Of a stretch of 64,000 nt of DNA, positions 1 to 64,000 are shown piece after piece. Source of the stretch: an uncultured Gammaproteobacteria bacterium (lineage in GTDB: Bacteria; Patescibacteriota; Microgenomatia; Levybacterales; GWA1-39-11); NCBI GenBank assembly GCA_964425075.1, contig CAYRKM010000001.1, positions 180,031 through 244,030 on the forward strand, given 5' to 3'. A model generated the notes under the pieces. It was not told where the DNA came from. It made no database searches and saw only the letters and a program-made list of their open reading frames with translations. Made by a program: the position numbers and the translations under genes. Each line of letters begins with the position of its first letter. Positions within the stretch are counted from its first letter, which is position 1.

Positions 1-403
1 CCTCCAATATCCCATGAAAATAACCCCCTAAACATATATCCGGGTCTTGATTTAACATAATCTCTTTCCATCGCGATGGATCTTTTTTGAGCCCAATGCT
101 TGAAACATAATGTGCTATCAAATGACAGTCAGTCGCATCTTTATCTATTTTCTGCATTTCGCTCACTGTTTCCTGAACGTATGAAAGCTTCTTTTGTTTT
201 GCAAGAGAGGATAATTCCTTAACAAAACAGGTAAATTTTTGCTTTGAGCTACAGGTTGCTATTATTCTCTGTGCTGTTTTGTCAGGAGAAATAAAAACAT
301 TCACCCAGATCAAAAAACCTATCATTCCCAAACAAAAAATAGCCAGAAAAACGATAATGCTTTTTAAAATTAATGACTTATAAGGTCTCCTGTTTTTTAC
401 CAT
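1..403 (-). CDS. Cys-rich membrane-anchored protein, family paralog (partial; C-terminus lies beyond the window start)
   Basis: Manual translation of the reverse strand from the ATG at 403-401 gives MVKNRRPYKSLILKSIIVFLAIFCLGMIGFLIW (N-terminal TM helix), then ...CHLIAHYVSSIGLKKDPSRWKEIM...CLGGYFHGILE. This matches the YCHVLGHELSAREVKKDPSKWKDVL...GCLHGGLQE block of the ORFs at 2282-3496 and 3493-4767. The gene is not in the ORF track because it is truncated at the window edge. Confidence 0.5.
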   Translation of the reverse strand, partial: MVKNRRPYKSLILKSIIVFLAIFCLGMIGFLIWVNVFISPDKTAQRIIATCSSKQKFTCFVKELSSLAKQKKLSYVQETVSEMQKIDKDATDCHLIAHYVSSIGLKKDPSRWKEIMLNQDPDICLGGYFHGILE

Positions 404-464
404 TACAACTATTTTACAGGAACACGAATAAGGAAGTTAAGCTTTTAAAAAATTAAGCGGAGGT

Positions 465-1406
465 CTATCCTAAAGAAGCTCTGTGTTGTGCAAAGTCTTG
501 TTCAAAAACATCTACAGACATACCAAAGGCTTCAGAGAAAGCATCTCTAAAACTAGGCGCGGTTTGAGATACCCTTAAATAATCTCCTACTGCCGCCATG
601 CCCCTATCCCCTACCAATCTATCTATTGCCATATAGGCAAGCGCGTATGGATAGCCAACAAAACTATCTCCAGGCGTAAAGTTTTCAAGTCGTTTAATGC
701 TTGGTGTTGCTAACATTAAACCCTTATTGTATGCCCTTGCCTCCTCTTGAGTAAGTCTTCCACTATCAACCAATGCTGCATACCCAGCATACTCCGCTAT
801 ACCTTCTGTAACCCAGTCGTATTCTCCTTCATTGTTTACATTTTGCCCTTGATATGCGTGCATTAACTCATGAGCTGACAATTTTCTTTTAAGGTTTTCG
901 TTTAAACCTGTCCATCCACGACCACCAGTATTTATTGATACTCGTCTTGAACCGGATACCCCAGTATCCTTAGCTCCGGGAGAATAGCTTAAATGAACTT
1001 CGACCGGCTCAGTGATAGTCAACCCCAACGCATTATCGAAATAAACTCGTGCATTACTTATTGCATCTTGTGCAATTTCTCTATCCAAGACGGGAACGTT
1101 TTCACCAATTATAAAACTTAATTCTGCAGGTGTTTTAGGTTCTGTAATTGCATCGACCTGAGGCAAACCTGGTTCCACATCTGCCTGAACATCTTCAATT
1201 GCTGGCAGCACTCCAGCATTTATATCTGGAACTGAAGGTAAAGAACTCGAAGATTTTCTTCTACCTAGAACCTCTCTTCCAAGAATAGCGCTAGCTGTTG
1301 CAGTTCCCAAAACTCCAGCACCAGCAGCAACAATTGCCGCAGGCTTTCCATACTTCTCTAGGAAAGTTCTCCTTCCCATTGTTTGCCCCATTCTTGCTTC
1401 AGCCAT
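465..1406 (-). CDS. secreted zinc metallopeptidase-like protein (HExxH)
   Basis: An N-terminal hydrophobic signal/TM segment (AAIVAAGAGVLGTATASAILG) and an HELMHAYQG zincin motif (HExxH), with a downstream Glu-rich segment (EGEYDWVTEGIAEYAG) that may supply the third ligand. It is embedded in the Cys-rich paralog array. Confidence 0.5.
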   Translation of the reverse strand: MAEARMGQTMGRRTFLEKYGKPAAIVAAGAGVLGTATASAILGREVLGRRKSSSSLPSVPDINAGVLPAIEDVQADVEPGLPQVDAITEPKTPAELSFIIGENVPVLDREIAQDAISNARVYFDNALGLTITEPVEVHLSYSPGAKDTGVSGSRRVSINTGGRGWTGLNENLKRKLSAHELMHAYQGQNVNNEGEYDWVTEGIAEYAGYAALVDSGRLTQEEARAYNKGLMLATPSIKRLENFTPGDSFVGYPYALAYMAIDRLVGDRGMAAVGDYLRVSQTAPSFRDAFSEAFGMSVDVFEQDFAQHRASLG

Positions 1407-1450
1407 AATTTTATGTTAACGCTATAAGATGTGATTGTCAATAAATGTGT

Positions 1451-2257
1451 TTATTTTCCATCCCTAATTGCTTCAGGAAAACATGTTCCTTCAGGAAACC
1501 AGGGCGATTCAGGAGAAATACTGCAAGCACCGATAATACTGGTTCCATTACCGTCTGAGGTGGATACCCCATCCCTATAGGTAAAAAGGCTATCTAATCC
1601 TCCTTTTGAATTTGGTGAAAGTTTTTCTTTTACTGGAGAACCACCCTTTAGTTTAAAATTATTCCATGCCCCAAAGTTGTCCTCTTGAGAAACAACAATA
1701 AATTTTTCTACAGTAGTCTGAGCGGTTTCTTGACCTACGTCTCTTGCATTTACATTTGGAACTGTAATTAATATATCCGTATCTGAATGAACACCTGTTG
1801 GTGATTCATAATCTTGAAAACGTATTTTTACTCCATTTATATTAATTTCTGCGTAGCGTTCTGTTTGTGTCATCCCTGCGATTGTTACTTGCTGGGTTGT
1901 CAACTTTAAGGGCTCTGTTGGATGATATTCGGGTTTTAATCTCCTTTTAATATAATCATCTATTCTTTGCTCAGGCGTATTTTTGTTCACTTCAGGGGCA
2001 ACCGTTACAGACACCTCAGGAGTTAAAACAACCCTAGGCGTAGAAGTTGGTGCTGGCTCTGTGGGAATTGGCGTTATGATCCTTCCTTCGGGTGTTTGTG
2101 TAGAGTCATCAGCCTCGCCGCCTCCACAGGCAATTGCTGCAGCGGCTATAAAACCACCAGCTCCAAGCCCTAATCCTCTTGCTCGATTTCGTACTGATTG
2201 AGGTAAAAATTCCTTCATTAAGCTCATTATAGCATCTATTATAGGCTTGTCAAGCAC
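1451..2257 (-). CDS. putative lipoprotein / secreted hypothetical protein
   Basis: Signal peptide with a lipobox-like sequence FIAAAAIACGGGEADD, followed by Pro/Thr-rich linkers (TPIPTEPAPTSTP). No recognisable catalytic motif. Confidence 0.4.
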   Translation of the reverse strand: MLDKPIIDAIMSLMKEFLPQSVRNRARGLGLGAGGFIAAAAIACGGGEADDSTQTPEGRIITPIPTEPAPTSTPRVVLTPEVSVTVAPEVNKNTPEQRIDDYIKRRLKPEYHPTEPLKLTTQQVTIAGMTQTERYAEININGVKIRFQDYESPTGVHSDTDILITVPNVNARDVGQETAQTTVEKFIVVSQEDNFGAWNNFKLKGGSPVKEKLSPNSKGGLDSLFTYRDGVSTSDGNGTSIIGACSISPESPWFPEGTCFPEAIRDGK

Positions 2258-2281
2258 GCTTTGTTTACTCTTTTTTTGCTG

Positions 2282-3496
2282 TTAATTCCTCGAGCTATTC
2301 TGCTTGCCGATGCATTGCGTTTTCCACTTTTCTGGCAGGCTATTGCATACTTTCATAGACTCTTTTGAACCTGAATGGAAATTAAATGTAGAATATGTGA
2401 CGAGCTCATCATAGCATTCGTCACCAACATTTAAATTGTTTGCAGTATTACAAAGCTCTACTGCCTTTTCGATATTACGATAATCAACCTCTATCATTCT
2501 TGAAGCTGCGTTTGCAAAACACAACCCTCTTCGCTCAAGGTTTATTTCTTTACAAAAATCAATTACTCTTTTTGAATCTAAATTTAGCTGTGAAGTAATA
2601 ATATAAAAAAGCGCATTAAAACATCTTTGTCTGTAATTCGTTTCAGCCTTATTGCAGAACTTCTCCAAACCCTGTGGCTTGGTTATTTCATCAGAAAAAA
2701 GAGGCCAACTTTCACTATGACACGAGGCTTTTTCAGTGTTAGAATAGCTAGCGCAAAATTTATCTACCGTGTCTTTTGTTGGCTGTTTGCCTTTGACTAA
2801 TGCAAAATCTTCCGGTTCAAGTGGCTGAAACATTTGCATAAAAACCCCGTCGTAACAAACCTGCCTCCAGTCTGTTTTATCCTTCAATGCAACCTTACCG
2901 CATAAGGATAAGGCTTTTGGAATATCGGCATTTGTTACATACATCATCAAATGACCCATCGCGTGATAACAGGAGCCCTGCTCCAATCCTGTTGGATTCC
3001 AAGTATCTCGAGGCTCACACAATACCATGAAATCCTTAAGATACTCTTTAATCTGAGAATCCGTCAAAGACTCTGCTCTAAATTTTTCCTGAAGTCCACC
3101 ATGCAAACATCCATTTGAACACTGCCCACTTGGACATCTTGTCAATACATCTTTCCACTTTGATGGATCTTTCTTAACTTCCCTTGCTGAAAGTTCATGA
3201 CCCAACACATGACAGTACGCATATGATGTATCAAAATCTTGAACAATCTTTGTAACTTGGAATGCCTGTTCCATAGAAATTTTATCCATAAGTTTTGGAA
3301 TTTCCTCGTCATAACACTTAGGCTTAAATGGTGCATCTTTACATTTTGCAATCATCTGCTCGGCATATTTCTTTAAAACTTCATGACTTATATTTTTTAC
3401 CTGCCACTCACTATTCGCTTTTAAAAATACAATAAGCTCAGCAACAATTAATAATGCTAATACAAAAATGGTAATTCTCATTCTTTTCGTTTTCAT
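2282..3496 (-). CDS. Cys-rich membrane-anchored protein, paralog A (unknown family; duplicated HxxGH motifs)
   Basis: N-terminal TM helix (ITIFVLALLIVAELIVFL) and about 22 Cys residues. Motifs YCHVLGHELS, GCLHGGLQE, CYHAMGHLMM and CYDGVFMQMFQPLEPEDFALVK. Roughly 50% identical to the neighbouring ORF at 3493-4767. Confidence 0.6.
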   Translation of the reverse strand: MKTKRMRITIFVLALLIVAELIVFLKANSEWQVKNISHEVLKKYAEQMIAKCKDAPFKPKCYDEEIPKLMDKISMEQAFQVTKIVQDFDTSYAYCHVLGHELSAREVKKDPSKWKDVLTRCPSGQCSNGCLHGGLQEKFRAESLTDSQIKEYLKDFMVLCEPRDTWNPTGLEQGSCYHAMGHLMMYVTNADIPKALSLCGKVALKDKTDWRQVCYDGVFMQMFQPLEPEDFALVKGKQPTKDTVDKFCASYSNTEKASCHSESWPLFSDEITKPQGLEKFCNKAETNYRQRCFNALFYIITSQLNLDSKRVIDFCKEINLERRGLCFANAASRMIEVDYRNIEKAVELCNTANNLNVGDECYDELVTYSTFNFHSGSKESMKVCNSLPEKWKTQCIGKQNSSRN

Positions 3497-4767
3497 AAGG
3501 TATTGTTAGATGGCTGCTCTTTTTTAAAACATTTTTCTTGCCATGGTTGAGGTAAATTTGTACAAAAATCGTTAAATTCAGAAGAAATGGGCTTAAACCC
3601 AAAAGTACCCATTGGATACAATTTCTCAAAGCAGTAGTCCTCAAAACCCGCGTCCTTTGCTATTTTACAGATTGAAATAGCCTCATTTGCGTAGTTTGGT
3701 GAAATATTTATCATTCTTATCGCAGCATCTGCAAAACACCAGGACATTTCACTTTCTGGCAATGTTGTACAGAAATCATAAAGCGCGTTGATATTTTTTT
3801 GATTTACCATGAAATATACAGTAAGAAAACTCATCCCAGCAGAAATACAACGTCTACGCTCAAATGCATCCTCAGAATAAGAACAAAATTTAATAAGACC
3901 CTGAGGAGACTTAATTTCTTCCCTAAATAATGCCCATGACTCAGCATGACAAGTTCCTATATATTTCTTATTATAGCTATTACAAAAAGAGTCGATATTT
4001 TCTTTTTTAGGTGTAAGTTTTTTTACTAAAGCGTAGTCTTCAGGCTCTAAGGGCTGAAAAACTTGCATAAAAACCCCCTGCGTACATGTCTGTACACGAC
4101 TCTCTCCACTTGGTCTTACTGCTACCTCTTCGCAAATAGAAAGGGACTTATTAATGTCCGCATTTGTCATAAACATTGCAAGATGTCCAATGCCGTGATA
4201 ACACATTGAGATTTCTACAGGCACTGGATTCCACTTTCCTCTTGGCTCACAGATTGTTTTCATTTCAGGTAAAAGTTTTTCTATTTGGGAGTCGGTCAAG
4301 CTTTCTGAATTGAAAATTTCAAGCAATGGTCCATGCAAGCACCCATTGTTACACATTGTCGTTGGACATCTTGCTATCACATCTTTCCACTTTGAAGGAT
4401 CTTTTTGCGTCTCTCTACCAGACAATTTGTGCCCCAAAACGTGACAGTAATTGTACTGAGAATCTTTCGTCTGAATAACTTTAGTGACACGAAATGCATC
4501 CTCCATCGTAATTTTATCCATAAGTTTTGGAATTTCTCTGTCATAACATGAAGGGTGATATTTGGAATCTTTACACTCCTCTATTACCATTGAGGCATAC
4601 TTAGCAACTTCATTTTCGGATAGAATATTTCCAATTGCATCCTCTTTTTTAAATAAAGATAGAGCAAGAATAACTCCTTCGATAAAGGCTATAATCAAAA
4701 ACACTCCAATAATTAAAACCATTAATTTATGGCTCCTTTTTAAGTTTTTATTTTTCCTTTTAGTCAT
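3493..4767 (-). CDS. Cys-rich membrane-anchored protein, paralog B
   Basis: N-terminal TM helix; YCHVLGHKLS, GCLHGPLLE, CYHGIGHLAMF, CTQGVFMQVFQPLEPEDYALVK. Its stop overlaps the start of the next gene by 4 nt, so the two read as an operon. Confidence 0.6.
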   Translation of the reverse strand: MTKRKNKNLKRSHKLMVLIIGVFLIIAFIEGVILALSLFKKEDAIGNILSENEVAKYASMVIEECKDSKYHPSCYDREIPKLMDKITMEDAFRVTKVIQTKDSQYNYCHVLGHKLSGRETQKDPSKWKDVIARCPTTMCNNGCLHGPLLEIFNSESLTDSQIEKLLPEMKTICEPRGKWNPVPVEISMCYHGIGHLAMFMTNADINKSLSICEEVAVRPSGESRVQTCTQGVFMQVFQPLEPEDYALVKKLTPKKENIDSFCNSYNKKYIGTCHAESWALFREEIKSPQGLIKFCSYSEDAFERRRCISAGMSFLTVYFMVNQKNINALYDFCTTLPESEMSWCFADAAIRMINISPNYANEAISICKIAKDAGFEDYCFEKLYPMGTFGFKPISSEFNDFCTNLPQPWQEKCFKKEQPSNNTL

Positions 4768-4775
4768 ATATTCAA

Positions 4776-5804
4776 TTAATTTGCATCAGAACATAAATAT
4801 TCCAAAGAGCTTGGCAGCGGATCACAAATTTTTGATACCAAATGACGATATTGTGGATTAGCAAAAAATGCCCAAGCAGCTCCAACCTGACAATAATTTT
4901 TACCTTCTTCAGTAGGCATTAGGCTACATTTTGAAAGGGCCTCTTCGACTTTGTAGCTAGGTGCTGGAATTACATTTCCAATTCCTCGAAAACATACTCT
5001 CCGCTCGTCATCATTTGAAATTTCACCACAAAACTCCCCTATCTTTTTAAAATCATCAAGAAAAATACTTTCCCACCATTGACCCAAACTAAAATAACAA
5101 GCTTGTCTAAATCTTTCTGGTACTTCACTGTTGCATGGATAATATGGATTTTTATCGTTAAATTCTCTTATTTGAGAGTCCTTCGCAGACAAGCTAAGTG
5201 GTACATTATATTGCATAAAAACCCCATCCTGACAACCATGCAATTTGCCTTGCCATGTAAGGGTGGCGCACATATTTAAAGCTTCTACAAGCTTGTCCTC
5301 CCCTAAGTATTCTAGCAATCCATGCCCAATTCCATGGGGACAACCAAGGCCTTTAATGCCATACTTCTCTATACACAGCTTATCCAATTCTGGTAAAACC
5401 TCTGGGCCTTCAACGGGTAAAATTGAAAGGAAAAAACCATGAAAACATCCAAATCCAAAGTCATTTCCACAAACTAACATGCCCCTTTTTCCCTCTTTTT
5501 CATACAACAATTCACCAAACATATGCATTACTCCGTGCTGAATACCAACTTGTTCATTCTCAAAATGGGAAACGATATTTTTATAAACCTCACTCGATGA
5601 ATTATTCAAAAGTGCCTCTTTTAGGATTTTTCTATTTTTAACAAGATCTGCATCAATCCCTCCTAGATAATTAACTTTCTTAGAATTTGCCGGTCTTGAA
5701 AGAGCAAAAGCAGTTGTCAGAATTGCAATAAACGAAATATTAATTAGTAATAAAATTACAATTATATTTTTTTTGGAAAGAAATTTTTTTTTATTCCTAC
5801 TCAT
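4776..5804 (-). CDS. Cys-rich membrane-anchored protein, paralog C (divergent)
   Basis: N-terminal TM helix (IIVILLLINISFIAILTTAFAL); GCFHGFFLSI, CPHGIGHGLLEY, CQDGVFMQYNVPL. Same architecture as A and B but much more diverged. Confidence 0.55.
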   Translation of the reverse strand: MSRNKKKFLSKKNIIVILLLINISFIAILTTAFALSRPANSKKVNYLGGIDADLVKNRKILKEALLNNSSSEVYKNIVSHFENEQVGIQHGVMHMFGELLYEKEGKRGMLVCGNDFGFGCFHGFFLSILPVEGPEVLPELDKLCIEKYGIKGLGCPHGIGHGLLEYLGEDKLVEALNMCATLTWQGKLHGCQDGVFMQYNVPLSLSAKDSQIREFNDKNPYYPCNSEVPERFRQACYFSLGQWWESIFLDDFKKIGEFCGEISNDDERRVCFRGIGNVIPAPSYKVEEALSKCSLMPTEEGKNYCQVGAAWAFFANPQYRHLVSKICDPLPSSLEYLCSDAN

Positions 5805-7011
5805 AGCTACACTCCTTTTGATATTGAGGTGGAATAGCCTGACAATACTCCTTTAGTTTTTCGACTCTATAAAATTTGACCATTCCTGTCAGATTTGAAA
5901 AACATTCTTTCTCAATATTCTCAGATGATAATAACTTACAAAACTTAATTGCTGCCGAAACGTCGTTCTCCCCTCCCCAGTAGATACTTGCTAACGCACT
6001 TATATTGCAATAAGTCTTACCTTTTTCGTTATCTGCAAGAGAACACCAGTTTATTGTTTGTTTGAGCTCCTCGGGCGTCATATTTGAAATATTACGAATA
6101 TCCCTTCCCTTTGCAAAAACAACAAATTCTTTACCAAATCCGCCATAACAAGCCTGTCGATAGACTTCCTCTTTAAGCACATTGCAGTATGGAAATGATT
6201 TTTCAAAATCCTGAGGCTGAGGATTACTTAAATTTCCACCTGCGAATTTAAATAGATGTGGGGTAAGATACGTAAAACATTGTGAGCGAACCTCAGCAGG
6301 CATAAAATCTGCCGTACATGGATATAGGGGATCTGATGTCGTAAGGTAAAATTCAGATTGCTTGGTCCATAATTCTTTATCATGATCCCCACCTGAAATT
6401 ATTTCCATAATTGCCCCTCCCACACATTCAGGAAACTCTCTTCCACCACTTTTTCCGGTTTTTGTTTTTTCACAGAGGGCAATAGTTTTTGGCAAGTCAT
6501 AACCGGTAAAGGCAAGCACTCCATGACCTAAACCATGAAAGCACATATTATATGCACCTTTTCCACCTGGGGCCTTTTCACATGATTTCTCAATTTCAGG
6601 AAGCGCCGCCTCCCCCTTGTCTGAAAATAGACCAACTACTATAGTGTGTGAACAAGCATTTCTAAAGTCTTGGGTACAATATTGCATTCCCTCTGCTCCT
6701 TTTTGAATATATAAAATCTCCCCAACAACATGACCCAACAAATGCATATCAACATTTGGTTGAAATGGAATCCGCTTAAGAACCTCAAAAGCATAAACCG
6801 CCCCCTTCTTTTGAGCAAGAGAGGTAAAATAATCATCTAATTCTTTACCGTTAAAATGTTTTCCTTCGAAATATTTCAGTTCAGAAAAATCATTCCTCTC
6901 TCCTTGAGTTGATTTTATGTAGAAAAATAAAAGAAAAAGAATATTGACAATAAGAAGAATTGCTATCGCAGACAGAAGGAAAATCTTTCTTTTTTTAAAT
7001 GCTCTTACCAT
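5797..7011 (-). CDS. Cys-rich membrane-anchored protein, paralog D (divergent)
   Basis: N-terminal TM helix (IFLLSAIAILLIVNILFLLFFYI); MHLLGHVVGEILY and MCFHGLGHGVLAF (HxxGH, two copies); Cys spacing as in paralog C. Overlaps paralog C by 8 nt. Confidence 0.55.
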   Translation of the reverse strand: MVRAFKKRKIFLLSAIAILLIVNILFLLFFYIKSTQGERNDFSELKYFEGKHFNGKELDDYFTSLAQKKGAVYAFEVLKRIPFQPNVDMHLLGHVVGEILYIQKGAEGMQYCTQDFRNACSHTIVVGLFSDKGEAALPEIEKSCEKAPGGKGAYNMCFHGLGHGVLAFTGYDLPKTIALCEKTKTGKSGGREFPECVGGAIMEIISGGDHDKELWTKQSEFYLTTSDPLYPCTADFMPAEVRSQCFTYLTPHLFKFAGGNLSNPQPQDFEKSFPYCNVLKEEVYRQACYGGFGKEFVVFAKGRDIRNISNMTPEELKQTINWCSLADNEKGKTYCNISALASIYWGGENDVSAAIKFCKLLSSENIEKECFSNLTGMVKFYRVEKLKEYCQAIPPQYQKECSYE

Positions 7012-7052
7012 ATACTAAGGATAGCGCATTACCAATAACAAAAAAAGTGAAA

Positions 7053-7619
7053 TTATTCTTTGGGGGTGACAAAAAAGAAACCGGCAACGCCACTTAAATC
7101 ATCACAAATGTATCCATACAACCCATTTCCTCGTCCAAAATCAGCCTTGAAAGTCTCCGTAGAATTTGCCTTTACGGTAAACTTCTTCTCTCCAATAATA
7201 ATTGTGTGATCTGATGTATCTGAATTTACTACATCAAACTCCTGTCCATTAACCAGCTTCATGTCCAAAGGAGATGGCCCGTTACATTTGTTAAGTTGCA
7301 AAGCTGATGCCTCTTTGGCTAGTTTTTTCCCAATTTGATAATGAGCATTTCTTTGTGCTTCTGAAGCAGTCTGACCAGGTGGTGTCATAAGTGCAAGCTC
7401 TTCCTCACTAAGTCCTTCTGGGAGAGGTCTTTTTGGCTTTGAATTTGATGCTTGTTTCGCAGCTGTATTAGATGAGGATTTTGAAGTTGCGGAGTTTTGA
7501 GGTAAAAATCGATCTAGGAATCCTTGTTTGTATATTGCAAAACCCAATCCCACCGCAACAAGCGCTAGAATTATTATTATCCAAACTAATTTTTTCTCCG
7601 AAACGTTCGTTGGGTTCAT
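7053..7619 (-). CDS. membrane-anchored secreted hypothetical protein
   Basis: N-terminal TM helix (LVWIIIILALVAVGLGFAIY), then a Ser/Lys-rich linker and a C-terminal globular region. No motif recognised. Confidence 0.4.
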   Translation of the reverse strand: MNPTNVSEKKLVWIIIILALVAVGLGFAIYKQGFLDRFLPQNSATSKSSSNTAAKQASNSKPKRPLPEGLSEEELALMTPPGQTASEAQRNAHYQIGKKLAKEASALQLNKCNGPSPLDMKLVNGQEFDVVNSDTSDHTIIIGEKKFTVKANSTETFKADFGRGNGLYGYICDDLSGVAGFFFVTPKE

Positions 7620-7657
7620 AGTTAAAGATTACATCCTTTTTTTCTTACAGTCAATAT

Positions 7658-8230
7658 TTATAAAGCTGATGGGCTTGCCGTATTTGGAGCCCTCTCGGGA
7701 AATAGAAAAATTCTTTTAAGATCCCATGCCCCATTTTTCGCATCAAACATAACGGATAAATTTACTTTTAAACCCACATTCAAATCTCCAATATTTGCTG
7801 GTTGAGGAGGCGAACCTATTTTCCCTTTCGCAATAACTGTGTCATCTGTAATTGTGAATTGTGGCACTTGTAAATTGGGGTCTGTCGTTGACGATACAGT
7901 AACAATTCTCTTCGTCGGATCATACGCACTTATATTTACCCCTTCCAGGGTATAGTACAGAGATGCGGTAGATACAGATATACTTGCGGGATCAATTGGA
8001 AAACTTTTTGCAATTTCAGTTTGTGCCTTAAAACCATTGCCACCAGCTTGATGAGGCAACCAACCAAATATTTGCGGGTTATTTTGTGACAAAGGTAAGA
8101 CGTTAACAAAATTTAAAAGAAGCAAAATATATAAAAGAACTACTACTCCTATAAGTCCAAGAACAAGCAAAACTTTTTTTGAAGAGTTATTTGAATTTTT
8201 GGAAGGATAAGTAAGAGCCGTGTTCTCCAT
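7658..8230 (-). CDS. membrane-anchored hypothetical protein
   Basis: N-terminal TM helix (VLLVLGLIGVVVLLYILLLLNFV). The extracytoplasmic part has no recognisable motif. Confidence 0.4.
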   Translation of the reverse strand: MENTALTYPSKNSNNSSKKVLLVLGLIGVVVLLYILLLLNFVNVLPLSQNNPQIFGWLPHQAGGNGFKAQTEIAKSFPIDPASISVSTASLYYTLEGVNISAYDPTKRIVTVSSTTDPNLQVPQFTITDDTVIAKGKIGSPPQPANIGDLNVGLKVNLSVMFDAKNGAWDLKRIFLFPERAPNTASPSAL

Positions 8231-8272
8231 AATTTCAGTGTAATAATTTTAGGCTATCGGTGTCAATGAGGC

Positions 8273-8680
8273 TTATTTGGAAACAATAATTTTACCAGTG
8301 TAATATGGAGCTAGGTGGTCATGAAATCCCCATTGCCCCTCCTTTTTGAATGTAAAACTCCAGGTTTTGTCAGGCATTATTGCGTCTTTTGGATCAAATT
8401 CAGGAAAAATTCCATGCGTTGGATGAAGATTTGAAGCTGGCCAAAATGGCTTACCAAGAATTGTTTTAAACTCTACAGTATCTCCCTTTTTTATTCGTAC
8501 ATTATTGGGCACAAACCCATCTTCTTTAAGCTCAACAATAATTACTTTGCCTGTGCTTGTATTTGAATTCAAATATTTCACTCCGAAAACTACTCCTGCT
8601 ATCAAAAAAATTGCAATTATAATTAAGGGGAAGAATTTCTTCACAAGATTAATATTAAAACTTGCGGAAGAAATGTTCAA
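8273..8680 (-). CDS. membrane-anchored cupredoxin-like domain protein (no Cu-ligand Cys)
   Basis: N-terminal TM helix. GFVPNNVRIKKGDTVEFKT and WGFHDHLAPYYTGKIIV resemble cupredoxin / EfeO-like beta-sandwich strands. The protein contains no cysteine, so it is not a blue-copper site. Confidence 0.35.
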   Translation of the reverse strand: MNISSASFNINLVKKFFPLIIIAIFLIAGVVFGVKYLNSNTSTGKVIIVELKEDGFVPNNVRIKKGDTVEFKTILGKPFWPASNLHPTHGIFPEFDPKDAIMPDKTWSFTFKKEGQWGFHDHLAPYYTGKIIVSK

Positions 8681-8719
8681 GATTTAAAGAAAAAATCATT
8701 AATGCTATAATGCCATTGA

Positions 8720-9415
8720 ATGGACAACAATGGCGCTGCTTTCTTGAAAAGACTCAAGAATCTATGGATAGAACCTGACTTTACATATTTCTTTAAAAAA
8801 TTTGCCAAACGCCCTCCCCTACTAATAAAGGCAGGAAAAACAATCTTTTACGAAGGTGATGAACCTGGAAAGCTCTACTTTGTTAAAAAAGGCTTTGTAA
8901 AGATGTATAGAATGTCTGAGGAAGGAAGAAGTACCGTTATCTATCTTTATGGACCCGGAAGTCTTCTTGGAGTCCGCGCTCTAACATCAGAAGACAGACA
9001 ATTAAAACATACTGCAGAAGCAATGACAGACGTTGAAATTATTACTTTGTCAGAAGAAGATTATCTTAATGCTTTATCAACCAATCCTGAATATCTAGTA
9101 GATCTTCTTCAAGTCTTTATAAAACGCCTGAATTACACTGAAAGAAAACTTGAAGGATTTATTTTAACCGATGTTACTGCAAGAGTGGCAAGTTTTCTTT
9201 ATGATCTCGTAATCAGATTTGGAATAAACAAAAACGGCAAGGTAGATCTTCCTCTACCATTAACACACCAAACAATAGCTGAGTTTGTGGGAGCTTTTAG
9301 AGAGACAGTGACTCTTGCAATGAATAGACTAAGAAAAGAGGCAATACTTGACGACAAACGAGGAAAAATAACTATTCTTAACACAAAAAAACTTAAAGAA
9401 CAAACGCTTGCCTAG
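8720..9415 (+). CDS. Crp/Fnr-family transcriptional regulator
   Basis: N-terminal cNMP-binding-like beta-roll (IFYEGDEPGKLYFVKKGFVKMYRMSEEGRSTVIYLYGPGSLLG) and a C-terminal HTH (HQTIAEFVGAFRETVTLAMNRLRKEAIL). Confidence 0.75.
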   Translation: MDNNGAAFLKRLKNLWIEPDFTYFFKKFAKRPPLLIKAGKTIFYEGDEPGKLYFVKKGFVKMYRMSEEGRSTVIYLYGPGSLLGVRALTSEDRQLKHTAEAMTDVEIITLSEEDYLNALSTNPEYLVDLLQVFIKRLNYTERKLEGFILTDVTARVASFLYDLVIRFGINKNGKVDLPLPLTHQTIAEFVGAFRETVTLAMNRLRKEAILDDKRGKITILNTKKLKEQTLA

Positions 9416-9421
9416 GTTTTG

Positions 9422-10417
9422 TTAAAATCGTAAGTCGAGCTGACCAAGTGAATTCGAATCATAAACAGTTACTGCACGAATCGAACGATCATTGCGAGCT
9501 AATATCGGCGCAAGAACAGGCTTGGGTCCAAACTCAATAAAATATTCTCCACCATTATCTTTCAACGCATCAACAATCGACACAACGTCTACACAATTAG
9601 TCAATCCCCAGGATAACTGCTCCCTTATGCGTTGTCCAGAACTTGTAACTTCTGCGTTATGATTTAAAACTAACGGATAGCTTGGGTCCTGAAAATCAAT
9701 CCCTTCAAGAATCTCTTCAAACAGAGGAATTGCATCTTCCATGTGGGGAGTATGTAGGGGATATTTCAAAACATTATCAACTACCCTGCCGCCTCTTTCT
9801 ATAGCCAAATTCAAGGCTCTATCCATTCGATCATTAAGCCCTGAAATTGTTAGGTAGTTATGATATTTTAGAGCCGGATAAACACCCGCTTCACTACATA
9901 CACTCAAAGCTTCTTCGTGGCTTAATCTTGAAACCACTGCCATTCGTCCAGGATTTGCACTACCCACCCTTTCCATTATATTCCCTCTCTCAAGTACCAA
10001 TTTAATTGCGCTTTCTGGATCACTCACCGCGCGGGAAACTATCACGTTGGTAATCTCACCAAAACTAACACCTGCTCCCCCGACTGGACGTACAGTTCGA
10101 AACTCGGGGTATTTTTCCATTGCTGCTCTGTATGCTGCTATACTTACCACACCGGTTGCGAGTTGTACATACAATGTATCGGACAATCTTCCTTGAGAAT
10201 CCTCAAAGCAAAGTTCTCTAATATCCACACCAGACATTTTACTAGCTAGTTCAAAAACTGCCCTAGCTGCCCTTGAGGAATTATAAAGTTCTTGTCCTAT
10301 TCCTATTTCGTGAGCTGCCTGCCCTGGAAATAAATACACACCCCTTCCGGGCCAATACGACTGTTCTTTTATAGATTGAAGCTCCGGCAATACCTTTTGA
10401 GACTCTGGAGTATTCAT
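9422..10417 (-). CDS. FabD-like acyltransferase (malonyl-CoA:ACP transacylase family)
   Basis: Collinear with E. coli FabD: LFPGQAAHEIGIG (cf. FPGQGSQ), a GVSFGE nucleophile elbow (GHSLGE in FabD, with His replaced by Val), ERGNIMERV (cf. MRGKFMQEA) and the TPHMEDA His region (cf. PSHCALM). No other fab genes are in the window. Confidence 0.55.
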   Translation of the reverse strand: MNTPESQKVLPELQSIKEQSYWPGRGVYLFPGQAAHEIGIGQELYNSSRAARAVFELASKMSGVDIRELCFEDSQGRLSDTLYVQLATGVVSIAAYRAAMEKYPEFRTVRPVGGAGVSFGEITNVIVSRAVSDPESAIKLVLERGNIMERVGSANPGRMAVVSRLSHEEALSVCSEAGVYPALKYHNYLTISGLNDRMDRALNLAIERGGRVVDNVLKYPLHTPHMEDAIPLFEEILEGIDFQDPSYPLVLNHNAEVTSSGQRIREQLSWGLTNCVDVVSIVDALKDNGGEYFIEFGPKPVLAPILARNDRSIRAVTVYDSNSLGQLDLRF

Positions 10418-10888
10418 TTTAATAATTGCTAATTATCGAATAAGACCCGCATCTATTATGTAATCAATATTACAAAGTTTATGTATGAATAATTGCAGAA
10501 CATATCCTTACCCTTGTTTATTATAGAAGCATGAATAATAAAGAATATAAAAACAATCTTTATGATTGGCCAGAAATAAACTTTGACGAAATTTGGGAAT
10601 ATACAATAGAAAACAAGTCAGTTGACCTATTATACAAAGGTCTAATAATAATAATGTTTGCACCCCAAATAATAATTAAAGCCTTTACAGAAATTCTAAA
10701 GCTGAGGATATAAAGCAAAATAGACCAAAAATTTAATCCCACAAAAAAAGGAGAACAAAAGTCCCCCGGCAATGCCTACCTTTTCAAAGAAAAGTAGAGA
10801 ATTTATATAATAAATTCGTCTTATCCCCCGTGCCGAAGGCAGAAATGACTAACTAAACTCAAAGCCACAAAAAAAGGAGAACAAAAGT

Positions 10889-11003
10889 CCCCCGGCAATG
10901 ACCCATTTTCCCCCGTATGGAGTATCGTAGGCGCTAAAGCGTTTCACTTCTCTGTTCGGAATGGGAAGAGGTGGTTCCACTTCGCTCAAATTACCGAAAG
11001 GCT
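10889..11003 (-). rRNA. rrf: 5S rRNA
   Basis: The reverse complement contains CCACCTCTTCCCATTCCGAACAGAGAAGTGAAACGCTTTAGCGCC, the universal 5S core CCGAACTCAGAAGTGAAACGCC...AGCGCC. The terminal helix pairs 5' TTCGGTAAT with 3' ATTGCCGGG. Ends are accurate to about 5 nt. Confidence 0.8.
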
Positions 11004-11254
11004 TTCACCCTCCTTTATTTTGCGATAATATTTTATTTTAAAGTACAGTAATCTTTTGCTTTCGCAAAAGTCGCTCTCATTAAATCCGTTTGCACGAACG
11101 AAAGGCTTTCACCCTCCTTTATAAGAACTAAACTTAATTTTCAAACTACAAACGTTCAGCACGCTCAAAATTGGAATACAACGAAAAACTAGACCAAACA
11201 TCGTGCACTAATTAATATTTTTAAGTATTATTTAGCATGATTTTCAAAAAATCT

Positions 11255-14722
<3,468 letters not shown>

Positions 14723-15097
14723 GAAATAGCACAGATTTTTAAAAATCATGTGCGATGTTCAATATAAAAATTATAAAATTGCGCTTTCCATGTCCTTCAT
14801 GGAAATGCGCGGCCTAGTTAAATGCTCCAGTCCACTGATGTTGACTGAAGCTGTTGTATCCCAATTTTCAACGTGCTGTACCCTTAAACAGTTTGTTAAA
14901 GGATTATCTCGCCTCATGCATTTAAAGAAGGCCAGCTGTAGCGCTGCGCCTTTTTTAAAGACACGAAGTCTATTAGTTATTAGTTACTAGTAATTAGGAA
15001 TAGTTTTCAAAAACTGACAACTAGTCCTAACAACTACTCCTGAATTGGTGGACCCGGAGATGCGCTGACGCAAGTCCGAATCTCTACCTAATTCCAG

Positions 15098-15170
15098 TGG
15101 ACCCTAGGAGATTCGAACTCCTGACCTCATCATTGCAAATGATGCGCTCTACCAGCTAAGCTAAGGGCCC
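15098..15170 (-). tRNA. tRNA-Ala (anticodon UGC)
   Basis: Reverse complement: GGGCCCTTAGCTTAGCTGGTAGAGCGCATCATTTGCAATGATGAGGTCAGGAGTTCGAATCTCCTAGGGTCCA. The cloverleaf folds, the anticodon loop is TTTGCAA, and the G3:U70 alanine identity pair is present. CCA is not encoded. Confidence 0.85.
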
Positions 15171-15400
15171 AAGTTTATTGCAAATCACTCAAACCTGCTT
15201 GCCTATATTGAGGGCAAAGCGGTCTTTACTATAATGAAATCCCTAAATTGTTAAACCTGTTGAGAAAAATCGAGACTCGAAGAAATTGAAGTCAGTATAA
15301 TGGCCAAGACTGGCGTTTAAACTTTACTTAATTGAAACTTTATCATGCGTATTTCGATTTACCTCAAAAGGTTTAACTATTCTACTAATATAATGAGGCT

Positions 15401-16036
15401 ATGTCAAGCAGAAAAAAAACACCCTCAATCAACTATAATAAACTAATGGAACTACCTCCCATTCGTCTTGGTTTCCTTGCCTCTCATAATGGTACCGACA
15501 TGCGGGCGATAGTCCGCAAAATTAAAGCGGGAGATCTAATCGCGAAAGCAGAAGTTGTAATTTCAAACAATTCAACAGCACCGGCTCTTGAATTTGCCCA
15601 TGAACACCATATTCCTGGATTTCATATAAGCTCCAAAACGCACGAAAATCCCGATCAAGAGATAGTAGGAACTCTCCTTCAACATGGAGTTGAACTGGTT
15701 ATTTGTGCAGGTTACATGAAAGTAATACAGCCCGATTCCCCATTACTCAAAACGTTTAAAGGGAAGCTCTGGAACGCACACCCTGCAGATACCAAAAAAT
15801 ACGGCGGAGTTGGTATGTACGGGGAGCGTGTTCACCAAGCGGTATTGGACTCAGATGATAAATATACCTATCCTACTATCCATGTTATTACAGGAAAAGT
15901 TGATGGCGGGCCAATTCTAGCACAAGGAAAAGTAGAAATTGATAGACCACATGAAACAGTAGAGACATTAAAACCCAAAGTGCAAGCTATAGAAAGCCAA
16001 CTCTACATAGATCTTTTAAATCAGCAGGTAGCCTGA
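15401..16036 (+). CDS. purN: phosphoribosylglycinamide formyltransferase (PurN-like)
   Basis: RLGFLASHNGTDMRAI (cf. PurN VLISGNGSNLQAI), GYMKVIQ...GKLWNAHPA (cf. GYMRIL...GRLLNIHPS) and HQAVLDSDDKYTYPTIHVITGKVDGGPILAQ (cf. HRQALENGDEEHGTSVHFVTDELDGGPVILQ). Confidence 0.7.
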   Translation: MSSRKKTPSINYNKLMELPPIRLGFLASHNGTDMRAIVRKIKAGDLIAKAEVVISNNSTAPALEFAHEHHIPGFHISSKTHENPDQEIVGTLLQHGVELVICAGYMKVIQPDSPLLKTFKGKLWNAHPADTKKYGGVGMYGERVHQAVLDSDDKYTYPTIHVITGKVDGGPILAQGKVEIDRPHETVETLKPKVQAIESQLYIDLLNQQVA

Positions 16037-16246
16037 AAAAAGTTTTCACGGTTTTTAAGCCCTTTTTGAGGCTACGTAGCCTCAAAAAGTATTTTTCTTA
16101 TAATTTGCCTCAAATTGGACAAAATCCTGACATTTTGGGTTCAAAATGGGCTCCATAAAAAACTTGACATCTCATCTCAGTCTGCTAGAATTCCTACTTG
16201 TGCCTTGATGACTGAATATCTTCAGCCTCAAAAGCACTCAAAAAAT

Positions 16247-17017
16247 ATGTCAAAGGCAGGATTGGCAGTATTTTTGTCAGTTGCATTTTTTGCTCTTTCA
16301 GGAATACTCAACAAGACTAATGCGCAGGAAAAGCTAACCATGCTTTCCAAAACAGAAACTCGCCCGAGTTACATCTGTTCTACTCCACTTAAAGACTTCT
16401 TCTCCACTGAAAAATGTGAGGTTAAGAAAACCGCACAAATTGATACTGTGGTAAAAGGTGCAAATCGTGAGGCTAATGAAATTACATATGCAACAGAACC
16501 TACCACATATATAGCACCTCAGATTACAGTAACACCAACAGTTACAGCAACTATTTCAACAAGTATGGTTCCAAGCCCCATGCAACAGGCTCCAATGGAT
16601 TTATTTCCAGCAAGTGGACCAAACCTAGACGCAAATTTGATTTTTGACTTAATAAATGCTCATAGAGCCTCGATTGGCAAGCCAGTTTTTCAAACTGATG
16701 CAGCTTTGTGTCAATTAGCACAAGTTAGAAGTACAGAACTTCAGGGTGAGCTTTTCGAAGGAAAAGGTGCTCTTCATTCAGGACTTTATAATAGAAACTT
16801 ACCATATTGGGTAACTGAAAATGCAAAATATGGTTCAAATGAGGCTGGAACTGTACGATGGTGGTTAAATTCTCCAATTCACAGAAGCGCTATTGAAGGT
16901 GACCACGTCTATTCATGTGGTGCATGTAATGGCACAAAATGTTCTCAACTTTTTACCTCATATACTCCAAAGGGTGGAATTGCCGTTGCAACCCAAGCAA
17001 CTGCTATTACTAAATAA
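16247..17017 (+). CDS. secreted CAP/SCP/PR1-like domain protein
   Basis: Signal peptide MSKAGLAVFLSVAFFALSG. The track ORF starts upstream at 16115, but the signal peptide begins at the ATG at 16247. The C-terminal domain has GTVRWWLNSPIHRSAIEG, like the CAP/YkwD W.NSP.HR.NIL motif, plus conserved Cys residues. Confidence 0.5.
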   Translation: MSKAGLAVFLSVAFFALSGILNKTNAQEKLTMLSKTETRPSYICSTPLKDFFSTEKCEVKKTAQIDTVVKGANREANEITYATEPTTYIAPQITVTPTVTATISTSMVPSPMQQAPMDLFPASGPNLDANLIFDLINAHRASIGKPVFQTDAALCQLAQVRSTELQGELFEGKGALHSGLYNRNLPYWVTENAKYGSNEAGTVRWWLNSPIHRSAIEGDHVYSCGACNGTKCSQLFTSYTPKGGIAVATQATAITK

Positions 17018-17056
17018 AAAAATTCTCAAGCGTTATAATTAATTGGAGGAATTTTT

Positions 17057-17626
17057 ATGTCCAAACAACTTACAAGACAACAAAAATTAGAAAATAGCGC
17101 CCTAATCTTCACCCGATGGATTGGAACTCCAGTCTCTATCATTATCCACACGGCGCTTTTTATTATGGCTTTCATGCTTTATTTTTTTGGAATTTCATTT
17201 GATGAAATACTTCTTGGGCTTACAACTATTGTTTCCCTTGAGGCAATTTACCTTTCTCTTTTTATTCAATTAACGGTAAATAAAAACACCGAAAGTCTTG
17301 AAGACGTTGAGGAAGACATTGAAGAAATTTCTGAAGACATTGAGGGACTTGAGGGTGAATTTGATGAAATTGCCGAAGATGTTGAAGGACTTGAGGGCAA
17401 TTTAAAAACTATCCGCCAAAACGTTGTAACCCTTGGAGAAGATGTTGAAGAAATTTCTGAAGATATTGATAAGTTAAGTGAGGAGGAGACAAATGAAGAA
17501 ATATTAAAAACCGCACTTTCAAGTAAATCATTACAAAACATTGAGAAACAATTGATTACTCTTTCGACTGGACTTTTGGCCCTTCAGGACGATTTGGAAG
17601 TATTAAAAAAGAATATAAAAAATTAA
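17057..17626 (+). CDS. membrane protein with acidic tandem repeats (coiled-coil-like)
   Basis: GGAGG Shine-Dalgarno 6 nt upstream. One or two TM helices (LIFTRWIGTPVSIIIHTALFIMAFMLYFFGI), then repeated EDVEEDIEEISEDIEGLEGEFDEIAEDVEGLEGN...EDVEEISEDIDKL. Confidence 0.5.
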   Translation: MSKQLTRQQKLENSALIFTRWIGTPVSIIIHTALFIMAFMLYFFGISFDEILLGLTTIVSLEAIYLSLFIQLTVNKNTESLEDVEEDIEEISEDIEGLEGEFDEIAEDVEGLEGNLKTIRQNVVTLGEDVEEISEDIDKLSEEETNEEILKTALSSKSLQNIEKQLITLSTGLLALQDDLEVLKKNIKN

Positions 17627-18883
17627 CTAGGCTGCAATTCTCTCCTCGCTCAACGCTTTTTCAAAATAATATCGCGCTCCAACAGCCCAAGCCTGAGGGT
17701 CATTTCCACCCGGAACAATTTCTCCATCTTCAAGTATTAAGAATAACTCTGGATTACTTCCTGAATTATCTCTTAAATAGTTTTTATATACGCGCTCGCT
17801 AACTTTTTCTACCCGCATAAGCGCAAGAGCTAGATCGTTTTGACCATTTGCCTCAGCCCACTCCCTGTGTCTTCTTGCTCCTTTATGAATGATTGCTTGC
17901 TCGTGTGTCCAGACTGTTTTGGCATGATATGGATCATCTACATCCTCGGCATTTTCTGCACTTAACGTCCTGTATCCAAAGTCTGTCTCCAAAGCCTCAG
18001 TATGGGCCAAAAACTGACCCAAAGTTTGTGCGTCAATATCCCCTGGCTCCAGATAATGAAGTGCGTGCAATATGTCAGAGCTAACTCCAGAAACCCCTCC
18101 AGCCCTATCTATTGCAATAAACAATCCCCTTTCCCCATCAAACAAAGAAGGCAATGCTTCTTTCATATCCTCGGCTTTTTTCTGTAATTCCGGAGAATTC
18201 AATAATCTTGCAGCACTTCTAAGACCTGCCATGTTTTGAATATGAACAAGTGGATACACAACTGGATAGAGAGGCTCTCCCCCTTCTCTTTGTGGAAGCT
18301 TTGAATCCTTCCATGAGGTTACATTCAATGCATATCTCTTTGCATCGGCATGCTTTGGATCTACTACAAAAAGGTTATTTTCATCTAAATGTCTTAAAAT
18401 ATATTCCGTTGCATATATTACATTTCCTCTCTGTCTATCAAATAGGCTCATATCTCCAGTCATTTGAATATACTGCTCATGCCCTCTTAAAAAATGGGCA
18501 TTAGTATCAGAGGCATTAAATAGAGTATTTAATCCCTCCTTTCCATCAAGAGTTACTCCTCCGCGATGTCTTACATTGTATTCATGAAAGATTGCCCCGT
18601 GCTGCTCTCCTGTTACTGGATCTTTCTTCTTGCCTTGCATTCTTGCAGCAAATTCGAGAATTTCTCTAAGCCCCAATGAATCTTCAAGTAATTCAGAAGT
18701 AATTATTTCATCCCTCGCAAAAATTCCTTCGGCATAGCTTGGAATTCCTGCCCCACGAAGTGTATGAGTCTCGTGCCGAATGGAGAGCTGATCAAGCGAG
18801 GTTTGAATGTGAGATGGATATCGTCCATCCTTTAAGACCACTGGGGGAGCTGAATGATGTGATAATTCCTGCTTCGTATCCAT
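17627..18883 (-). CDS. (alpha/alpha)6-barrel glycoside hydrolase-like protein (amylo-alpha-1,6-glucosidase / GH63 / GH15-like)
   Basis: C-terminal GEIVPGGNDPQAWAVGARYYF resembles the conserved PQAWS(A/G) segment of debranching-enzyme and GH63-type catalytic domains. Family assignment is tentative. Confidence 0.4.
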   Translation of the reverse strand: MDTKQELSHHSAPPVVLKDGRYPSHIQTSLDQLSIRHETHTLRGAGIPSYAEGIFARDEIITSELLEDSLGLREILEFAARMQGKKKDPVTGEQHGAIFHEYNVRHRGGVTLDGKEGLNTLFNASDTNAHFLRGHEQYIQMTGDMSLFDRQRGNVIYATEYILRHLDENNLFVVDPKHADAKRYALNVTSWKDSKLPQREGGEPLYPVVYPLVHIQNMAGLRSAARLLNSPELQKKAEDMKEALPSLFDGERGLFIAIDRAGGVSGVSSDILHALHYLEPGDIDAQTLGQFLAHTEALETDFGYRTLSAENAEDVDDPYHAKTVWTHEQAIIHKGARRHREWAEANGQNDLALALMRVEKVSERVYKNYLRDNSGSNPELFLILEDGEIVPGGNDPQAWAVGARYYFEKALSEERIAA

Positions 18884-18963
18884 TGGGGTAGATTGAAAAT
18901 TGATACTAGCCCTCTCTTTTTATATGCAAGTGGGGGTTGCAAGTCAATAAGGAATCGTGAAAA

Positions 18964-19968
18964 CTAAATATTTTCGAGGTATTTTTCAACTTCAAGGGCA
19001 GCCATGCAGCCAAATCCGGCAGCTGTAATTCCTTGCATGTAAGCGTTATCGTGCACATCCCCTGCTACAAATACACCCTCCATATTTGTTCGAGTGTGAT
19101 CATAAACTTTTATAAATCCTTTCTCATCAGTATCAATTCCCTCAAAAACTTTTGAATTTGGAATATGTCCAATTGCTACAAATACTCCGTCTGTTGGAAA
19201 TTCCCATAAAGTCTGCCCATTTTCGCTTGAAACTACTGTTCCACCCATTTCTTCAATTGAAACCTCTTTATCTTGATTCTGAGTTTTAATTTTTAATTTT
19301 GGGCCCGAGGTAGTAAATTTAATCTTCTCAACCTTTACATCTCCCAAAATTTCAACAGGAGTATTATTCCAAATTACAGTAATTTTCTCATTCTCAAATA
19401 CTTTTTTCTGCATAATATCAGATGCTCTGAATTCATCTCTTCTGTGAACTATAAAAACCTCTGACGCGAATTTTGTAAGCACCAAAGCTTCCTCCATTGC
19501 ACTGTCTCCTCCACCTATTACGACTACTTTTTTGTTGCGGTAAAAGGCCGCATCACAAGGAGCACAAGACGAAACACCTCGCCCAATCTTCTCTTTTTCA
19601 CCAGGAATCTGCAACCACTTAGTGTCTGCACCCGTAGCAATAATTACGCTTTTTGAGTAATATTCTTTATCATCATCAGCGACAATTTTTAAAGGCTTTT
19701 TGCTAAAGTCAGACGAGGAAAAATTGACATCCAAGATCTCAGCGCCATATCTTTCAGTCTGCTCTCGCATTCTCTTCATTAATTCCGGTCCCATTATGGG
19801 TTCTGGAAAACCAGGAAAATTCTCAACCTCTGTTGTAAGCATTAATTGTCCACCCCAGGCGCGACCTGCGATAAGTAGAGTTTTTCGGTTACCTCGACCA
19901 GTATAAATTCCAGCAGTAAGTCCTGCCGGCCCACTTCCTATAATAATAACGTCATATACTGATCCCAT
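18964..19968 (-). CDS. trxB: thioredoxin-disulfide reductase
   Basis: FAD-binding site VIIIGSGPAGLTAGIY, a redox CAPC in VSSCAPCDAAF (CATC-type position), the NADPH site VVVIGGGDSAMEEA, and a C-terminal GVFVAGDV. Confidence 0.8.
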   Translation of the reverse strand: MGSVYDVIIIGSGPAGLTAGIYTGRGNRKTLLIAGRAWGGQLMLTTEVENFPGFPEPIMGPELMKRMREQTERYGAEILDVNFSSSDFSKKPLKIVADDDKEYYSKSVIIATGADTKWLQIPGEKEKIGRGVSSCAPCDAAFYRNKKVVVIGGGDSAMEEALVLTKFASEVFIVHRRDEFRASDIMQKKVFENEKITVIWNNTPVEILGDVKVEKIKFTTSGPKLKIKTQNQDKEVSIEEMGGTVVSSENGQTLWEFPTDGVFVAIGHIPNSKVFEGIDTDEKGFIKVYDHTRTNMEGVFVAGDVHDNAYMQGITAAGFGCMAALEVEKYLENI

Positions 19969-20038
19969 AAAGTTAGCTTATTATAATACTTTTTAATTCA
20001 GGGAGAGAGTAAGGTTTTGCATGCCACAGGCAGTACAA

Positions 20039-20365
20039 TTAATTTTGAAGTGCCTCGTTTAATGCCTGTTTTAATGTATCTTTCCCCTGTACCCCAACTA
20101 GTGTTTTCTCAGGTTTGCCGCCCTTAAAAATAATGAGTGTAGGAATAGACATGATCCCAAAATCTCCGGGAACTTGAAGATTTTCATCTACATTCATTTT
20201 TCCAAATTTTACTTTACCGCTATACTCTTCTGAAAGTTCCTGAACTACTGGGTCAACCATATGACATGGTTGGCACCACTCTGCCCAAAAATCAACGAGA
20301 ACAGGGGTATCTGAATGTAGAACTTCTTTTTCAAATGTATCGTCTGTAAATTTAACTGTCGACAT
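20039..20365 (-). CDS. trx: thioredoxin
   Basis: FWAEWCQPCHMV, a WCxPC active site with a thioredoxin fold. Starting at the internal Met (MSTVKFTDD) gives a typical 108-aa protein; the track ORF extends to 20419. Confidence 0.8.
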   Translation of the reverse strand: MSTVKFTDDTFEKEVLHSDTPVLVDFWAEWCQPCHMVDPVVQELSEEYSGKVKFGKMNVDENLQVPGDFGIMSIPTLIIFKGGKPEKTLVGVQGKDTLKQALNEALQN

Positions 20366-20578
20366 AATGTGTTTGAAACGATAACCAGTATAGATGGAAA
20401 TAAGAATGTTTGTCAACAATAAAATTGGTTAAAAACTTAGAAAATGTCCTTTAAAATCGTCCATTTTGAAGTAAAAAAAGACATTGCCTTTCGACAACAT
20501 CTTTAAAAAAATCAAACTTTTTATATTATCTGTAGCAACTCCTTATTTGGTAAAGAAAAGAAACTTTTTTTGTATCAA

Positions 20579-21022
20579 CTAGCGGTAATAAGATCTTATT
20601 TGATACAAAAAGTAGAATCCTACCAAAGTAAAGACTACTCCAACAACTGAAAAAGTTACAAGGTTGGAAACAAGACTCACTACTTCACTGTAGTAAAGAA
20701 GTTTCCATCCTTTTTGTTGTTTGTTTTTGGTTCCAGGGAAAGCTACTACCATTAAGATAGAAGCTATAAGTCCCAAAAGAACTATTAATATTCCTTGGCT
20801 TGTTTCGCGTACTCCAGAAAGGAGTGCGAATGGAGCTAAGAAAGTGAAAATACCAAGTCCTACAAGAGAACCAATAACACCTAATACTCCAAACACAATT
20901 GCAAGCCATGGAGTGATTGAAACAACAATATCCTTTCCATTTTTTGGAAGCTCTGGGAGTTTTTTGTAATAATCCCCCACCGTATCAATCCATTGATCAA
21001 CTGATTTTGAACTTGATGCCAT
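20579..21022 (-). CDS. small integral membrane protein (3-4 TM), function unknown
   Basis: Hydrophobic helices (IVVSITPWLAIVFGVLGVIGSLVGLGIFTFLAPFALL; ILIVLLGLIASILMVVAF; VTFSVVGVVFTLVGFYFL). Confidence 0.45.
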   Translation of the reverse strand: MASSSKSVDQWIDTVGDYYKKLPELPKNGKDIVVSITPWLAIVFGVLGVIGSLVGLGIFTFLAPFALLSGVRETSQGILIVLLGLIASILMVVAFPGTKNKQQKGWKLLYYSEVVSLVSNLVTFSVVGVVFTLVGFYFLYQIRSYYR

Positions 21023-21083
21023 ATAATTTCACCTCCTTTCATTTTTATCATAGCATAAATTACCCTTCCCAATCCTTATTACT

Positions 21084-22274
21084 TTGACCTGGGTGTATAA
21101 TTCTTGTATGGAAATTCCCACGGGAGTTAAACCCCAAACACAAGAAAGCTCTATACCCGAACGAAACGTGATTGGTATGGCCGAAAAAGCACTCTATGCA
21201 ACCAGAAACACAACTCGTGCTAGTAATAATACAGAACGTGCAGGTGTAGAACGCTCACTCATGAATAGGTCAAAACGAGCAGAACTCTACAAAAGAGCGA
21301 TGTCCACCTCAGATAGGGAAGAAAGGAAAAGAATATTTCAAGAAGCACACACCCGCGACGAAATTGAAGCTCAATATCTATCTCAGGGTGAGGTGTCTGT
21401 CGACATGCCCAATGAAGGAGTACAAATGGCTCGCTACGTTATGCTTGAGCCTCCAGAAACCAGAAAGAGCGCTGAGAACTCATCAAAACCACCTGTTTTT
21501 CTTATTCCAGGAATTGCAAATGACCTAGCATCAGTGCAATTTTTGGCAGAAGAGTTAGCCTATGAAGGTCGTTCAGTTGTGGTTGTTGCACAACCAGATT
21601 CTGCTATGGGTAAGGTTACATCTGGCTTTGCTGATGCAGTTGACGCCTCTCCAACTCTACAACCACATGCTCAATTTTTTGAAAACTCCATGAATGCATT
21701 AATTGGAAAGGATTCTGAGGTAGAATTGTGGGGACAGTCAACCGGATCTCTCATTATTGCTGAACTTCTAAATGATCCAAAAATGCAAAAACGTGTTCAA
21801 AATGCAGTTTTACTCTCACCGGTTGGAGCAACAGATCAGTCAAAAGCTGCAATAATGATTGGTACAGGTATTCAAGAAGGAGTAAGTCTTGCAAGAAAAC
21901 CTTCAAAAATTGGTAAGTATGCTTTCGTATGGGGAAAGAACAAAAATCAGCAACCCGATAGTAAAGAGGATGCCTCAGCAAAAAAGAGAGTATTTAATAC
22001 AGTGATCGAACGCGTAACCCACAAATCACCCCTTTATGAAACAATGCGAGTCAGAGAAGGAGGAAATATAGTGGTAGTTTCTGGAGGAAAAGATAGGGTT
22101 ACAAAGAGTTCACGCGCTGACAATGACTTTGCTTCACATCCCCAAACGGAGCTTATTTCTCTTCCTCAAGGCATACACAATACGCCCATTGTTGAGGCTG
22201 AAACTGTCGTTCCTGAAATATTTGCAAAGCAGCAAATCGGGCCAATTGAAACTCAACTTAAAACAGACGCATAA
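21084..22274 (+). CDS. alpha/beta-hydrolase-fold protein (putative)
   Basis: PVFLIPGIANDLASVQF...VVVVAQP followed by VELWGQSTGSLIIAELL, a GxSxG nucleophile elbow. Confidence 0.4.
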   Translation: MTWVYNSCMEIPTGVKPQTQESSIPERNVIGMAEKALYATRNTTRASNNTERAGVERSLMNRSKRAELYKRAMSTSDREERKRIFQEAHTRDEIEAQYLSQGEVSVDMPNEGVQMARYVMLEPPETRKSAENSSKPPVFLIPGIANDLASVQFLAEELAYEGRSVVVVAQPDSAMGKVTSGFADAVDASPTLQPHAQFFENSMNALIGKDSEVELWGQSTGSLIIAELLNDPKMQKRVQNAVLLSPVGATDQSKAAIMIGTGIQEGVSLARKPSKIGKYAFVWGKNKNQQPDSKEDASAKKRVFNTVIERVTHKSPLYETMRVREGGNIVVVSGGKDRVTKSSRADNDFASHPQTELISLPQGIHNTPIVEAETVVPEIFAKQQIGPIETQLKTDA

Positions 22275-22953
22275 GGGGATTCTTGCTTAATTTTCGGTGA
22301 GCTTTAAGAAAAACCGTATTTCTCCATTTGATGTGATAGTGAATAATCAAAGACCCTGGATGATTTGCCCTACGGGATGAGGTTTTTACTTCAATTGACA
22401 AATCCCTCACATATTTTCCATATCTTCCCGTATGAATTGCTATATCCAAATCCTCATGAAATCTTTCATCATGAATATGCACCTCGTCTCGCACCTTCTC
22501 CCACACTTCCCTTCTTAAGGCAAAATTAGGTCCAAAAAGAGCTTTGTATCCAAATGGTTCATTGACCCAAAATATAAGAAAGTTAGTAACTGGCCATAAC
22601 CATTTCTTGTAAAATACTGCTCCTCCTGTTACCCTTCCCACTTCAGGATCTTCAAAATGCTTTGACATTCTCTCAACCCAATCTTTGGGAACTTGAGTAT
22701 CTGAGTCCGTACGAAGCAATACATCGCCAATTGCATGATTAAAGCCTGAATTTCTGGCATAGGTTAAGCCTTGGCTTTTCTCAGTTATTACCCTTACCCT
22801 TGCCTCTTTTGCAATTTCTGAAGTTCTGTCTGTTGAATTATTATCAACAACAATTATCTCGTCAGGCGTGAGAGTTTGGTTTTTGAGGGCTTCAAGACAT
22901 TTTCCTAGATATTTCTCTTCGTTATATGCAGGGACAATGACAGACACTTTCAT
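22258..22953 (-). CDS. family 2 glycosyltransferase
   Basis: MKVSVIVPAYNEEKYLGKCLEALKNQT...IIVVDNNSTDRTSEIA with a DSD motif (LRTDSDTQVP): the GT2 GT-A fold. Confidence 0.75.
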   Translation of the reverse strand: MKVSVIVPAYNEEKYLGKCLEALKNQTLTPDEIIVVDNNSTDRTSEIAKEARVRVITEKSQGLTYARNSGFNHAIGDVLLRTDSDTQVPKDWVERMSKHFEDPEVGRVTGGAVFYKKWLWPVTNFLIFWVNEPFGYKALFGPNFALRREVWEKVRDEVHIHDERFHEDLDIAIHTGRYGKYVRDLSIEVKTSSRRANHPGSLIIHYHIKWRNTVFLKAHRKLSKNPLMRLF

Positions 22954-23164
22954 GCATTCATGATATCATTAAAGAATGCTAAAAAGGAATAATCGTTTTG
23001 TTATAGCAGCAAAAAATGCAATTCTATTCTTTGCCCTATTTCATATTGGCATTTTGGTTTTTTTAACTGTAACAACGCAAAACATTAAATTTCTTAATAT
23101 CTTTTATATTTTAGGAATTAGTGAGCTCTATCCGAATACTGACATCGGGGTATTAAGTACAGTT

Positions 23165-23896
23165 TTATCCGTTATTATCATATTCACCGTTGGCTACTTC
23201 TTTTACCTTAGAAACCGCTCTTAGAATTCTATATTTCTTGTGAGAAGCAATGGTGTCAACCCATTTTATGAGGTAATCAACAAGCTGCGAGGAAGGATTG
23301 CTTCTAAGCCTTCTTGCTGAGGTTCTAACTTTAAGATCTGAATCAAACCCAATTGTCCCCTTTTTACCTATATGGATAGACATATCTGTATCCTCATGTA
23401 CTCGCGAGTCTTCAAGACAAACCTCACCCCTTACTTTTTCCCACATCTCTCTCCTTAATGCATAATTTGGACCGTACAATGAATGGTGTCCAAATATTCT
23501 TTTATTCGCCTCAAAAACAAGAATTCTTAACACTGGAGATAATATCCTAATTCCAAAAATCGCAGGTCCAGAAAGTGCGTCGATTGGCTCCTCGGTAAAA
23601 TGCTTTGAAATTTTCTCAATCCAAGTGTTTGGAACAGTGGTATCGGCATCAGTCCGGGCAATTATGTCGCCCTTTGCCTCATCAAATCCTCTATTGCGGG
23701 CAAAAATAAGACCTTGAATATTCTCTTTTACAACTCTGGCTCCCATTTTCTCAGCGATTTCTGCTGTCCTGTCAGTTGAATTATTATCAACAACAACCAC
23801 CTCATATGGGGCAACTGTTTGATTAAAAACACTCTTCAAACACGACGCAAGGCGCTTTTCCTCGTTATAGGCTGGGATAACTACTGATACTTTCAC
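23165..23896 (-). CDS. family 2 glycosyltransferase (paralog of 22258-22953)
   Basis: MKVSVVIPAYNEEKRLASCLKSVFNQT...VVVVDNNSTDRTAEIA with the motif TDADTTVP. A tandem paralog. Confidence 0.75.
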   Translation of the reverse strand: MKVSVVIPAYNEEKRLASCLKSVFNQTVAPYEVVVVDNNSTDRTAEIAEKMGARVVKENIQGLIFARNRGFDEAKGDIIARTDADTTVPNTWIEKISKHFTEEPIDALSGPAIFGIRILSPVLRILVFEANKRIFGHHSLYGPNYALRREMWEKVRGEVCLEDSRVHEDTDMSIHIGKKGTIGFDSDLKVRTSARRLRSNPSSQLVDYLIKWVDTIASHKKYRILRAVSKVKEVANGEYDNNG

Positions 23897-23925
23897 TTTA
23901 CAATTCTACCATTCCTTAAGGCAAA

Positions 23926-25353
23926 TTAAAATTCGAAGCCCAATTGAGAACTTTTGTCATCACTCTCTTTACCCTTAACAGCACCCTGAGCTCCCCAAAT
24001 TTTGACAACTCCATATGTATTATCAAATCCTGGATCTATATGAATATCTCTTTGTCTTACTTTTTGTATTCCCTCTGCAATTGTTATTCCTGCTGTACTT
24101 TCAATCTTTTCAATTGAAGAACGTAGCAAAACCTCATGTTCAGAGCCAAAAGTCATAATTAACTGCTCATACATTGAAACTACTGCCTGAGTTCCAACCC
24201 CTGAATTCAAGGCCTCTGACAGGATGTCTAGAAGCGGCACTAAATTCACATAAGGTGGCCTTTTTCCTTCTCTATCCCCTCCGCCTTTGGAGGAAAGCCA
24301 AACTGTACCATAAACATCCTCTTTTGCCTCGAAATTATCCCCATTGGTGTTTGAGAGCTCTTCAACTCTATGCATAACACCAACGGTTAACTGCCTGCCG
24401 CACACAGGACACGTATCTCCATGTTTTCTTGTCTCCTCTGGGGTTTGGACAATGTTGCAATTTCTATGTCCCGTATAGTGATATTTTCCATGCTCTGGAT
24501 AAAATTCTATTGTGTAGGCTATTTCGAAAGTTTTTTCTTTTCCCTTCACCATGCCATTCATAATGTTGTCATACGTAATTTCCTCATCTCTGATCTTTGA
24601 TTTTTGATTTTTGATTTTGCGAAGTACAGTAGCCTCTCTTCCCATTTTTTCCAAAGAATGAGCGTCTGAAAAGCTTACAATTGAGCGTGTAGTTAGCTCG
24701 TTGACTCTCCAATTCATAGAAGGATCACTACTCAAACCTGTTTCAACTGCAAAAATGTACTTTGAGTATTCACCAAAACAGTCAATTATCCTTTCGTATC
24801 CTCCTTTTGAACCATATAAAGAAAACCAAGGAGTCCAAATATGACAGGGGATAATAACTATTTTTCTATCAATTGAGAACAATAATTCTGCTAAATTTCT
24901 AGCTGACAAGCCTAAAATTGGCCGTCCATCAGAGGAAAGATTAAAACCCCGACTAGTAAGTTCTTTATTTATCTTTAAAACAGTTTCTAAATTTGGGGCT
25001 AAAATCAGGTTGTGAATTCTATATGTTCCGGCAATTCCATCTTTCACTCTTCCCCCATAAATACATGCAATTTCAGTCGCAAACATAAAATGCATTCCAC
25101 TATCCTCTTCTCTAATAGGAAGTTGTGCTTCCTTTTCTATTAGTTTTTCGTTCTTAAGTTTATAAACTCCAGCGCCACTTTCAACGAGTTGAGATGACAC
25201 CTCCTTTAACCATACGGGATGCGTAAAATCAGCAATAGATAAAACATTTGTACCTTTTTTTCGACCCCAAATGTACATGTTTTTTAAATTCATTCGTTGA
25301 GAAACTGCTCGGGAAAACCTGGAGTGAAGATGAAGGTCAATTACAAGTTCCAT
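23926..25353 (-). CDS. PHP-domain nuclease with a C-terminal zinc ribbon (endonuclease Q-like)
   Basis: N-terminal IDLHLHSRFSRAVS is a PHP-type metal site; internal His/Asp clusters (HIWTP, DAHS); C-terminal HYTGHRNCNIVQ...CPVCGRQL is a Zn-ribbon. Length and architecture resemble EndoQ, which cleaves at deaminated bases. Confidence 0.45.
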   Translation of the reverse strand: MELVIDLHLHSRFSRAVSQRMNLKNMYIWGRKKGTNVLSIADFTHPVWLKEVSSQLVESGAGVYKLKNEKLIEKEAQLPIREEDSGMHFMFATEIACIYGGRVKDGIAGTYRIHNLILAPNLETVLKINKELTSRGFNLSSDGRPILGLSARNLAELLFSIDRKIVIIPCHIWTPWFSLYGSKGGYERIIDCFGEYSKYIFAVETGLSSDPSMNWRVNELTTRSIVSFSDAHSLEKMGREATVLRKIKNQKSKIRDEEITYDNIMNGMVKGKEKTFEIAYTIEFYPEHGKYHYTGHRNCNIVQTPEETRKHGDTCPVCGRQLTVGVMHRVEELSNTNGDNFEAKEDVYGTVWLSSKGGGDREGKRPPYVNLVPLLDILSEALNSGVGTQAVVSMYEQLIMTFGSEHEVLLRSSIEKIESTAGITIAEGIQKVRQRDIHIDPGFDNTYGVVKIWGAQGAVKGKESDDKSSQLGFEF

Positions 25354-25391
25354 GTGTGCTCATTTAAACAAAGAGGGAATAAAGTTGCAAG

Positions 25392-26003
25392 CTACTCAGA
25401 GCGCAATACTGCTCTAACTGGAGAACCATCAATTCCAATAAATTTGAGAGGAAAACATAGTAGATCATAAGTACCCTCTGTGACTTTTACTAAATCCAGC
25501 CCTTCAAGAATTGGGACATTATTCTCAAGCAATAATGTGTGAGATCTATTGTCTGGGTTACCTTTTTGCTTTATTGAAAGTGAGTCAATTCCAACAAGTA
25601 GTACTTCTTTTGAAGCAAGAAATTCAGCTGCTTCAGGGGATAAATATACAAAATCGGGGAAAAATTCACTAAATCCTCTTTTGGAATTTGAGGTTTTTAA
25701 AAGTACTCTTTCTCCCTTTAAAATACTTTTGGACTTTAAATCCTCTACTCTTATACTTTCTTTGACATTTGAAAAATCCAAAACTCGTGCTTTTCCGTTA
25801 AATGTCTCTATTGGTAACTCATCTATGCGCTTTCCTCCTTTTATCGCATGACTTGGCGCATCAATATGGGTTCCAGAGTGAGAACCAAAAGTAATTTTTG
25901 TAATTACATTGCTTTGAGTTGCTTGACTTTCAAACTCAACACTGGGGTTGTTTGGATAGGTAATTGAAGTTGGAGATAAAGGAAGGGAGATATCTATAAG
26001 CAT
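25392..26003 (-). CDS. cyclase-family protein (kynurenine formamidase-like)
   Basis: FGSHSGTHIDAPSHA matches the HxGTHxDxPxH metal-binding signature of the putative-cyclase / KynB family. Confidence 0.65.
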   Translation of the reverse strand: MLIDISLPLSPTSITYPNNPSVEFESQATQSNVITKITFGSHSGTHIDAPSHAIKGGKRIDELPIETFNGKARVLDFSNVKESIRVEDLKSKSILKGERVLLKTSNSKRGFSEFFPDFVYLSPEAAEFLASKEVLLVGIDSLSIKQKGNPDNRSHTLLLENNVPILEGLDLVKVTEGTYDLLCFPLKFIGIDGSPVRAVLRSE

Positions 26004-26123
26004 AGGACAAATGCATTATATAATAAACTACTTTGGCTTTTAATCCAAAATATTCTTACAGAAAAGTTTGCTTCTTGCCCTCATCCTCGCCCCGAATGGT
26101 GCGGTATTCACACTCAAAATAAA

Positions 26124-26828
26124 TTATCTTTTTGTTTTCTTTTTTAATTCCAAAACAAACCCCCCCCTTTTAATCCATCTATTTTCTCCCCCCAAGGGAT
26201 GATTGAACGGATATTGAGTTAATCTACTTTGTTTAAATCCATGTTGCCTAGCTAACTCAACTATTGAATTTGGATCAGTTTGAAAATAAATAGAATAATC
26301 ATGCCCAGTACTACATTCTTCTACAATCCTTTCCCAGTCATCATTAGTCTCAAAAAACTCCCGATAAGGGAGCTTTCCTGGCGCATCCTGGCGCCAAACC
26401 CTCATATTTGTGCTTTCTGAAGAAATAAGCATTGAACCCTTTGGCGCAAGGACTCTTTGAGCTTCTAAAAACATTTCGTCTCGTGAAATAGGATCCATAA
26501 AAACTAATGCATCCTTAAGTAAAATTCCGTCAAATGTTCCATCAGCATAGGGCAATACCTCAGCACATCCGAGCACTCTTAAACCTTCAAAGTATGATCC
26601 TGCAAGCATTGAAGGAGATACGTCTTGCGCAACTACTTCAAAGCCCTGTCTAGAAATTGCTTTTGCCTCAATACCCTGACCACTCGCTAAGTCAAGCACA
26701 CAATTCCCAGGCAAACTTTGAAGCCACGGAGATAAATAAGCACTAGTAAAAAGTGGCTGGGCAATTTCCTCTTTTCTATTACCTACTATATTAATTCCTG
26801 TTTGTAATGACTCTAGCCTCGTTGGCAT
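26124..26828 (-). CDS. class I SAM-dependent methyltransferase
   Basis: VLDLASGQGIEA...VVAQDVSPSML is motif I (GxGxG-like) with an acidic motif II (ILLKDALV). Confidence 0.6.
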   Translation of the reverse strand: MPTRLESLQTGINIVGNRKEEIAQPLFTSAYLSPWLQSLPGNCVLDLASGQGIEAKAISRQGFEVVAQDVSPSMLAGSYFEGLRVLGCAEVLPYADGTFDGILLKDALVFMDPISRDEMFLEAQRVLAPKGSMLISSESTNMRVWRQDAPGKLPYREFFETNDDWERIVEECSTGHDYSIYFQTDPNSIVELARQHGFKQSRLTQYPFNHPLGGENRWIKRGGFVLELKKKTKR

Positions 26829-26873
26829 GATTGAAAAAATTCCTGAACTTCAATCTGGCAACTAAATAAATTC

Positions 26874-27788
26874 TTACACTTGTTGATTTGCCTTATTTTG
26901 TTCAAGTAAACTTCCTACTGCTTCAGCAAGAATTCTTATTTCCCGCCTAACTGATTCTGGACTATCACTACCATGAACTATATTGTTTGGAACTCCCGTT
27001 GCATGCCTTGCTCTTATTGAATTGGGGTTATTTTCTCTTGCCTTATTTGGCATTGTATCTCCCATTTTGTCTCTCCACCAAACAACCGCACTTTCATTTC
27101 TTACCTTAAGATGACCATTAACCATAAAGTACATTCTTCTATCTTTTAGCTCTTCTCCCTCTTCTTCTGTTAGTTGTGAAAGATGTTTGACAACTGGTTT
27201 TCCAGCTTGTCTGAATACTACCGTGTCCTCATCTAGTTGTACCGTGTCGCCGTCAATTGTTAACAGGCCATTGGGCAAAATAGTGCTTCCGTCATCAAAA
27301 ATATGCCCTTCACCAAGATCAGCTAACTCATTTGCATCTTTTTTATAAATTAACACTGCAGTCAAAGAATCAGAAGTAGTGAATTCCACTACTTCTTGAT
27401 GAACAGCTGGTCTTTCTTCTAAATTTTGGTAAAACTTTCCTGCATCCTCTTTCCTAAATTTAATAGGTAACGCAAAAACAGCATTTTCTCCTATTTCAGC
27501 TAGAACTTCTTGGGCAGCAGCATCATCGTCATTTGACAATCCTTCCCCTTCATTGGCATGTGGTTTTATCATTGCAAATGTTAATTTACCCTGACAAATA
27601 AGCTCATTAGTTTGGGGGTGAGTTAAAATAGTACGGATTCCTTCAAGTTTTTCTATTTCAAGTTCGGGGATAGTAAGACCTTCAAGATACACACCATCTA
27701 CTGTTTCCTGAGCTCTTCTTCGAGAAGAAAAGCTCGCCGGAATTTCAGCGTTTTCTAGATTGTATGGTCGTGTCTCTATTGTTGGCAT
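26874..27788 (-). CDS. ndk: nucleoside-diphosphate kinase with a ~90-aa insertion and an N-terminal extension
   Basis: KLTFAMIKPHAN (cf. ERTFSIIKPNAV), FYQNLEERPAV (cf. FYAEHDGKPFF) and NNPNS...NIVHGSDSPESVRREI (cf. ATNPA...NGTHGSDSVESAAREI, carrying the catalytic phospho-His). About 90 extra residues sit between the Kpn-loop region and the NxxHGSDS motif. Confidence 0.6.
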   Translation of the reverse strand: MPTIETRPYNLENAEIPASFSSRRRAQETVDGVYLEGLTIPELEIEKLEGIRTILTHPQTNELICQGKLTFAMIKPHANEGEGLSNDDDAAAQEVLAEIGENAVFALPIKFRKEDAGKFYQNLEERPAVHQEVVEFTTSDSLTAVLIYKKDANELADLGEGHIFDDGSTILPNGLLTIDGDTVQLDEDTVVFRQAGKPVVKHLSQLTEEEGEELKDRRMYFMVNGHLKVRNESAVVWWRDKMGDTMPNKARENNPNSIRARHATGVPNNIVHGSDSPESVRREIRILAEAVGSLLEQNKANQQV

Positions 27789-27998
27789 ATTGATTTCTAT
27801 CTTGTGGATGAGATTCCTCTTCCATTTTGTTAAGCATTACTATGAATTCATTGATTTTCTTTACTTCCTTAACAATTTTCTGTTTTTTGGAATCCATATT
27901 TTGCAGCTAAATTATACTTTCAAAGAAGATAAAAGTCAACGGATAAGAGTGAATTATGGGATAATTTGATATAGTTCTTTATACTTCGGAATTATTTT

Positions 27999-28496
27999 CT
28001 ATGGGGCTAAAACAAAAAATGAGTAAGAATAATTCCCGTCCCTACACTTTTTTTCTGAAATTATAGTTTTAAATTTGGAATAATCCGGAAAAAAAGCATC
28101 AGCATCGGGAAATTCTTTATCAACAACTGTTAGATACAGTTTGTCAGCATACGGAAGTGCAAGAGCGTAAATTTGAGCTCCACCTATAATAAATATCTCG
28201 CTTTGTTCAAGCTTTCGAGCAATTTCTAATGCTTCCTCAATAAAAATTGCTTTCAGAACTCCTTCTGGCACTTTATAGTCAACGCTTCGAGAAACTACAA
28301 TATTAACTCTATTTGGAAGCGGACGACCTATCGACTCATAAGTCTTTCTTCCCATGATAACAGTGTGCCCGCGTGTAGTATCTCTAAAATGCTTCATATC
28401 TTCGGGAACATTCCATAACAATGAGTTTCCTTTTCCAAGTTCTCTATTCTTCCCAATTGCCGCAATGAGTGACACTTTCATAAAATTAGAATTCAT
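27999..28496 (-). CDS. folA: dihydrofolate reductase
   Basis: KVSLIAAIGKNRELGKGNSLLWNVPEDMKHFRDTTRGHTVIMGRKTYESIG matches the DHFR N-terminus (MISLIAAL...LPW.LP.DL..FK..T....vIMGRKT.ESIG). The start overlaps the upstream stop as ATGA; the internal Met at 28481 is an alternative start. Confidence 0.85.
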   Translation of the reverse strand: MNSNFMKVSLIAAIGKNRELGKGNSLLWNVPEDMKHFRDTTRGHTVIMGRKTYESIGRPLPNRVNIVVSRSVDYKVPEGVLKAIFIEEALEIARKLEQSEIFIIGGAQIYALALPYADKLYLTVVDKEFPDADAFFPDYSKFKTIISEKKCRDGNYSYSFFVLAP

Positions 28497-28855
28497 TTTG
28501 AAAATTTAATTTTAAGCTTTTGAATTAAGTCATCAGCATCCACATACTCTATAACTTCCTTAGATATATTTTTTAAAGAGTGGGAAAGATGAGAGCCTTT
28601 TTTATATACAGCAATTATTTCCATCCCAAAGATATTGGCCCAACCCAACTCTATCCCTTGACCGGTTGACTGATAAGTACCCTCAGCCAATACTAAATCG
28701 CATTGCTTAGATTGAAACAAAGATTTCGAATCATATGCTTCCTCTGAATCTTTATGCGGAAAAATAAAATCACAATCCAAACCAGAATTTTCTAACAGCT
28801 GATAAAGCTCACTTTTAAAATCAAAATTCCGGGAATGAGAAACATATATTTTCAT
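28493..28855 (-). CDS. hypothetical protein, nucleoside 2-deoxyribosyltransferase-like Rossmann fold (tentative)
   Basis: MKIYVSHS...CDLVLAEGTYQSTGQGIELGWANIFGMEIIAVY resembles the YtoQ / NDT-like G.E.G.A pattern. Its position inside the thymidylate cluster is suggestive. Confidence 0.3.
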   Translation of the reverse strand: MKIYVSHSRNFDFKSELYQLLENSGLDCDFIFPHKDSEEAYDSKSLFQSKQCDLVLAEGTYQSTGQGIELGWANIFGMEIIAVYKKGSHLSHSLKNISKEVIEYVDADDLIQKLKIKFSK

Positions 28856-29274
28856 TTATTTAAAATTGCTAATGCTTTTTCTACCATATCTTCAATGTTT
28901 GGTAATAATTCTTTGTCTTTAAGTGTCTCTATTGGTAGCCAAATCGGAACTGTCTCATCTGTTCCTCTCAATTCTCCGTGAAATTTATCAGTTGCAAAAA
29001 CAGTATGGGAAACATACAGTGTTTCCCCGTTTTTTCTTCGTAAATCCGCATCGTATTTATGTGGCAACTCCATCAAGTCATTTTCATCAACAACAAGACC
29101 AGTTTCCTCTTCCACTTCTCTTATAGCCGCTTGCCGCACTGTTTCTCCTTCATCAATCCTTCCTCCGGGAGTACCAAAACTTCCAGTCAAATGACCTGCT
29201 TCTTCACCATGTTCTACTAATAAAACTTTATCATCATAAACGATAACAACACCTACAGTGGGGATTCTTTCCAT
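28852..29274 (-). CDS. NUDIX hydrolase
   Basis: Nudix box GGRIDEGETVRQAAIREVEEETGL. Confidence 0.85.
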   Translation of the reverse strand: MERIPTVGVVIVYDDKVLLVEHGEEAGHLTGSFGTPGGRIDEGETVRQAAIREVEEETGLVVDENDLMELPHKYDADLRRKNGETLYVSHTVFATDKFHGELRGTDETVPIWLPIETLKDKELLPNIEDMVEKALAILNK

Positions 29275-29304
29275 AATACTTACTACGTTCTACCTGCTAC
29301 CTAT

Positions 29305-30273
29305 TTATTTCGCCATTTTGCCGGTTTTTTTATCATACAGTCCTCCGGCAACCGTCAACTCCGCTTTTAGCATTGGGTATGGGTCGTAATCCACGAGCTC
29401 AACATATTCTGGTCTGAAATCATCAATGCTTTTGAACTTTTTGGTAAATTTAATTTTTGGAAAAGGACGAGGTTTTCTTTTAAGTTGTTCTTTCACCTGA
29501 GCAATATGATTCTCGTAAATATGAACATCTCCAAAAGTATGAATAAATTCCCAAGCCTCAAGCCCTGCAATATGAGCTAAAATTTGAGTCAAAAGCGCAT
29601 ATGAGGCGATATTAAATGGCACTCCCAAGAAAACATCCGCACTTCGCTGGTAAAGCTGAAGGGATAATTTGTCTCCACGACGACTTACTTGATACATATT
29701 ATGGCAAATGGGATACCTTGACGCATCCTTATTCGTTGCCATAGTATAAAGATATTCAGGATTCCAGGAGTTAACTATCAAATTTTTTGCATCAGGATCA
29801 TCCTTCATTTCCTGCATTACCCATTTCAACTGGTCAATTGTTCTTCCTTTTGTTCTAGTTGGCCAGGCTCTCCACTGCTCCCCATAAATTCTTGGTAAAT
29901 TTCCCCATTTCTTTGCAAATTTAGCATCATTTTTTATCGCATCGGAAAATTCTTCCTTCGTCATTTTGCTCTTTGGATTTTTGCCTTGATAAATTTTGTA
30001 AGGATAATCAGTCCATATTCCAACATTGTTATCCACCAAATATTTAATGTTGGTTTGACCGGACATGAACCAATAAAGCTCATGCAAAACCCCTTTCCAA
30101 TAAACTTTTTTAGTAGTTAGAAGTGGAAATCCTTTTGAAAGATCGTATCGAGTTTGACGTCCAAACAGAGAATAAAGAACAATATCTGTTCCGCGGTCAA
30201 CTTTTCTCTCCCCTTTTTTAAGAATTTCGCTGACTAAATCGAGGTATTGGTATTCTTGATGCTTTGCTGCCAT
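29305..30273 (-). CDS. thyA: thymidylate synthase (ThyA, long form)
   Basis: RYPICHNMYQVSRRGDKLSLQLYQRSADVFLGVPFNIASYALL matches the ThyA catalytic-Cys PCH segment and QLYQRS.DVFLG.PFNIASYALL, with Asn retained in PFN (dUMP specificity). Confidence 0.9.
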   Translation of the reverse strand: MAAKHQEYQYLDLVSEILKKGERKVDRGTDIVLYSLFGRQTRYDLSKGFPLLTTKKVYWKGVLHELYWFMSGQTNIKYLVDNNVGIWTDYPYKIYQGKNPKSKMTKEEFSDAIKNDAKFAKKWGNLPRIYGEQWRAWPTRTKGRTIDQLKWVMQEMKDDPDAKNLIVNSWNPEYLYTMATNKDASRYPICHNMYQVSRRGDKLSLQLYQRSADVFLGVPFNIASYALLTQILAHIAGLEAWEFIHTFGDVHIYENHIAQVKEQLKRKPRPFPKIKFTKKFKSIDDFRPEYVELVDYDPYPMLKAELTVAGGLYDKKTGKMAK

Positions 30274-30315
30274 AGAAGATAATTCAATATAAATCTGTAA
30301 GAGCTTGTTGTCAAA

Positions 30316-30855
30316 TCAAACCTGTTTCTCTTTCTTCTTCACGGTTACTCTTCCACCTTGCCATTGCCCACGATACATGCTTCCTTTACCAATTACCTCA
30401 TGAAATTGAATGTGTGCAAACCGTGCGCCCATTTCAATTGTCACACTTGATGTTCCCGCATTATATAGTCCAAAAATTAATCCTCCACAATATCCAGGAT
30501 GCACACTCCCAGTTCGAAGCACCAATCCACTTCTGTATGTTGTTGAGCGCGGTGTAATTGAAGCCGTTAAATTATCTGGCATATTTACATCCTCCATAGT
30601 CTTTACAAGATAAAAGTCACCAGGTTTTATAACAATCTTATTCTTCTTTCCTTTTTCATATTTTTTCACCAATACACTATCGGGAGTCTTCCTCTCTTCC
30701 TCACCTAGAAAGGCTGTTCCTTTTATTTTATAAACTTCTCCAAGCCTCAGATCAAACCCTGCACCTTCAGGATTTGTGAGCTCTCTCTCTGAAAGATTTG
30801 TAACTAGATTTATTTTTTTTACAAGATCCAATAATTTTTGGGGTCCTAAAACCAT
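30316..30855 (-). CDS. dcd: dCTP deaminase / dUTPase-superfamily protein
   Basis: GAGFDLRLGEVY...GLVLRTGSVHPGYCGGLIFGLYNAG are the dUTPase/dCTP-deaminase beta-barrel motifs. Confidence 0.65.
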   Translation of the reverse strand: MVLGPQKLLDLVKKINLVTNLSERELTNPEGAGFDLRLGEVYKIKGTAFLGEEERKTPDSVLVKKYEKGKKNKIVIKPGDFYLVKTMEDVNMPDNLTASITPRSTTYRSGLVLRTGSVHPGYCGGLIFGLYNAGTSSVTIEMGARFAHIQFHEVIGKGSMYRGQWQGGRVTVKKKEKQV

Positions 30856-30863
30856 GCTTTAAT

Positions 30864-31547
30864 TTACGATTCTCTTTCTATAATGTCAATAATATCTTTT
30901 GTAACTTTCTCCTCCGATTGATTGCCGTCAATGACTATAAACTCTTTGGGAAATTCCTTAATTTCCATCTCATACCCGCGTGCGATCTTTTTCAACTTCT
31001 CTTCTTTTTCATAAATTTCCTTCTTTTTGCTCATACGAGATAACCTTTCAACAGCCTTCTTTGCGCTTATTTTAAGGTAAAAAGTTATATCAGGAGTTAA
31101 AAATTGATAGTAGGCTGAAAACAAACCGTTTGCCACAGCAATAGACCAGGCTTTTTTAAAACTATAATTATCTCCAAGATCGAGAATCCCATAAGGAATT
31201 GTTGACCAATTGCTTCTGTGTGTTAAAACAATACTCCCCTTCTTAAGCGCAGGCTCTACTATTTCTGTATGATTTATTGCTCTATCTGCCGAATAAATAC
31301 TTTGAAAAGCCCGACCCGGAATAGATAATTTAGAAGACAGGGCGCCCCTTATTATTTCTTGAATAACACCTGACGATTGAGGTTCTGAGGTAACAATAAC
31401 GTTTTGTCCTTTTTTCTCTAAATAACCTTTTATCGCTTCTACTTGTGTACTTTTTCCGCTTCCATCAATTCCTTCAAAGGCAAAATATTTTCCCTTATGC
31501 TTATTTCTTAATAAATCAGCTTTCAGTGAAAATTGATAATGCATCAA
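30864..31547 (-). CDS. tmk: thymidylate kinase (copy 1)
   Basis: P-loop FEGIDGSGKSTQ, the DRx motif (YSADRAINH) and a lid region. Confidence 0.8.
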   Translation of the reverse strand: MMHYQFSLKADLLRNKHKGKYFAFEGIDGSGKSTQVEAIKGYLEKKGQNVIVTSEPQSSGVIQEIIRGALSSKLSIPGRAFQSIYSADRAINHTEIVEPALKKGSIVLTHRSNWSTIPYGILDLGDNYSFKKAWSIAVANGLFSAYYQFLTPDITFYLKISAKKAVERLSRMSKKKEIYEKEEKLKKIARGYEMEIKEFPKEFIVIDGNQSEEKVTKDIIDIIERES

Positions 31548-31550
31548 AAA

Positions 31551-32255
31551 TTATTTATTTACTAAGGTTAATATTTCTTCAGTGACTTCATTAATTGGCC
31601 GCTCACCATGTATATTTACCATAGCTTTTGGATATTTCTTATACACCCAATCATAAATTTCTTTTACTTTTTCAAGCTTTCCCTCAGATTCGTAATATTC
31701 AAGCGGCCTACCCTCTCCTTTCAATCTCTTGAAGGCTGTTTGCACACTTGTATTAAGATAAAATGTCGCGTCAGGAGCTGTGAATTGGTGGTACATAGAA
31801 AGAATTGAAAGAGAAGTTAGAAGTCTTTCGTTTTCTTTAGAAATATCTTTACTGTCCCTATCAAGCATTCCATATGTAATTCCAGACCAAAATGTCCTAT
31901 CAGAAATTACAACCTTATTATCTTTCAATGCGGGAATTATTACTTCTTCTTGATGAATTGCTCTATCTGCCGTAAAAAGGTATTGAAGAGCAATGGGTGG
32001 CACTTTCACTTCTTTTTTTAGGACTTTATGAATAATTTCTCCTACTACTCCTTCTCTTCTAGGCTCTTGTGTAACCAAAACCCTTCTTCCCTTCTTTCTA
32101 TAAGCATCTGCTAAAGCTTGCACTTGTGTAGTTTTACCACTTCCATCAATGCCTTCAAGGGCAATATATATACCTTTGTAAGGATTTTTCAAAAGTTCTA
32201 TATCAAATTCTATGTGGTATTTCATTGCAAAAAGCGGCATCAGCATATCATACAA
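31551..32255 (-). CDS. tmk: thymidylate kinase (copy 2, tandem paralog)
   Basis: P-loop LEGIDGSGKTTQ and DRx (FTADRAIHQ). It sits 3 nt upstream of copy 1. Confidence 0.8.
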   Translation of the reverse strand: MYDMLMPLFAMKYHIEFDIELLKNPYKGIYIALEGIDGSGKTTQVQALADAYRKKGRRVLVTQEPRREGVVGEIIHKVLKKEVKVPPIALQYLFTADRAIHQEEVIIPALKDNKVVISDRTFWSGITYGMLDRDSKDISKENERLLTSLSILSMYHQFTAPDATFYLNTSVQTAFKRLKGEGRPLEYYESEGKLEKVKEIYDWVYKKYPKAMVNIHGERPINEVTEEILTLVNK

Positions 32256-32284
32256 GGATAAATAACTTCAAGATATAATTTAGG

Positions 32285-32572
32285 ATGTATAATAAATACA
32301 TGAAGCAAATCTCAGATATTTTAAAAGGATTTAATCCAACTGAGGATAAATATATTTCACGCGAATTTCAAAGCTATGGCATATATCTTACAGAGACTTT
32401 AAATGACTACAAGCATAAAGCGCTTTATATAAAACTTGCCAAAACTGTTCACCGCTCAATTCTTGAAAAAGCCCTTTCATCTGTAAAAGACGCAAAAGTT
32501 GAACGGCCAGGTGCTCTCTTTATGTGGAAATTGAAACAGCTTAAAGACGAAAAGAAAACACCAAAGACATGA
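32285..32572 (+). CDS. hypothetical protein
   Basis: ORF only. The stop overlaps the next start as ATGA. No motif recognised. Confidence 0.35.
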   Translation: MYNKYMKQISDILKGFNPTEDKYISREFQSYGIYLTETLNDYKHKALYIKLAKTVHRSILEKALSSVKDAKVERPGALFMWKLKQLKDEKKTPKT

Positions 32573-33135
32573 ATAAAATCAAAAGTTTTGGAAAATATAT
32601 ACAACGTACTGAAAAACATCACAAAAAGCTTTTTCTTTTTCTTCTTGTTCTTACTTCAATTTTATTCTTTCTACCAGTTTTTATTCAGCTTCGTTATCAG
32701 GAATTTAGAGGCTTAGGACTAGTTGGAGTATTTTTACTTAATCTTTTTGGAAGCGCCACTATTTTCCTTCCTGCCCCTGCTTTTATTTCAGTTGGAATAC
32801 AAGCAACCCAATCACATCCCCTTCTCGTTGCACTCATAGCAGCTTTGGGCTCGGCAATTGGTGAGAGCGCTACGTTCTTATTTGGTTTTTCAACCTCTCA
32901 ATTTTTTGATTTCAAAAAACACAAAACAATTTATATGATAACCAACCTACTACTTCATAAATGGAAAGGAGTTTTCATAATTATCTTCTCATTTATCCCA
33001 AATCCAATTTTTGATGGACTTGGAATGCTTGCAGGAATTACCTCCTACCCCATAAAGCGATTCTTAATGTTAACTTTCACCGGGAGGCTTCTTAGAAACA
33101 TTTTAATAGCTTATTCTGTCCTTCACTTCGTATGA
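32569..33135 (+). CDS. DedA/TVP38 (VTT-domain)-like membrane protein
   Basis: Multi-TM protein. GLVGVFLLNLFGSATIFLPAPAFISVG resembles the DedA-family [F/L]xP.P re-entrant motif. Confidence 0.45.
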   Translation: MNKIKSFGKYIQRTEKHHKKLFLFLLVLTSILFFLPVFIQLRYQEFRGLGLVGVFLLNLFGSATIFLPAPAFISVGIQATQSHPLLVALIAALGSAIGESATFLFGFSTSQFFDFKKHKTIYMITNLLLHKWKGVFIIIFSFIPNPIFDGLGMLAGITSYPIKRFLMLTFTGRLLRNILIAYSVLHFV

Positions 33136-33434
33136 TTTCTTACCAGGAAAAAGTGTGGAGTCTAATAAAAAAAGTCCCTAAAGGAAAAGTAACCACTTAC
33201 GGAGAAATTGGAAGAAAACTTTTAATGTCTCCACGCACCGTTGGACTTGCCTTGCATCAAAACAAAAGTAGTGAGGTTCCTTGTCATAGGGTTGTGAACC
33301 GGAATGGCAGAATTGCGCCCAATTTTGGAATGGGAGGAGAAATTGAACACAGAAAAAGACTATTAAAAGAAGGTGTCACTTTTTTAGATGACATGAGAGT
33401 TGATCTTAAAAGTCATTTTTTCTCCTTGCGATAG
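33132..33434 (+). CDS. ogt: methylated-DNA--protein-cysteine methyltransferase (MGMT/Ogt C-terminal domain, 100 aa)
   Basis: KGKVTTYGEIGRKL...PRTVGLAL...VPCHRVVNRNG carries the PCHRV active-site Cys motif of O6-alkylguanine transferases within a wHTH. Confidence 0.75.
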   Translation: MISYQEKVWSLIKKVPKGKVTTYGEIGRKLLMSPRTVGLALHQNKSSEVPCHRVVNRNGRIAPNFGMGGEIEHRKRLLKEGVTFLDDMRVDLKSHFFSLR

Positions 33435-33466
33435 TTAAAAAGGTCTTCTACAATTCAAATTAGCAT

Positions 33467-35185
33467 ATGAAATGGTTACTGGTTTTACTTCTTTTTTTGT
33501 CTCTTCCTCAACAAATTTTCGCCCAAAATCTTCAAACTCCCGAAAAAGTACAAGAATACGTAAATGACTCCATTAGAAAAACAGCTCTTGCAGGCGAGCA
33601 TATAGAAAAATTCAATACCGATATTGATGTTCTTAAAGATGGAAAAATCGAGGTAAAAGAAACGATTGTTTACGACTTCTCAGAGCTTTTAAGACATGGG
33701 ATTTTTAGGAATATCCCATTTACAAAACTTAATAAAGACAACAAGCGGGTTGATTTAGCATTCAAAAATTTTAGTGTAACTGACGAGAATGGAGATAAAT
33801 ATAAATTTGATAAGTCAGTTGAAAATGAACAAATTATTCTTAAAATTGGCGACCCCAACAAAACTATTACAGGTATTCATACGTACGTAATTTCTTATAC
33901 CGTTGAGGGGGCTATTGGGTATTTCGATAGTCAAGATGAGATCTATTGGAATGCAACAGGGACTGAGTGGGATGTACCAATTGCAACAGCTACTGCCTCA
34001 ATTACCCTACCCGAAAAAATTGAAAATGCACCAAGTAGATGCATAACAGGAAGTTATGGATCAACTGAAACAAACTGCAAAACGTATCAGGAAGACAACA
34101 CTGTTTATTTTACCTCTGACGATCTTCTAGACTCCCATGAGGGACTTACGGTACTTGTGGGTTTTCCCAAAAACACTGTTGCCTATCTTCCACCCACTGA
34201 ATACGTGCCGTTTTTTGAAAGATGGTATGGAAAAATTGTGCTTGTTGGAATTGGCATTGGGGCATTTCTTTGGTATATTTTCTTGCCGGTTTATTTGATA
34301 ATCCATTATTTTCTCAGAGGACGTGATCCATATGTAGGAAAGGCAGTAAGTGCATGGTACGACCCTCCCAAAACATCTTCAAAGCGTTTTTTAACACCAG
34401 CAGAAACCGGAGCTCTTCTGGACGAAACAGTAAATAGACGTGATGTTTTTGCAGCAATTATTGACCTTGCTAGACGAGGTTATATAAAAATTGAGGAAAG
34501 AGATAAGAAAGATTTTTTCATTATAAAAAAGTCGTCCAAAGACAAACAAAAACTCCAACCGTTTGAAGAAAAATTACTTGAGGGATTATTCTCAGAAGGA
34601 AATGAAGCAAGACTTAAAGACACCAAGCTTTACACTACAATTGGAGAAGTTGAAAATATGCTTTACAAAAATTTGGTTACTGAAGGATTTTTCCCTAAAA
34701 ATCCTAAAACCATAAGAACTTTATACATTGTTCTTGGATTCTTTGGTATTTTTACTTTAAATTTCGTGCTTGCTTTTGTTGCATTTTTCTTCGGAAGAAT
34801 TATGCCAAGAAAAACATTATTCGGGGCTGAACAAGCTCAGGTTGCAAAGGGAGTTAAGAATTTTTTAACTTCCCAAGAAAAACAGCTTGAATTTCAGGCA
34901 GACAAACAAATGTTTTTTGAAAAACTTCTTCCATTTGCCGTAGCCTTTGGAGTTGAGAAGATTTGGGCAAAACGTTTTGAAGAGTTTGACCTTAAAGAAC
35001 CATCTTGGTACCACAGCTCCACAGGCACACATTTTAACGCAATGTACCTTGCGTCCAGCCTAAACGACTCATACAAAAGTTTTTCTGTTTCCTCAACACC
35101 ACCCTCTTCTTCATCTTCATCAGGTTTTGGTGGAGGAGGATTTTCGGGCGGTGGCGGAGGAGGCGGTGGCGGAGGAAGTTGGTAA
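33467..35185 (+). CDS. DUF2207-type membrane protein with a C-terminal Gly-rich tail
   Basis: Signal peptide (LLVLLLFLSLPQQIFA), a large extracytoplasmic domain, two or three TM helices mid-protein, and a C-terminus SSSSSSGFGGGGFSGGGGGGGGGGSW, as seen in DUF2207 proteins. Confidence 0.55.
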   Translation: MKWLLVLLLFLSLPQQIFAQNLQTPEKVQEYVNDSIRKTALAGEHIEKFNTDIDVLKDGKIEVKETIVYDFSELLRHGIFRNIPFTKLNKDNKRVDLAFKNFSVTDENGDKYKFDKSVENEQIILKIGDPNKTITGIHTYVISYTVEGAIGYFDSQDEIYWNATGTEWDVPIATATASITLPEKIENAPSRCITGSYGSTETNCKTYQEDNTVYFTSDDLLDSHEGLTVLVGFPKNTVAYLPPTEYVPFFERWYGKIVLVGIGIGAFLWYIFLPVYLIIHYFLRGRDPYVGKAVSAWYDPPKTSSKRFLTPAETGALLDETVNRRDVFAAIIDLARRGYIKIEERDKKDFFIIKKSSKDKQKLQPFEEKLLEGLFSEGNEARLKDTKLYTTIGEVENMLYKNLVTEGFFPKNPKTIRTLYIVLGFFGIFTLNFVLAFVAFFFGRIMPRKTLFGAEQAQVAKGVKNFLTSQEKQLEFQADKQMFFEKLLPFAVAFGVEKIWAKRFEEFDLKEPSWYHSSTGTHFNAMYLASSLNDSYKSFSVSSTPPSSSSSSGFGGGGFSGGGGGGGGGGSW

Positions 35186-35188
35186 AAT

Positions 35189-35530
35189 ATGAAACTAATA
35201 CATTTATCAGATGTTCCTGTAACAAAGGCGCATGACAACTTAGACAGGCAAAGATTTGTGGCTCCAGGAGAATTAAAGTCTGATGTTCAGACCGTAAACT
35301 ATGTGGAACTTAAGCCCGGGGAGTCTTATACTCCACACAGACATTTCGACTGCGAGGAATGCTTTTTCATGATAGAGGGTGAGGCAATTGCGGTTATTGA
35401 AGGACAAGAAACATTAATTTCAAAAGGAGATTTTCTTGTAGTTGAAGTTAATGAAGAGCACACTTTCATCAATAAAAGCGACAAGGTGTTTATTTACTTC
35501 CAATTCAGAGTATTGGTAAAAGATCATTAA
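35189..35530 (+). CDS. cupin-domain protein
   Basis: ESYTPHRHFDCEECFFMIEGEAIAVIEGQE...GDFLVVEVNEEHTF is a cupin two-motif barrel with His/Glu metal ligands. Confidence 0.55.
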   Translation: MKLIHLSDVPVTKAHDNLDRQRFVAPGELKSDVQTVNYVELKPGESYTPHRHFDCEECFFMIEGEAIAVIEGQETLISKGDFLVVEVNEEHTFINKSDKVFIYFQFRVLVKDH

Positions 35531-36587
35531 GAACCAAAATTGTTTGAAGATATTTGGCAACCTCTTCTTCTTTTTCTTTCGCGTGATGAGGAAGAGCACT
35601 TATTGAATGAATGGCGTTTGTGTAGAACACGGTCTTAGCTCTATTACCCAAAAACTCGACATAATCCTTTGTAATTTTCTCCCTTATCTTTTCTCCATCA
35701 AGATCAAAATCAAACCTGTTTTCATCCTGACGAACTAAATATTTGCCCTTGCGCAAAAAATTGTGCCCGCTCATGGTTGAATAAAGAATTTTAGAATAAT
35801 CATATTCAAGCGGCAAAAATAGTGCCCCGTTGGGGTCAAGAAACATAAAAGAAGCCCCCTTCTTAATCAAAATATTTCCAAAATGCATGTCCCCATGGAT
35901 TATTCCCAACTCCTTATTCTCTATTTCACGAAGTAAGGGATGATTAATCAATCTCTCTATAAAAAAAGGCAAATTCTTATATGATTTACCGTTAATAATT
36001 ACCTCATCCCATGAGAGCATCTCTTTTAAATAATCGAACTCAAACATTTCATTAAATCTTTTCTGAAGACGCTCAGCAAAAACTTGTCTTACTATTGATG
36101 AATCTTTCTTTCTGGGAAGAGCATGGAACATGTTTTCAACGGCTGTCATAGCGTCAGTTGCCAATTTTGAAAGCTCTTGGGAAGTCATGGTTCCATCGAC
36201 AAGAGCGTCGCCGGCCGATACATAGTCCTCAAGATACTCAAGAAAGTAAAAAGCCACACCCTCATCCTGATATCCACCATAAAACTTAGGAAGGTTTGCA
36301 GTTGGAATATTATGCTCTGAAATATATGAATACCATGCAATTTCTTTTTGAGTGGTTGTGGGATGACTGTTTCTCTCGAGTTTTACAACAAACTTATTTT
36401 TCCCCTCCCCAAATACAATAATGTGACATGGAGTATTGAGTTGAAAAATGTGCTTTTCAAATTTATCCCCGAGCTCACGTTTTAAGTTCTCAACCAGCTC
36501 ATTTGCATTACTTAATTTATTAGCAAGAATAAAGCTATGAACATGAGAAATAATTTCAAATTTATAATCCATATCTACTTTTTTCAA
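35505..36587 (-). CDS. aminoglycoside/choline-kinase-like phosphotransferase (APH family)
   Basis: IIHGDMHFGNILIKKG...FLDPNG is the Brenner HGDxxxxN catalytic loop plus a D-metal motif of protein-kinase-like phosphotransferases. Confidence 0.6.
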   Translation of the reverse strand: MKKVDMDYKFEIISHVHSFILANKLSNANELVENLKRELGDKFEKHIFQLNTPCHIIVFGEGKNKFVVKLERNSHPTTTQKEIAWYSYISEHNIPTANLPKFYGGYQDEGVAFYFLEYLEDYVSAGDALVDGTMTSQELSKLATDAMTAVENMFHALPRKKDSSIVRQVFAERLQKRFNEMFEFDYLKEMLSWDEVIINGKSYKNLPFFIERLINHPLLREIENKELGIIHGDMHFGNILIKKGASFMFLDPNGALFLPLEYDYSKILYSTMSGHNFLRKGKYLVRQDENRFDFDLDGEKIREKITKDYVEFLGNRAKTVFYTNAIHSISALPHHAKEKEEEVAKYLQTILVLNDLLPIL

Positions 36588-36643
36588 TGAAAACCGAAGG
36601 TTTCAAGGTCTCCTTATTTTTTCACAGAAAAAGCAAGGTCTCC

Positions 36644-38413
36644 TTATTTTTTCTGCAGTTTGAATATTTCCTCAACTTCTTTTAAAGTCGTTGCATCAGT
36701 GCTTTTTTTGTCGTCCCTGAAGCGTTCCAAACGGGGAAAGCGCAATGCATATCCAGGAACGTCTACATCAAACGCAGAGCCACTTTTTGAGGCCTTCATC
36801 ACTCTTCCTGCAGTGTGTACTGGGGAACGTGTCAATTCGTCAGCTCTTATCTCAACTACTATCTCAGGCTTTACCCAAACATCAGGCTCAAGCCATTTCT
36901 CAACTTCATAAAGTGCGGGTTTTTCTTTTGACTTTAATTTTTCTCCACGTATAGCCAATTCCTTCCACTCCTCATCAGTTAACCCTGTACCAACTTTTGC
37001 GATAGTCATAAATTTATCCTGAGACTCATCGTAAATCCCAATTAAAAATGCTCCTATACCAAAAGCTGTTCTTTTTCCGCGACCATAATAGTAACCCATA
37101 ACAACACAGTCAATTGTGTCATTAAGCTTTGATTGATAAGACCTTTTTAGCTTTATCCAATTCCATCCTCTAGCACCAGCCTGATACTTTCCATCCAGTT
37201 TTTTTGCCAGAATTCCTTCAAGTCCGCGTGAAATACAATCATCAAAAAAGTTTTCAATTTCTTTACCATCTCCAATAACTTTCTCCTCTGAAAGATATAC
37301 GGTTTTCCCCTCCTTAATTAATTTACCAAGCGCTTTATGACGTTCAACATAGGGTTCATGAATAAAATTTTCTCCATCTAAATATAAAAGATCAAAGGCC
37401 ATATACTTTAAGGGGATTTTTGCAGCCATTTCCTCTATGTCATATTTTCTCTTTCTTTGTGCAGTTAGCTGAAAAGGTAAATATTCATCAGTCGTTGGGT
37501 TATAAGCAATTGCTTCCCCTTCCATCACAACACCCTTTGTTTTTATTTGTTCACGAATTCCTTTCTCGATATCCGGATACATAAAGGTTACTTCTTCCAA
37601 ATTTCTCGTGAATATCTTTACTTCTTTTCCATCATAATGAACTTGAAGTCTAAATCCATCATACTTTGGCTCAACTGCACATTCACCGATCTTATCAACT
37701 ATCTCCTGTCCAGAGGAGAGCCTTTCGGCTCGTGCCATAAGTATTGGAGTTCCAACAGCAGGCTTTGTACTGTTAAGACCCTCTACCCCTTTCTCTTTTA
37801 AGAGTTTTCCAATGTATCCAAGGTCTGGTCTTATGTTATATGCTCTCTCAATTATAGGACGAAGAGTTTTGTTTCCAACTAGCATCCATGATAAAGAATC
37901 CAGAACTGTCATATCAGAAAATCCAAGCCTTAAACGGGCCACAGGAATGCGGGAAATATATCTACTAGATAAAGAGTCAGCAGATTTTAAAAGTCGAGAC
38001 ACTGTATCAATTTTTTTATCAACAGAACCTGCTCCTCCTAATTCCACAACCTTTTCAAGCTCGCCAAAAACATCAGAAACTGTTGCTTCATTGCCCACAC
38101 CTTTCTTTCTCTCGGCAAGTTTCTCCGCAAGCTCTCCTAGGTCTCCAATTCTTTTAAATTCGGCAATTATCTCCTTATCATCCTCTTCGTAAGCTAGTGC
38201 AATTGCTTTTAACATCATCTTATCGGCCATACCAAATTCTTTCGCAACATACAAAGGGGCTACTCTTCCCTGCAGAATATACATAACCTTATCCATATCA
38301 TTTACTGGAACTTTTTGGAAAAGTTCAGCAAGTAGCAAAATCATGTCATTGCGCGACGCAGTCTTTTCAAGCTTTTGAAGATATTCTGATAGGTCTTTAA
38401 ATTTCATAATCAT
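36644..38413 (-). CDS. lig: ATP-dependent DNA ligase (Lig1/archaeal-type, 589 aa)
   Basis: Adenylation motif I AVEPKYDGFRLQVHY (KxDG), motifs III-V (FDLLYLDG, EGIL(A)K, KLK) and an N-terminal DNA-binding domain. The start overlaps the Fic stop by 4 nt. Confidence 0.85.
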   Translation of the reverse strand: MIMKFKDLSEYLQKLEKTASRNDMILLLAELFQKVPVNDMDKVMYILQGRVAPLYVAKEFGMADKMMLKAIALAYEEDDKEIIAEFKRIGDLGELAEKLAERKKGVGNEATVSDVFGELEKVVELGGAGSVDKKIDTVSRLLKSADSLSSRYISRIPVARLRLGFSDMTVLDSLSWMLVGNKTLRPIIERAYNIRPDLGYIGKLLKEKGVEGLNSTKPAVGTPILMARAERLSSGQEIVDKIGECAVEPKYDGFRLQVHYDGKEVKIFTRNLEEVTFMYPDIEKGIREQIKTKGVVMEGEAIAYNPTTDEYLPFQLTAQRKRKYDIEEMAAKIPLKYMAFDLLYLDGENFIHEPYVERHKALGKLIKEGKTVYLSEEKVIGDGKEIENFFDDCISRGLEGILAKKLDGKYQAGARGWNWIKLKRSYQSKLNDTIDCVVMGYYYGRGKRTAFGIGAFLIGIYDESQDKFMTIAKVGTGLTDEEWKELAIRGEKLKSKEKPALYEVEKWLEPDVWVKPEIVVEIRADELTRSPVHTAGRVMKASKSGSAFDVDVPGYALRFPRLERFRDDKKSTDATTLKEVEEIFKLQKK

Positions 38414-39444
38414 GCCATCAAATACTTAACTCCCTTTGTTTTACCCTTTTTTGCAACAATTCCTTTTTTCACCAAGTCCTGCACTTCACGAAGAGCAGTA
38501 TCTTCTGAAACATCGGGGAATAATGAGGGAAATGCTTTGTTTTCCAAATAACCTACCGCCTGAATGTACTCTATTATTTTAAGCTGCCTATCAGTTAGCA
38601 TAACTGGTTGTCCTCCAAGCTTTTCTTTTAGCTTACTATCAATTGAGATATGCTCTATCTTTTCTTTTATTTTTGAGAGCTCGACTGCAAGACATTGTGT
38701 AAAATACTCAAGCCAATCAGTCACATTCCCGTTGTTCTCAGCAACACTTTGAAGTGCTTTGTAGTAGCCCTCTGGATTTCTATCAAAATGCTCCTCGATT
38801 GAGAAAAATTCTCGTATGTCATACCCATTTGCAAAAAGAACAAGCATTGAAAGAGCTCTTCCTACCCTTCCATTCCCATCCAAGAAAGGATGAACTCTAA
38901 CAAATTCGTAATGAACAATACCTGCCTTAAGAACGGGATGAAGCTCCTCTTCTTTTTCTATAAACTCCACCAAGTCTTTCATTTGCCAAGGAACTTCAAC
39001 ATGACGCGGAGGACGGAATGAAATGTCCCCAGTTATACTATTTCTTATTACAACCTCTTTTTTACGATACTCACCTTTCACATCCTCATCAAGAAGCTTG
39101 TTCACTGTAATTTTATGTAGATCAAGAATGGTTCCTTCATCAATCTTTACGTCCTTCTTGCGCCCAATGTAGTCGATTACATCCCGATAATTTATAACCT
39201 CCTGAACATCTCTTTCTCTTGCAACTATTCTTTCCCCGTCCAAAACTTTTTGCACTTGGGTAAGGGACAATTCATTTCCTTCAATGTGTGTACCATAGTG
39301 AGTTGTTCTTAGAATCGCCTCGTCTTGAAACTTTTTTTCCCAATAAGGAAGAAGTGGCGCATGCTCTATTATTTCCTTTGCAGCCTCAATATCTCCAATG
39401 TTCTTTAGGATTTTGTTTGTTATGGAAAAATCTGGTCTATACAT
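38410..39444 (-). CDS. Fic-family protein (AMPylation-competent motif)
   Basis: Canonical Fic motif HPFLDGNGRVGRAL (HxFx(D/E)GNGRxxR), an N-terminal THIEGN segment resembling the inhibitory helix, and a C-terminal wHTH. Confidence 0.85.
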   Translation of the reverse strand: MYRPDFSITNKILKNIGDIEAAKEIIEHAPLLPYWEKKFQDEAILRTTHYGTHIEGNELSLTQVQKVLDGERIVARERDVQEVINYRDVIDYIGRKKDVKIDEGTILDLHKITVNKLLDEDVKGEYRKKEVVIRNSITGDISFRPPRHVEVPWQMKDLVEFIEKEEELHPVLKAGIVHYEFVRVHPFLDGNGRVGRALSMLVLFANGYDIREFFSIEEHFDRNPEGYYKALQSVAENNGNVTDWLEYFTQCLAVELSKIKEKIEHISIDSKLKEKLGGQPVMLTDRQLKIIEYIQAVGYLENKAFPSLFPDVSEDTALREVQDLVKKGIVAKKGKTKGVKYLMA

Positions 39445-39506
39445 AATTTTAAACTCTTGATTCTATAGAATAGAAGCTAGAGAATGTTGTGTTTTGAACT
39501 TGTTTA

Positions 39507-39800
39507 TTGTACCATACTGATAATATGTCATCATCAAACCAAAACAAACTTCACATCGAAATTGTGAGACAAATGCTAACTCTTGCAACTGCGGGTTTTG
39601 GATTAGTTGCTGCTCTTGCCTGGAATTCTCTTATTCAGACTTTTGTTGAAGACTATGTGAAAGTTTGGCTTCCACAGGGAGGAAAAATGACCTCCCTTGC
39701 TATTTATGCCCTTATTGTTACGCTACTTGCTGTATTTATAACCTACCAACTCTCTAAAGTTTTGCGCCGCCTCGAGGCAAAAGACGAGAAAAAGAATTAG
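39507..39800 (+). CDS. small membrane protein (2 TM), hypothetical
   Basis: Hydrophobic segments LTLATAGFGLVAALAWNSL and SLAIYALIVTLLAVFITY. Confidence 0.4.
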   Translation: MYHTDNMSSSNQNKLHIEIVRQMLTLATAGFGLVAALAWNSLIQTFVEDYVKVWLPQGGKMTSLAIYALIVTLLAVFITYQLSKVLRRLEAKDEKKN

Positions 39801-40085
39801 ATTTATTTCTTCAATAAAACTTTTCGTCATTTTGTACCGAACATATGAATCAGTAAGAGTATCTTCTCTTCCTCATTTTGGAAATCAAGCATGAAACAGT
39901 GAATGAGTGAATGGTCCTGAGCATAGCGAAGGAGAAAGATGTAAAGGCTGAGGCGAGCCGAACTGCCGAATCTTTCAATGAACGAGTGAAACTGTTGAAT
40001 GCATGCATTTACAATTGAGGAGAGCTTTTGGTACTTTTGGCGGTTCAAAAGTACAAGAGGAAAATGTGTTATATTAACCTTCATA

Positions 40086-41129
40086 ATGTCACTTGTTTCG
40101 CTAAAACTCAAACATTTTCGTAACCACAAGAATTCTTCCTTTACCTTTCCTTTAACCACCGTTATTATTGGTCCTAATACTATTGGCAAATCAAGTGTTC
40201 TTGAAGCCATTCAATTTCTTTCACACGGAAAGAGTTTTAAGGCAGAAAAGGAGATAGATGTCATAACTTCAGGACAGGATTTTGCCAGAATTGAGGCAAA
40301 AATAAAAAATGACACAGCAACCAATCTTGCAATAATTTTGGCAAAGCAAGAACAACGGTTCTCTAAAAAATACTTAGTAAACAATGTTTCCCGACGCCTA
40401 GTTGACTTTACTTCTCACTTTCGCTCCGTTCTTTTTACTCCTGAAAACCTTGATATCATCACAGGCTCACCCAACTTAAGACGAACTTACATTACGTCTA
40501 TTCTTTTTCAAACTGATAAAAAATACAGAATGGCACAAAGTATATATGAGAAGGCTTTGAAGCAAAGAAATAAAATGCTTTGGCTTTTGCGTGAAGGAAA
40601 AAAATATTTTGGAGAGAAGGAGTTTGAATATTGGGACAATATTCTAATTCAAAATGGAGGAATCATAACAGAATCACGCGAAAAATTGGTTGACTATATA
40701 AATAAAGCAACAAAAGAAATTTTTGACTTTACCCTCTTTTATGACAAAAGCACCATCACGTTTGAAAGGCTACAAAAATATTATGATGCAGAACGCTCCT
40801 CAGCTACTACTCTTGTCGGTCCTCAAAGAGATGACTTTTTATTCTACTTTGCAAATTCTGAGCGCTCTATTGCAGAATTTGGCTCCAGGGGAGAACAACG
40901 TTTGGCAATTTTCCAAACTAAAATCCTTGAAACTTTTTTTATAAAGGAGACAACGGGCGAGTCTCCAACCCTACTTTTGGATGATATTTTCTCAGAACTT
41001 GATAACAATAATATTCATAGAATTCTCGATCTTTTGCCAGAACAGCAGACAATTCTAACGACAACTCACAAAGAATTCGTCCCGAAAAATATATTGGAGA
41101 AGAAAGAGGTAGAGATTATTGAGTTATAG
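40086..41129 (+). CDS. recF: DNA replication/repair protein RecF
   Basis: LKLKHFRNHKNSSF...VIIGPNTIGKSSVLEAIQFL (Walker A, cf. RecF GPNGSGKTNLLEAI) and C-terminal LLLDDIFSELD (Walker B / D-loop). The start is taken at the internal ATG at 40086 that precedes the conserved N-terminus; the track ORF extends upstream to 39999. Confidence 0.65.
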   Translation: MSLVSLKLKHFRNHKNSSFTFPLTTVIIGPNTIGKSSVLEAIQFLSHGKSFKAEKEIDVITSGQDFARIEAKIKNDTATNLAIILAKQEQRFSKKYLVNNVSRRLVDFTSHFRSVLFTPENLDIITGSPNLRRTYITSILFQTDKKYRMAQSIYEKALKQRNKMLWLLREGKKYFGEKEFEYWDNILIQNGGIITESREKLVDYINKATKEIFDFTLFYDKSTITFERLQKYYDAERSSATTLVGPQRDDFLFYFANSERSIAEFGSRGEQRLAIFQTKILETFFIKETTGESPTLLLDDIFSELDNNNIHRILDLLPEQQTILTTTHKEFVPKNILEKKEVEIIEL

Positions 41130-41151
41130 CGGAATTAGTGAACAACAACAC

Positions 41152-41976
41152 TTATTCTGCAAATATGAGTTCTTTCATTACAGCCGGAATTTCATCAGCC
41201 AAATCAGTTGCATTAAAGTAAATTCCAACCCTTTTTTCCAAACTCTCTCCTGCTTTTTTATTGATATAACTTGCTGCGCAAGCAGATAAAAATGCATCGT
41301 TTTTTGCATACAATGAAGCAGTTAGGCCTGCCAAAACGTCACCTGTCCCTCCCTTTGTCATCCCAGCATTTCCACCTGAAATTTTTGCAGAATTATTTGA
41401 ATCGGCTACCATATCTTCAACTCCCTTAGCAAGAAGGGTAACATTATATTTTTTTGCCATTTCGCTTACAGTTTCCTCTGTTGGTTTTACACCAAATAAT
41501 ATTTCGAATTCTCTTACGTGAGGCGTAACAATTGCGGTTGGTGGTAGGATATGTGGATCAATAGTTTGTAGGCTCCCCCCATCAATTACCCATTTTTTAT
41601 CACTGTATTTTTTAAGCAGGCTTTCTGTCAAAATTTTTGTATCATCGTCCCCCTCCTCAAAACCATTTTCTCTTGGCAATCCGGGACCTATCAAAATACA
41701 GTCCGCCTCTTTTATATAATCATCCAATCTCTCACGGGGCACAACAATTCCATTTCGAAACTCCTCCTTCATTCTGAAAACCAATTCATTGTTCTCTTTT
41801 ATGCTCGAGTAAAGAACCATGTCAACTATTCTGGATGCGACAATTAGTGGCCAAATAGAGGCTGCATGGAATAATTTGGAGCCTGCAATTATGAGAACTT
41901 TGCCATTTTGACCTTTATGAGTATCTCTAGCTGGAATATAAAGTTGTTTTAAAAGTTGGGGATCGAACTCCTGCAT
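41152..41976 (-). CDS. nnr: ADP-dependent NAD(P)H-hydrate dehydratase (YjeF C-terminal / Nnr2-like)
   Basis: HKGQNGKVLIIAGS, GPGL and GGNAGMTKGGTGDVLAGLTASLYA are carbohydrate-kinase-like NnrD signatures. Confidence 0.75.
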   Translation of the reverse strand: MQEFDPQLLKQLYIPARDTHKGQNGKVLIIAGSKLFHAASIWPLIVASRIVDMVLYSSIKENNELVFRMKEEFRNGIVVPRERLDDYIKEADCILIGPGLPRENGFEEGDDDTKILTESLLKKYSDKKWVIDGGSLQTIDPHILPPTAIVTPHVREFEILFGVKPTEETVSEMAKKYNVTLLAKGVEDMVADSNNSAKISGGNAGMTKGGTGDVLAGLTASLYAKNDAFLSACAASYINKKAGESLEKRVGIYFNATDLADEIPAVMKELIFAE

Positions 41977-42021
41977 GATGCTAGTTTACTAAAACTAAAC
42001 GCTAAGTGCGAATAGCTAAAT

Positions 42022-42759
42022 TTACTCGCCCTCAATTACGGTTCCTATGAAGTCCTTATCGTCAAGGCAATTTTTAAGATTTTCTAAATTGTGTCCATTC
42101 AAAATCACTGCAGTAAGTCCCAATTCCTGAGCGTGCCTAGCTGCAACAGGGTCAAATGGTGCATTCATTCCAGGTGTCCACTCATCCCCTACTAACCTCC
42201 TGAATTCAGTCCACGTACATTTCTTAATTATCTTAGCGTCAGGATGAACTCGTGGGTCTTTATCATATGCCGCTTCAATATTGCTCATGTTAACTATCTT
42301 TTCAATATTGTAGTCCTCGCACACCAATGTCGCACAAAAATCAGTTGACCATCCGGGTTTCCAACCAGAGCCAACAATCACGCTCTCTTCAACTTTTCTA
42401 ATAATTTCATAGTGCTTTAACACGTAAGGATGAGCAATATCCATAAATATAGTACGTATCAACTGAGCATTAAGTCTTGTTGCGTGAATTCCAAGCCAAT
42501 CTAAATCATCAGGAGTTAACTCATGGCCCAGTACTTCTCGCCCTGCATCTCTATATTCACGAGCTGCAGTTCCACCCCCAACAACAATAAAAAACTGCCT
42601 ATTGGGATTTTCTTTGAGATTTTGACGAATAAAGGAGTTGAAGTCTTTAAGAAAAGAAACGTTAATCCCCCCCGGAACAACGAGGGAACCACCTAGAGAA
42701 AGTACAATTTTATCTTTTTTGCTACCCATACCAGATGCAAGCAATTTTATGCTTTGCAA
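42022..42759 (-). CDS. pyrH: amino-acid-kinase-family protein (UMP kinase-like; isopentenyl-phosphate kinase not excluded)
   Basis: KIVLSLGGSLVVPG...FFIVVGGGTAAREY...VIVGSGWKPGWSTD. The N-terminal Gly-rich loop and the GGG motif are characteristic of the AAK fold. Confidence 0.5.
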   Translation of the reverse strand: MQSIKLLASGMGSKKDKIVLSLGGSLVVPGGINVSFLKDFNSFIRQNLKENPNRQFFIVVGGGTAAREYRDAGREVLGHELTPDDLDWLGIHATRLNAQLIRTIFMDIAHPYVLKHYEIIRKVEESVIVGSGWKPGWSTDFCATLVCEDYNIEKIVNMSNIEAAYDKDPRVHPDAKIIKKCTWTEFRRLVGDEWTPGMNAPFDPVAARHAQELGLTAVILNGHNLENLKNCLDDKDFIGTVIEGE

Positions 42760-42909
42760 AGAGAAATCCGGTTGTCAGCCCGAAAAAAAGCAGGTCTTCC
42801 AACCTGCCAACCTGTGCATTTTAAAGCGCTTGCGTTACTATACCAAAAAGGAGTGTATAACTCAAGACAAAACTTGACAAGATTTTGTTAATTTGGTTAA
42901 GTATTAGTC

Positions 42910-43677
42910 ATGGCATCACGTCACTCTTCAGTTGCAAAAACTCTCTTAAACACTCCACTTCAAGTTCTTGCAACTCGACTTATGTATGTAGTTCTTCTTT
43001 TTGCTTTTTTAGTAATTGGATATCTTTTGGGAAGTCTTTATCCAATTAAGGGCGGTGCACTTTCCCAAAACACAAATCCTACAACGGGTACTCAACAAGC
43101 TGCCCCCGAAGAAGCTCCAGCTCCTGAGCCCGAAACTGTTCTTGAAAAACTAAAAAACCCTAGACTTCCAGCAAAGGGAGATAAGAATGCACCTGTAACT
43201 ATAGTTGAATTTTCAGATTTTGAATGCCCATTCTGTGCTAGATTTTACTCAGAAACTCTTCCCAAAATCCAAAAAGAATACATAGACACTGGTAAAGTAA
43301 AGCTTGTCTACATGCACTACCCACTTTCATTCCACGCTAAAGCAAAGCCATTAGCAAATGCAGCAGAATGTGCAAATGATCAAGGCAAATTCTGGGAAAT
43401 GCATGACAAAATTTTTGAGAACAACACATCTGGCGCTTTATCTGCCGCAACGGACGATACCTACAAACAGTGGGCAGCAGAACTTGGACTAAACACAACC
43501 AACTTTAATACGTGCTATGACAATAAGACATTTGAATCAGAAATTGACAAAGAATTCACGCTTGGTGGAGAACTTGGTGTTTCAGGAACACCTGCATTCT
43601 ATATTAATGGACGCCAGCTTATAGGCGCTATGCCATTTGAGTCATTTAAAGCAATAATTGACGAAGAACTAAAGTAA
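42910..43677 (+). CDS. DsbA-like thiol:disulfide oxidoreductase, membrane-anchored
   Basis: TM anchor (VVLLFAFLVIGYLLGSL) and IVEFSDFECPFCARFY, the CPxC thioredoxin-fold active site typical of DsbA/BdbD. A possible TTGACA-17 nt-TTAAGT promoter abuts the ATG, so the transcript could be leaderless. Confidence 0.75.
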   Translation: MASRHSSVAKTLLNTPLQVLATRLMYVVLLFAFLVIGYLLGSLYPIKGGALSQNTNPTTGTQQAAPEEAPAPEPETVLEKLKNPRLPAKGDKNAPVTIVEFSDFECPFCARFYSETLPKIQKEYIDTGKVKLVYMHYPLSFHAKAKPLANAAECANDQGKFWEMHDKIFENNTSGALSAATDDTYKQWAAELGLNTTNFNTCYDNKTFESEIDKEFTLGGELGVSGTPAFYINGRQLIGAMPFESFKAIIDEELK

Positions 43678-43706
43678 TCTTCTTAAATTCTTATATAATA
43701 TCCTCA

Positions 43707-44237
43707 GTGAAATATTTATTCTTTCTTATTGTTGTTCTTAAAGATGAATTAACCAAACGCTTCTTTTACCTCAAGGCGCTATTTTTCGCTTTTTATTTTA
43801 TCATACTTGCAACAGTACTACTTAATTACAAGTCCTACTGGAGTTTTATAACCGCTGACTACGACTTGCTTCCGAAATTAAATATTTTGTGGCTAATTTT
43901 TATGGGTTCTCTTTCAACCCTTGAGGCTAAGGACATCTTATTTCTAACCATTACTGCTCTTTTGTTTGGACTTAATATGGAGTTGGTCTTAAGAAAACTT
44001 AATTTTTTGCGAACTCGGGGCGGACTTCACGTAACACTTATCGGAGGACTTCTCACAATTACCGCAACAGGATGCGCATCTTGCGGGCTTTCTCTTGCCT
44101 CACTTGTAGGACTTGGTGGAGCAATTGCGCTCCTTCCATTTGGTGGAGTTGAGCTATATTTCGTCTCAATTCTTATTCTTTTTGCCTCTCTCCTTTATAA
44201 CCTTCATGTTTATGTGAAGGCCTGTGATATACGATAA
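43707..44237 (+). CDS. polytopic membrane protein with an intramembrane CxxC (candidate DsbB/VKOR-like partner of the upstream DsbA-like protein)
   Basis: Four or five TM helices. A CASC motif in ITATGCASCGLSLASLVGLGG and a further Cys near the C-terminus (KACDIR). It lies 30 nt downstream of the DsbA-like gene. Confidence 0.3.
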   Translation: MKYLFFLIVVLKDELTKRFFYLKALFFAFYFIILATVLLNYKSYWSFITADYDLLPKLNILWLIFMGSLSTLEAKDILFLTITALLFGLNMELVLRKLNFLRTRGGLHVTLIGGLLTITATGCASCGLSLASLVGLGGAIALLPFGGVELYFVSILILFASLLYNLHVYVKACDIR

Positions 44238-44261
44238 CGCTTTTGTTATAATACGCACATT

Positions 44262-45119
44262 ATGGCGGGTTCACCTGAATCACCAAATTTTTGGGTTGGA
44301 GAATATCTTGACTACCACGATGGAGTTGTCGAGCAAGAAAGAGAAAGCGTTTGGAATTTTGAAACTTTACAGCAAAGAGTTAGTGAAATTTATGAAGCCC
44401 ATGATGAAAGATATAAATATGGAGCTCCTATGATGCTTGCCAGAATTACGGGCAATGTTCATCACCTCAAAGAAGCAATTAAAAAAGAACCTGATAATCA
44501 TCTTCTCTTAGAAAAGTCTCTAACGAATGTAGTAATTTGGACTTTAACTCTTGCTAATTATGTGTACCTAGATGTGCAAGACCCTTTGACCGAAAAATTT
44601 GGAAGCGGGTGTCCTCGATGCCATCAAATACCATGTACTCTTGCGAGTGAGGGAGTATGTATAAAAAATCCTGATGCTCCTTGGGGAAATGCGGGAGGGA
44701 AAAAACCACAAACAATTGAGGATTGGCAAACCCATTTGACCCAACTATACCCTAATAATTATTGGGGGGAGCCTCAAGAAATTTTGGCAAAAACAGCCTC
44801 TAGACTTGGAGACGAGGTTGAAGAACTTATTGCAAGCAATGATTTAAGTCTTATAGATGACGACAACAGAATGTCGCATCATGATATTCCACTTGACCAA
44901 CAACCTGCATGGAAAGGTGAATTTGCGGATGTACTAGCCTGGTCAATGGCAGTAGCAGAAGCTTTAAACAGGAAAACTGGAGGAAATTTTTCTCTAGAAA
45001 AATCACTGCATGAGAACTATAAAAACGGCTGTCCGTTCTGCAATAGACCTCACTGTGTATGTCCTAAGGATGCATCAATTTTCGAAGAAATTCATGAGCA
45101 GGGACCTAACTCAAACTAA
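44262..45119 (+). CDS. tandem MazG-like all-alpha NTP-pyrophosphohydrolase domains, each followed by a Cys cluster
   Basis: First half EIYEAHDERYKY...LLEKSLTNVVIWTLTLANYVYLDV ends with GCPRCHQIPC. Second half LGDEVEELIA...EFADVLAWSMAVAEAL ends with GCPFCNRPHCVCP. Both halves follow the MazG pattern of Glu-rich metal-binding helices. Confidence 0.4.
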   Translation: MAGSPESPNFWVGEYLDYHDGVVEQERESVWNFETLQQRVSEIYEAHDERYKYGAPMMLARITGNVHHLKEAIKKEPDNHLLLEKSLTNVVIWTLTLANYVYLDVQDPLTEKFGSGCPRCHQIPCTLASEGVCIKNPDAPWGNAGGKKPQTIEDWQTHLTQLYPNNYWGEPQEILAKTASRLGDEVEELIASNDLSLIDDDNRMSHHDIPLDQQPAWKGEFADVLAWSMAVAEALNRKTGGNFSLEKSLHENYKNGCPFCNRPHCVCPKDASIFEEIHEQGPNSN

Positions 45120-45530
45120 ATCTTTATATAACTCTCCACTTAAATACATCTCAATTGCGGCTTTGTGTCCGGGCAAAATATTATCAGGTAGCTCATCAAA
45201 ATCGTACCAATCCCAACCCTCACACATTTCAGGCTCTATATTATTAGGCTCCCCTTCGTAATCAGTACAAACGAATACAAAATGGACGAAGACAGATTCT
45301 CTCTGGTCATTTCGCACCACCCCAATGAACTTGAATTTTTTAGGTACAATACCTGTTTCTTCCATCAGTTCTCTAACAACTGCATTCTCTACTGTTTCCC
45401 CTTTCTCAATTCTTCCACCAGGAACCCCCATTGTCCCGGGTTTGTATCCATTTTTTCGCCTGCCCATTAAGAGCTTACTGTTTTTAAGTAAAATAATTGC
45501 TACTCCAATTGGTCTTTCTATTTCTGACAT
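45111..45530 (-). CDS. NUDIX hydrolase
   Basis: Nudix box GGRIEKGETVENAVVRELMEETGI. Confidence 0.85.
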   Translation of the reverse strand: MSEIERPIGVAIILLKNSKLLMGRRKNGYKPGTMGVPGGRIEKGETVENAVVRELMEETGIVPKKFKFIGVVRNDQRESVFVHFVFVCTDYEGEPNNIEPEMCEGWDWYDFDELPDNILPGHKAAIEMYLSGELYKDLV

Positions 45531-46384
45531 ACTTCGCAGAAAAATGTTCCTCTGCCGCCTAAATAAACTTTTGAAATTACTCCGCCGTCTTCTCTTCTAC
45601 ACTGTTTTCCTTTTCTTCCATAAATTAAAAAGTGATTTTGATACTCTCCTTTTTGCCCCAAAACATCCACAAAATTAAGCTCTGATGAACCCCTATATTT
45701 TATCGCATTTTTAAGAACGTTAAGAATTGAATTAAACAGGACTTTAATTTCGCTTTTCGTCAAGCTCTTAGCTTTGCGTCTAGGATCAATTTTTGCATCA
45801 AAGCACGCATCATTTGCATAAATATTTCCAATTCCTCCTATTTTTTTCTGCTCCATTAAAAGAACTTTTATAGGCAAATTTGAACTCAAAACTATTTCCT
45901 CTAACGTCTTTTCGGAAAGTTTTGGAGTATCGGAACCCGGAGAGGGAATAGGTTCTGGACCTAGAGTTTTGAAGAAAGGCAAATTTTTAACATCAGAAGT
46001 CGGTAAAATTTTCATCCATGCAAAACGCCTTACTTCCTGAAAATATAAATGTGAGTTATCGGAAAAAACAATATCAATTCTCGTAAATTTATTTGGAACT
46101 TTTGAGGGGGTTGGCTTCATCACCTCTAGATCTTGAGTCTTATTGTCTCTAAAAATAAGCTGCCCAGTAAGCTTTATATGAACTGCAATTGAAAAATTAT
46201 TGTCAAGTTCTATTACTATTCCTTTAGCATATCTTCTAACTTCTTTTACCTTTGCGCCAATTATATTTTTCGTGTCCCCTGTTAAAAGTTTAGGGTCTAA
46301 GACATTAAAATCTGATATCTTTTTTCCAATAATGTATTTCTGCAAACCGAGTTTTAGAGTCTCCACCTCAGGAAGTTCCGGCAT
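45518..46384 (-). CDS. fpg: formamidopyrimidine-DNA glycosylase (Fpg/MutM)
   Basis: N-terminal MPELPEVE (catalytic Pro2 after the initiator Met; the internal Met at 46384 is the true start), the H2TH region, and a C-terminal zinc finger CRREDGGVISKVYLGGRGTFFCEVCQ. Confidence 0.85.
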   Translation of the reverse strand: MPELPEVETLKLGLQKYIIGKKISDFNVLDPKLLTGDTKNIIGAKVKEVRRYAKGIVIELDNNFSIAVHIKLTGQLIFRDNKTQDLEVMKPTPSKVPNKFTRIDIVFSDNSHLYFQEVRRFAWMKILPTSDVKNLPFFKTLGPEPIPSPGSDTPKLSEKTLEEIVLSSNLPIKVLLMEQKKIGGIGNIYANDACFDAKIDPRRKAKSLTKSEIKVLFNSILNVLKNAIKYRGSSELNFVDVLGQKGEYQNHFLIYGRKGKQCRREDGGVISKVYLGGRGTFFCEVCQK

Positions 46385-46420
46385 GTTTGTATTATATCTC
46401 ATGAGGAATATAATTATGAT

Positions 46421-46903
46421 ATGAATGAAGGTGAACCCATTCCAGGTGAAGGTCCAGAAATAACTGGAAATTCTGAATCTACTCCACCAGTATCCAAAGA
46501 AGAACTAAGAAGACTAACATTAGAACTATCAGTATTAGTTCAATCCCATTATCCTGAGTATTCTCAACAATTAGATCATTTCTCTAGAACAGGAAAAATT
46601 GCTTTATATCGAGAAGCAGTCGAACCAGAATCTGGACATCCTGCTATTAATCTCGTTGCTACACGACAGAAAATTGGATATGTTTTAGGTCATGTAACCC
46701 AGCCAGACAATCGCGGGAGAAGAAAATTTAACTATAAAAACTTGCCAAGACTAATTCCCAGACAAACACAAAACGGTGAAATTGCTATGGACCATCCACC
46801 TACGGATTGGTACTTTGATGAGGGAGACGAGCTGAAGAAAGCACAATCAACGGAAGAAATGCTTGAAACTCTTACGATATTACGGGAAAACAACATCTTC
46901 TAG
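46421..46903 (+). CDS. hypothetical protein
   Basis: ORF with an ATGA overlap context to its neighbour. No recognisable motif. Confidence 0.35.
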   Translation: MNEGEPIPGEGPEITGNSESTPPVSKEELRRLTLELSVLVQSHYPEYSQQLDHFSRTGKIALYREAVEPESGHPAINLVATRQKIGYVLGHVTQPDNRGRRKFNYKNLPRLIPRQTQNGEIAMDHPPTDWYFDEGDELKKAQSTEEMLETLTILRENNIF

Positions 46904-48012
46904 ATTTTCTCTACTATTTCTTTCATTTTCTTGTCAAATTCCTTTTCCGAGAATTTTTCAGCTCTTTGCACACAATCATCAGACATCTTCTTGCCTTGAG
47001 CCTGTCGAAGGGTTTCAAACTTTTTTATTGCCTTATTTAATGCCTCGGGTGTATTTTCATCAAAAAATATACCGGTTTTGCCATCAATTACAGTTTCCTT
47101 TACTCCACCACTTCTATAGGCAATAACAGGAGTTCCAACACCCATTGCCTCAACTGGTGTAATTCCAAAATCTTCGTCATATGAAGCAAAAACAAGTGCC
47201 TTTGCCTGACTCATCAACTCAAATTTCTCCTCTTCACTTACCTCACCTAAAAGCTCAATATTCTTATGTTTTGAAGCTTTTTTCTCAACATATTCATCAT
47301 ATCCAGCAAAACCTCGTCCAAATATTTTAAGAGGCCTTCCATTCTTTGAAAAAGCCTCAATAATAACATCTATACCCTTAGATCTAGCAAGCCTTCCCCC
47401 AAAAAGATAAAAGTCTTTCTTCTCACCACTTATAACATCTGGCACCTTAACGGGTGGGTATACTACAAGAGCATCCCTTCGATAAAATTTGCGTATCCTT
47501 TCTCTTACTTCTTCAGAGTTAGCAACAAATATATCAACATTTTTTGAGGCATTGTAGTCAACCATTCTAAGTACATGAAAAGATGCATGAGCAATTGCTG
47601 CAACTACCTTATTCTTCTTCCATTCTCGAGCAGTTGCATAACCATAGAGGTATCGAGGAGGTGTATGCGTATAGCAAATTAGCTTTCCTTTCTTGTGCTT
47701 TACTAAATTTGGGAAATACGCACCTGTTTGAGAAACAATTACAACATCAAAAGAGCGCAAATCCAAACTCTTAAAGGCAAAAGGAGACAAAATCCTTAAT
47801 GGAGAAATAAGTTTGTGCCTAAATGGAATAGAATTAAGCCATGTGGTTTTAATCGTGTGATTTGAAAAACGCTCTTTGTGTGGTCCTAGATATTCAGGAG
47901 CATAAAGTGAGGTAAAAACAGTGGCATTTGGGAAGATTTTTAATAGCTCCTCCAACACAAGTTCTGCTCCACCTTGCTCTTTTATGTAGTCGTGCACTAT
48001 CGCAATCTTCAT
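46900..48012 (-). CDS. family 4 glycosyltransferase (GT-B)
   Basis: N-terminal GGAELVLEEL and a C-terminal E-x7-E region FGITPVEAMGVGTPVIAYRSGGVKETV, typical of GT4. Confidence 0.75.
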   Translation of the reverse strand: MKIAIVHDYIKEQGGAELVLEELLKIFPNATVFTSLYAPEYLGPHKERFSNHTIKTTWLNSIPFRHKLISPLRILSPFAFKSLDLRSFDVVIVSQTGAYFPNLVKHKKGKLICYTHTPPRYLYGYATAREWKKNKVVAAIAHASFHVLRMVDYNASKNVDIFVANSEEVRERIRKFYRRDALVVYPPVKVPDVISGEKKDFYLFGGRLARSKGIDVIIEAFSKNGRPLKIFGRGFAGYDEYVEKKASKHKNIELLGEVSEEEKFELMSQAKALVFASYDEDFGITPVEAMGVGTPVIAYRSGGVKETVIDGKTGIFFDENTPEALNKAIKKFETLRQAQGKKMSDDCVQRAEKFSEKEFDKKMKEIVEKI

Positions 48013-48191
48013 ATAATTTCTAATTATTCTAATTTACCTAATTAATCTAATCAATTACCAAATACCAATCACTTTACTTTCTGATATATCTTGTTAAAAA
48101 TCAAATTTAGCAGTTCTGTCTTCTAAATCATACTGAGAATTAACATTGTTCATTCTTTAGGTTAATTAGAAATTAGGTCAATTAGTCTAAT

Positions 48192-49133
48192 TTATAATAG
48201 TTTCATCTGCCCTTTCCCGTCTTTTTTAAACTTCCCATCTTTCCCAAAAACCTCATCCACCCTTTTGGGCAATGTGTGAAATTCATTTTTCTCAAGGGAA
48301 TGTTTGAATTCTGAAATATCTATATTTGATATATCTGAGTCTGACAACTCAAATACAAAAGGCACATCATCAAGTATTTTTGCAAGCTGAAGAGATACCA
48401 TGCAACTATCATGTCCGTCTATAAGCTTTTGGGCTAAATTCTTATTTTTAGCCGCAATTTTATCTAAATTTTTATATATGTTATTTATTGTTTCATATTC
48501 ATTTATCAAATTGGCTGCGGTTTTGGGTCCAATTCCAGGCACTCCTGGGTAATTATCAGACGCATCCCCCATAAGGGCCTTAAGGTCTACTATCTGGACA
48601 GGATTAATACCGTATTTTTCCCGCACTTTTACCGTATCCATTATGCTAACTTCAGAAATTCCCTTTATGGGCATTAAAACCTTTGTGTCTTTATCCACCA
48701 ACTGCAACATGTCGCGGTCCCCAGTTACGATATAGGTAAAAATTCCATTTTTATTTGCAATTTTTGAAAGAGTTCCTATCACATCATCCGCTTCGTATCC
48801 GTCAACAGCGTAAGTCGGAATATGTGCGTCAAGAAGAATTTGAATAATTCGCTTGTATTGATCGGATAATTCACTTTCCATTTTGGGACGCTGGGCTTGA
48901 TAACCAACATATAACTGCTGACGAAATGTGGGTTTGGGTCTGTCAAAGGCTATTGCAACCCGAGTTGGCTCTAACTGATGCATAACCTTAAGTAACATTG
49001 AGAAAAAACCATAAACTGCCCCTGTAGGGACTCCTTTTGAGGTCTTGAAGAATGGCATGGCGTGATATGCACGATGAACTATAGCGCTACCATCAACGAG
49101 GAGGAATATATCCTTAGAAATGTCATCTTTCAT
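48192..49133 (-). CDS. 5'-3' exonuclease / flap endonuclease (PolI N-terminal-domain-like, ExoIX type)
   Basis: LLVDGSAIVHRAYHA, GYEADDVIGT, VTGDRDMLQL and an H3TH region (LMGDASDNYPGVPGIGPKTA). Confidence 0.8.
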   Translation of the reverse strand: MKDDISKDIFLLVDGSAIVHRAYHAMPFFKTSKGVPTGAVYGFFSMLLKVMHQLEPTRVAIAFDRPKPTFRQQLYVGYQAQRPKMESELSDQYKRIIQILLDAHIPTYAVDGYEADDVIGTLSKIANKNGIFTYIVTGDRDMLQLVDKDTKVLMPIKGISEVSIMDTVKVREKYGINPVQIVDLKALMGDASDNYPGVPGIGPKTAANLINEYETINNIYKNLDKIAAKNKNLAQKLIDGHDSCMVSLQLAKILDDVPFVFELSDSDISNIDISEFKHSLEKNEFHTLPKRVDEVFGKDGKFKKDGKGQMKLL

Positions 49134-49149
49134 GAATTGTATTGTATCA

Positions 49150-49187
49150 GAAAAAGCATTGAGGGGGCCCCGTTTCGGGGCCCCCTC
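49150..49187 (-). terminator. rho-independent terminator (12-bp GC stem plus T-tract) downstream of the thioredoxin-like gene
   Basis: Plus strand 49161-49187 reads GAGGGGGCCCCG-TTT-CGGGGCCCCCTC, a perfect 12-bp stem. On the minus strand it is followed by AATGCTTTTT. It sits between the thioredoxin-like stop (49281) and the FEN start (49133). Confidence 0.6.
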
Positions 49188-49280
49188 AAGTTACCTGAGC
49201 ATAGCTCAAGAACCGCACAGCATAATGCACGACCTTGATACCCGCGGGGATGCGGATAGAACTTGCTCAGAGGCTGAAAA

Positions 49281-49619
49281 TCAGGACGGGTCCGTGGCCA
49301 GGATGGTATCGAACCGCTTCCGCAGGTCGAACTTCGGCCGGAAGCCGACGATCTGCGCGGCGAGCGTGCCCTGCTTGAAAACCAGGAGCATCGGGATCGA
49401 CCGGATCCCAAACCGACTTACGATCCCCGGGTTATCGTCCGTGTTGATCCTGAGGAACTTCATCCGTCCCTCGTACTCCACTGCGAGGTCCTCAAGGATC
49501 GGACTCAAGTTGCGATACGGACCGCACCAGGGAGCCCAGAACACCACCGAGACCGGGATTTCACTCCGGATGACGTCTGCGTCGAACATTGTATCATTTG
49601 TGTCCGGCTGATTTGCCAT
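49281..49619 (-). CDS. thioredoxin-like protein with a CGPY (monothiol) active site, GC-rich
   Basis: VVFWAPWCGPYRNLSPIL...MKFLRINTDDNPGIVSRFGIRSIPMLLVF is a thioredoxin fold. The second active-site Cys is Tyr (codon TAT). AGGAAGG Shine-Dalgarno upstream. GC is far above the window background. Confidence 0.6.
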   Translation of the reverse strand: MANQPDTNDTMFDADVIRSEIPVSVVFWAPWCGPYRNLSPILEDLAVEYEGRMKFLRINTDDNPGIVSRFGIRSIPMLLVFKQGTLAAQIVGFRPKFDLRKRFDTILATDPS

Positions 49620-49678
49620 GCTGCGCTTTCCTTCCTGAAAAGCTCTCCCCTGTACGGGAAGAACTACGAATTGATGAG

Positions 49679-50056
49679 CTACTCAGACACCGTCAGCTTG
49701 TATCCGAGCTGTATATCAACTGGTGTGCCCCCTGCTTTCCAAGAAGCCATCGGCGAAACAGTCGCCGGCTGTCCGTTGACGGTGAAACTGATCGCCTCAC
49801 CATGCTCTGGTTTACAAGGCGAGTCAGCAGGTATCTGCATAACCCACTCACCTGAGGCGTTAGCCTCCGAAGTCGCACACAATTTTCCGCCAATTAAGGC
49901 GTCCACTGTCTGGCCTAACGAAAGACCCTTGCCATATAGCACCATAGGAAGCACCTGATTTTCAATCGAACCCGCCGTGTCGAGCACGAGCGATAGCACC
50001 AGGGCGATAGCGGCAGCGACGAGGCCAAACCTCGTCATCGCTTTACTAAGGATCAT
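49679..50056 (-). CDS. small secreted protein, GC-rich island; shares its start and signal peptide with 50799-51770
   Basis: MILSKAMTRFGLVAAAIALVLSLVLDTAGS signal peptide with a GAGGAG Shine-Dalgarno 8 nt upstream. Two Cys in the mature part. Confidence 0.5.
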   Translation of the reverse strand: MILSKAMTRFGLVAAAIALVLSLVLDTAGSIENQVLPMVLYGKGLSLGQTVDALIGGKLCATSEANASGEWVMQIPADSPCKPEHGEAISFTVNGQPATVSPMASWKAGGTPVDIQLGYKLTVSE

Positions 50057-50798
50057 CTAGATCTCCTCTCAGCCGCAAAGTCCTTCTTCCTTTGACTACG
50101 GCATCTTGAAGAACAAGAAATTATTCTCCCAAAAGCCGCAACCAAAAAAAATTTTAATTTTCAACCAATTTTTTAATGTACTAAAAAAAGGCCTTTAAAA
50201 AAGTGTATACAATTAGCACAAAGGGCCAAATTTTCTTATGGAAATTTTACTACGGGGTTATCTTGCTTGCAATATAGGTTGATTTTTTAAGTCTGTGGGA
50301 CCCCCGCTGGCTGCGGGGGTCCCACTAATGGGTTCCGCGATGGAACCCAAGGCAAACTAAGCTATATTCGAGAGCACGTCCTTGCGGCGGGGACGGACGG
50401 TCTCAAACTAGCTCAGTTAATGGCTGAATCTCTAGTCCGCACGTTGGAATCGAAATTCCACCGTCGAGACCCCGACTGGAGTTTGTACTCCAAACGTCGG
50501 GAGTGGGGCGAGCAACGCCCGGAGCACTCCCTCCAGCCGAGGTCCCGCCCACCACGTGGGTGGGGCGGGTGGCGACCCCTATGTCGCCCGGCGAGAAGTC
50601 AGGCGACGCTTACGCCTGCCAAGAGCTTGCGTATCACGCAGGCCTTCCTTTCCTATAGCCAAACGCGTGTTGATCCGGGTCCTGCCCGGAGGCGCTCGGG
50701 CAGGACCAGTGGTCCCATCAGAGCGTCTTGCGTTGTTGGGAGGCCCGCCCGAAGGCGGGCCCCCCACTTCCACGTCGGTGATCCCGACGCGCTACGGA

Positions 50799-51770
50799 CT
50801 AGTCCTCGCGGCGTCCGTAGAGTTGTCGACCCGCGACCGCAGCGCCAGCCACAGCCGCAAAGCCGAGAAGCAGCCAGAGGCCACCGTTGCCACCATCCGA
50901 ACCGAGGAGACCAGCGTTACCGGACTTCGGCTCATTGGTGTTTCCAGCCCGGATCGCGACCGAGCTGTTGGCCTCAAAACCGTCGGACGCGCTGAACGTC
51001 GTCGGGTCCAGGTTGGACGAGGAGGGACTACTGACCGAGCTGATGCTCGACCTCTGCCTCTCCATATATGCCGCCGGGTTGTACCCAGCCGCTTTGCTCG
51101 TCGTCCAGTTGAGGTTCGTTGCCACGATCACGCCGGCCGGGGTGCCGAGGATCGTGTTGTTCGCGACGATCGCCGAGGGATGAAGCACACCCACGACGAA
51201 AGCCGAAGCGGGGCAGATCATGACGCACTTGCCGCTGGTTCGGGGATTGGCCATCGCGAACCCGTAGTGGGGCCCGAAGTAGCTGGAGCCACCGATCCAG
51301 AAAACGACCTCCACGTCGGTCCCGTTGACCATGCGAAGCTGGTCGAGCCGGGGTGCGGGACTGGCCCTCAGGCCGGTACCCATGTTGAAGTGGACCGGAT
51401 TCACCGTGCCGGCATCCATCACGCGCTCGTTCGTGCTCGCGAAGAACTTGACACCGAACCCATCGTCGGCCGCGTCGAAGGCCATCGGTTGGCTCTTCGG
51501 GCCGATCGCAGCAGTCGAAACGACCGAGGCGAAAGCCTGATGCTCGAGCTGCGGCGTTGTGATGCCAATGCTCGAAGCAGGACCTCCCTTCTCAGCAACC
51601 AGCCCAGTGTTGTCCGTCGTGACGTGGCCGACCGTGAGGCCCTTGCCAGTCGTCATCACCAACTGCTCCTTGGCCGAAGCCGAACCCGCGGTAGCGAGTC
51701 CGAGCGTCAGCACCAGAGCAATGGCAGCAGCCATGAGCCCGAGACGGGTCATCGCCTTTGACAGGATCAC
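50799..51770 (-). CDS. secreted protein with a C-terminal hydrophobic anchor, GC-rich island
   Basis: A likely GTG start at 51770 (GAGGAGGCAGGAG then GTGATCCTG) gives MILSKAMTRLGLMAAAIALVLTLGLATAGSASA, a near-identical cassette to 49679-50056 at both DNA and protein level. The C-terminus GGLWLLLGFAAVAGAAVAGRQLYGRRED is a hydrophobic stretch with a basic tail (sorting-signal-like). The track ORF extends to 51800. Confidence 0.5.
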   Translation of the reverse strand: MILSKAMTRLGLMAAAIALVLTLGLATAGSASAKEQLVMTTGKGLTVGHVTTDNTGLVAEKGGPASSIGITTPQLEHQAFASVVSTAAIGPKSQPMAFDAADDGFGVKFFASTNERVMDAGTVNPVHFNMGTGLRASPAPRLDQLRMVNGTDVEVVFWIGGSSYFGPHYGFAMANPRTSGKCVMICPASAFVVGVLHPSAIVANNTILGTPAGVIVATNLNWTTSKAAGYNPAAYMERQRSSISSVSSPSSSNLDPTTFSASDGFEANSSVAIRAGNTNEPKSGNAGLLGSDGGNGGLWLLLGFAAVAGAAVAGRQLYGRRED

Positions 51771-52426
51771 TCCTGCCTCCTCTCTGAAAGAGAACATCAC
51801 AGCGAAGCGTGTGCTAATCTATAAGCATCTCCTTTCTACGCACCTCAGCGCTGGACCGACAAGTGCCGATCTACTCAGCGCGACGGGGCGGGCTTTCCCA
51901 CGGAGGACTCCGTGAGTGAACCATCTCCGATCCTTTCTGTTAGGCTCTTTCGAACCTCTGATTGATTGCCCTCCTCTGCCAGGGCCTCCTTGTACTGCTC
52001 GAGCGTAGCTCCAAGGAGTCTTTGCAAGAGTTAAGCACTAATTTAGTGGCCATGGCCCTACAGACTGCAAAACGTTGTACGTGTTCGAGCGACCCGAAGG
52101 TCCACGACGCACAACGTTTCCACAAGTAGGAGGAGACGTGTGTCAATCTGTCTGACCATGGCCCTTCGAGAAACAAACTGACTTATTCCCCCAAAAGCCA
52201 CGGCCAAACATAAATAACCCACGACCTTACGGTCGGGGTTTTCTTGAACATTATAAAAAAATTCTAGATTTTCAGCCAATTTTCAATGTACTTAGAACCT
52301 GGTCATATTATTCTGCATGCAATACGCAGTAATTACGCCAAGTTAACTATGATTTGGATTATATTCTCACACTATATTATTTGCAATAATATTTAGTTTT
52401 TAAAAATTGAGGGAGACTGACTATTC

Positions 52427-54586
52427 TTAAGATGGTTTTCGGCCGTACCGTTCTTTTGAAAGTCGAATAACTGCTTCTCTATTGTCATTTTTTAAATTTG
52501 GTAATGGAAGGGTTTTAGCGGGAAATGGCATTGAACTCATTCCATCAATTGAAAGTTTTAGAACTATCTCGTGTTTTCCTAATGACACAAGGTCGTTTTG
52601 AGTATAAATTCCTGCATATTCCTGCTGCAATAACGCAGCATCCCCTGCCCCTGTTACAAATGAAATCAAAGTTCCTGCATTTCCAAAAATGGATTTTTGG
52701 ATGGTTACATCGAGCTGGTCTATGTATTGGTTAGCAAGAGTTATCGCAAGCCTATACTTTCTAGCCTCCGATAAAATCTTTATGAATGAGCTTGTTGCAA
52801 AATTCTGAAACTCATCGACATATAAGAAAAAGTCGCGTCTATCCTCTTCCTTCATAAAGGCTCTGTTCATAGCAGCAAGCTGGATTTGAGTAATAATCAT
52901 AGCTCCAAGAAGTGAGGCATTGTCCTCACCAAGTTTTCCTTGAGAAAGATTTAATAACAAAATTTTTCCTCCATTCATTATTTCCTCCAAATCAATTGTC
53001 GACTTAGGGCTCCCGATAATATTTCGTATCATCTTGGAACTAACAAATTGCCCTACTTTATTCTGAATTGGAGAAATAGCTTCAACTCTGAGTTTATCCG
53101 TCATTTTGTCAAATTCATTCTCCCAGAAATTACGTATCACAGGATCTGTAATTTGAGGAACCACTTTATTTCTGTATTCTTTCTCAGACAAAATACGTAA
53201 AGCATCAATTAATGTCGCATTTGGAATTTCAAGAAGAGAGAAAATTGTATTACGCAAAATATACTCCAAACGTGGTCCCCAACTGTCTGCATAAATTTTA
53301 CTAAAAATTGAAACAATTCCCGAGGCAATTAAATCCTTATGCTGCTTATTTTTAATTTCCAAAACATTCAAAGAAAAAGGCCTTTCGGTATCAAAAGGCT
53401 CAAGATACACCACGTCATTTAGCCGTCTTTTTGGAATATAATCTAAAACTGTTTCACAAAGGTCCCCATGAGGGTCAATTATCCCGATTCCCCTGCCTTT
53501 TCTTATGTCATCAATTGCCATATTTGCAATTAAGGTAGATTTTCCAGCACCTGTTTTTCCCATAATATATACATGCTTTCGTCTGTCCTCGTCTTTTATT
53601 CCAAAAATAGTACTTTGATTTTTAAATTCTGTTGCAGCAAAGAAATTAATATTTTTCTTCTCTTCCTCACTTACATTTATAGCGGTTGGGATATTCTCGG
53701 GTGGCTCTCCAGCAAGGGTTTTACCCCAAGAAATATTCTTAATTCCAGATAAGGCCTTGCCTGTCGGATGCCATAGGGTCGCAAGCTCTTGGGCATTTAA
53801 AATTTGACTGCGTCTCTCAAGAAGTCTTACTTTACGCTCCAACGTTCTTTTATAAAGTCCATTTTTATTCACAATTGGCCGTTTTAACTTAAAACTATTT
53901 CCCTCACCTGAGGCAAAACTTCCAAATGTCCCTGCAACATTTTGCAAAAGCGTTACGGGACTATGTGTGTCTGATGAGGTAATAATCCTAATAACTGCCT
54001 TCCCTCCTTGAAACTGTGTTTTTTGTGTTACAACTGATGCGGAAACGGAAGCTTCCTGTGCTTTTGTTCCATCAGAATTTAATTTTGGTTGGGTTGCAGA
54101 AATTGCATTTGATTGCCAGGGAAATGAAGCTGGCGACACCAAAATCTGAATGCCAATATTTACGTCTTGATCCTGCTTTGCAAGAAATCCAATAAGAGAA
54201 GACAGTGCATCAACTTCTGAAAAATCTTTATATGTTTTTATGGGGTAATAATAATATGAAGAAAGCACTAACTCACCTATTTCTTTGTGTTTTGATTTTG
54301 CAAAAACTTCCATGGGGTCAGTGGTTTCAAGCACTGCTGAGCGTGGATAAGACGAGGCCATAAGACTTGTCACAAATGCTTCGTGTTCCTTTGGAACTGT
54401 TATGTAAAAGTAAACGGTTTGGGAAAGCATGTAAATTTCAAACGAAACCACCCTTGGCTTTTTCAACATTCTTTTAAACAAACCAAAATAATTGGGTAGG
54501 AGAGCTGAAAAAATCTGAGTTGCAGCCTCAGCTGTGGTCTCATCATCTTTTGGCGTTTTGATGTGTAGATAGACAAGATCCTTCAT
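52427..54586 (-). CDS. P-loop ATPase of the TraG/VirD4/HerA-FtsK superfamily (coupling-protein-like), 719 aa
   Basis: Walker A YIMGKTGAGKSTLI, Walker B LYVDEFQNF and ARKYRLAITLANQYIDQL, like the TraG/VirD4 C-terminal R-x-G...Q..QL. There is no N-terminal TM segment; the N-terminal 330 aa is uncharacterised. Confidence 0.45.
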   Translation of the reverse strand: MKDLVYLHIKTPKDDETTAEAATQIFSALLPNYFGLFKRMLKKPRVVSFEIYMLSQTVYFYITVPKEHEAFVTSLMASSYPRSAVLETTDPMEVFAKSKHKEIGELVLSSYYYYPIKTYKDFSEVDALSSLIGFLAKQDQDVNIGIQILVSPASFPWQSNAISATQPKLNSDGTKAQEASVSASVVTQKTQFQGGKAVIRIITSSDTHSPVTLLQNVAGTFGSFASGEGNSFKLKRPIVNKNGLYKRTLERKVRLLERRSQILNAQELATLWHPTGKALSGIKNISWGKTLAGEPPENIPTAINVSEEEKKNINFFAATEFKNQSTIFGIKDEDRRKHVYIMGKTGAGKSTLIANMAIDDIRKGRGIGIIDPHGDLCETVLDYIPKRRLNDVVYLEPFDTERPFSLNVLEIKNKQHKDLIASGIVSIFSKIYADSWGPRLEYILRNTIFSLLEIPNATLIDALRILSEKEYRNKVVPQITDPVIRNFWENEFDKMTDKLRVEAISPIQNKVGQFVSSKMIRNIIGSPKSTIDLEEIMNGGKILLLNLSQGKLGEDNASLLGAMIITQIQLAAMNRAFMKEEDRRDFFLYVDEFQNFATSSFIKILSEARKYRLAITLANQYIDQLDVTIQKSIFGNAGTLISFVTGAGDAALLQQEYAGIYTQNDLVSLGKHEIVLKLSIDGMSSMPFPAKTLPLPNLKNDNREAVIRLSKERYGRKPS

Positions 54587-54677
54587 GTGATTTTAATTAT
54601 ACCCTAAAACTAAATTGATACATCGCTAAATTCTTGAATAATAAATTAATTCTTTTACCCTAAAGTGCAAATGTGGA

Positions 54678-56525
54678 TTATGAAACTTTTTTCGTAGAAA
54701 TTTTCTTAGTTCCCTTCATTATTGTTTCAAACTCTTCTCCTTCAAGTGTTTCTTTTTTAAGTAGAGTTTTTGCAACTTCATCAAGTTTTTTCCTATTTTG
54801 CTTTAATGCAACAGTTGCCCTCTTATGTCCTTCTTCTATAATTCTTCGTATCTCTCTGTCGATTGCGTTTTGCATATCATCTGATAAAGGTGTTGCCTCT
54901 TGATACATTCGCTGTGTCTCCTGATTTAGATTGATAGGACCCAGATTGCTCATTCCGTATTGAGCAACCATAGTTCTTGCAAGATCTGTAGCCTTTTCAA
55001 TATCATCAGACGCTCCAGTTGTGACATCAGTGAATATCAATTCTTCTGCTACTCTTCCGCCCAGCATTGTTGCAATTTGCTCAAGAAGCCTCGTCTTTGT
55101 TTCATGAACTCTATCAAATCTTGGAGGTATTAAAGTATGACCCAAAGATAATCCCCGACCAACTATTGAAATCCTATGAACTGGGTCAGCATTTGGCATG
55201 GCGTATGAGACAATTGCATGACCTGATTCGTGATAAGCAGTAATTGTTTTGTCTTCCTCACTTTGAAGTCTTTTCTTTTCAGGACCAAGCTTGACTTTCG
55301 TTGCAGCTTCCTCTATCTCAACCATGTCGATGCTTTTTTTATTTCCTCGTGCTGCCAAAATTGCAGCCTCATTTAACATGTTTTCAAGGTCTGCTCCCGT
55401 AAAACCAACAGTTCTCCTAGCAACTCCTTCCCACTTTACATCCTTCCCAAATGGTTTTCCTTTTGCGTGAATCTGTAAAATTTCACGCCTACCTTCGATA
55501 TCTGGGTATGAAACCACGACTCTTCTATCAAATCTTCCGGGGCGCACTAAGGCAGGGTCTAAAATATCTGGCCTATTTGTTGCAGCAATCACAACTAACT
55601 GCTCTGTTGGAGTAAATCCATCCATTTCAACCAAAATCTGATTTAGGGTTTGTTCTCTTTCATCATGTCCTCCCATCATTCCGCCTCCACGTTGGCGTCC
55701 AATGGCATCTATCTCATCTATAAAAATTATTGCAGGTTGAGCCTTTTTCGCATTTAGAAAAAGGTCTCTTGCTCTAGCTGCTCCAACCCCTACTAACATT
55801 TCCATAAATTCACTTCCTGCAATTGAGAAAAATGCCACCCTTGCTTCTCCCGCTACAGCTCTAGCAAGTAAGGTTTTTCCTGTTCCTGAAGGACCTACGA
55901 GAAGTACTCCTTTTGGCGCACGGGCTCCCATTTGATGATATTTCTGAGGGTTTTTCAAGAAATCTACAATCTCAGTAAGCTCTTGCTTGGCTTCATCAAC
56001 CCCAGCAACATCCTTAAATGTTACTTTGGGAAAAACTTTGCTAAATGCCTTTGCTTTGTTAGATCCGAATGAAAAAATATTTTCCTGATTTCCTTTTGCT
56101 TGTCTAAAAATAAAATAGAAAAAACCAATTATTAAAAGCACTGGCAAAAAATTAACCAAAATTCCAATAACGGTATTAACTCCTGAAGAGTCCTTTATGG
56201 TTATTTTTACTTTTGAAGAATCAACTTTTGCGTTATTCAAAACCTCGTAGAAAGAAGAGTTGGCTTCCTGGCGACTTACAACTTTTTTACCATCTTTGTA
56301 GGAAACTTCAAGTTTTGATTCAGAAACAACAACCTCATTTACCTTATTTTGCTTGATATCTGATACTACCTGAGAAAGAGGAACCTGCACTTCTTTGGAA
56401 ATATTTGAGAAGTCATTTATTCCAATTGTTATAAAAAGCAAAAAAAGAAGTAAAAATCCATACAAAAAAAGATCTTTCCAACCCAAACGAAATTTATTTT
56501 TTTTACCCTTTTTGTTAATTTTCAT
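54678..56525 (-). CDS. ftsH: ATP-dependent zinc metalloprotease FtsH
   Basis: Two N-terminal TM helices, the AAA module ([23 protein letters not shown], Walker [15 protein letters not shown]) and the HESGHAIV HExxH protease site. Confidence 0.95.
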
Positions 56526-56612
56526 CTTATCCTGCCAAGGGGAACTTGGAGCTTCTCTTCGACCCTATTTCGGGGAAATTATAACACAGAAATGTGCTTA
56601 ATGCGAGCTTAT

Positions 56613-56840
56613 TTACCTCACTGGATGGTATCCACCTTTTGAAAATGGATGGCAACTCATTACTCGCTTAGTACCCATCATTACTCCCTTAAAAACTCCA
56701 TATTTCTCGACAGCTTCTAGCATATACTCCGAACATGTAGGCGTAAATTTACAGGCATTCTGAACCCCTAATGCCCTATGTAAAATAGGCGAAACTATAT
56801 TCCGATAAAACTTTATTATTTGTAAAACAAATGTTTTCAT
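56613..56840 (-). CDS. yidD: membrane protein insertion efficiency factor YidD
   Basis: IIKFYRNIVSPILHRALGVQNACKFTPTCSEYMLEAVEKYG is the YidD/haemolytic-domain signature. The start is taken at the internal Met, giving a 4-nt overlap with the upstream acylphosphatase gene. Confidence 0.8.
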   Translation of the reverse strand: MKTFVLQIIKFYRNIVSPILHRALGVQNACKFTPTCSEYMLEAVEKYGVFKGVMMGTKRVMSCHPFSKGGYHPVR

Positions 56841-57115
56841 ATTGTTGCTTCTTTTTTGAATTCCTCGTGTCTGGTGTTTATATCCTCCCAATCAACAACT
56901 ACGTCAGTTGTTTTGGCAAAAAATGAACCACGACGACAAAATGCAATTAGCTTTAAAATATCTTCTTTTTCACCCTGAAACACTGCCTCAACTCTTCCAT
57001 CAGTTAGATTTCTAACCCATCCTTTAATTCCCATTTTTCGTGCTTTTGAGCGAACATAATTTCGAAATCCTACACCCTGCACAAATCCTGAAATATATAC
57101 GTGAGCCTGTTTCAT
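56837..57115 (-). CDS. acyP: acylphosphatase
   Basis: VYISGFVQGVGFRNYV...GIKGWVRNLTDGRVEAVFQG is the acylphosphatase signature 1/2. Confidence 0.85.
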   Translation of the reverse strand: MKQAHVYISGFVQGVGFRNYVRSKARKMGIKGWVRNLTDGRVEAVFQGEKEDILKLIAFCRRGSFFAKTTDVVVDWEDINTRHEEFKKEATI

Positions 57116-57210
57116 AATTTAGTAGTTGGTAGCAGGCAGTAAGTAGTAAGGTATAGATAACAAATAATTCTTTATTACACTTGCTACCCTCTACTTTCTA
57201 CCTTCTACTA

Positions 57211-58191
57211 TTATTTAAGTCCCATTTTCTCTCTAACTTCAACAAGTGTTTGGGATGCTACAACTCGAGCTTTCTTGGCTCCCTCTTTAATTACTTTATT
57301 AACGTATTCTGAGTCTTGTTCAAGTTCACGTCTTTTTTCCTGGATTGGTTTAAGTTCATTAAAAATTGCTTCTGAGAGTTCGGACTTTATTTCTCCATAT
57401 CTTACACCTGTTGTTTTGTATTTTGACTCAAAATCATTCCTTTTTTCTTTACCTTGAAATAACTCAACTAAATCAAACAGGGATTTTACTCCACCAACAA
57501 CTTCATTTCCCTGACCGCCATCAGTTGGAATTTTTGCAATTTTTGCCTTAATTGTTTCCAAATCATCGGTTAAATTAATATATGACCCCTCAACTGACTT
57601 ACTCATCTTCCCATCTCCTGTTAAAGAGGGAACGTATTCTCCTTTTGTTGCAAATCTTTTAGGTTCTGGGAAATCGGTCCCATAATCGTTATTAAACCGT
57701 CTGGCAATTTCTCGAGCTATCTCTAAATGTGGCTCCTGATCAATTCCGACCGGAACAAGTGAGGCTTTATAAACCAAAATGTCTGCTGCCATAAGTGCTG
57801 GATAATTAAGTAGGGCCAATGTTGCGTGCTCTGGATATTGTTTTACCTTCTCTTTAAATGTAGGAAGATGCTGCATTTTGGCAATTGTTATAACTGAGGA
57901 AAAATAAAATGCCAATTCCAAATGCTCATTGACCTCAGATTGAAGAAAAATCACAGATTTTTCAGGATCAAGCCCTGCAGCTAAATAATCCAAAACTACC
58001 TCGCGTCTATTTTTTCTGAGTTCTTCTATATTGTATGGAGTAGTAATCGTATGAACATCTGCCACCATGTAAAATGTCTCATACTCAGGATTCTCTTGTA
58101 GTGTCATCATGCCCTTTACAGCTCCGAGATAGTTACCTAAGTGGAGTCTCCCTGTTGCTCTAATGCCTGACAAAACTCTTCTTTTAGTCAT
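57211..58191 (-). CDS. trpS: tryptophanyl-tRNA synthetase
   Basis: Class I HIGH-type motif (SGIRATGRLHLGNYLGAV) and KMSKS; TrpRS-like length and spacing. Confidence 0.85.
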   Translation of the reverse strand: MTKRRVLSGIRATGRLHLGNYLGAVKGMMTLQENPEYETFYMVADVHTITTPYNIEELRKNRREVVLDYLAAGLDPEKSVIFLQSEVNEHLELAFYFSSVITIAKMQHLPTFKEKVKQYPEHATLALLNYPALMAADILVYKASLVPVGIDQEPHLEIAREIARRFNNDYGTDFPEPKRFATKGEYVPSLTGDGKMSKSVEGSYINLTDDLETIKAKIAKIPTDGGQGNEVVGGVKSLFDLVELFQGKEKRNDFESKYKTTGVRYGEIKSELSEAIFNELKPIQEKRRELEQDSEYVNKVIKEGAKKARVVASQTLVEVREKMGLK

Positions 58192-58284
58192 AATTATTCT
58201 CCTTTGTTAAAAAAGTAAACTCTCCTTTTTATACGTATAGTTTAACATTTTAACTTTAAATACAAAATGGTGCTCTTTTATACG

Positions 58285-58488
58285 TTATTCACCTTGATGC
58301 AATTGTGACTCAGGCAATATAGTAAGCTCCACTCCCCCATCCAAATAAATCCCGTACGCATGCACTCCAATATCTCGTCGCATTGCTGCTAAGGAATGAT
58401 CTGGAAGGCCTTGAATTCTCTCCCTTACCATGCGTGCATTTTCCATTAATCGAGCTCTATTATCTGCTTCATTAAATATTTCTGCCAT
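58285..58488 (-). CDS. small hypothetical protein (67 aa)
   Basis: AAGGAGG Shine-Dalgarno 7 nt upstream of the ATG at 58488 (MAEIFNEADN...). It is preceded by a hairpin plus T6 terminator-like structure at 58513-58556. Confidence 0.45.
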   Translation of the reverse strand: MAEIFNEADNRARLMENARMVRERIQGLPDHSLAAMRRDIGVHAYGIYLDGGVELTILPESQLHQGE

Positions 58489-58764
58489 AAATACCTCCTT
58501 TCCCACTAAAAAACCCTTGTAAATCCCTAAAAATATTTTAGAAACTTACAAGGGCCTACAAATTGGCGGTGCCACCTTGCTTTTTACTTTTCTTGACGAG
58601 CTCCGCTTTTCGCCTGCACTGAGCAAACGAAGTGACACTCGTTACGATCTTTTACAGTTTTGTCTCTGTAGGCTATTTAGACCTCAGCGTGGGATGTACC
58701 GACATAGTACCTCCCGAATTGGTTCCATCCCTCCAATTCAACGCTTTATAGTTGTTTATTATAC

Positions 58765-60171
58765 CTAATTCTTAAGAGTTGTCAATTTCTTAACCGCTTG
58801 CTTAAACTCTTCCCCACGATGTTTGTAATTTTTGAACATATCAAAACTTGAACATGCAGGTGAAAGAAGCACAACATCTCCAATTTCTCCGACTTCAGCA
58901 CACTTTTCAACTATTTCCTTCATATTTTTACAATCTTCAATAAATAAGAGTTTTTTGTTGTAAATTTTGTCCTTAATTTGCGGCCATTCCACACCAATAC
59001 CAATTATTGCTTTTATATTTTTAGCCTCAGATATTACTTTTCCAAGCTCAGTAAAATTACTTTTCTTGCTTGCTCCCCCAAGAATAAGAATCTCAGGCTC
59101 GGAAAATGCCTCAATTGCAGCAATCGCGGTCTCTGGAGTTGTAGAAAATGAATCATCAAAATATTTAACACCTCTTACTGTGTCTACATATTCAATCCTG
59201 TGCTCAAGCCCTTTAAATGACTTCAAAACAGGAATGATGGAGGTCATAGTTGCACCAGCGCAAAGGGAAGCAACTATTGCTGCGCAAACATTTTCTAAAT
59301 TATGCCGTCCGGGAAGGGCAATTTCTTTTGTGGAAAGAATTTCTTCTTCGTCTCCATGCATTTTTAGCACAATTTTGTCTTCCTTCACAAAACACCCTTG
59401 CTCCACATCTTGCTCTCTGCTTACTTTATAAATTTTTGCCTCAGTATGAATATCACTTTCATTACTCGCAGGATAATCCCTATTTAGAATTGCAAAATCT
59501 GAAGCAGATTGGTATTTAAGAATATTTCGTTTTGCATCAACATAATCATAAACATCTGCATGAAAATTTTGATAAGAGCCTTCGGCCTTATCTGGGGCAA
59601 GATGCTCTTGGGTAGTCATCAAAAATACTGCTACGTGAGGACTTTGAGTGAGATCTTGAAGCTGAAAACTTGATAATTCCAATACAGCTTTTGAGTCTTT
59701 TGTAAGTTTTGCAAGAAAAGACAAAGGAGGAATTCCAATATTTCCCCCTAAATATGCGTCCATACCCTCTTTTTGAAGCATTTCATATATTAAAGTTGAG
59801 GTCGTGCCCTTACCCTTTGTACCCGTAACTCCAATAATTGGACATGGACAGAGTTCAAAAAAGAGTTTTGTAGCGGATGTTACCTCAATTCCTTTTTCTT
59901 GTGCATCCTGAAGGAGTTTATGATTAGGATGAAAACCTGGAGAACGGAAAACAATGTCAAATCCTTCCAAATTTGCGATTTTACCGAATTTAAATACTAT
60001 ACCCCTATCTTTGCAGGAATTTATAGTTTCTATGTCAAATTTGGCGCTTTCCTGCTCGTCTAGGACTGTTATTTTTGCTGACACCGTTGATAAATAGTCA
60101 ACAACGCTTTGTCCTTCTACGCCAAACCCTAAAATAGCAATTTTCTTATTTGTAAAATTTTCCATATTCAT
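58765..60171 (-). CDS. murD: UDP-N-acetylmuramoylalanine--D-glutamate ligase MurD
   Basis: N-terminal Rossmann domain (IAILGFGVEGQS), the Mur-ligase P-loop GVTGTKGKGTTSTLIYEML, and a C-terminal domain. Confidence 0.85.
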   Translation of the reverse strand: MNMENFTNKKIAILGFGVEGQSVVDYLSTVSAKITVLDEQESAKFDIETINSCKDRGIVFKFGKIANLEGFDIVFRSPGFHPNHKLLQDAQEKGIEVTSATKLFFELCPCPIIGVTGTKGKGTTSTLIYEMLQKEGMDAYLGGNIGIPPLSFLAKLTKDSKAVLELSSFQLQDLTQSPHVAVFLMTTQEHLAPDKAEGSYQNFHADVYDYVDAKRNILKYQSASDFAILNRDYPASNESDIHTEAKIYKVSREQDVEQGCFVKEDKIVLKMHGDEEEILSTKEIALPGRHNLENVCAAIVASLCAGATMTSIIPVLKSFKGLEHRIEYVDTVRGVKYFDDSFSTTPETAIAAIEAFSEPEILILGGASKKSNFTELGKVISEAKNIKAIIGIGVEWPQIKDKIYNKKLLFIEDCKNMKEIVEKCAEVGEIGDVVLLSPACSSFDMFKNYKHRGEEFKQAVKKLTTLKN

Positions 60172-60211
60172 TATGAAAACAAGCTTTACTTATATTTTTG
60201 TCTTTTAATTC

Positions 60212-61003
60212 TTAAAATATGTGTATCTGCTCTACTCTTTCAAGTTTTTGATTCATTAATTTCTCAGCCACACTTCGAAACTTTTCAGCCTTACCTGTAG
60301 TATAGTACCTATTTTCCCCTTTTTCATTTGCAAGAGATCCATTGTTTCGTAAAATCTCTCTTGTTCTTCTGGCGATTGCGGCACCTGAATCAACTACAAA
60401 TACCTTTGGTCCTACGATTTCTTGAATTTTCTCACTCAAAAATGGGTAATGAGTACAACCCAAGGCAATCGCATCTACTCCATTATTTACTAAGGGTTTC
60501 AAATTTAAATTCAAAACGCCCTCAATTTCTTTTCCTTCAATTATGCCCTTATCAACAAGCTCCTCAAGTCCGGTTCCACCAATTTTTAAAACCGTGATAT
60601 TAGGCGCAAATTTTTTAATTAAGTCGTTGATATATTTGCTTTTTGCAGTTGCAGGAGTTGAGAAAACCGCAGTTTTGCCACTTTTTGTAATTTTTGCCAA
60701 AGTTTTTACCACCGGAACTGTCCCAATAATTGGGATTTGAAAGTGTTTTCTTGTCTCGTCAATCGTACAAACAGTAGCGGTGTTGCAGGCAATAATAACG
60801 GCTTTAACATCTTGCTTTATGAAAAAATCCATTATTTTACCCACTCTCCTTACAAGCTCTTCTTTTGTTTTACTACCATAAGGAGCATATACTTGGTCAC
60901 CAAGATAAATAAAACTTTCGTTGGGAAGTAGTTTTTGAACTTCTAAAAGAACCGATAATCCACCGACACCGGAGTCAAAAATGCCAATTGGTCTGTCATC
61001 CAT
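60212..61003 (-). CDS. murI: glutamate racemase MurI
   Basis: IGIFDSGVGGLSV, the catalytic Cys motifs ACNTAT and GCTHYP. Confidence 0.9.
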   Translation of the reverse strand: MDDRPIGIFDSGVGGLSVLLEVQKLLPNESFIYLGDQVYAPYGSKTKEELVRRVGKIMDFFIKQDVKAVIIACNTATVCTIDETRKHFQIPIIGTVPVVKTLAKITKSGKTAVFSTPATAKSKYINDLIKKFAPNITVLKIGGTGLEELVDKGIIEGKEIEGVLNLNLKPLVNNGVDAIALGCTHYPFLSEKIQEIVGPKVFVVDSGAAIARRTREILRNNGSLANEKGENRYYTTGKAEKFRSVAEKLMNQKLERVEQIHIF

Positions 61004-61017
61004 GGGGTTTTTTGTGT

Positions 61018-61154
61018 GTAGCTGGAGTGGGCAAATACCAATTTAGATAAATAGTCGAACCCACAATCTCAGCGTTATTTTTAAAATTTGCTGCAGTAGC
61101 TGGAGTGGGGTTCGAACCCACGACCGCCGCGTTACTTTTTAAATTTGTGCACAG
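61018..61154 (-). repeat. tandem truncated copies of the tRNA-Met 3' portion plus spacer (att-site-like fossils)
   Basis: 61097-61135 TAGCTGGAGTGGGGTTCGAACCCACGACCGCCGCGTTAC equals the first 38 nt of the tRNA-Met gene at 61155 with 2 mismatches (acceptor 3' strand through the anticodon-stem 3' half). 61018-61078 is a further degenerate copy with a 21-nt insertion. Each copy is followed by the same spacer, TTTTTAAA(A)TTTG(C)TGCACAG. Confidence 0.6.
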
Positions 61155-61227
61155 TAGCTGGGGTGGGGATCGAACCCACGACCGCCGCGTTATGAATGCG
61201 GTGCTCTAACCAACCGAGCTACCCAGC
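61155..61227 (-). tRNA. tRNA-Met (anticodon CAU; initiator, elongator and Ile-lysidine types not distinguished)
   Basis: Reverse complement: GCTGGGTAGCTCGGTTGGTTAGAGCACCGCATTCATAACGCGGCGGTCGTGGGTTCGATCCCCACCCCAGCTA. Cloverleaf with anticodon loop TTCATAA. Confidence 0.8.
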
Positions 61228-61387
61228 CTTTCACAAATTTAAAAAGAGCACTGATGCGGTGCTTCAGCGCATTTGCCAATGCAAATGTAACCAGCCGACC
61301 CGCCTGCAACGCTTTGCTTGCAATGCGGGCAGGGCTATCCAGCCATACTATGAACGTAATTTTACCATGCAGAGTGCAAAAAACAAA

Positions 61388-61474
61388 ATGGCGGAGGAGG
61401 CGGGATTCGAACCCGCGAGTGCTTACGCACGCATACTTTCCAAGCATGTGGAATGGACCACTATCCGACTCCTC
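61388..61474 (-). tRNA. tRNA-Ser (anticodon GGA), CCA encoded
   Basis: Reverse complement: GGAGGAGTCGGATAGTGGTCCATTCCACATGCTTGGAAAGTATGCGTGCGTAAGCACTCGCGGGTTCGAATCCCGCCTCCTCCGCCA. Long variable arm; anticodon stem catgc/gtatg with loop TTGGAAA. Confidence 0.75.
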
Positions 61475-61556
61475 CTTAATTTTGAAACCAGAGAGTTGGG
61501 CAAGCTCTTCTTCCTTTTGCAAACAAAAGCGTGACCGACTCCTCCAAAACAATTCG

Positions 61557-61994
61557 TTATTTTACCAGGGATTCTATGATTGGCAAAGCTTTTTCAAAAA
61601 CTTTCTTGTCACTTTTATAAGTAATTCTTTCTAACACTTTGTCAGCAGAGATAAATTCTACATTTTCCATTTCCATATCATGTTTTGTAATATCCCCACC
61701 TACATATTCCATTACAAAATAGTAAACGGTTTTCTTAATTGTTTCCCCCTCAAATTTGTACCAATAAGTCACTTTTTCTAGGGGCTTTATAATTTTAGCC
61801 TTAACTCCCGTTTCCTCCTCCACTTCACGAATTGCAGTATCTTCTTTTTTCTCACCCTTTATGTGTTCCTTATCCCCAATAAGTCCTTTTGGAAAAACCC
61901 ATCCATGGTGGTATGAATGCTGAGCCACTAAAATCTCCAAAGAATCATTATTCTTTCTATAAACCACACCACCAGCTGAAAATTCAAACTTCAT
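61557..61994 (-). CDS. NUDIX hydrolase
   Basis: GWVFPKGLIGDKEHIKGEKKEDTAIREVEEETGV is a Nudix box. Confidence 0.8.
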   Translation of the reverse strand: MKFEFSAGGVVYRKNNDSLEILVAQHSYHHGWVFPKGLIGDKEHIKGEKKEDTAIREVEEETGVKAKIIKPLEKVTYWYKFEGETIKKTVYYFVMEYVGGDITKHDMEMENVEFISADKVLERITYKSDKKVFEKALPIIESLVK

Positions 61995-62036
61995 ATTTCG
62001 AGTTAAATTTACTTACACTGATACGCGAGCGTCGAT

Positions 62037-62122
62037 GCGGAGATGAGAGGGTTCGAACCTCTGCGAGACTTTCGCCTCAGCGGTTTTCGAAACCGCCCCG
62101 TTTGACCGCTCCGGCACATCTC
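62037..62122 (-). tRNA. tRNA-Ser (anticodon CGA)
   Basis: Reverse complement: GGAGATGTGCCGGAGCGGTCAAACGGGGCGGTTTCGAAAACCGCTGAGGCGAAAGTCTCGCAGAGGTTCGAACCCTCTCATCTCCG. Long variable arm; anticodon stem gcggt/accgc with loop TTCGAAA. Confidence 0.75.
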
Positions 62123-62231
62123 CTTTTGCTTACACTGAGCTAAGCAAACGTGCGTCCCCGAGTGGGGTCGTTCTGCCGAAGGCAGTTGACACAGTCAACA
62201 AACCAACCTTTGGATCCGACCCGTAAAATTG

Positions 62232-62303
62232 CGCGCCTACCCAGAATCGAACTGGGATCAGCGGCTCCGCAAGCCGCTACTCTATCCTTTAAGCTATAGG
62301 CGC
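62232..62303 (-). tRNA. tRNA-Arg (anticodon GCG, tentative)
   Basis: Reverse complement: GCGCCTATAGCTTAAAGGATAGAGTAGCGGCTTGCGGAGCCGCTGATCCCAGTTCGATTCTGGGTAGGCGCG. Acceptor and T arms pair cleanly; anticodon stem gcggc/gccgc with loop TTGCGGA. The D-arm is short. Confidence 0.6.
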
Positions 62304-62560
62304 CTAAGAAGCGCATACAAGCTATGCTTATAGGCGCAATGCTCTATCAATCACCACTTGCTTCGCAAGGTAAGCTACGGGGACACCATGTTGCATTATA
62401 TCTTAGACTATATAAGCAATCTACTAGAATTATAGCGAATTCGCCAAAAGGCAGATGAGCTATATGAAAGCCTCCTCTTAATTAAAATCAGATGGCTTGA
62501 TTATGAAGTAAGGCATATGAACATAGTGATTATATCAGTTTTGAGGTAAAAAAACTCTTT

Positions 62561-63136
62561 TTAGCGCTCAAGAGGAAAATTCTTTGCTAACCATTCACTA
62601 CTTCTCTCCATAAAAGTCGGCCTCATTACTTCTCTAAAAGGCAGATATTCAATAAGAACTCTTCTTGCATGCTCAACATGCACATCTCCAAGTGGAATTT
62701 TTAGCTCTCCTGGTAAAAAAGCTTGAGTTCTTACAACCAACACATCCGTTCCATCTATTATTTTGAAGTAAAAATCATACAATTCTTCCCAAATATAAAA
62801 ATGGTCCTCAACCTTTATTCCTTGCGTGCTTATTTTGTAATGGAAATTATGAGGTGGAGTTATTGCTAAAGACACTGCAAAAAAGTACAGTGTTCCCACC
62901 ACAAACATCAAAAGATACTCTGAAAAAATAAATAAAATAACCTCAATAAGAAAAACTATCAAAAGACCTGATAGGAAAAATTCTTTGCTTTTCTTTCGAA
63001 ATGGTCTACCTGGAGCACTCCAAGAAAGCAAAGTCTTTACGTCAGAATAATGAGACTTCGGTTCTTTCTCCATAACTCTACTATGGCAGATAAAAAGGGT
63101 TAAAATCAAGCCTTCGCTGCGCTCAGGCCAGGCCAT
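62561..63136 (-). CDS. membrane protein (2 TM plus a C-terminal cytoplasmic domain), hypothetical
   Basis: Hydrophobic helices FLSGLLIVFLIEVILFIFSEYLLMFVVGTLYFFAVSLAI. No catalytic motif recognised. Confidence 0.4.
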   Translation of the reverse strand: MAWPERSEGLILTLFICHSRVMEKEPKSHYSDVKTLLSWSAPGRPFRKKSKEFFLSGLLIVFLIEVILFIFSEYLLMFVVGTLYFFAVSLAITPPHNFHYKISTQGIKVEDHFYIWEELYDFYFKIIDGTDVLVVRTQAFLPGELKIPLGDVHVEHARRVLIEYLPFREVMRPTFMERSSEWLAKNFPLER

Positions 63137-63172
63137 TTAACATGTTCAGAGAGAAAAGTTTGTGAGGGAAAA

Positions 63173-63988
63173 TTAAAGCTCTTGAAGAATAGTGCTTTCT
63201 CCGGTCTTGTGGTCTTTCACGTATTGAAGATAACGCTCTGTTGAAGAAAGTCTTTTGTGTCCTAATACTTTAGAAAGGAAAACAAGAGAAATTCCTCCCT
63301 TTAAGTGATGGGCAACAAAAGTGTGTCGAAGATCATTTATTTTTACGTTCTCAATTCCTGCTTTTTTAAAGTATCTTTCAACTGCATCCCTAATGTTTCT
63401 AACTAAGAATGGTCTGCCAGTTTTGGTAACAAAAACATGCTTGCTTTCAGTATTTGGGCGAATCTCCAAGTATCTTTTCAATGCTTCTTTTGCTCGTCTG
63501 TTAAGAGGTACTTCTCGTGCCTCATGACCTTCGTAGGGCTTTATGTGAATTGTTGCATCATTTATATCATCCAACTCAAGCGCTGCAAGCTCTCCAATTC
63601 TAATTCCAGTTTGAAGTAAAACTTCAATAATTGCATAAATTCTTGGGTCAACAGAAGCTGCATCTCTTAAAGCTCTATACTCCAAAAGAGAAAGGATTCG
63701 TGGGGGATTTAGCTCATACTTTGGATGCTCAACCATTAAAGATGGGTCATCTGTTACATACTCATTTACTTTTAGGTATCTGTAAAAAGTTCTTGTTGAA
63801 TTGAGCTTTCTTGAAAGAGATTTCGGTGTATATCCTTCACCCTGAAGTTTTGCCAAAAAAGCCTGAATGTCACTGCCCTTAACATCGTGAATGTTTAACT
63901 TTTCGCTTGTTTCAAGAAAATTTATGAGCTGCTCTATGTCTTTTCCATAAGCAAGAACCGTCGCAGAGGCACGGTTTTTTGACTTCAA
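63173..63988 (-). CDS. xer: tyrosine site-specific recombinase (XerC/XerD-like)
   Basis: N-terminal SAM-like core-binding domain (LAYGKDIEQLINFLE...RKLNSTRTFYRYL) and catalytic residues in ...DLRHTFVAHHL... and LGHKRLSSTERYLQ (the R...H-x-x-R...Y tetrad). Confidence 0.8.
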   Translation of the reverse strand: MKSKNRASATVLAYGKDIEQLINFLETSEKLNIHDVKGSDIQAFLAKLQGEGYTPKSLSRKLNSTRTFYRYLKVNEYVTDDPSLMVEHPKYELNPPRILSLLEYRALRDAASVDPRIYAIIEVLLQTGIRIGELAALELDDINDATIHIKPYEGHEAREVPLNRRAKEALKRYLEIRPNTESKHVFVTKTGRPFLVRNIRDAVERYFKKAGIENVKINDLRHTFVAHHLKGGISLVFLSKVLGHKRLSSTERYLQYVKDHKTGESTILQEL

Positions 63989-64000
63989 AAAATCCTGAAA

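Follow-up and report, generated by a model that had tools for sequence, protein, structure and literature searches.

Patescibacteria, or Candidate Phyla Radiation (CPR) bacteria, account for much of the diversity of bacteria; their genomes are tiny, and most redox and metal chemistry is believed to be missing from them. Closest in architecture to the Cys-rich proteins of the patescibacterial-type locus described here are the Hcp/Sel1-like proteins, which are secreted and contain in every alpha/alpha repeat a Cys pair presumed to link the helices of that repeat; the proteins of the array appear to follow the same logic. However, Hcp repeats have a fixed, short Cys spacing, whereas in the array proteins, the spacing of consecutive pairs varies between 8 and 16 residues; furthermore, a membrane anchor, an invariant His strip and the association with cupredoxins set the array proteins apart from Hcp/Sel1-like proteins. 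The Sel1 repeat (PF08238) gave no match at E ≤ 1 for paralogs A–D and does not figure in the 25 most frequent families matched by 89 aligned members of the solenoid family, and no structural similarity of the solenoids to solved Hcp/Sel1-like structures was detected. With HEAT, ARM and TPR proteins, the array solenoids share the general alpha-solenoid class only: TPR_1 matched 2 of the 89 members, with an E-value of 0.011 only, the Foldseek matches to PP2A, importin and Tom71 had TM-scores of at most 0.26, and neither profiles nor superposition place the array proteins in these families.

The second component of the locus, the cupredoxin-like proteins, can be compared to several groups of extracytoplasmic metal binders. 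One HxH motif of the array's four-histidine (His4) cupredoxin aligns with multicopper oxidases and the nitrite reductase NirK. The array system differs from these enzymes in that it has a single cupredoxin domain without a type-1 (T1) site, in that the first motif is HPxH rather than HxH, and in that the partner is an alpha-solenoid rather than a second cupredoxin. Unlike amicyanin and plastocyanin, cup135, the cupredoxin-like protein of this locus, lacks the His, Cys, His, Met ligand set. The copper-binding proteins CopC/YcnI and EfeO-type cupredoxins resemble the putative metal binders discussed here as membrane-associated beta-sandwiches outside the cell. As in histidine-brace proteins (PMC10952591), a His is predicted at the N-terminus of an anchored beta-sandwich protein encoded in related loci, but this family has no sequence match to either CopC or YcnI, and a CopD-like importer was not recognised.

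Gene layout and predicted fold of the Cys-rich proteins

All array ORFs proposed in the preliminary description were recovered at the coordinates given there, each on the minus strand of the window, that is, the whole 64,000-nt stretch of DNA analysed (Table 1). In translation, the ORF truncated at the window edge, which had been called a fifth paralog, starts with an anchor and continues with CHLIAH...GGYFHG; its identity to A and B is 27–29%. The identity between A and B, given earlier as about 50%, was measured at 46–48%, and the values for A/C, A/D and C/D are 23%, 21% and 27.5%, respectively. Overlaps of 4–8 nt had been described throughout the locus but are confined to A/B (4 nt) and C/D (8 nt), the other junctions being gaps of 8–61 nt. 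The locus, previously read as one long operon, may be transcribed as such; no terminator-like sites were found between the array genes. The sigma-70-type element (TTGACA, 16 nt, TATAAT, with TG) is perfect at 12/12 positions, as a consensus match only, and overlaps the listed start of the lipoprotein gene.

Table 1. Features of the array and other genes of interest in the window
Feature	Coordinates	Strand	Description
Paralog E	1..403	minus	Fifth Cys-rich solenoid, N-terminal 134 aa; 3' part beyond the window edge
HExxH protein (HELMH)	465..1406	minus	Inserted in the array; RRTFL Tat-like N-terminus
Lipoprotein-like gene	1451..2257	minus	Inserted in the array; lipobox-like AAIAC
Sigma-70-type consensus	2226..2253	minus	Between A and the lipoprotein gene
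Paralog A (404 aa)	2282..3496	minus	Predicted type-II anchored alpha-solenoid, probably disulfide-stapled
Paralog B (424 aa)	3493..4767	minus	A-like subtype with its own orthologs; 20 Cys
Paralog C (342 aa)	4776..5804	minus	Shorter subtype, 14 Cys; CPHGIGH and DGVFMQ present
Paralog D (404 aa)	5797..7011	minus	16-Cys subtype; MHLLGH, CFHGLGH and GGAIME present
s188	7053..7619	minus	Anchored; degenerate cupredoxin-like fold in the C-terminal domain, two invariant Cys
s190	7658..8230	minus	Anchored 190-aa protein, zero Cys
cup135	8273..8680	minus	Cupredoxin-like, anchored; lacks the type-1 Cys
Crp-family regulator	8720..9415	plus	Divergent, without Cys; cNMP_binding and HTH_Crp_2
DsbA-like thioredoxin-fold protein	42910..43677	plus	Thioredoxin_4 and DSBA matches; distant from the array

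The HExxH protein and the lipoprotein are indeed encoded inside the array, as noted earlier, but fall outside the conserved system because no homologs of either were found in 75 related loci; judged by this comparison, both are lineage-specific inserts. The matches of the HExxH protein to the M61/M1 peptidases and to flagellinolysin are all sub-threshold (Peptidase_M61, 19.3 bits with a cut-off of 22; flagellinolysin, 28 bits with a cut-off of 205). The small protein s190, which has a homolog in 1 of the 75 loci and no detected match in Pfam or NCBIfam, is probably lineage-specific as well.

The array paralogs are membrane-anchored, Cys-rich helical-repeat proteins that match no described family. 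The N-terminal anchor reported previously is apparent in each protein as one hydrophobic segment (Kyte-Doolittle 2.7–3.1) preceded by 4–7 Lys/Arg residues, and no further transmembrane segments were found downstream of it. The AF2 model of paralog A (pLDDT 95.1, pTM 0.88) is all-alpha, with about 10 two-helix repeats, and the repeat blocks, when compared as profiles, match at up to 94%, with six more pairs at 77–87%. Neither profile nor structure searches with A retrieved a family or PDB match, in agreement with the original view that the domain is neither Sel1/Hcp nor zincin. The count of about 20 conserved Cys per protein holds for A and B (20 each) but not for C (14) or D (16); the number is always even, and the 20 Cys of A are conserved among its homologs. 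When the Cys positions are combined with the AF2 secondary structure, there is one pair per two-helix repeat. We infer that the Cys ending the first helix is linked to the Cys starting the second helix, a disulfide that probably staples each repeat. All five core proteins of the array (D, C, B, A and E) are predicted to be type-II anchored alpha-solenoids with about ten such repeats.

Alternatively, the Cys could be working groups, engaged in thiolate metal storage, as in the Csp-type copper storage proteins, or in a thiol-disulfide relay. Although the 14–20 Cys per protein are nearly invariant and thioredoxin-fold DsbA-like genes are located nearby in several loci, we consider this possibility highly improbable: an even number of extracellular Cys, arranged as one pair per repeat at the helix ends, 8–16 residues apart, is a pattern typical of structural disulfides, and individual pairs are dispensable in some subtypes (fusions have lost C281/C292, and paralog C has lost the last pairs), whereas the His strip is not. 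For the structural disulfides that we favour, the DsbA-like protein encoded in the window (Thioredoxin_4, E 6.9e-36; DSBA, E 1e-18) is a candidate oxidase; DsbA-like genes adjoin the arrays in about 7 other loci.

Conserved subtypes and gene order in related genomes

The preliminary description named absence of the array from related genomes as evidence against its reading. The array is, in fact, widespread: arrays with 3–11 solenoid copies were found in 75 loci of other genomes, nearly all labelled Patescibacteria, and the solenoid profile matched 4,449 representative clusters (50% identity) at E ≤ 1e-3, so that the array cannot be attributed to chance. The proposal that the source organism is CPR-like is likewise supported. 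Paralog A has 851 homologs, the closest of which, among the matches listed, are 50–62% identical to it.

The orthologs of A–D in distant Patescibacteria reach 40–57% identity to the respective proteins, compared to 21–27% identity of the paralogs to one another, A/B excepted. The D orthologs (40–54%) usually are the first solenoids of the array, the C orthologs (30–47%) are found at many loci immediately upstream of A orthologs, the B-type orthologs (36–49%) in other loci often follow a cupredoxin fusion, and the order s188, D, C, A recurs across loci. From the sequence comparisons, A–D are ancient, conserved and constrained subtypes. The recurrent order of these distinct subtypes suggests that they could act as non-redundant subunits, or as consecutive steps, of a single module at the cell surface.

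The same observations argue against the initial interpretation of the array as a diversifying family of surface proteins, with the paralogs being variants under diversifying selection that an episymbiont uses for host attachment or surface remodelling. The anchoring and predicted surface exposure of all the products, the variation of copy number among loci, the CPR-like nature of the organism and the common involvement of helical repeats in protein binding all are compatible with such a role. However, each paralog has orthologs of 40–57% identity in distant lineages, the gene order recurs, and about 90 of the 404 alignment columns are at least 90% conserved among A orthologs, loops included. 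An invariant His/Met strip and fusions to cupredoxins also would be unexpected in variable adhesins, and we regard the interpretation as a diversifying surface-protein family as very unlikely.

The His strip and the cupredoxin-like partners

Outside of the Cys, the His motifs contain the most conserved residues, which makes the metal binding suggested in the preliminary description plausible. Of the two HxxGH motifs described there, the second, C-x-H-x-x-G-H, is 100% conserved in all subfamilies, but the first is better represented as H-x3-H and, in paralog C (QHGVMH), includes neither Cys nor Gly. The DGVFMQ block, also thought to be shared by all paralogs, is present in C but not in D, and only G217 and M220 are invariant. 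In paralog A, the strip consists of H96, H100, H132, H178 and H182 plus M220. Across 342 solenoids of all subtypes, C176-x-H178-x-x-G-H182, C199, C214 and G217 are ~100% conserved. The conservation of H96, H100 and H132 is 92–98% in the A, B and fusion subtypes and 52–96% in C, D and the unclassified set, where the automatic alignment is poorer and H132 is misplaced in D; for M220, conservation is 100% in A–D, and most cupredoxin fusions have Asn in its place. In the predicted fold, H96/H100, H132, H178/H182 and M220 sit on the second helices of repeats 2–5, in the same helical register, and we infer that together they form a transition-metal site.

Among the three small anchored proteins, two (s188 and cup135), rather than one as originally claimed, are cupredoxin-like. 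For cup135, this assignment comes from a Pfam match (PF13473, E 2.5e-6) and from both profile and structural similarity to cupredoxins; its invariant His are H86 and H89 (HPxH) and H120 and H122 (HxH). In the alignment with amicyanin (E 4.6e-9), only the first His ligand is kept, with Cys92 replaced by Asp, His95 by Ala and Met98 by Tyr/Phe. No Cys is present in the His4 cupredoxin domain of the 39 aligned members, and the T1 Cys position is occupied by Asp/Asn. Some databases name cup135-type genes as small blue copper proteins, and the label "plastocyanin" that one source attaches to them is thus unjustified, because 39/39 aligned members lack three of the four type-1 ligands. The W-x-(Y/F)-H-D-H motif of the cupredoxin aligns, at E-values between 5e-4 and 7e-4, with the multicopper-oxidase sequences WYHPH, FHCH and FHDH (6vox_A, E 4.9e-4; 2zwn_A, E 7.3e-4), and the HxH also aligns with YHCH of a NirK; the His of HPxH and HxH would occupy the interfacial-copper positions of these enzymes. 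The database start of cup135 may lie 12 codons downstream.

The s188 family, which is represented in 26 of the 75 loci, typically just upstream of D, is similar to the His4 cupredoxin (hhalign probability 93.9%) and to plastocyanin (E 2e-4), with C172, one of its two invariant Cys (C112 and C172), aligned to the T1 Cys. The His4 cupredoxin itself was found in 61 of the 75 loci, free in 40 and fused to a solenoid in 42, and in 86 fusion ORFs, the cupredoxin is N-terminal to the solenoid. The model of a fusion protein has a pLDDT of 91.8 and a pTM of 0.88 despite the floppy anchor and linker, which we read as a fixed domain arrangement.

Our preferred interpretation, to which we assign a probability of roughly 0.4, is that the array is an extracytoplasmic metal-handling or redox module, probably for copper. 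The proteins are a conserved set that occurs Patescibacteria-wide, anchored in the cytoplasmic membrane and facing outward. Within it, the solenoids would work together, possibly in a complex, with cupredoxin-like domains that lost the blue-copper Cys, and the module would bind, transfer or use a metal, most likely copper. Counting against this reading are the Asn in place of M220 in most fusions and, as described below, the census of neighbours, the fusions to envelope enzymes and the absence from the window of two putative metal-binding families seen in other loci; to our knowledge, CPR bacteria also have few known copper enzymes that such a module could supply. In a more specific version, which we deem quite unlikely, the Cys-less cupredoxin and the solenoid would form a new kind of multi-histidine copper centre where the two meet, to which the cupredoxin contributes its four His at the multicopper-oxidase positions and the solenoid its five His and the Met, so that the proteins would be membrane-anchored copper oxidoreductases unique to Patescibacteria, with the subtypes tuning the substrate or passing electrons or metal along the surface.

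Neighbours and fusions in related loci

The neighbours of the arrays in other genomes are heterogeneous and mostly housekeeping; among them are glycosyltransferases, Ig-like and PKD proteins of the surface, and pilin-like genes. In a Pfam census of 149 other neighbours, no recurrent copper pumps, chaperones, sensors or oxidases were among the 25 most frequent families listed. One relative carries a fused Wzy_C membrane domain of the O-antigen-ligase type, and a 3,580-aa protein contains seven solenoid copies joined to a GH3 domain. These fusions, the latter to a glycosidase, point toward envelope glycan work and, together with the surface-related neighbours and the lack of a recurrent copper-homeostasis family among those listed, are in line with a different scenario, in which the solenoids are non-metal scaffolds or envelope-biogenesis enzymes (glycan, wall or pilus), the His are catalytic or ligand-binding, and the cupredoxin-like domains are Ig-like interaction modules. 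We consider this scenario unlikely, given that envelope enzymes are seldom the fusion partners (in a few of 150 listed representatives), that the neighbours are heterogeneous with housekeeping genes prevailing, and that, if no metal were bound, it would be difficult to account for four invariant cupredoxin His at the HxH positions of multicopper oxidases.

The anchored beta-sandwich with the predicted mature N-terminal His is encoded in 26 loci, and in 25 members of this family, the invariant His immediately follows an A-x-A-type signal end (cleavage judged by eye). Such a mature N-terminal His is a hallmark of histidine-brace copper proteins (PMC10952591). No Pfam match of this family to CopC or DUF1775 was found, and profile comparison with the PDB yielded nothing beyond weak matches of the filamin Ig type. 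Both this family and a His-rich membrane protein of other loci are absent from the window.

Many Patescibacteria devote 5–17 kb to this gene family, which has no name, profile or structure. Should the predicted metal binding be true, it would reveal conserved surface chemistry in Patescibacteria, correct the "plastocyanin" labels along with the electron-transport models built on them, and add a new partner fold for cupredoxins. Even without a metal, a large family whose new repeat fold is confidently predicted and whose invariant residues are clear offers a well-defined structural and biochemical target. The Crp-family regulator encoded divergently next to cup135, which does not recur among the neighbours of related arrays, is a possible local regulator of the array.

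Organization of the array

ORF calling in the window yields ten consecutive minus-strand ORFs at positions 1-8680; the coordinates given in the preliminary description are exact. Five of these encode the Cys-rich helical-repeat paralogs A-E, hereafter solenoids, with pairwise identities of 46-48% for A/B, 23% for A/C, 21% for A/D, and 27.5% for C/D. Every product of the array contains a single N-terminal hydrophobic segment, preceded by 2-7 Lys/Arg residues, with no such segment further downstream; because of the positive-inside rule and this lone segment, the bulk of each protein is predicted to lie outside the membrane.

Coordinates of the array genes in the window and of two neighbour families in related loci (prefix L)
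Feature	Coordinates	Strand	Order in transcription direction
cup135 (small anchored cupredoxin-like protein)	8680-8273	-	first
s190 (small anchored protein)	8230-7658	-	second
s188 (small anchored protein)	7619-7053	-	third
D	7011-5797	-	fourth
C	5804-4776	-	fifth
B	4767-3493	-	sixth
A	3496-2282	-	seventh
Lipoprotein-like gene	2257-1451	-	eighth
HExxH protein	1406-465	-	ninth
E (5' part of fifth paralog)	403-1	-	tenth
175-aa N-terminal-His family	L052:13236-13769, L001:15910-16452, 24 other loci		
160-aa/320-aa gene pair	L001:11209-12644, L031:7061-8481, L071:2435-3876, others		

The genes had been described as lying on one strand with overlaps of 4-8 nt; all are indeed on the minus strand, but overlaps occur only at two junctions (4 and 8 nt), and elsewhere the genes are separated by gaps of 8-61 nt. 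A perfect match to the sigma-70 consensus is located between A and the lipoprotein-like gene, and no terminator-like site was found between the array genes; therefore, judging from sequence features, the genes may form a single operon. The promoter consensus (TTGACA, 16 nt, TATAAT, with TG; 2226-2253, minus strand) overlaps the GTG that is listed as the start of the lipoprotein-like gene. This gene may begin its own transcript and probably starts, in fact, at Met11 or Met14 (another assembly calls a protein of 258 aa). In the database, cup135 has a length of 123 aa, a difference that concerns positions 8644-8680, and its actual start may be 12 codons further downstream than the listed TTG; the divergent region between it and the Crp-family gene (8720-9415) would then widen to about 75 bp. 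The HExxH protein contains no Cys and shows only sub-threshold matches to peptidases; its N-terminus (...GRRTFLEK...) resembles a twin-arginine signal motif.

The cysteine-rich solenoid family

All proteins of the locus were scanned against Pfam and NCBIfam, and A-D matched none of the models. A Pfam scan of 89 aligned members revealed no recurrent weak family, with none common to more than two members, and comparison of the solenoid profile with all PDB sequences produced no matches at E<=10. The preliminary description likewise could not place the Cys-rich domain in any known family.

The AlphaFold2 model of A, built from 89 aligned sequences (mean pLDDT 95.1, pTM 0.88), shows an N-terminal helix and, after it, about 22 more; broadly speaking, the domain is an alpha-solenoid. 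The Cys residues come in consecutive pairs spaced by 8-16 residues, one ending a helix and its partner starting the next, a pattern that delineates about ten two-helix repeats, and the internal repetition is supported by profile comparison (94% probability for the best pair of repeat blocks and 77-87% for six others). The number of Cys is even in each paralog; the count of about 20 previously ascribed to all of them applies to A and B (20 each) but not to C (14) or D (16). We infer that each repeat contains one disulfide. The window itself includes a DsbA-like gene (42910-43677), and such genes are adjacent to arrays in about seven other loci. The solenoids share with Sel1/Hcp proteins the Cys pair in each repeat but fail both the sequence and the structure tests for that family. 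As the main reading, an Fe-S or Csp-like role of the Cys residues was rejected on account of their pairing, the extracellular location, and the loss of individual pairs in some subtypes. A Cys-based metal or redox role appears very unlikely.

To assess conservation, 342 solenoid sequences covering all subtypes were aligned to a single profile (residue numbers are those of A); the residues described next include the most conserved ones other than Cys. The motif C176-x-H178-x-x-G181-H182 as well as C199, C214, and G217 are about 100% conserved. H96, H100, and H132 are 92-98% conserved in A, B, and the fusion subtypes, the automatic profile alignment being poorer at these positions for C, D, and the unclassified set; H96 and H132 are invariant in MAFFT alignments. 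M220 is present in 100% of the A-D sequences and is replaced by Asn in most cupredoxin fusions. Counted from the second Cys of the repeat, H132, H178, and D216 occupy position +2, and Q136, H182, and M220 position +6, with H96 and H100, at +1 and +5, one residue off the H132/H178 register. Given this register, the residues of the strip should line up along the second helices of repeats 2-5.

A single-sequence search with A retrieved 851 homologs, the closest being 50-62% identical, and those for which a source is named are annotated as hypothetical proteins from Patescibacteria lineages; with an exhaustive profile search, the number of representative clusters reached 4,449 at E<=1e-3 and 1,994 at E<=1e-10. 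Scanning one genome per species, we obtained 75 distinct loci, in which ORFs were called and compared with the window proteins. Nearly all these loci are labelled Patescibacteria, Parcubacteria, or Microgenomates; a few carry automatic labels, cited here as given, of Gammaproteobacteria, Verrucomicrobiia, or Acidimicrobiales. An assembly-specific duplication was rejected on account of these 75 related loci. In 68 of the 75, the whole array lies on one strand, and loci of 20 kb or more, of which there are 27, contain 3-11 solenoid genes each (median 6).

A, B, C, and D each have their own orthologs at 40-57% identity (somewhat lower for C), far above the identity between paralogs, and the gene order s188-D-C-A recurs among the related loci. 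Therefore, the paralogs are ancient, constrained subtypes and not recent or rapidly diversifying copies, contrary to the preliminary description, which saw in them the pattern expected for a diversifying surface-protein family. The role in host interaction for which the array had been considered a candidate seems very unlikely. The HExxH protein and the lipoprotein do lie inside the array in the window, as first noted, but neither has a homolog in the 75 loci; s190 has one in a single locus. All three appear to be local additions.

The giant relatives of the solenoids (P0194, P0172, P0235, and P0241) are considered as predicted, and the fusions are putative. A predicted protein of 3,580 aa combines seven solenoid copies with GH3 and HEAT/LRV repeats, one of 813 aa couples a solenoid with a Wzy_C membrane domain, and those of 2,143 and 1,727 aa contain 4-5 solenoid copies.

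Cupredoxin-like domains and possible metal handling

The product of cup135 matches Pfam Cupredoxin_1 (E 2.5e-6), and the profile of its family (39 members) matches amicyanin (E 4.6e-9). There is no Cys in the cupredoxin domain of this family; in the amicyanin alignment, the type-1 ligands Cys92, His95, and Met98 are replaced by Asp, Ala, and Tyr/Phe, respectively, so that the first His alone is kept. This part of the array is an altered version of a known fold. In one public source, Cys-less cupredoxins and their fusions (P0309, P0312, P0314, P0393, P0455, and others) are named 'plastocyanin', which is contradicted by the loss of three of the four type-1 ligands. In the literature searched, we found neither a description of the solenoid family nor a counterpart of the family and the array as a system, only papers on CPR genes annotated as cupredoxin/plastocyanin, which are treated as electron donors to NirK (PMC5581439, PMC12931201).

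Four His residues are invariant in the cup135 family, H86 and H89 (HPxH) and H120 and H122 (HxH). In the profile of the C-terminal half, G-x-W-x-(Y/F)-H-D-H aligns with motifs of copper enzymes, namely, a copper oxidase (6vox_A; 'WYHPH', 'MFHCH'; E 4.9e-4), a two-domain laccase (2zwn_A; 'WYHCH', 'IFHDH'; E 7.3e-4), and NirK ('MYHCH'). The His residues flanking the type-1 Cys in these enzymes bind type-2/type-3 copper formed at a domain interface; the HPxH motif is also similar to the beginning of the oxidase motif HPxHxH, a similarity treated as a lead.

This four-His ('His4') cupredoxin domain is found in 61 of the 75 loci. It occurs as a free protein in 40 loci and as an N-terminal fusion to a solenoid in 42, and the fusion ORFs total 86. 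In the model of one such fusion, P0339 (pLDDT 91.8, pTM 0.88), confidence is low only for the anchor and for a linker of 7 residues, which can be read as a fixed arrangement of cupredoxin and solenoid. That a composite copper centre forms between the two domains is, in our view, quite unlikely. At its C-terminus, s188 likewise has a cupredoxin-like domain (hhalign with the His4 family, 93.9%; plastocyanin, E 2e-4), with two invariant Cys, one of them at the type-1 Cys position, and without the full ligand set.

In 26 loci, a family of about 175 aa is encoded, usually, right after the free cupredoxin and in translational coupling. The predicted signal peptide of these proteins ends just before an invariant His; next come a beta-rich (beta-sandwich) body and, at the C-terminus, an anchor. 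Histidine-brace copper proteins are characterized by an N-terminal His (PMC10952591). The present family, which did not match CopC/YcnI profiles or solved structures, is a candidate for a protein of this kind and has no known relatives. In about eight loci, two genes without Pfam matches are embedded in the array; one encodes an anchored protein of 160 aa, and the other, a polytopic membrane protein of about 320 aa in which many His are conserved. Searches of the window found neither the N-terminal-His family nor the His-rich membrane protein.

Because of the invariant His/Met residues, the fusion architecture, the oxidase-type HxH motif, and the N-terminal-His neighbour, we tentatively propose (probability about 0.4) that the array encodes a conserved extracytoplasmic module. 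Disulfide-stapled solenoids would present a strip of His (plus Met), the cupredoxin-like domains would have lost the electron-transfer site while keeping interface-type His, and together they would serve to bind, transfer, or use a transition metal, with copper as the most likely one. Three observations count against this reading: a Pfam census of 149 further neighbours detected no copper pump, chaperone, sensor, or oxidase that recurs among the families listed; Met220 is lost in most cupredoxin fusions; and the rare putative fusions of solenoids to the Wzy_C domain and the GH3 glycosidase point to work in the envelope. A role of the solenoids as envelope scaffolds or enzymes is considered unlikely.

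Other features of the window

The match to 23S rRNA (11253-14732, minus strand) spans 3,480 nt compared with 2,925 nt of the model, so the gene holds about 550 nt of inserted sequence, as many rRNA genes of CPR bacteria are known to do. Opposite this gene, on the other strand, lies an ORF (12102-12665) that has no Pfam match. Foreign origin or chimeric assembly may account for an island at about 49200-52000 with a GC content of about 0.59 (about 0.37 for the genome). A thioredoxin (49281-49619) and secreted-looking proteins without Pfam matches are encoded there, and the island adjoins a gene resembling those for type IV secretion coupling proteins (52427-54586).

What the first reader, a model, noticed from the sequence alone, without database searches (positions are those of the whole stretch)
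26874..32255. Thymidylate and dNTP-metabolism supercluster with two thymidylate kinase paralogs and an NDK carrying a 90-aa insertion
Ten consecutive minus-strand genes are: NDK with an insertion, folA, an NDT-like Rossmann protein, Nudix, thyA, a dcd-like gene, tmk copy 1 and tmk copy 2. Many are translationally coupled (ATGA overlaps at folA/28493 and at 28852). Co-localising the full dCTP to dUMP to dTMP to dTDP(dTTP) route with a sanitising Nudix is unusual in cellular genomes and is reminiscent of phage nucleotide-metabolism modules. The second Tmk (P-loop GKTTQ versus GKSTQ) could have altered specificity, for example for dUMP, dCMP or a modified dNMP. The NDK keeps its catalytic NIVHGSDS His but carries a large insertion plus an N-terminal extension, which could be a regulatory or oligomerisation change.
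Basis: partly seen in the sequence, partly recalled or inferred. Interest (0 to 1): 0.55.

Follow-up and report, generated by a model that had tools for sequence, protein, structure and literature searches.

The report
Levyibacteria thymidylate operon, paired Tmk paralogs
This is the normal dTTP-synthesis operon of a tiny-genome (CPR, Levyibacteriota) bacterium rather than a phage-like module, but it holds several uncharacterised enzyme variants: a second thymidylate kinase with a changed active-site motif, a dCTP-deaminase look-alike without catalytic residues, and an NDK with an extra domain.

Summary
The genes are real: eight (not ten) minus-strand genes at 26874-32255, in the order tmk-tmk-dcd/dut-like-thyA-nudix-NDT-like-folA, then a 210-nt gap and ndk. 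Both ATGA overlaps are confirmed. The phage-like reading fails. The core order dcd-tmk-D179-thyA-(nudix/NDT-like)-folA recurs in all 15 Levyibacteriota species representatives examined, and the closest relative (L100) has the same seven-gene operon. There is no phage DNA similarity or GC shift over the cluster.

Three corrections:
- The 'dcd-like' gene (D179) lacks the deaminase Glu (Gly) and the dUTPase-type Asp (His). The true Dcd seen in relatives is absent from the window, so the dCTP-to-dUMP step is not shown.
- The NDT-like protein is closest to dNMP N-glycosidases (DNPH1, BcmB, MilB).
- The two Tmks are old paralogs (39% identity). Tmk1 belongs to a large 'HR' subfamily in which His replaces the Asp of the DRX motif, with four further subfamily-specific changes in the N-terminal half. 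It had a canonical Tmk next to it in 11 of 12 loci.

The NDK keeps all catalytic residues and carries a conserved 80-aa beta-rich insertion plus a 67-aa N-terminal extension. ThyA has a lineage-specific C-terminal extension. The cluster is ordinary for its lineage, and the variants are uncharacterised.

The parts
31551..32255 (-). tmk2: canonical 'DR-type' thymidylate kinase (type II P-loop GIDGSGKTT, DRT motif at residue 119). First gene of the operon. The true start is probably ATG at 32225.
   Evidence: PF02223 3.5e-39 and TIGR00041 135.6 bits above cutoff 83. Best PDB hit is T. maritima Tmk 3hjn at 81 bits. It groups with the single Tmk of most Levyibacteriota loci. The homologs' start at MKYHIEFD is shown.
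30864..31547 (-). tmk1: 'HR-type' Tmk paralog. His110 replaces the Asp of the DRX motif. Other subfamily markers are Ser54 (Arg/Lys/His/Gln in DR types), Tyr85 (Phe), Asn92 (His), Ser33 (Thr) and Glu212 (Val/Ile). It lies 3 nt after tmk2.
   Evidence: It shares 39% identity with Tmk2. 110 of the 120 best database homologs carry HR. Signature positions come from 119 HR versus 34 DR sequences. Tandem placement with a DR/ER-type Tmk is shown.
30316..30855 (-). D179: Dcd/dUTPase-superfamily protein (179 aa) with Gly129 at the dCTP-deaminase catalytic Glu position and His119 at the motif-III Asp position. Biochemical activity is unknown. It is not a canonical Dcd.
   Evidence: PF22769 4.3e-26, but TIGR02274 scores 85.6, below its cutoff of 92.8. 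PDB alignments place Gly against the Glu of 4xjc and the Met of 9ln0. Conserved residues are listed.
29305..30273 (-). thyA: L. casei-type thymidylate synthase. It has a 7-aa insert before the catalytic Cys (PICH, Cys190) and a 14-aa C-terminal extension (AGGLYDKKTGKMAK, residues 309-322) beyond the canonical terminal Val.
   Evidence: NF002496 358 bits above cutoff 325. 290 bits to L. casei TS, with the [23 protein letters not shown] motif intact. The extension is conserved in Levyibacteriota relatives.
28852..29274 (-). MutT/MTH1-like Nudix NTP pyrophosphohydrolase. It is a variable accessory gene of the operon.
   Evidence: PF00293 2e-21. Best PDB hits are MTH1 at 40 bits. It is present between thyA and folA in L099, L100, L102, L103, L183 and L187 only.
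28493..28855 (-). 120-aa NDT-superfamily protein, closest to nucleoside-5'-monophosphate N-glycosidases (DNPH1/Rcl, BcmB, MilB). Key residues are Tyr4, His34, Ser63 and Glu69 (GIELGW). It overlaps both neighbouring genes by ATGA.
   Evidence: AF2 model pLDDT 95.5. Profile versus PDB: DNPH1 E=5e-6, BcmB 1.6e-4, true NDTs 0.5. Foldseek top hits are BcmB, DNPH1 and MilB. DNPH1 residue roles are from PMC10603095.
27999..28496 (-). folA: dihydrofolate reductase, the last gene of the tight operon.
   Evidence: PF00186 1.3e-50. It follows thyA in every related locus long enough to show it.
27789..27998 (-). 210-nt intergenic gap with a promoter-like site (TTGACT-17-TATAAT, 27939-27911) upstream of ndk.
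   Evidence: This is a consensus match only, not proof of function.
26874..27788 (-). ndk: nucleoside diphosphate kinase, 304 aa. It has a 67-aa N-terminal extension (nt 27588-27788) and an 80-aa beta-rich insertion (residues 153-232, nt 27093-27332) between strand beta3 and the following helix. Catalytic Lys75, Tyr120, Arg239, Thr245, Arg259, Asn269, His272, Ser274 and Glu283 are invariant.
   Evidence: Alignment with 8 full-length and 3 insertion-less homologs. AF2 pLDDT 81, insertion 71-88. The core superposes on NDK structures at TMt 0.8-0.84. The insertion has 52% mean pairwise identity and no indels among 9 sequences.

Best explanation
The interval is the vertically inherited thymidylate (dTTP) synthesis operon of a Candidatus Levyibacteriota (CPR/Patescibacteria) bacterium, in an expanded local version.

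Seven tightly packed genes (tmk-DR, tmk-HR, D179, thyA, nudix, DNPH1-like, folA) have gaps of -4 to 42 nt and are probably co-transcribed. ndk follows behind its own putative promoter.

Inferred flow: dUMP is methylated by ThyA using methylene-THF. FolA recycles the dihydrofolate. A Tmk makes dTDP and Ndk makes dTTP. The Nudix and the DNPH1-like N-glycosidase are optional pool-cleaning or salvage accessories, since they come and go between relatives.

The canonical DR-type Tmk2 is the housekeeping dTMP kinase. The HR-type Tmk1 is an old, conserved accessory paralog. His replaces the DRX Asp, and further subfamily-specific changes lie beside the acceptor-site motifs. It either phosphorylates a different (d)NMP or works together with the canonical Tmk.

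D179 is a nucleotide-binding dUTPase-fold protein that cannot be a standard dCTP deaminase. How it supplies or senses dUMP/dUTP is unknown.

Shown: gene identities, motif states, lineage conservation. Inferred: co-transcription, substrate flow, roles of Tmk1, D179, the Nudix and the N-glycosidase.
For: -
- Lineage assignment and conservation: the Tmk2 query returned 15 species-representative loci, mostly titled Levyibacteriota/Patescibacteria (four carry a 'Gammaproteobacteria' label). tmk is adjacent to D179 in 15/15, and thyA and folA follow whenever the contig continues.
- L100 (70-90% aa identity) has the same seven genes in the same order with the same flanks (orf95/VTT/MGMT/DUF2207 on one side, cyclase/PHP on the other).
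- GC is uniform at 0.35-0.37 across the region. Phage similarity is limited to the thyA core. PADLOC gave only weak, generic hits (best 50 bits to the Nudix).
- thyA is always coupled to folA, and glyA (SHMT) lies nearby in L103, L184 and L185. This argues that ThyA makes dihydrofolate, so it is a true synthase.
- The Tmk HR subfamily is large (110/120 top hits). It keeps the DRX Arg, the ADR Arg and the YG Tyr but changes six signature positions. It lies beside a DR/ER-type Tmk in 11 of 12 loci (window, L087, L100, L102, L103, L183-L188; alone only in L093).
Against: - No activity was tested for any of these proteins.
- The operon as seen in the window lacks a demonstrable dUMP source. The true Dcd found upstream of tmk in 14/15 representatives is missing here and in L100 and L102. 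D179 lacks both catalytic residues.
- ThyA carries a C-terminal extension at a position where the free carboxylate matters in studied enzymes (my knowledge of L. casei and E. coli TS), so normal activity is assumed rather than shown.
- L093 has only an HR-type Tmk in its operon. HR may therefore be a competent dTMP kinase and simply redundant.
- Only 64 kb of an 835-kb contig could be inspected.
Confidence: 0.75

Rival explanations
1. Tmk1 (HR-type) has a distinct phosphoryl acceptor (for example dUMP, dCMP, another dNMP or a modified dUMP). The pair therefore gives a minimal genome two kinase specificities from one fold.
For: Four of the six subfamily-specific positions lie beside motifs that line the acceptor site: the residue before the EP motif (Arg/Lys/His/Gln to Ser), the Phe-to-Tyr position just upstream of the ADR Arg, His-to-Asn, and the DRX Asp-to-His. 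The ATP-side P-loop and basic LID residues are retained. The subfamily is large and conserved and nearly always accompanies a canonical Tmk.
Against: The residues I take to contact thymine and deoxyribose (Arg of ADR, Tyr of YG) are unchanged. L093 carries HR as the only operon Tmk. No characterised kinase with an HR motif was found for comparison. The role of the Arg before EP rests on my recollection of S. aureus TMK structures.
Confidence: 0.35
2. Tmk1 and Tmk2 form a hetero-oligomer in which one subunit is regulatory or weakly active. The precedent is the tandem Tmk-like pair Saci_2019/Saci_2020, which forms the polyphosphate kinase PPK3 in Sulfolobus.
For: The tandem arrangement is conserved with 3-15 nt spacing across relatives whose HR proteins are only 50-60% identical to the window's Tmk1. 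The loss of the acidic DRX residue could lower catalysis. PPK3 shows that tandem Tmk paralogs can form an alpha2-beta2 complex (PMC12995831).
Against: In PPK3 the dTMP-site residues are lost and the regulatory subunit loses the DRX Arg. Here both proteins keep them. Both window proteins score higher against bona fide Tmks (3hjn, 82 and 81 bits) than against the cPPK3 homolog 2plr (57 and 50 bits). The neighbourhood is thyA/folA, not ppx/CHAD/pst. Gene order is DR-HR in some loci and HR-DR in others. No multimer model could be run.
Confidence: 0.2
3. One reading: a phage-derived nucleotide-metabolism or base-modification module that encodes the complete dCTP to dUTP/dUMP to dTMP to dTTP route, with D179 acting as the dCTP deaminase.
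For: All eight protein families also occur in phages (PHROG hits). DNPH1-like, Nudix and extra kinases are typical of phage modification modules. ThyA has an unusual C-terminus.
Against: The cluster is conserved in synteny across the phylum. There is no GC shift and no phage DNA similarity beyond the thyA core. Viral fold matches to the 120-aa protein are no closer than cellular ones. D179 has Gly at the deaminase Glu position in all orthologs. ThyA keeps the catalytic Cys and the dUMP-specifying Asn, and is always paired with folA.
Confidence: 0.05

Closest known systems
Bacterial and phage thyA-folA (td-frd) thymidylate operons, with tmk/dcd/dut elsewhere (established knowledge of E. coli, B. 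subtilis and T4)
   Same: ThyA is coupled to DHFR so that dihydrofolate is recycled. The enzymes are the same, and ThyA is 290 bits to L. casei TS.
   Different: Here tmk (1-3 copies), a Dcd, a Dcd-like protein, and sometimes a Nudix, a DNPH1-like protein and glyA are all packed into one operon. ThyA has a conserved C-terminal extension.
PPK3 of Sulfolobus acidocaldarius (Saci_2019/Saci_2020), tandem Tmk-like paralogs forming a heteromeric polyphosphate kinase (PMC12995831)
   Same: Two adjacent Tmk-fold paralogs are conserved as a pair, and one has a changed DRX motif.
   Different: In PPK3 the dTMP-binding residues are lost, the regulatory subunit loses the DRX Arg, and the neighbours are ppx/CHAD/pst. 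In the window the Arg and the dTMP-site residues are kept, only the Asp is replaced, the neighbours are thyA/folA, and both proteins are closer to true Tmks.
DNPH1/Rcl (2'-deoxynucleoside 5'-phosphate N-hydrolase) and the CMP N-glycosidases BcmB and MilB
   Same: The fold matches (Foldseek prob 1.0, TMq 0.62-0.79). The motif AE(V)xxPS(T/L)GxG(I/Y)ELGxA with the nucleophile Glu is shared, and the Tyr and His near the N-terminus are present.
   Different: The protein is about 30 aa shorter and has no shielding loop. An equivalent of the general acid Asp80 was not identified, and Pro replaces Glu55. Identity is only 20-24%.
Dcd-like archaeal-type dUTPases and dCTP deaminases (PDB 9ln0/8y1w, 4xjc, E. 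coli Dcd 1xs1)
   Same: The trimeric dUTPase-superfamily sequence motifs PRS(T), PGY.G, G.R...Q/H and the C-terminal Y.GQWQGG are shared. The best PDB hit is 9ln0 at 62 bits.
   Different: The Glu of deaminases is Gly. The Asp of 'DPGW/F' is His here and varies across the family (Ala, Ser, Asn, His, Pro, with Asp in about a fifth).
Canonical hexameric/tetrameric NDK (for example A. aeolicus 3ztq, E. coli 2hur)
   Same: The NDK core is complete and all catalytic residues are present. TMt is 0.8-0.84.
   Different: An 80-aa beta-rich domain is inserted after beta3 and there is a 67-aa N-terminal extension. The top 50 PDB matches (all NDKs or NDK-domain proteins) align only with the core. Only 8 database clusters share the full architecture.

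Membership tests
Thymidylate kinase (PF02223 / TIGR00041), applied to Tmk2 | P-loop GxxGxGK(S/T), DRX motif, basic LID residues (type II), and score above the curated cutoff | tested here: met
   GIDGSGKTT, DRT and LID KRLKGEGR are present. TIGR00041 scores 135.6, above the cutoff of 83. The type II definition is from PMC3169407.
Thymidylate kinase, applied to Tmk1 (HR-type) | Asp of the DRX motif | tested here: not met
   His110 aligns with the Asp of T. maritima 'DRY'. His is 100% conserved in 119 HR-type sequences, against Asp in 33 of 34 DR-type sequences.
Thymidylate kinase, applied to Tmk1 (HR-type) | P-loop, DRX Arg, LID basic residues, dTMP-site Arg (ADR) and Tyr (YG), and family score | tested here: met
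   GIDGSGKST, R111, ADR at 87 and YG at 119 are present. TIGR00041 scores 118.7, above the cutoff of 83.
PPK3 (Tmk-derived polyphosphate kinase) | dTMP-binding residues not conserved, regulatory subunit lacking the DRX Arg, and a ppx/CHAD/pst neighbourhood | tested here: not met
   The Arg and the dTMP-site residues are conserved in both proteins. The neighbours are thyA/folA. 2plr scores 57 and 50 bits, against 82 and 81 for the true Tmk 3hjn. The criteria are from PMC12995831.
dCTP deaminase (Dcd, TIGR02274) | Catalytic Glu (E. coli E138) in the L-E-x-x-N motif, and score above the cutoff | tested here: not met
   Gly129 occupies the position ('FGLYN') in the window and in nearly all orthologs (Ala in a few). 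It is never Glu among the 106 family representatives aligned. The score of 85.6 is below the cutoff of 92.8. The role of E138 is from my knowledge of Johansson et al. 2005.
Trimeric dUTPase | Motif III Asp that activates the attacking water | tested here: not met
   His119 occupies the position ('VHPGY'). It is variable in the family. Motif II, IV and V-like elements are present, so nucleotide binding is likely, but canonical catalysis is not supported.
DNPH1/MilB/BcmB nucleoside-5'-monophosphate N-glycosidases | NDT-like Rossmann fold with nucleophile Glu in GxELG, catalytic Tyr, and a phosphate-binding Ser before the Gly | tested here: met
   The profile alignment of 'AEVsyPStGqGiELgWA' to DNPH1 'AEVTQPSLGVGYELGRA' is. 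Y4, E69, G67 and Q66 are invariant, and S60, T64 and G65 are nearly invariant.
DNPH1/MilB/BcmB nucleoside-5'-monophosphate N-glycosidases | General acid Asp (human D80) and second phosphate Ser from the partner subunit (S128) | tested here: inconclusive
   The N-terminal half was not aligned by HMMER. There is no invariant Asp in the corresponding stretch. S93 is nearly invariant and may correspond to S128, but this is by inspection only. Residue roles are from PMC10603095.
Nucleoside 2-deoxyribosyltransferase (PF05014) | Pfam gathering score | tested here: not met
   13.8 bits against a cutoff of 28.8, E=0.067. Solved NDTs score E=0.5-0.6 with the family profile.
Thymidylate synthase ThyA | Equivalog score, catalytic Cys, dUMP-specifying Asn, and folate-site motifs | tested here: met
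   NF002496 scores 358, above the cutoff of 325. PICH, [23 protein letters not shown] and GDVHIYENH are conserved against L. casei TS.
Thymidylate synthase ThyA | Protein ends at the canonical C-terminal residue (free carboxylate closes the active site) | tested here: not met
   There are 14 extra residues after Val308. An extension of at least 3 aa (VGGF) is conserved in most Levyibacteriota ThyAs, while L105 and L108 end canonically at KAPVAV. The functional weight of this feature is from my knowledge of TS C-terminal deletion mutants.
Nucleoside diphosphate kinase | Catalytic His in NxxHGSD plus Lys, Tyr, Arg, Thr, Arg, Asn, Ser and Glu, and the ferredoxin-like core | tested here: met
   The columns are invariant. 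The core superposes on NDKs at TMt 0.8-0.84.
Phage or mobile nucleotide-metabolism module | Phage or integration genes at the borders, compositional shift, patchy distribution within the host lineage, and phage-like sequence affinity | tested here: not met

The most novel reading that the evidence does not exclude
The Levyibacteriota thymidylate operon may encode a non-canonical pyrimidine deoxynucleotide pathway rather than a decorated standard one. Its components would be an HR-type Tmk with a remodelled acceptor site, a dUTPase-fold protein that has lost both known catalytic residues, a ThyA whose C-terminus is extended, and (in this genome) a DNPH1-like dNMP N-glycosidase. Together these could make, discriminate or remove a modified or alternative dUMP/dTMP species. 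Alternatively the Tmk pair could act as a heteromeric enzyme with a new activity, as the PPK3 pair does.
Probability: 0.1. Interest if true: 0.7.

Novelty: new variant of a known kind. Interest (0 to 1): 0.38.

Why it matters
CPR bacteria have tiny genomes and are thought to depend on scavenged nucleotides. A phylum-wide, tightly packed dTTP operon shows which steps they insist on keeping.

The practical value lies in three conserved but unstudied protein variants:
- A Tmk subfamily with His in place of the DRX Asp, which nearly always accompanies a normal Tmk.
- A large dUTPase/Dcd-like family lacking both catalytic residues, which databases label 'dCTP deaminase'.
- A short bacterial relative of the human nucleotide sanitiser DNPH1.

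Each is easy to test biochemically. Correcting the 'dCTP deaminase' label alone would change metabolic reconstructions for this phylum. As a gene cluster, however, it is ordinary for its lineage and not a sign of phage origin.

Tried and rejected
- Phage origin. blastn against 50,697 phage records found only about 200 bp of the thyA core at 67-71% identity. The BFVD fold search for the 120-aa protein gave only generic NDT/TIR matches at 21% identity or less. PADLOC gave only weak, generic hits. Rejected.
- NDK query against GTDB representative genomes. This returned almost only ordinary NDKs. Just one truncated contig (L001) and one Patescibacteria locus were related, so it was of little use for synteny.
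- Scan of genome contigs with the HR-type Tmk alignment.
- Pfam search on the NDK insertion and the N-terminal extension alone. The only hit was an insignificant one to DUF6799 (E=0.02).
- Literature searches for PDB codes 9LN0/8Y1W and for Tmk paralogs in CPR/Microgenomates found nothing relevant. The Dictyostelium Dcd paper notes CPR relatives of Dcd2 but gives no residue data usable here.
- PPK3 membership of the Tmk pair was considered and rejected (see the membership test).
- The Nudix as NudB (folate pathway) was considered. The best matches are MutT/MTH1 and are weak, so this is left open.

Full report
**Observation**

The interval 26874-32255 holds eight consecutive minus-strand ORFs at exactly the stated coordinates. 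Pfam and NCBIfam assign them as follows:
- NDK (C-terminal half only).
- DHFR.
- No family for the 120-aa ORF.
- Nudix.
- Thymidylate synthase (NF002496, 358 bits, cutoff 325).
- A DCD/dUTPase-superfamily protein (TIGR02274, 85.6 bits, below its cutoff of 92.8).
- Two thymidylate kinases (TIGR00041, 118.7 and 135.6 bits, cutoff 83).

Both ATGA start/stop overlaps are in the sequence. Gaps from tmk2 to folA run from -4 to 42 nt. A 210-nt gap with a good promoter-like hexamer pair separates folA from ndk. The unit is therefore a seven-gene operon plus ndk.

**Organism and context**

The window carries a 23S rRNA, a 5S rRNA and tRNAs. It comes from an 835-kb contig. Relatives of Tmk2 in species-representative genomes are mostly Candidatus Levyibacteriota or 'Patescibacteria group' MAGs. 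This is a cellular CPR genome.

**Is the cluster unusual for the lineage? No**

I ran tblastn of the window's proteins against the 15 representative loci.
- tmk is adjacent to the 179-aa Dcd-like gene (D179) in 15/15.
- A second, 190-aa Dcd gene lies upstream of tmk in 14/15.
- thyA and folA follow wherever the contig continues.
- A Nudix (L099) or the 120-aa gene (L098) is sometimes inserted between thyA and folA.

The closest relative found, L100 (70-90% aa identity), has tmk-tmk-D179-(DUF5680)-thyA-nudix-120aa-folA. Its flanks are the same as in the window: orf95/VTT/MGMT/DUF2207 on one side and cyclase/PHP on the other.

GC content is flat at 0.35-0.37 across the region. Phage records match only about 200 bp of the thyA core. 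PADLOC shows only weak, generic hits. The phage-like reading is not supported.

What is local to this genome is the adjacency of ndk. L100 lacks ndk and the methyltransferase at this spot. L083 has ndk directly beside orf95 with the whole operon absent. L001 has ndk followed by the methyltransferase. L081 has D179-thyA, then an inserted molybdenum-cofactor block, then folA-ndk.

**The two Tmks**

They share 39% identity without gaps, so this is not a recent duplication. Both are type II Tmks: the P-loop Asp is followed by Gly and the LID is basic (definition from PMC3169407). Both hit T. maritima Tmk best.

Tmk1 has His where every characterised Tmk has the Asp of the DRX motif ('THRS' against 'LDRY'). 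This is not an oddity of one gene. 110 of the 120 best database homologs carry HR.

A comparison of 119 HR-type and 34 DR-type sequences gives six clean signature positions (Tmk1 numbering):

| Position | HR-type | DR-type |
|---|---|---|
| 33 | Ser | Thr |
| 54 | Ser | Arg/Lys/His/Gln (the residue before the EP motif) |
| 85 | Tyr | Phe (just upstream of the ADR Arg) |
| 92 | Asn | His |
| 110 | His | Asp |
| 212 | Glu | Val/Ile |

The DRX Arg, the ADR Arg and the YG Tyr are unchanged. An NJ tree separates three groups: DRC/DRT-type (includes Tmk2), DRY-type, and HR-type (includes Tmk1).

In 12 loci with an HR-type gene, 11 also have a DR- or ER-type Tmk next to it. The order is DR-HR in the window, L100, L102, L103, L186, L187 and L188. 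It is HR-DR in L087, L184 and L185. L183 has three copies. L093 has HR alone.

The GKST/GKTT difference is a true subfamily marker but is not diagnostic by itself.

A published precedent exists for tandem Tmk-like paralogs with a new joint function: PPK3 in Sulfolobus (PMC12995831). Its defining features are loss of the dTMP-site residues, loss of the DRX Arg in the regulatory subunit, and a ppx neighbourhood. None is met here. Both window proteins also score lower against the cPPK3 homolog 2plr than against true Tmks.

**The 'dcd-like' gene**

Three independent PDB alignments and two family alignments place Gly129 at the position of the catalytic Glu of dCTP deaminases. They place His119 at the conserved Asp of the 'DPGW/F' motif, which is the motif III Asp of dUTPases. 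The first position is Gly or Ala in all Levyibacteriota orthologs. The second is His, Pro, Ala, Gln or, rarely, Asp.

An exhaustive HMMER search found 265 representative clusters at E<=1e-10. In the 106 full-length representatives aligned from the best 150, the Glu is never present and the Asp is present in about a fifth. Other nucleotide-binding elements are conserved: PRS/T-T, PGY.G, G.R, and the C-terminal Y.GQWQGG.

By contrast, the 190-aa gene upstream of tmk in relatives scores 154 bits against M. tuberculosis Dcd:Dut and 150 bits against E. coli Dcd, and keeps 'LELGN'. That true Dcd is absent from the whole 64-kb window and from L100 and L102.

What D179 does is unknown. I regard it as a deoxynucleotide-binding dUTPase-fold protein, and its catalytic activity, if it has one, is unknown.

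**The 120-aa protein**

Sixty-four homologs exist, almost all 118-125 aa, with Y4, P33, H34, E58, Q66, G67, E69, L70, W72 and A73 invariant. The AlphaFold model is confident (pLDDT 95.5).

A family profile hits DNPH1/Rcl at E=5e-6, BcmB at 1.6e-4, and true NDTs only at about 0.5. Foldseek ranks BcmB, DNPH1 and MilB first. The shared motif includes the nucleophile Glu (human E104) and the phosphate-binding Ser (S98). Tyr4 and His34 plausibly match Y24 and H56 (roles from PMC10603095). An equivalent of the general acid D80 was not found.

'NDT-like' is right at superfamily level. The better prediction is an N-glycosidase acting on (deoxy)nucleoside 5'-monophosphates.

**ThyA, FolA and Nudix**

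ThyA is a close relative of L. casei TS (290 bits) with the catalytic Cys and the dUMP-specifying Asn region intact. It is always paired with folA, and in three relatives with glyA nearby. This argues for a true dihydrofolate-producing synthase rather than a hydroxymethylase.

It does have a 7-aa insert before the catalytic Cys and a C-terminal extension. Both are conserved in most Levyibacteriota ThyAs, while L105 and L108 end canonically. The consequence is unknown.

The Nudix is a weak MutT/MTH1-type match.

**NDK**

Alignment with eight full-length and three shorter homologs defines an 80-aa insertion (residues 153-232) and a 67-aa N-terminal extension. All catalytic residues are invariant.

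In the model, residues 1-35 are disordered. The core superposes on solved NDKs (TMt 0.8-0.84). The insertion is a beta-rich subdomain with pLDDT 71-88. The insertion has no indels and 52% mean pairwise identity among nine sequences, against 65-75% in the core. It is therefore a constrained domain. No family match was found for it, and its role is unknown.

**Verdict**

This is a real cluster and a cellular, lineage-typical thymidylate operon. Its flag on the second Tmk and the NDK insertion does hold.

The uncharacterised variants (HR-type Tmk, D179 family, short DNPH1-like protein, extended ThyA, NDK insertion) give moderate interest. No tool result points to a new kind of system.

Noticed in passing
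window 29305-29346 (ThyA residues 309-322) and about 29704-29724 (insert before Cys190): ThyA carries a conserved C-terminal extension (AGGLYDKKTGKMAK; the minimal form in relatives is VGGF) past the canonical terminal Val. It also has a 7-aa insert before the catalytic Cys. Both are shared by most Levyibacteriota ThyAs but not by L105 or L108.
   Followed up: partly
L183 5320-7378; also L087, L184, L185: One relative has three tandem tmk genes (DR, HR, HR) in the same operon. Gene order of the DR and HR copies differs between clades, which suggests repeated rearrangement or gain.
   Followed up: partly
window 1-64000; L100, L102: The true 190-aa dCTP deaminase sits upstream of tmk in 14 of 15 representative loci. 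It is absent from the whole window and from the two closest relatives, where a divergent orf95 gene abuts tmk instead.
   Followed up: yes
window 32285-32572 (+): A 95-aa ORF with no family hit is conserved at 70-84% identity in L083, L100 and L102. It is always divergently adjacent to either tmk or ndk. It could be a small regulator, but this was not examined.
   Followed up: no
window 11253-14732 (-): The 23S rRNA spans 3480 nt against a 2925-nt model, so it has roughly 550 nt of insertion. A 187-aa ORF on the opposite strand inside it (12102-12665) has no Pfam hit. Such insertions are typical of CPR rRNA genes.
   Followed up: partly
window about 49100-52200: A 3-kb island has GC 0.53-0.66 in a 0.37-GC genome. 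It contains a thioredoxin-like gene with WCGPY instead of WCGPC (49281-49619, minus strand) and two secreted paralogs sharing a signal peptide (49679-50056 and 50799-51800, minus strand). No Rfam or Pfam hits were found for the three long ORFs tested (the 125-aa paralog and the thioredoxin-like ORF were not scanned). The only plasmid hit is a Deinococcus trxA. This looks like recent horizontal transfer from a high-GC organism or a misassembly.
   Followed up: partly
L081 1464-8529: In a relative with the same long NDK, a block of molybdenum-cofactor and sulfite-oxidase-like genes is inserted between thyA and folA. The operon therefore tolerates large insertions.
   Followed up: no
window 26124-26828 (-) and L001 902-1576: A class I SAM methyltransferase follows ndk both here and in L001. 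ndk and this gene seem to move together, independently of the thymidylate operon.
   Followed up: partly

Follow-up and report, generated by a model that had tools for sequence, protein, structure and literature searches.

A high-GC genomic island carrying surface-protein genes, probably of Dehalococcoidia origin, in an AT-rich Patescibacteria-like chromosome

Several described systems share features with the locus analysed here. Integron gene cassettes are promoterless and carry an attC site at the 3' end, and the vlp/vsa families of Mycoplasma consist of many copies with near-identical 5' DNA for recombination or phase variation. Mobility signatures are frequent in genomic islands but not obligatory. 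In CPR/Patescibacteria, a survey of horizontal gene transfer found mostly Patescibacteria-to-Patescibacteria exchange, and Chloroflexota is not among the donor phyla it lists (PMC12455944). The present locus resembles the islands of that survey in being a few-kb block of deviant composition with accessory genes, in a streamlined genome and with a donor in another phylum. It differs from them in its probable Dehalococcoidia donor, its surface-protein cargo, its lack of mobility genes and a site that is variable across the whole clade. The block is best read, with good confidence, as a genomic island that a small, AT-rich chromosome, CPR/Patescibacteria-like by its gene content, acquired horizontally from a high-GC member of the Dehalococcoidia (Chloroflexota). 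Its two units would stand behind copies of a resident module, with a 323-aa protein held at the cell surface and a 125-aa paralog that lacks the anchor.

The window (the whole 64-kb stretch of DNA that was analysed) holds a single high-GC block of this sort (Table 1). Its GC content is 0.54-0.66 compared to 0.37 genome-wide; the profile steps up from 0.30-0.43 to 0.55-0.67 at about 49140 and falls back at about 52180, in agreement with the switch from AT-rich to roughly 60% GC that had been placed between the FEN gene and the TraG-like ATPase gene in the initial annotation. One AT-rich stretch (50057-50289, GC 0.33) interrupts it. The oligonucleotide signature deviates from the host as well: tetranucleotide profiles correlate at r=-0.29 for island and host, and at r=0.71 for island and Dehalococcoidia loci. 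In 3-kb windows, the correlation to the rest of the window is -0.25 for the island, compared to 0.9-0.98 elsewhere and 0.64-0.72 for the rRNA region. The GC3 of the island genes, all of which lie on the minus strand, is 0.58-0.80 versus 0.26-0.35 in host genes.

Table 1. Features of the island and its flanks (positions in the window)
Feature	Position	Strand	Basis or remark
FEN (5'-3' exonuclease), right flank, host core gene	48192-49133	-	Pfam
High-GC island, whole	49140-52182	-	GC profile, tetranucleotide correlation, GC3
Intrinsic terminator, 14-bp stem and T-run, island end	49159-49189	-	directly upstream of FEN promoter and start
Thioredoxin-fold gene, degenerate active site	49281-49619	-	PF00085, E=8e-22
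125-aa exported-protein gene (predicted export): signal peptide and Ig-like beta-sandwich of Dehalococcoidia family	49679-50056	-	homology to ~190-aa family
Element A, second module copy: H1 (50108-50129), then short second hairpin, SD (50063-50070)	50093-50222	-	repeats
Two GC-rich hairpins closing the first cassette	50290-50339	-	L014 alignment, reading of sequence
Ultra-conserved structured noncoding element (3' core), candidate RNA	50340-50645	-	L014 comparison, folding
GC-rich hairpin directly after the 323-aa gene, terminator-like, without U-tail	50738-50765	-	reading of sequence; conserved in L014
SD GAGAGGAG (51777-51784) and 323-aa exported-protein gene (predicted export)	50799-51784	-	homology, reading of sequence
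Long leader 5' of the 323-aa gene; GC 54%, without a conserved ORF	51785-52167	-	L014 alignment, RNAalifold
Element B, resident AT-rich intergenic module: promoter-like stretch (GTACATTGAAAATTGG...) and 5' hairpin H1 (52168-52191)	52150-52318	-	repeats, alignments
VirD4/TraG-like coupling-protein homolog, chromosomal, left flank, host core gene	52427-54586	-	Pfam, NCBIfam

The island is genuine and its junctions are real, since they are crossed by contigs of three other runs and of a related strain. The Logan contigs L002 (SRR14271372) and L099 (SRR14271365) match at 100% identity over the FEN/thioredoxin junction, and L001 (SRR14271370) does so over the internal GC/AT/GC junctions. The related strain, L014, has 89% nucleotide identity and comes from a run of a different project; in one of its contigs, TraG and the AT element are followed by the GC-rich leader, the gene and the 3' region with its core. 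These contigs refute the contig chimerism that had been named as an alternative, in which a high-GC fragment was wrongly joined into an AT-rich contig during assembly or binning. The sharp switches in base composition would fit such an error, as would the end of Logan contig L003 within element B at 52215 and the lack of any retrieved 100%-identical contig over 52214-51273. Besides the crossing contigs, however, host-type AT-rich modules lie upstream of the island genes, FEN starts only 25 nt past the island's terminator, and the island's sorting signal and the core genes have equal pS. An artefact is therefore extremely improbable. The island was already present in the ancestor of the two strains.

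Homology searches with the island's proteins returned homologs, and the named ones are Dehalococcoidia. The 125-aa protein and both termini of the 323-aa protein match a family of ~190-aa proteins; of 185,579 species genomes, four contain it, all of them Dehalococcoidia MAGs (GC 67-70%), and one further metagenome homolog is labelled Dehalococcoidia. The DNA that carries the family genes is 67-75% GC and shows conserved synteny with a sortase gene (PF04203), situated 0.9 kb downstream in the donor genomes, so the closest homologs belong to a distant lineage in which they are compositionally at home. In these proteins, a signal peptide is combined with an Ig-like domain and a sorting signal, PKTGN. 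The domain is modelled well by AF2 (pLDDT ~90), and a Foldseek search of this beta-sandwich against the PDB gave only generic Ig-like matches with E>0.05. Horizontal transfer from a high-GC organism, the other reading that had been offered for the block, is thus supported, and the homologs give the donor lineage a name. The closest donor sequences show only 68-83% DNA identity to the island genes, and therefore either the true donor is unsampled or the transfer is old. As for an old transfer, GC3 has hardly ameliorated in the 323-aa gene and the thioredoxin gene (0.78-0.80), and stands at 0.58 in the 125-aa gene. The tracing to Dehalococcoidia is confined to the protein-coding parts; noncoding sequence accounts for about 0.9 kb of the GC-rich block.

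The two secreted proteins that had been predicted (125 aa and about 324 aa) correspond to open reading frames, and their export is predicted from sequence. The larger has 323 aa counted from the GTG at 51770; the NCBI version has 332 aa from an upstream ATG. It is made up of a Sec signal peptide (ASA/KE), an orphan centre of ~240 aa and a C-terminal end with EPKSGN, a hydrophobic helix and RRED. Its N- and C-termini have 78-83% DNA identity to the Dehalococcoidia ~190-aa gene, and a search of 1.84 billion representatives found a single homolog of its central 236 aa. With a pLDDT of 31.7, AF2 gave no usable model of the protein, and an exact-protein look-up of its whole 323-aa and 333-aa forms gave no record.

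Like LPXTG sortase-dependent surface proteins, the 323-aa protein combines a Sec signal with a tripartite C-terminal signal (TG or SG motif, helix, basic tail). The N-terminal part (MILSKAMTR, a hydrophobic core and ASA/K, read by eye without a predictor) is conserved across the ~190-aa family. The C-terminal part runs EPKSGNAGLLG...LWLLLGFAAVAGAAVAGRQLYGRRED, and among the reading frames of the window only this one ends in that way. In the comparison of the two CPR strains, pN of the sorting signal is 0.067 versus a pS of 0.43, which means that the signal is under purifying selection. Its pS matches that of the flanking core genes (0.45-0.54), and therefore the cassette has been passed on vertically and is under selection. 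The likeness to LPXTG proteins has limits: the motif is PKTGN in the donor and PKSGN in the window, the donor sortase scores 52.8 bits against the class F model (cut-off 166), and no sortase is seen near the genes in the recipient window. Neither tblastn nor a search for the catalytic TLxTC motif detected one in these 64 kb of the 835-kb genome. With PKSGN in place of PKTGN and no sortase in the window, covalent attachment in the recipient is no more than a possibility. The protein would leave the cell by the Sec pathway through a cleavable signal peptide, and its C-terminal signal (PKSGN, hydrophobic helix, RR tail), inherited from a Dehalococcoidia family of sortase substrates, would keep it at the cell surface, either covalently by a sortase or merely through the helix. 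The passenger domain is a rapidly diverging orphan. Export and anchoring at the surface are predicted, and the protein may take part in cell-cell contact or adhesion.

The 125-aa protein, in the other unit (unit A), is 69-70% identical to the ~190-aa family at the amino acid level and 68-69% at the DNA level over its full length, and it is missing the linker and the sorting signal, so that it has no sortase-type C-terminus. It is a paralog that kept the signal peptide and the Ig-like domain and lost its anchor. Without the anchor, it would be released or tethered by its N-terminus.

The third gene belongs to the same unit. The initial annotation had recognised it as a thioredoxin-like protein with CGPY, which holds: it has the PF00085 fold, and WCGPY stands where all seven aligned homologs carry WCGPC, so the resolving cysteine is lost; the conserved buried Asp is replaced by Val. 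It shares with TrxA the fold and most of the sequence, and differs in these two sites, in a score just under the TIGR01068 cut-off (93.3 bits compared to 96.8) and in having no neighbouring reductase. The best homologs are 55-59% identical, one of them named as a thioredoxin of Dehalococcoidia, and an exact-protein look-up gave no record. The gene has 69% DNA identity to contigs of 67% GC, in which the homolog adjoins thioredoxin reductase. With its catalytic CxxC broken, it would be a hitch-hiker in unit A.

The initial annotation had also described the same AT-rich element before each secreted-protein gene. Exactly two copies exist in the window (50121-50187 and 52183-52297), 74-81% identical, with a chance expectation of 0.05 for the element's 17-mer. 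The homology extends over about 50093-50222 and 52150-52318, with an extra 42-48 nt in copy B. Element B does not abut its gene, however, since a structured leader of ~400 nt (54% GC) lies between them. Element B contains a 42-nt insertion (52215-52256) that is missing in the related strain, and a predicted sigma-70-like site, TTGGCT-18-TATAAT, at 52279-52250. Its left half is also found after TraG in another relative (L019). The pairs of hairpin H1 are kept among three copies, with one compensatory change. The AT-rich element is a duplicated piece of the resident intergenic region, host-type DNA with a promoter-like stretch and a conserved 5' hairpin. In the proposed arrangement, the promoter-like stretch would be followed by the hairpin and then by the SD GAGAGGAG, and the island would contain two expression units, each behind a copy of this module. 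The module may well act as a promoter.

The near-identical 5' cassette that had been reported for the two secreted genes does not hold up. Identity at the DNA level is limited to the SD GAGAGGAG, the 6-nt spacer and the start (A/G)TGATCCT; the rest is 67-73% identical, with 67% over the 99-nt coding part of the signal peptide and 73% over an 89-nt repeat. The proteins are 59% identical over 49 aa. The two signal peptides are equally distant from each other and from the donor genes, and therefore their similarity is due to common descent within the donor protein family. Of the proposed units of promoter, ribosome-binding site and signal, then, the upstream module was duplicated and the signal peptide was shared by descent.

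These results bear on the suggestion of a modular, possibly mobile cassette system, in which secreted payloads would be swapped by recombination as in integrons or in the phase or antigenic variation of mycoplasma Vlp proteins. Like integron cassettes, the locus has small tandem units with variable payloads at one chromosomal site; unlike them, it has no IntI and no attC, and its repeat is upstream, AT-rich and promoter-like. No tyrosine recombinase is found among the neighbouring genes, and the repeat is not an imperfect palindrome of the attC type. Like the vlp/vsa genes, the units share an upstream region and a signal peptide followed by a divergent mature part, yet the copies number only two and share 67-73% identity, and repeats or invertible elements are lacking. 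The signal-peptide DNA is too diverged to serve as a recombination substrate. Homologous upstream modules and signal peptides before different payloads would fit a cassette system, and so would several comparisons between strains. The related strain probably has one unit only, since the 3' end of L014 and the 5' end of L100 are halves of one hairpin, so the number of cassettes seems to vary. Between strains, conserved flanks enclose a passenger domain that is replaced or hypervariable, and the site is a hotspot across the clade. Against this, a stretch of at least 10 kb around the locus contains no integrase, transposase or attC-like site, and other relatives' cargo shares neither the element nor the signal peptide. 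Further copies of the element, which the suggestion had pointed to, are absent from the window and from ~0.7 Mb of related loci, and an nhmmer search of 80 CPR loci and of the Dehalococcoidia loci matched the AT elements only in L014. The duplicated module stands, and a dedicated mobile system is very unlikely.

The preferred reading, an island acquired from Dehalococcoidia, has a variant in which the two units arrived separately, at other times or from other Dehalococcoidia-like donors, instead of by one acquisition and tandem duplication. This variant is a tentative but reasonable possibility. It accords with the GC3 of the 125-aa gene (0.58) versus the other two (0.78-0.80), with the equidistant signal regions, with the seeming absence of unit A from the related strain and with the thioredoxin gene, whose homologs sit in a housekeeping trx-trxB locus, which in donors has no linkage to that of the surface proteins. 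However, both units have paralogous host-type DNA as their upstream modules, and therefore at least these were duplicated within the recipient; the distances, which are compatible with a star tree, do not separate the scenarios.

The island is inserted at an intergenic site that has the VirD4/TraG-like ATPase gene on one side and the FEN gene on the other. T4CP homologs are common across Patescibacteria and mostly remote from virB4 (PMC12102498). Here the VirD4/TraG-like gene is syntenic with FtsH and FEN in relatives, and the FEN neighbourhood has 80 syntenic relatives. The same site is empty in L020, L041 and L042, with spacers of 52-76 nt, and holds 1-6.6 kb of different cargo with raised GC in further relatives; therefore it behaves as an insertion hotspot. 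The usual mobility signatures (integrase or transposase, flanking direct repeats, tRNA target) are not evident for the island, with no recombinase found in its neighbourhood. Its sole flanking repeat is 15 nt long with a 13/15 match, possibly by chance, and was set aside as an att site because the left copy lies within the insertion that is absent from the related strain.

To our knowledge, the hosts of most CPR/Patescibacteria lineages are unknown. A weakly ameliorated Dehalococcoidia surface-protein island that is selected in at least two strains is thus a testable lead to a physical partner. The event is also an example of how streamlined genomes may place incoming foreign genes under the control of a resident promoter, at a fixed hotspot; otherwise, it is ordinary horizontal gene transfer. 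A bolder and quite improbable proposal is that the island is a host-derived surface-display module. A CPR-like bacterium attached to Dehalococcoidia would have copied its host's sortase-type surface protein, the sorting signal would be selected while the exposed domain diversifies, 50340-50645 would be a structured RNA needed for the module, and the TraG-FEN site would be a landing pad across the clade. A literature search for links of Patescibacteria to Dehalococcoidia/Chloroflexota hosts or to sortases found nothing specific, and one for publications that mention the SRA runs gave no result.

The noncoding parts of the island have no counterpart in the collections searched. In Rfam 15, the 3' core, the leader and the whole island reach best scores of 11-23 bits compared to thresholds of 46-100, so neither the core nor the leader belongs to an Rfam family. 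Searches with nhmmer of the 80 CPR loci and of the Dehalococcoidia loci found both only in L014, no PLSDB plasmid or GenBank phage matched the 3' region by blastn, and k-mers of 23-24 nt from the core had 0 matches in IMG/VR (three patterns) and 0 in JGI metagenomes (one pattern). In the leader, a long-range stem is predicted between 52148-52163 and 52048-52063. Compared with L014 by RNAalifold, the leader has 81 predicted pairs, 17 of them kept through two-sided changes, in a poor alignment of only two sequences. The leader and the 3' core pair with each other no better than shuffled sequence does.

The 3' core (~300 nt) is 98.4% identical to L014 over 249 nt, in contrast to a pS of 0.43-0.54 in the neighbouring genes. 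Recent exchange or gene conversion of donor-derived junk DNA, with no functional constraint, could also produce such near-identity; there are only two sequences, so covariation is not assessable, and no homolog is found elsewhere. This explanation is rather unlikely, for strongly diverged sequence borders the conserved blocks on either side and also breaks them in the middle, so that several crossovers within 300 nt would be needed, and the adjacent sorting signal has normal synonymous divergence. The core also folds far better than shuffled sequences (MFE z-score -5.9), and its G-U pairs favour the gene strand. The element is thus a candidate new RNA. It has a variable apical segment atop a 16-bp helix, and the two hairpins beside it (50290-50339) occupy the same place in the related strain with differing sequences.

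The high-GC block at 49140-52182, between a TraG/VirD4-like gene on its left flank and the 5'-3' exonuclease gene FEN on its right, is best explained as an island gained by ordinary horizontal transfer into a site that is a hotspot across the clade. The chromosome segment in the window is 37% GC, and its housekeeping genes include 23S and 5S rRNA, tRNAs, FtsH, MurD, Fpg, an ATP-dependent DNA ligase, a VirD4-like ATPase, and an aminoacyl-tRNA synthetase of the Trp/Tyr type (PF00579). In the block, GC lies between 0.54 and 0.66, interrupted by an AT-rich stretch at 50057-50289. In 3-kb windows, the tetranucleotide profile of the block correlates with that of the remaining window at -0.25, compared to 0.64-0.72 for rRNA and 0.9-0.98 elsewhere. 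It is the sole region of the 64 kb with such a composition, which bears out the switch described in the initial annotation.

Every real gene of the block lies on the minus strand; three long ORFs on the plus strand (163, 191, and 401 aa) are antisense artefacts that arise from the high GC content. The GC at third codon positions (GC3) is 0.78 in the 323-aa gene and 0.80 in the thioredoxin-fold gene vs 0.58 in the 125-aa gene, an unequal amelioration inside one 3-kb island.

Features of the high-GC block and its AT-rich modules
Feature	Position	Strand	Remark
Thioredoxin-fold gene	49281-49619	minus	WCGPY active site
125-aa ORF	49679-50056	minus	
3' core	50340-50645 (L014, 1975-2264)	minus	~300 nt, structured, noncoding
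323-aa ORF	50799-51770, from GTG at 51770	minus	NCBI call is 332 aa
Repeated AT-rich element, copies A and B	50093-50222; 52150-52318		associated sequences GGCYTTTGGGRGAATAA, GTACATTGAAAATTGG

The possibility that the block is a contig chimera, left standing at first, is rejected because the same join would need to have arisen twice, in the window and in a related strain. The junctions recur in Logan assemblies of other runs. Two contigs cross the thioredoxin/FEN boundary at 100% identity (L002 from SRR14271372, window 49870-46938, and L099 from SRR14271365, window 49338-42839), and L001 (SRR14271370, window 51273-49677) spans the internal GC/AT/GC junctions. The related strain, L014 (SRR22387838), is a different one, with a TraG 3' end 88.5% identical in DNA and 100% identical in protein; in one of its contigs, TraG is followed by element B, a leader of high GC, a 260-aa paralog of the 323-aa protein, and the 3' noncoding region.

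The insertion site was compared across 80 loci from relatives, found by a metagenome scan with the FEN protein. Closer relatives keep the gene order FtsH-TraG-FEN-GT4; in more distant ones, FtsH directly adjoins FEN. The site is empty in L020 (e.g., 936-1011), L041, and L042, with a TraG-FEN spacer of 52-76 nt, and in other relatives the spacer is 1-6.6 kb (e.g., L043 388-6994 and L049 482-2949). The occupied spacers have a GC of mostly 0.47-0.58 (0.40 in L044/L045) vs 0.36-0.44 in the flanks, and their cargo, unrelated to that of the window, includes a class I aldolase, fatty-acid desaturases, two tRNAs, and small orphan proteins anchored at the N-terminus, some of them encoded in tandem. Throughout the clade (L019-L098), the spacer that separates the VirD4-like gene from FEN is a variable hotspot. 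The VirD4-like gene is no sign of a conjugative element, since such genes are common chromosomal genes in Patescibacteria (PMC12102498), and no recombinase was found among the genes neighbouring the island. The closest relative by FEN, L019, keeps TGTACATTGAAAATTGG right after the TraG terminator; therefore, the AT-rich element has a left half that belongs to the resident intergenic DNA and was not imported. At the same site, L019 carries two tandem small-protein genes (278-577 and 664-1314) whose products resemble each other in their N-terminal anchors (IGGKKLGIFLAIVATVAVVLT and IGAKKFGLLLILLTALAILAT); ATCGGGAGCTTA precedes each gene. They are a second case of surface-protein units paired by local duplication, and their sequences are unrelated to those of the window.

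The surface-protein genes have their homologs in Dehalococcoidia. Through its first ~40 and last ~45 residues, the 323-aa protein matches about 40 proteins of ~190 aa, with 90-97% identity in the C-terminal stretch, and the 125-aa protein is 64-70% identical to the same proteins over its whole length. The family consists of a signal peptide (MILSKAMTRFGLVAAAAAL...ASA), a ~90-aa domain, a Thr/Ala-rich linker, and PKTGNAGLLG...LWLLLGFAAVAGAAVAGRQLYGRREG. The domain is modeled by AlphaFold as a seven-stranded beta-sandwich (pLDDT about 90), for which the structural matches are generic Ig-like only and the match to an adhesin repeat model is sub-threshold. At one genome per species in 185,579 species, the family is present in 4 genomes, all Dehalococcoidia metagenome-assembled genomes (MAGs) of 67-70% GC, in agreement with the transfer from a high-GC organism offered earlier; one metagenome homolog is also labelled Dehalococcoidia. 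In the Dehalococcoidia genomes and one Logan contig of 65-75% GC, the family gene belongs to a conserved cluster that encodes proteins of 410-420 aa, ~555 aa, ~195 aa, and 120 aa, followed by a sortase (PF04203) whose nearest model is class F, at a score under the cut-off of that model. These results identify the members of the ~190-aa family as surface proteins of sortase type that are native to Dehalococcoidia.

At the DNA level, the 125-aa gene is 68-69% identical to the donor genes over the whole gene, and the 323-aa gene is 77-79% identical over 134-158 nt at its 5' end and 81-83% over 150 nt at its 3' end. The central 236 aa of the 323-aa protein are an orphan: a HMMER search of 1.84 billion representative proteins matched only the protein itself and its L014 paralog. 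The frame of this orphan part has a GC3 of 0.78-0.81, the bias of a high-GC gene. From sequence features and the donor context, we infer that the 323-aa protein is exported and anchored.

The third gene corresponds to the CGPY thioredoxin-like protein first noted in the block. Its best homologs are 55-59% identical, one of them named a Dehalococcoidia thioredoxin, and the closest lies on contigs of 67% GC, adjoining a thioredoxin reductase, at 69% DNA identity. All homologs have WCGPC vs the WCGPY of the window copy, in which a conserved Asp has also become Val. With these two changes, the canonical catalytic cycle is lost, and the gene looks like a decaying passenger. The exact product is absent from the protein collection, in which the two neighbouring island proteins of the same NCBI contig are recorded; the source annotation may have used another start or treated the gene as a pseudogene. 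The JGI metagenome 3300014205 (Ga0172380) contains both CPR relatives of the window organism (L049/L055) and the 67%-GC contig of the closest thioredoxin homolog (L102), which is the sole, weak hint that the two co-occur.

In a comparison of the two strains, FEN has a pS of 0.54 and TraG one of 0.45; over the final 46 codons of the genes for the 323-aa and 260-aa proteins, pS is 0.43 and pN 0.067. This divergence in step with the core genome places the cassette in the common ancestor of both strains, with vertical inheritance, and the low pN indicates that purifying selection maintains the sorting signal in the recipient lineage. The passenger domain is far more diverged, the two proteins being 44% identical (BLASTP) with many indels. 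Signal-peptide distances fit a star tree, so joint and separate arrival of the units are both compatible with them.

The repeated AT-rich element proposed initially is real, with exactly two copies within the window. The copies precede the secreted genes as claimed, except that element B lies ~400 nt from its gene with a leader between. The near-identical 5' coding cassette did not hold up: only the SD, the spacer, and the opening codons are identical; the signal-peptide regions of the two genes have 67-73% DNA identity. Each unit opens with a copy of the resident module, comprising a promoter-like AT-rich stretch (8 consensus-like sigma-70 sites vs 2.2 expected), a 5' hairpin (H1), and a second stem, and ending in the SD GAGAGGAG, 6 nt ahead of the start codon. 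Copy B has the H1 arms GGGGAATAA/TTGTTTCTC; copy A and L014 share the arms GGAGAATAA/TTGTTCTTC, one compensatory pair included. Unit B has a long-range helix as its second stem and a leader of ~400 nt; comparison of two sequences weakly suggests that the architecture of this leader is kept, with sequence poorly conserved between strains. A GC hairpin and then a variable spacer lead from the 323-aa gene to the 3' core, after which come two hairpins that differ wholly in sequence between strains and keep their hairpin form. In unit A, a short leader precedes the 125-aa gene; the thioredoxin gene begins 59 nt further on, and a strong terminator closes the unit 25 nt ahead of the first codon of FEN. 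Two contig ends from a single run, the 3' one of L014 (...GAGAGGGCCCCCCC) and the 5' one of L100 (GGGCCCTCTC..., 88 nt before FEN), resemble the halves of one terminator hairpin, suggesting that unit B is probably the only one in the related strain. Both block ends (52214-52228 and 49222-49236) carry a direct repeat of 15 nt, AAGGTCGTG(G/C)(G/A)TTAT, its left copy in a 42-nt insertion of element B (52215-52256) that is absent from the related strain and element A. The Logan contig L003 stops at 52215, the exact edge of this insertion; the repeat and this end may reflect chance or population heterogeneity.

The 3' core is a candidate structured RNA, possibly new, on the comparison of two sequences. 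Window and L014 are 98.4% identical over 249 aligned nt, the differences being three substitutions and a single indel of 2 nt; in the neighbouring genes, identity at third codon positions is only 65-71%, and synonymous sites of the two strains differ by about 45-54%. The near-identity could alternatively reflect recent exchange of the segment. Between the two conserved blocks of the core, ~50 nt are almost wholly different between strains and contain a 1-nt indel, which excludes an ORF across the core. In the predicted fold, the conserved blocks form a 16-bp helix with the variable segment at its tip. Its stability far exceeds that of shuffled sequence (z=-5.9), and the gene strand is the one favoured by twelve G-U pairs. 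The core matches no Rfam family, no pairing with the leader was found, and no copies were found in the related loci, Dehalococcoidia loci, PLSDB, the phage collection, or, by k-mer, IMG/VR and JGI.

In the best-supported reading, acquisition at the hotspot, duplicated resident promoter/leader modules would drive the acquired genes. Their products would be a surface-anchored protein with a fast-evolving exposed domain, an anchorless Ig-like protein, and a degenerate thioredoxin. Hypothetically, the surface proteins could act in attachment to other cells, and Dehalococcoidia could be the physical partner. Patescibacteria are already known to undergo horizontal transfer and to carry genomic islands (PMC12455944); this case is set apart by a donor-recipient pair of moderate interest and by a conserved element that is genuinely unexplained.

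Elsewhere in the window, no 16S gene adjoins the 23S rRNA gene (11253-14732, minus strand), which is neighboured by tRNA-Ala and then protein genes, and an ORF on the opposite strand (12102-12665) has no Pfam match. The 23S gene is ~3480 nt long vs 2925 nt in the model, with an insertion of ~550 nt. The related strain carries a gene of the 23S_rRNA_IVP family (PF05635; L100 1082-1438) between FEN and the GT4 glycosyltransferase, which the window lacks.
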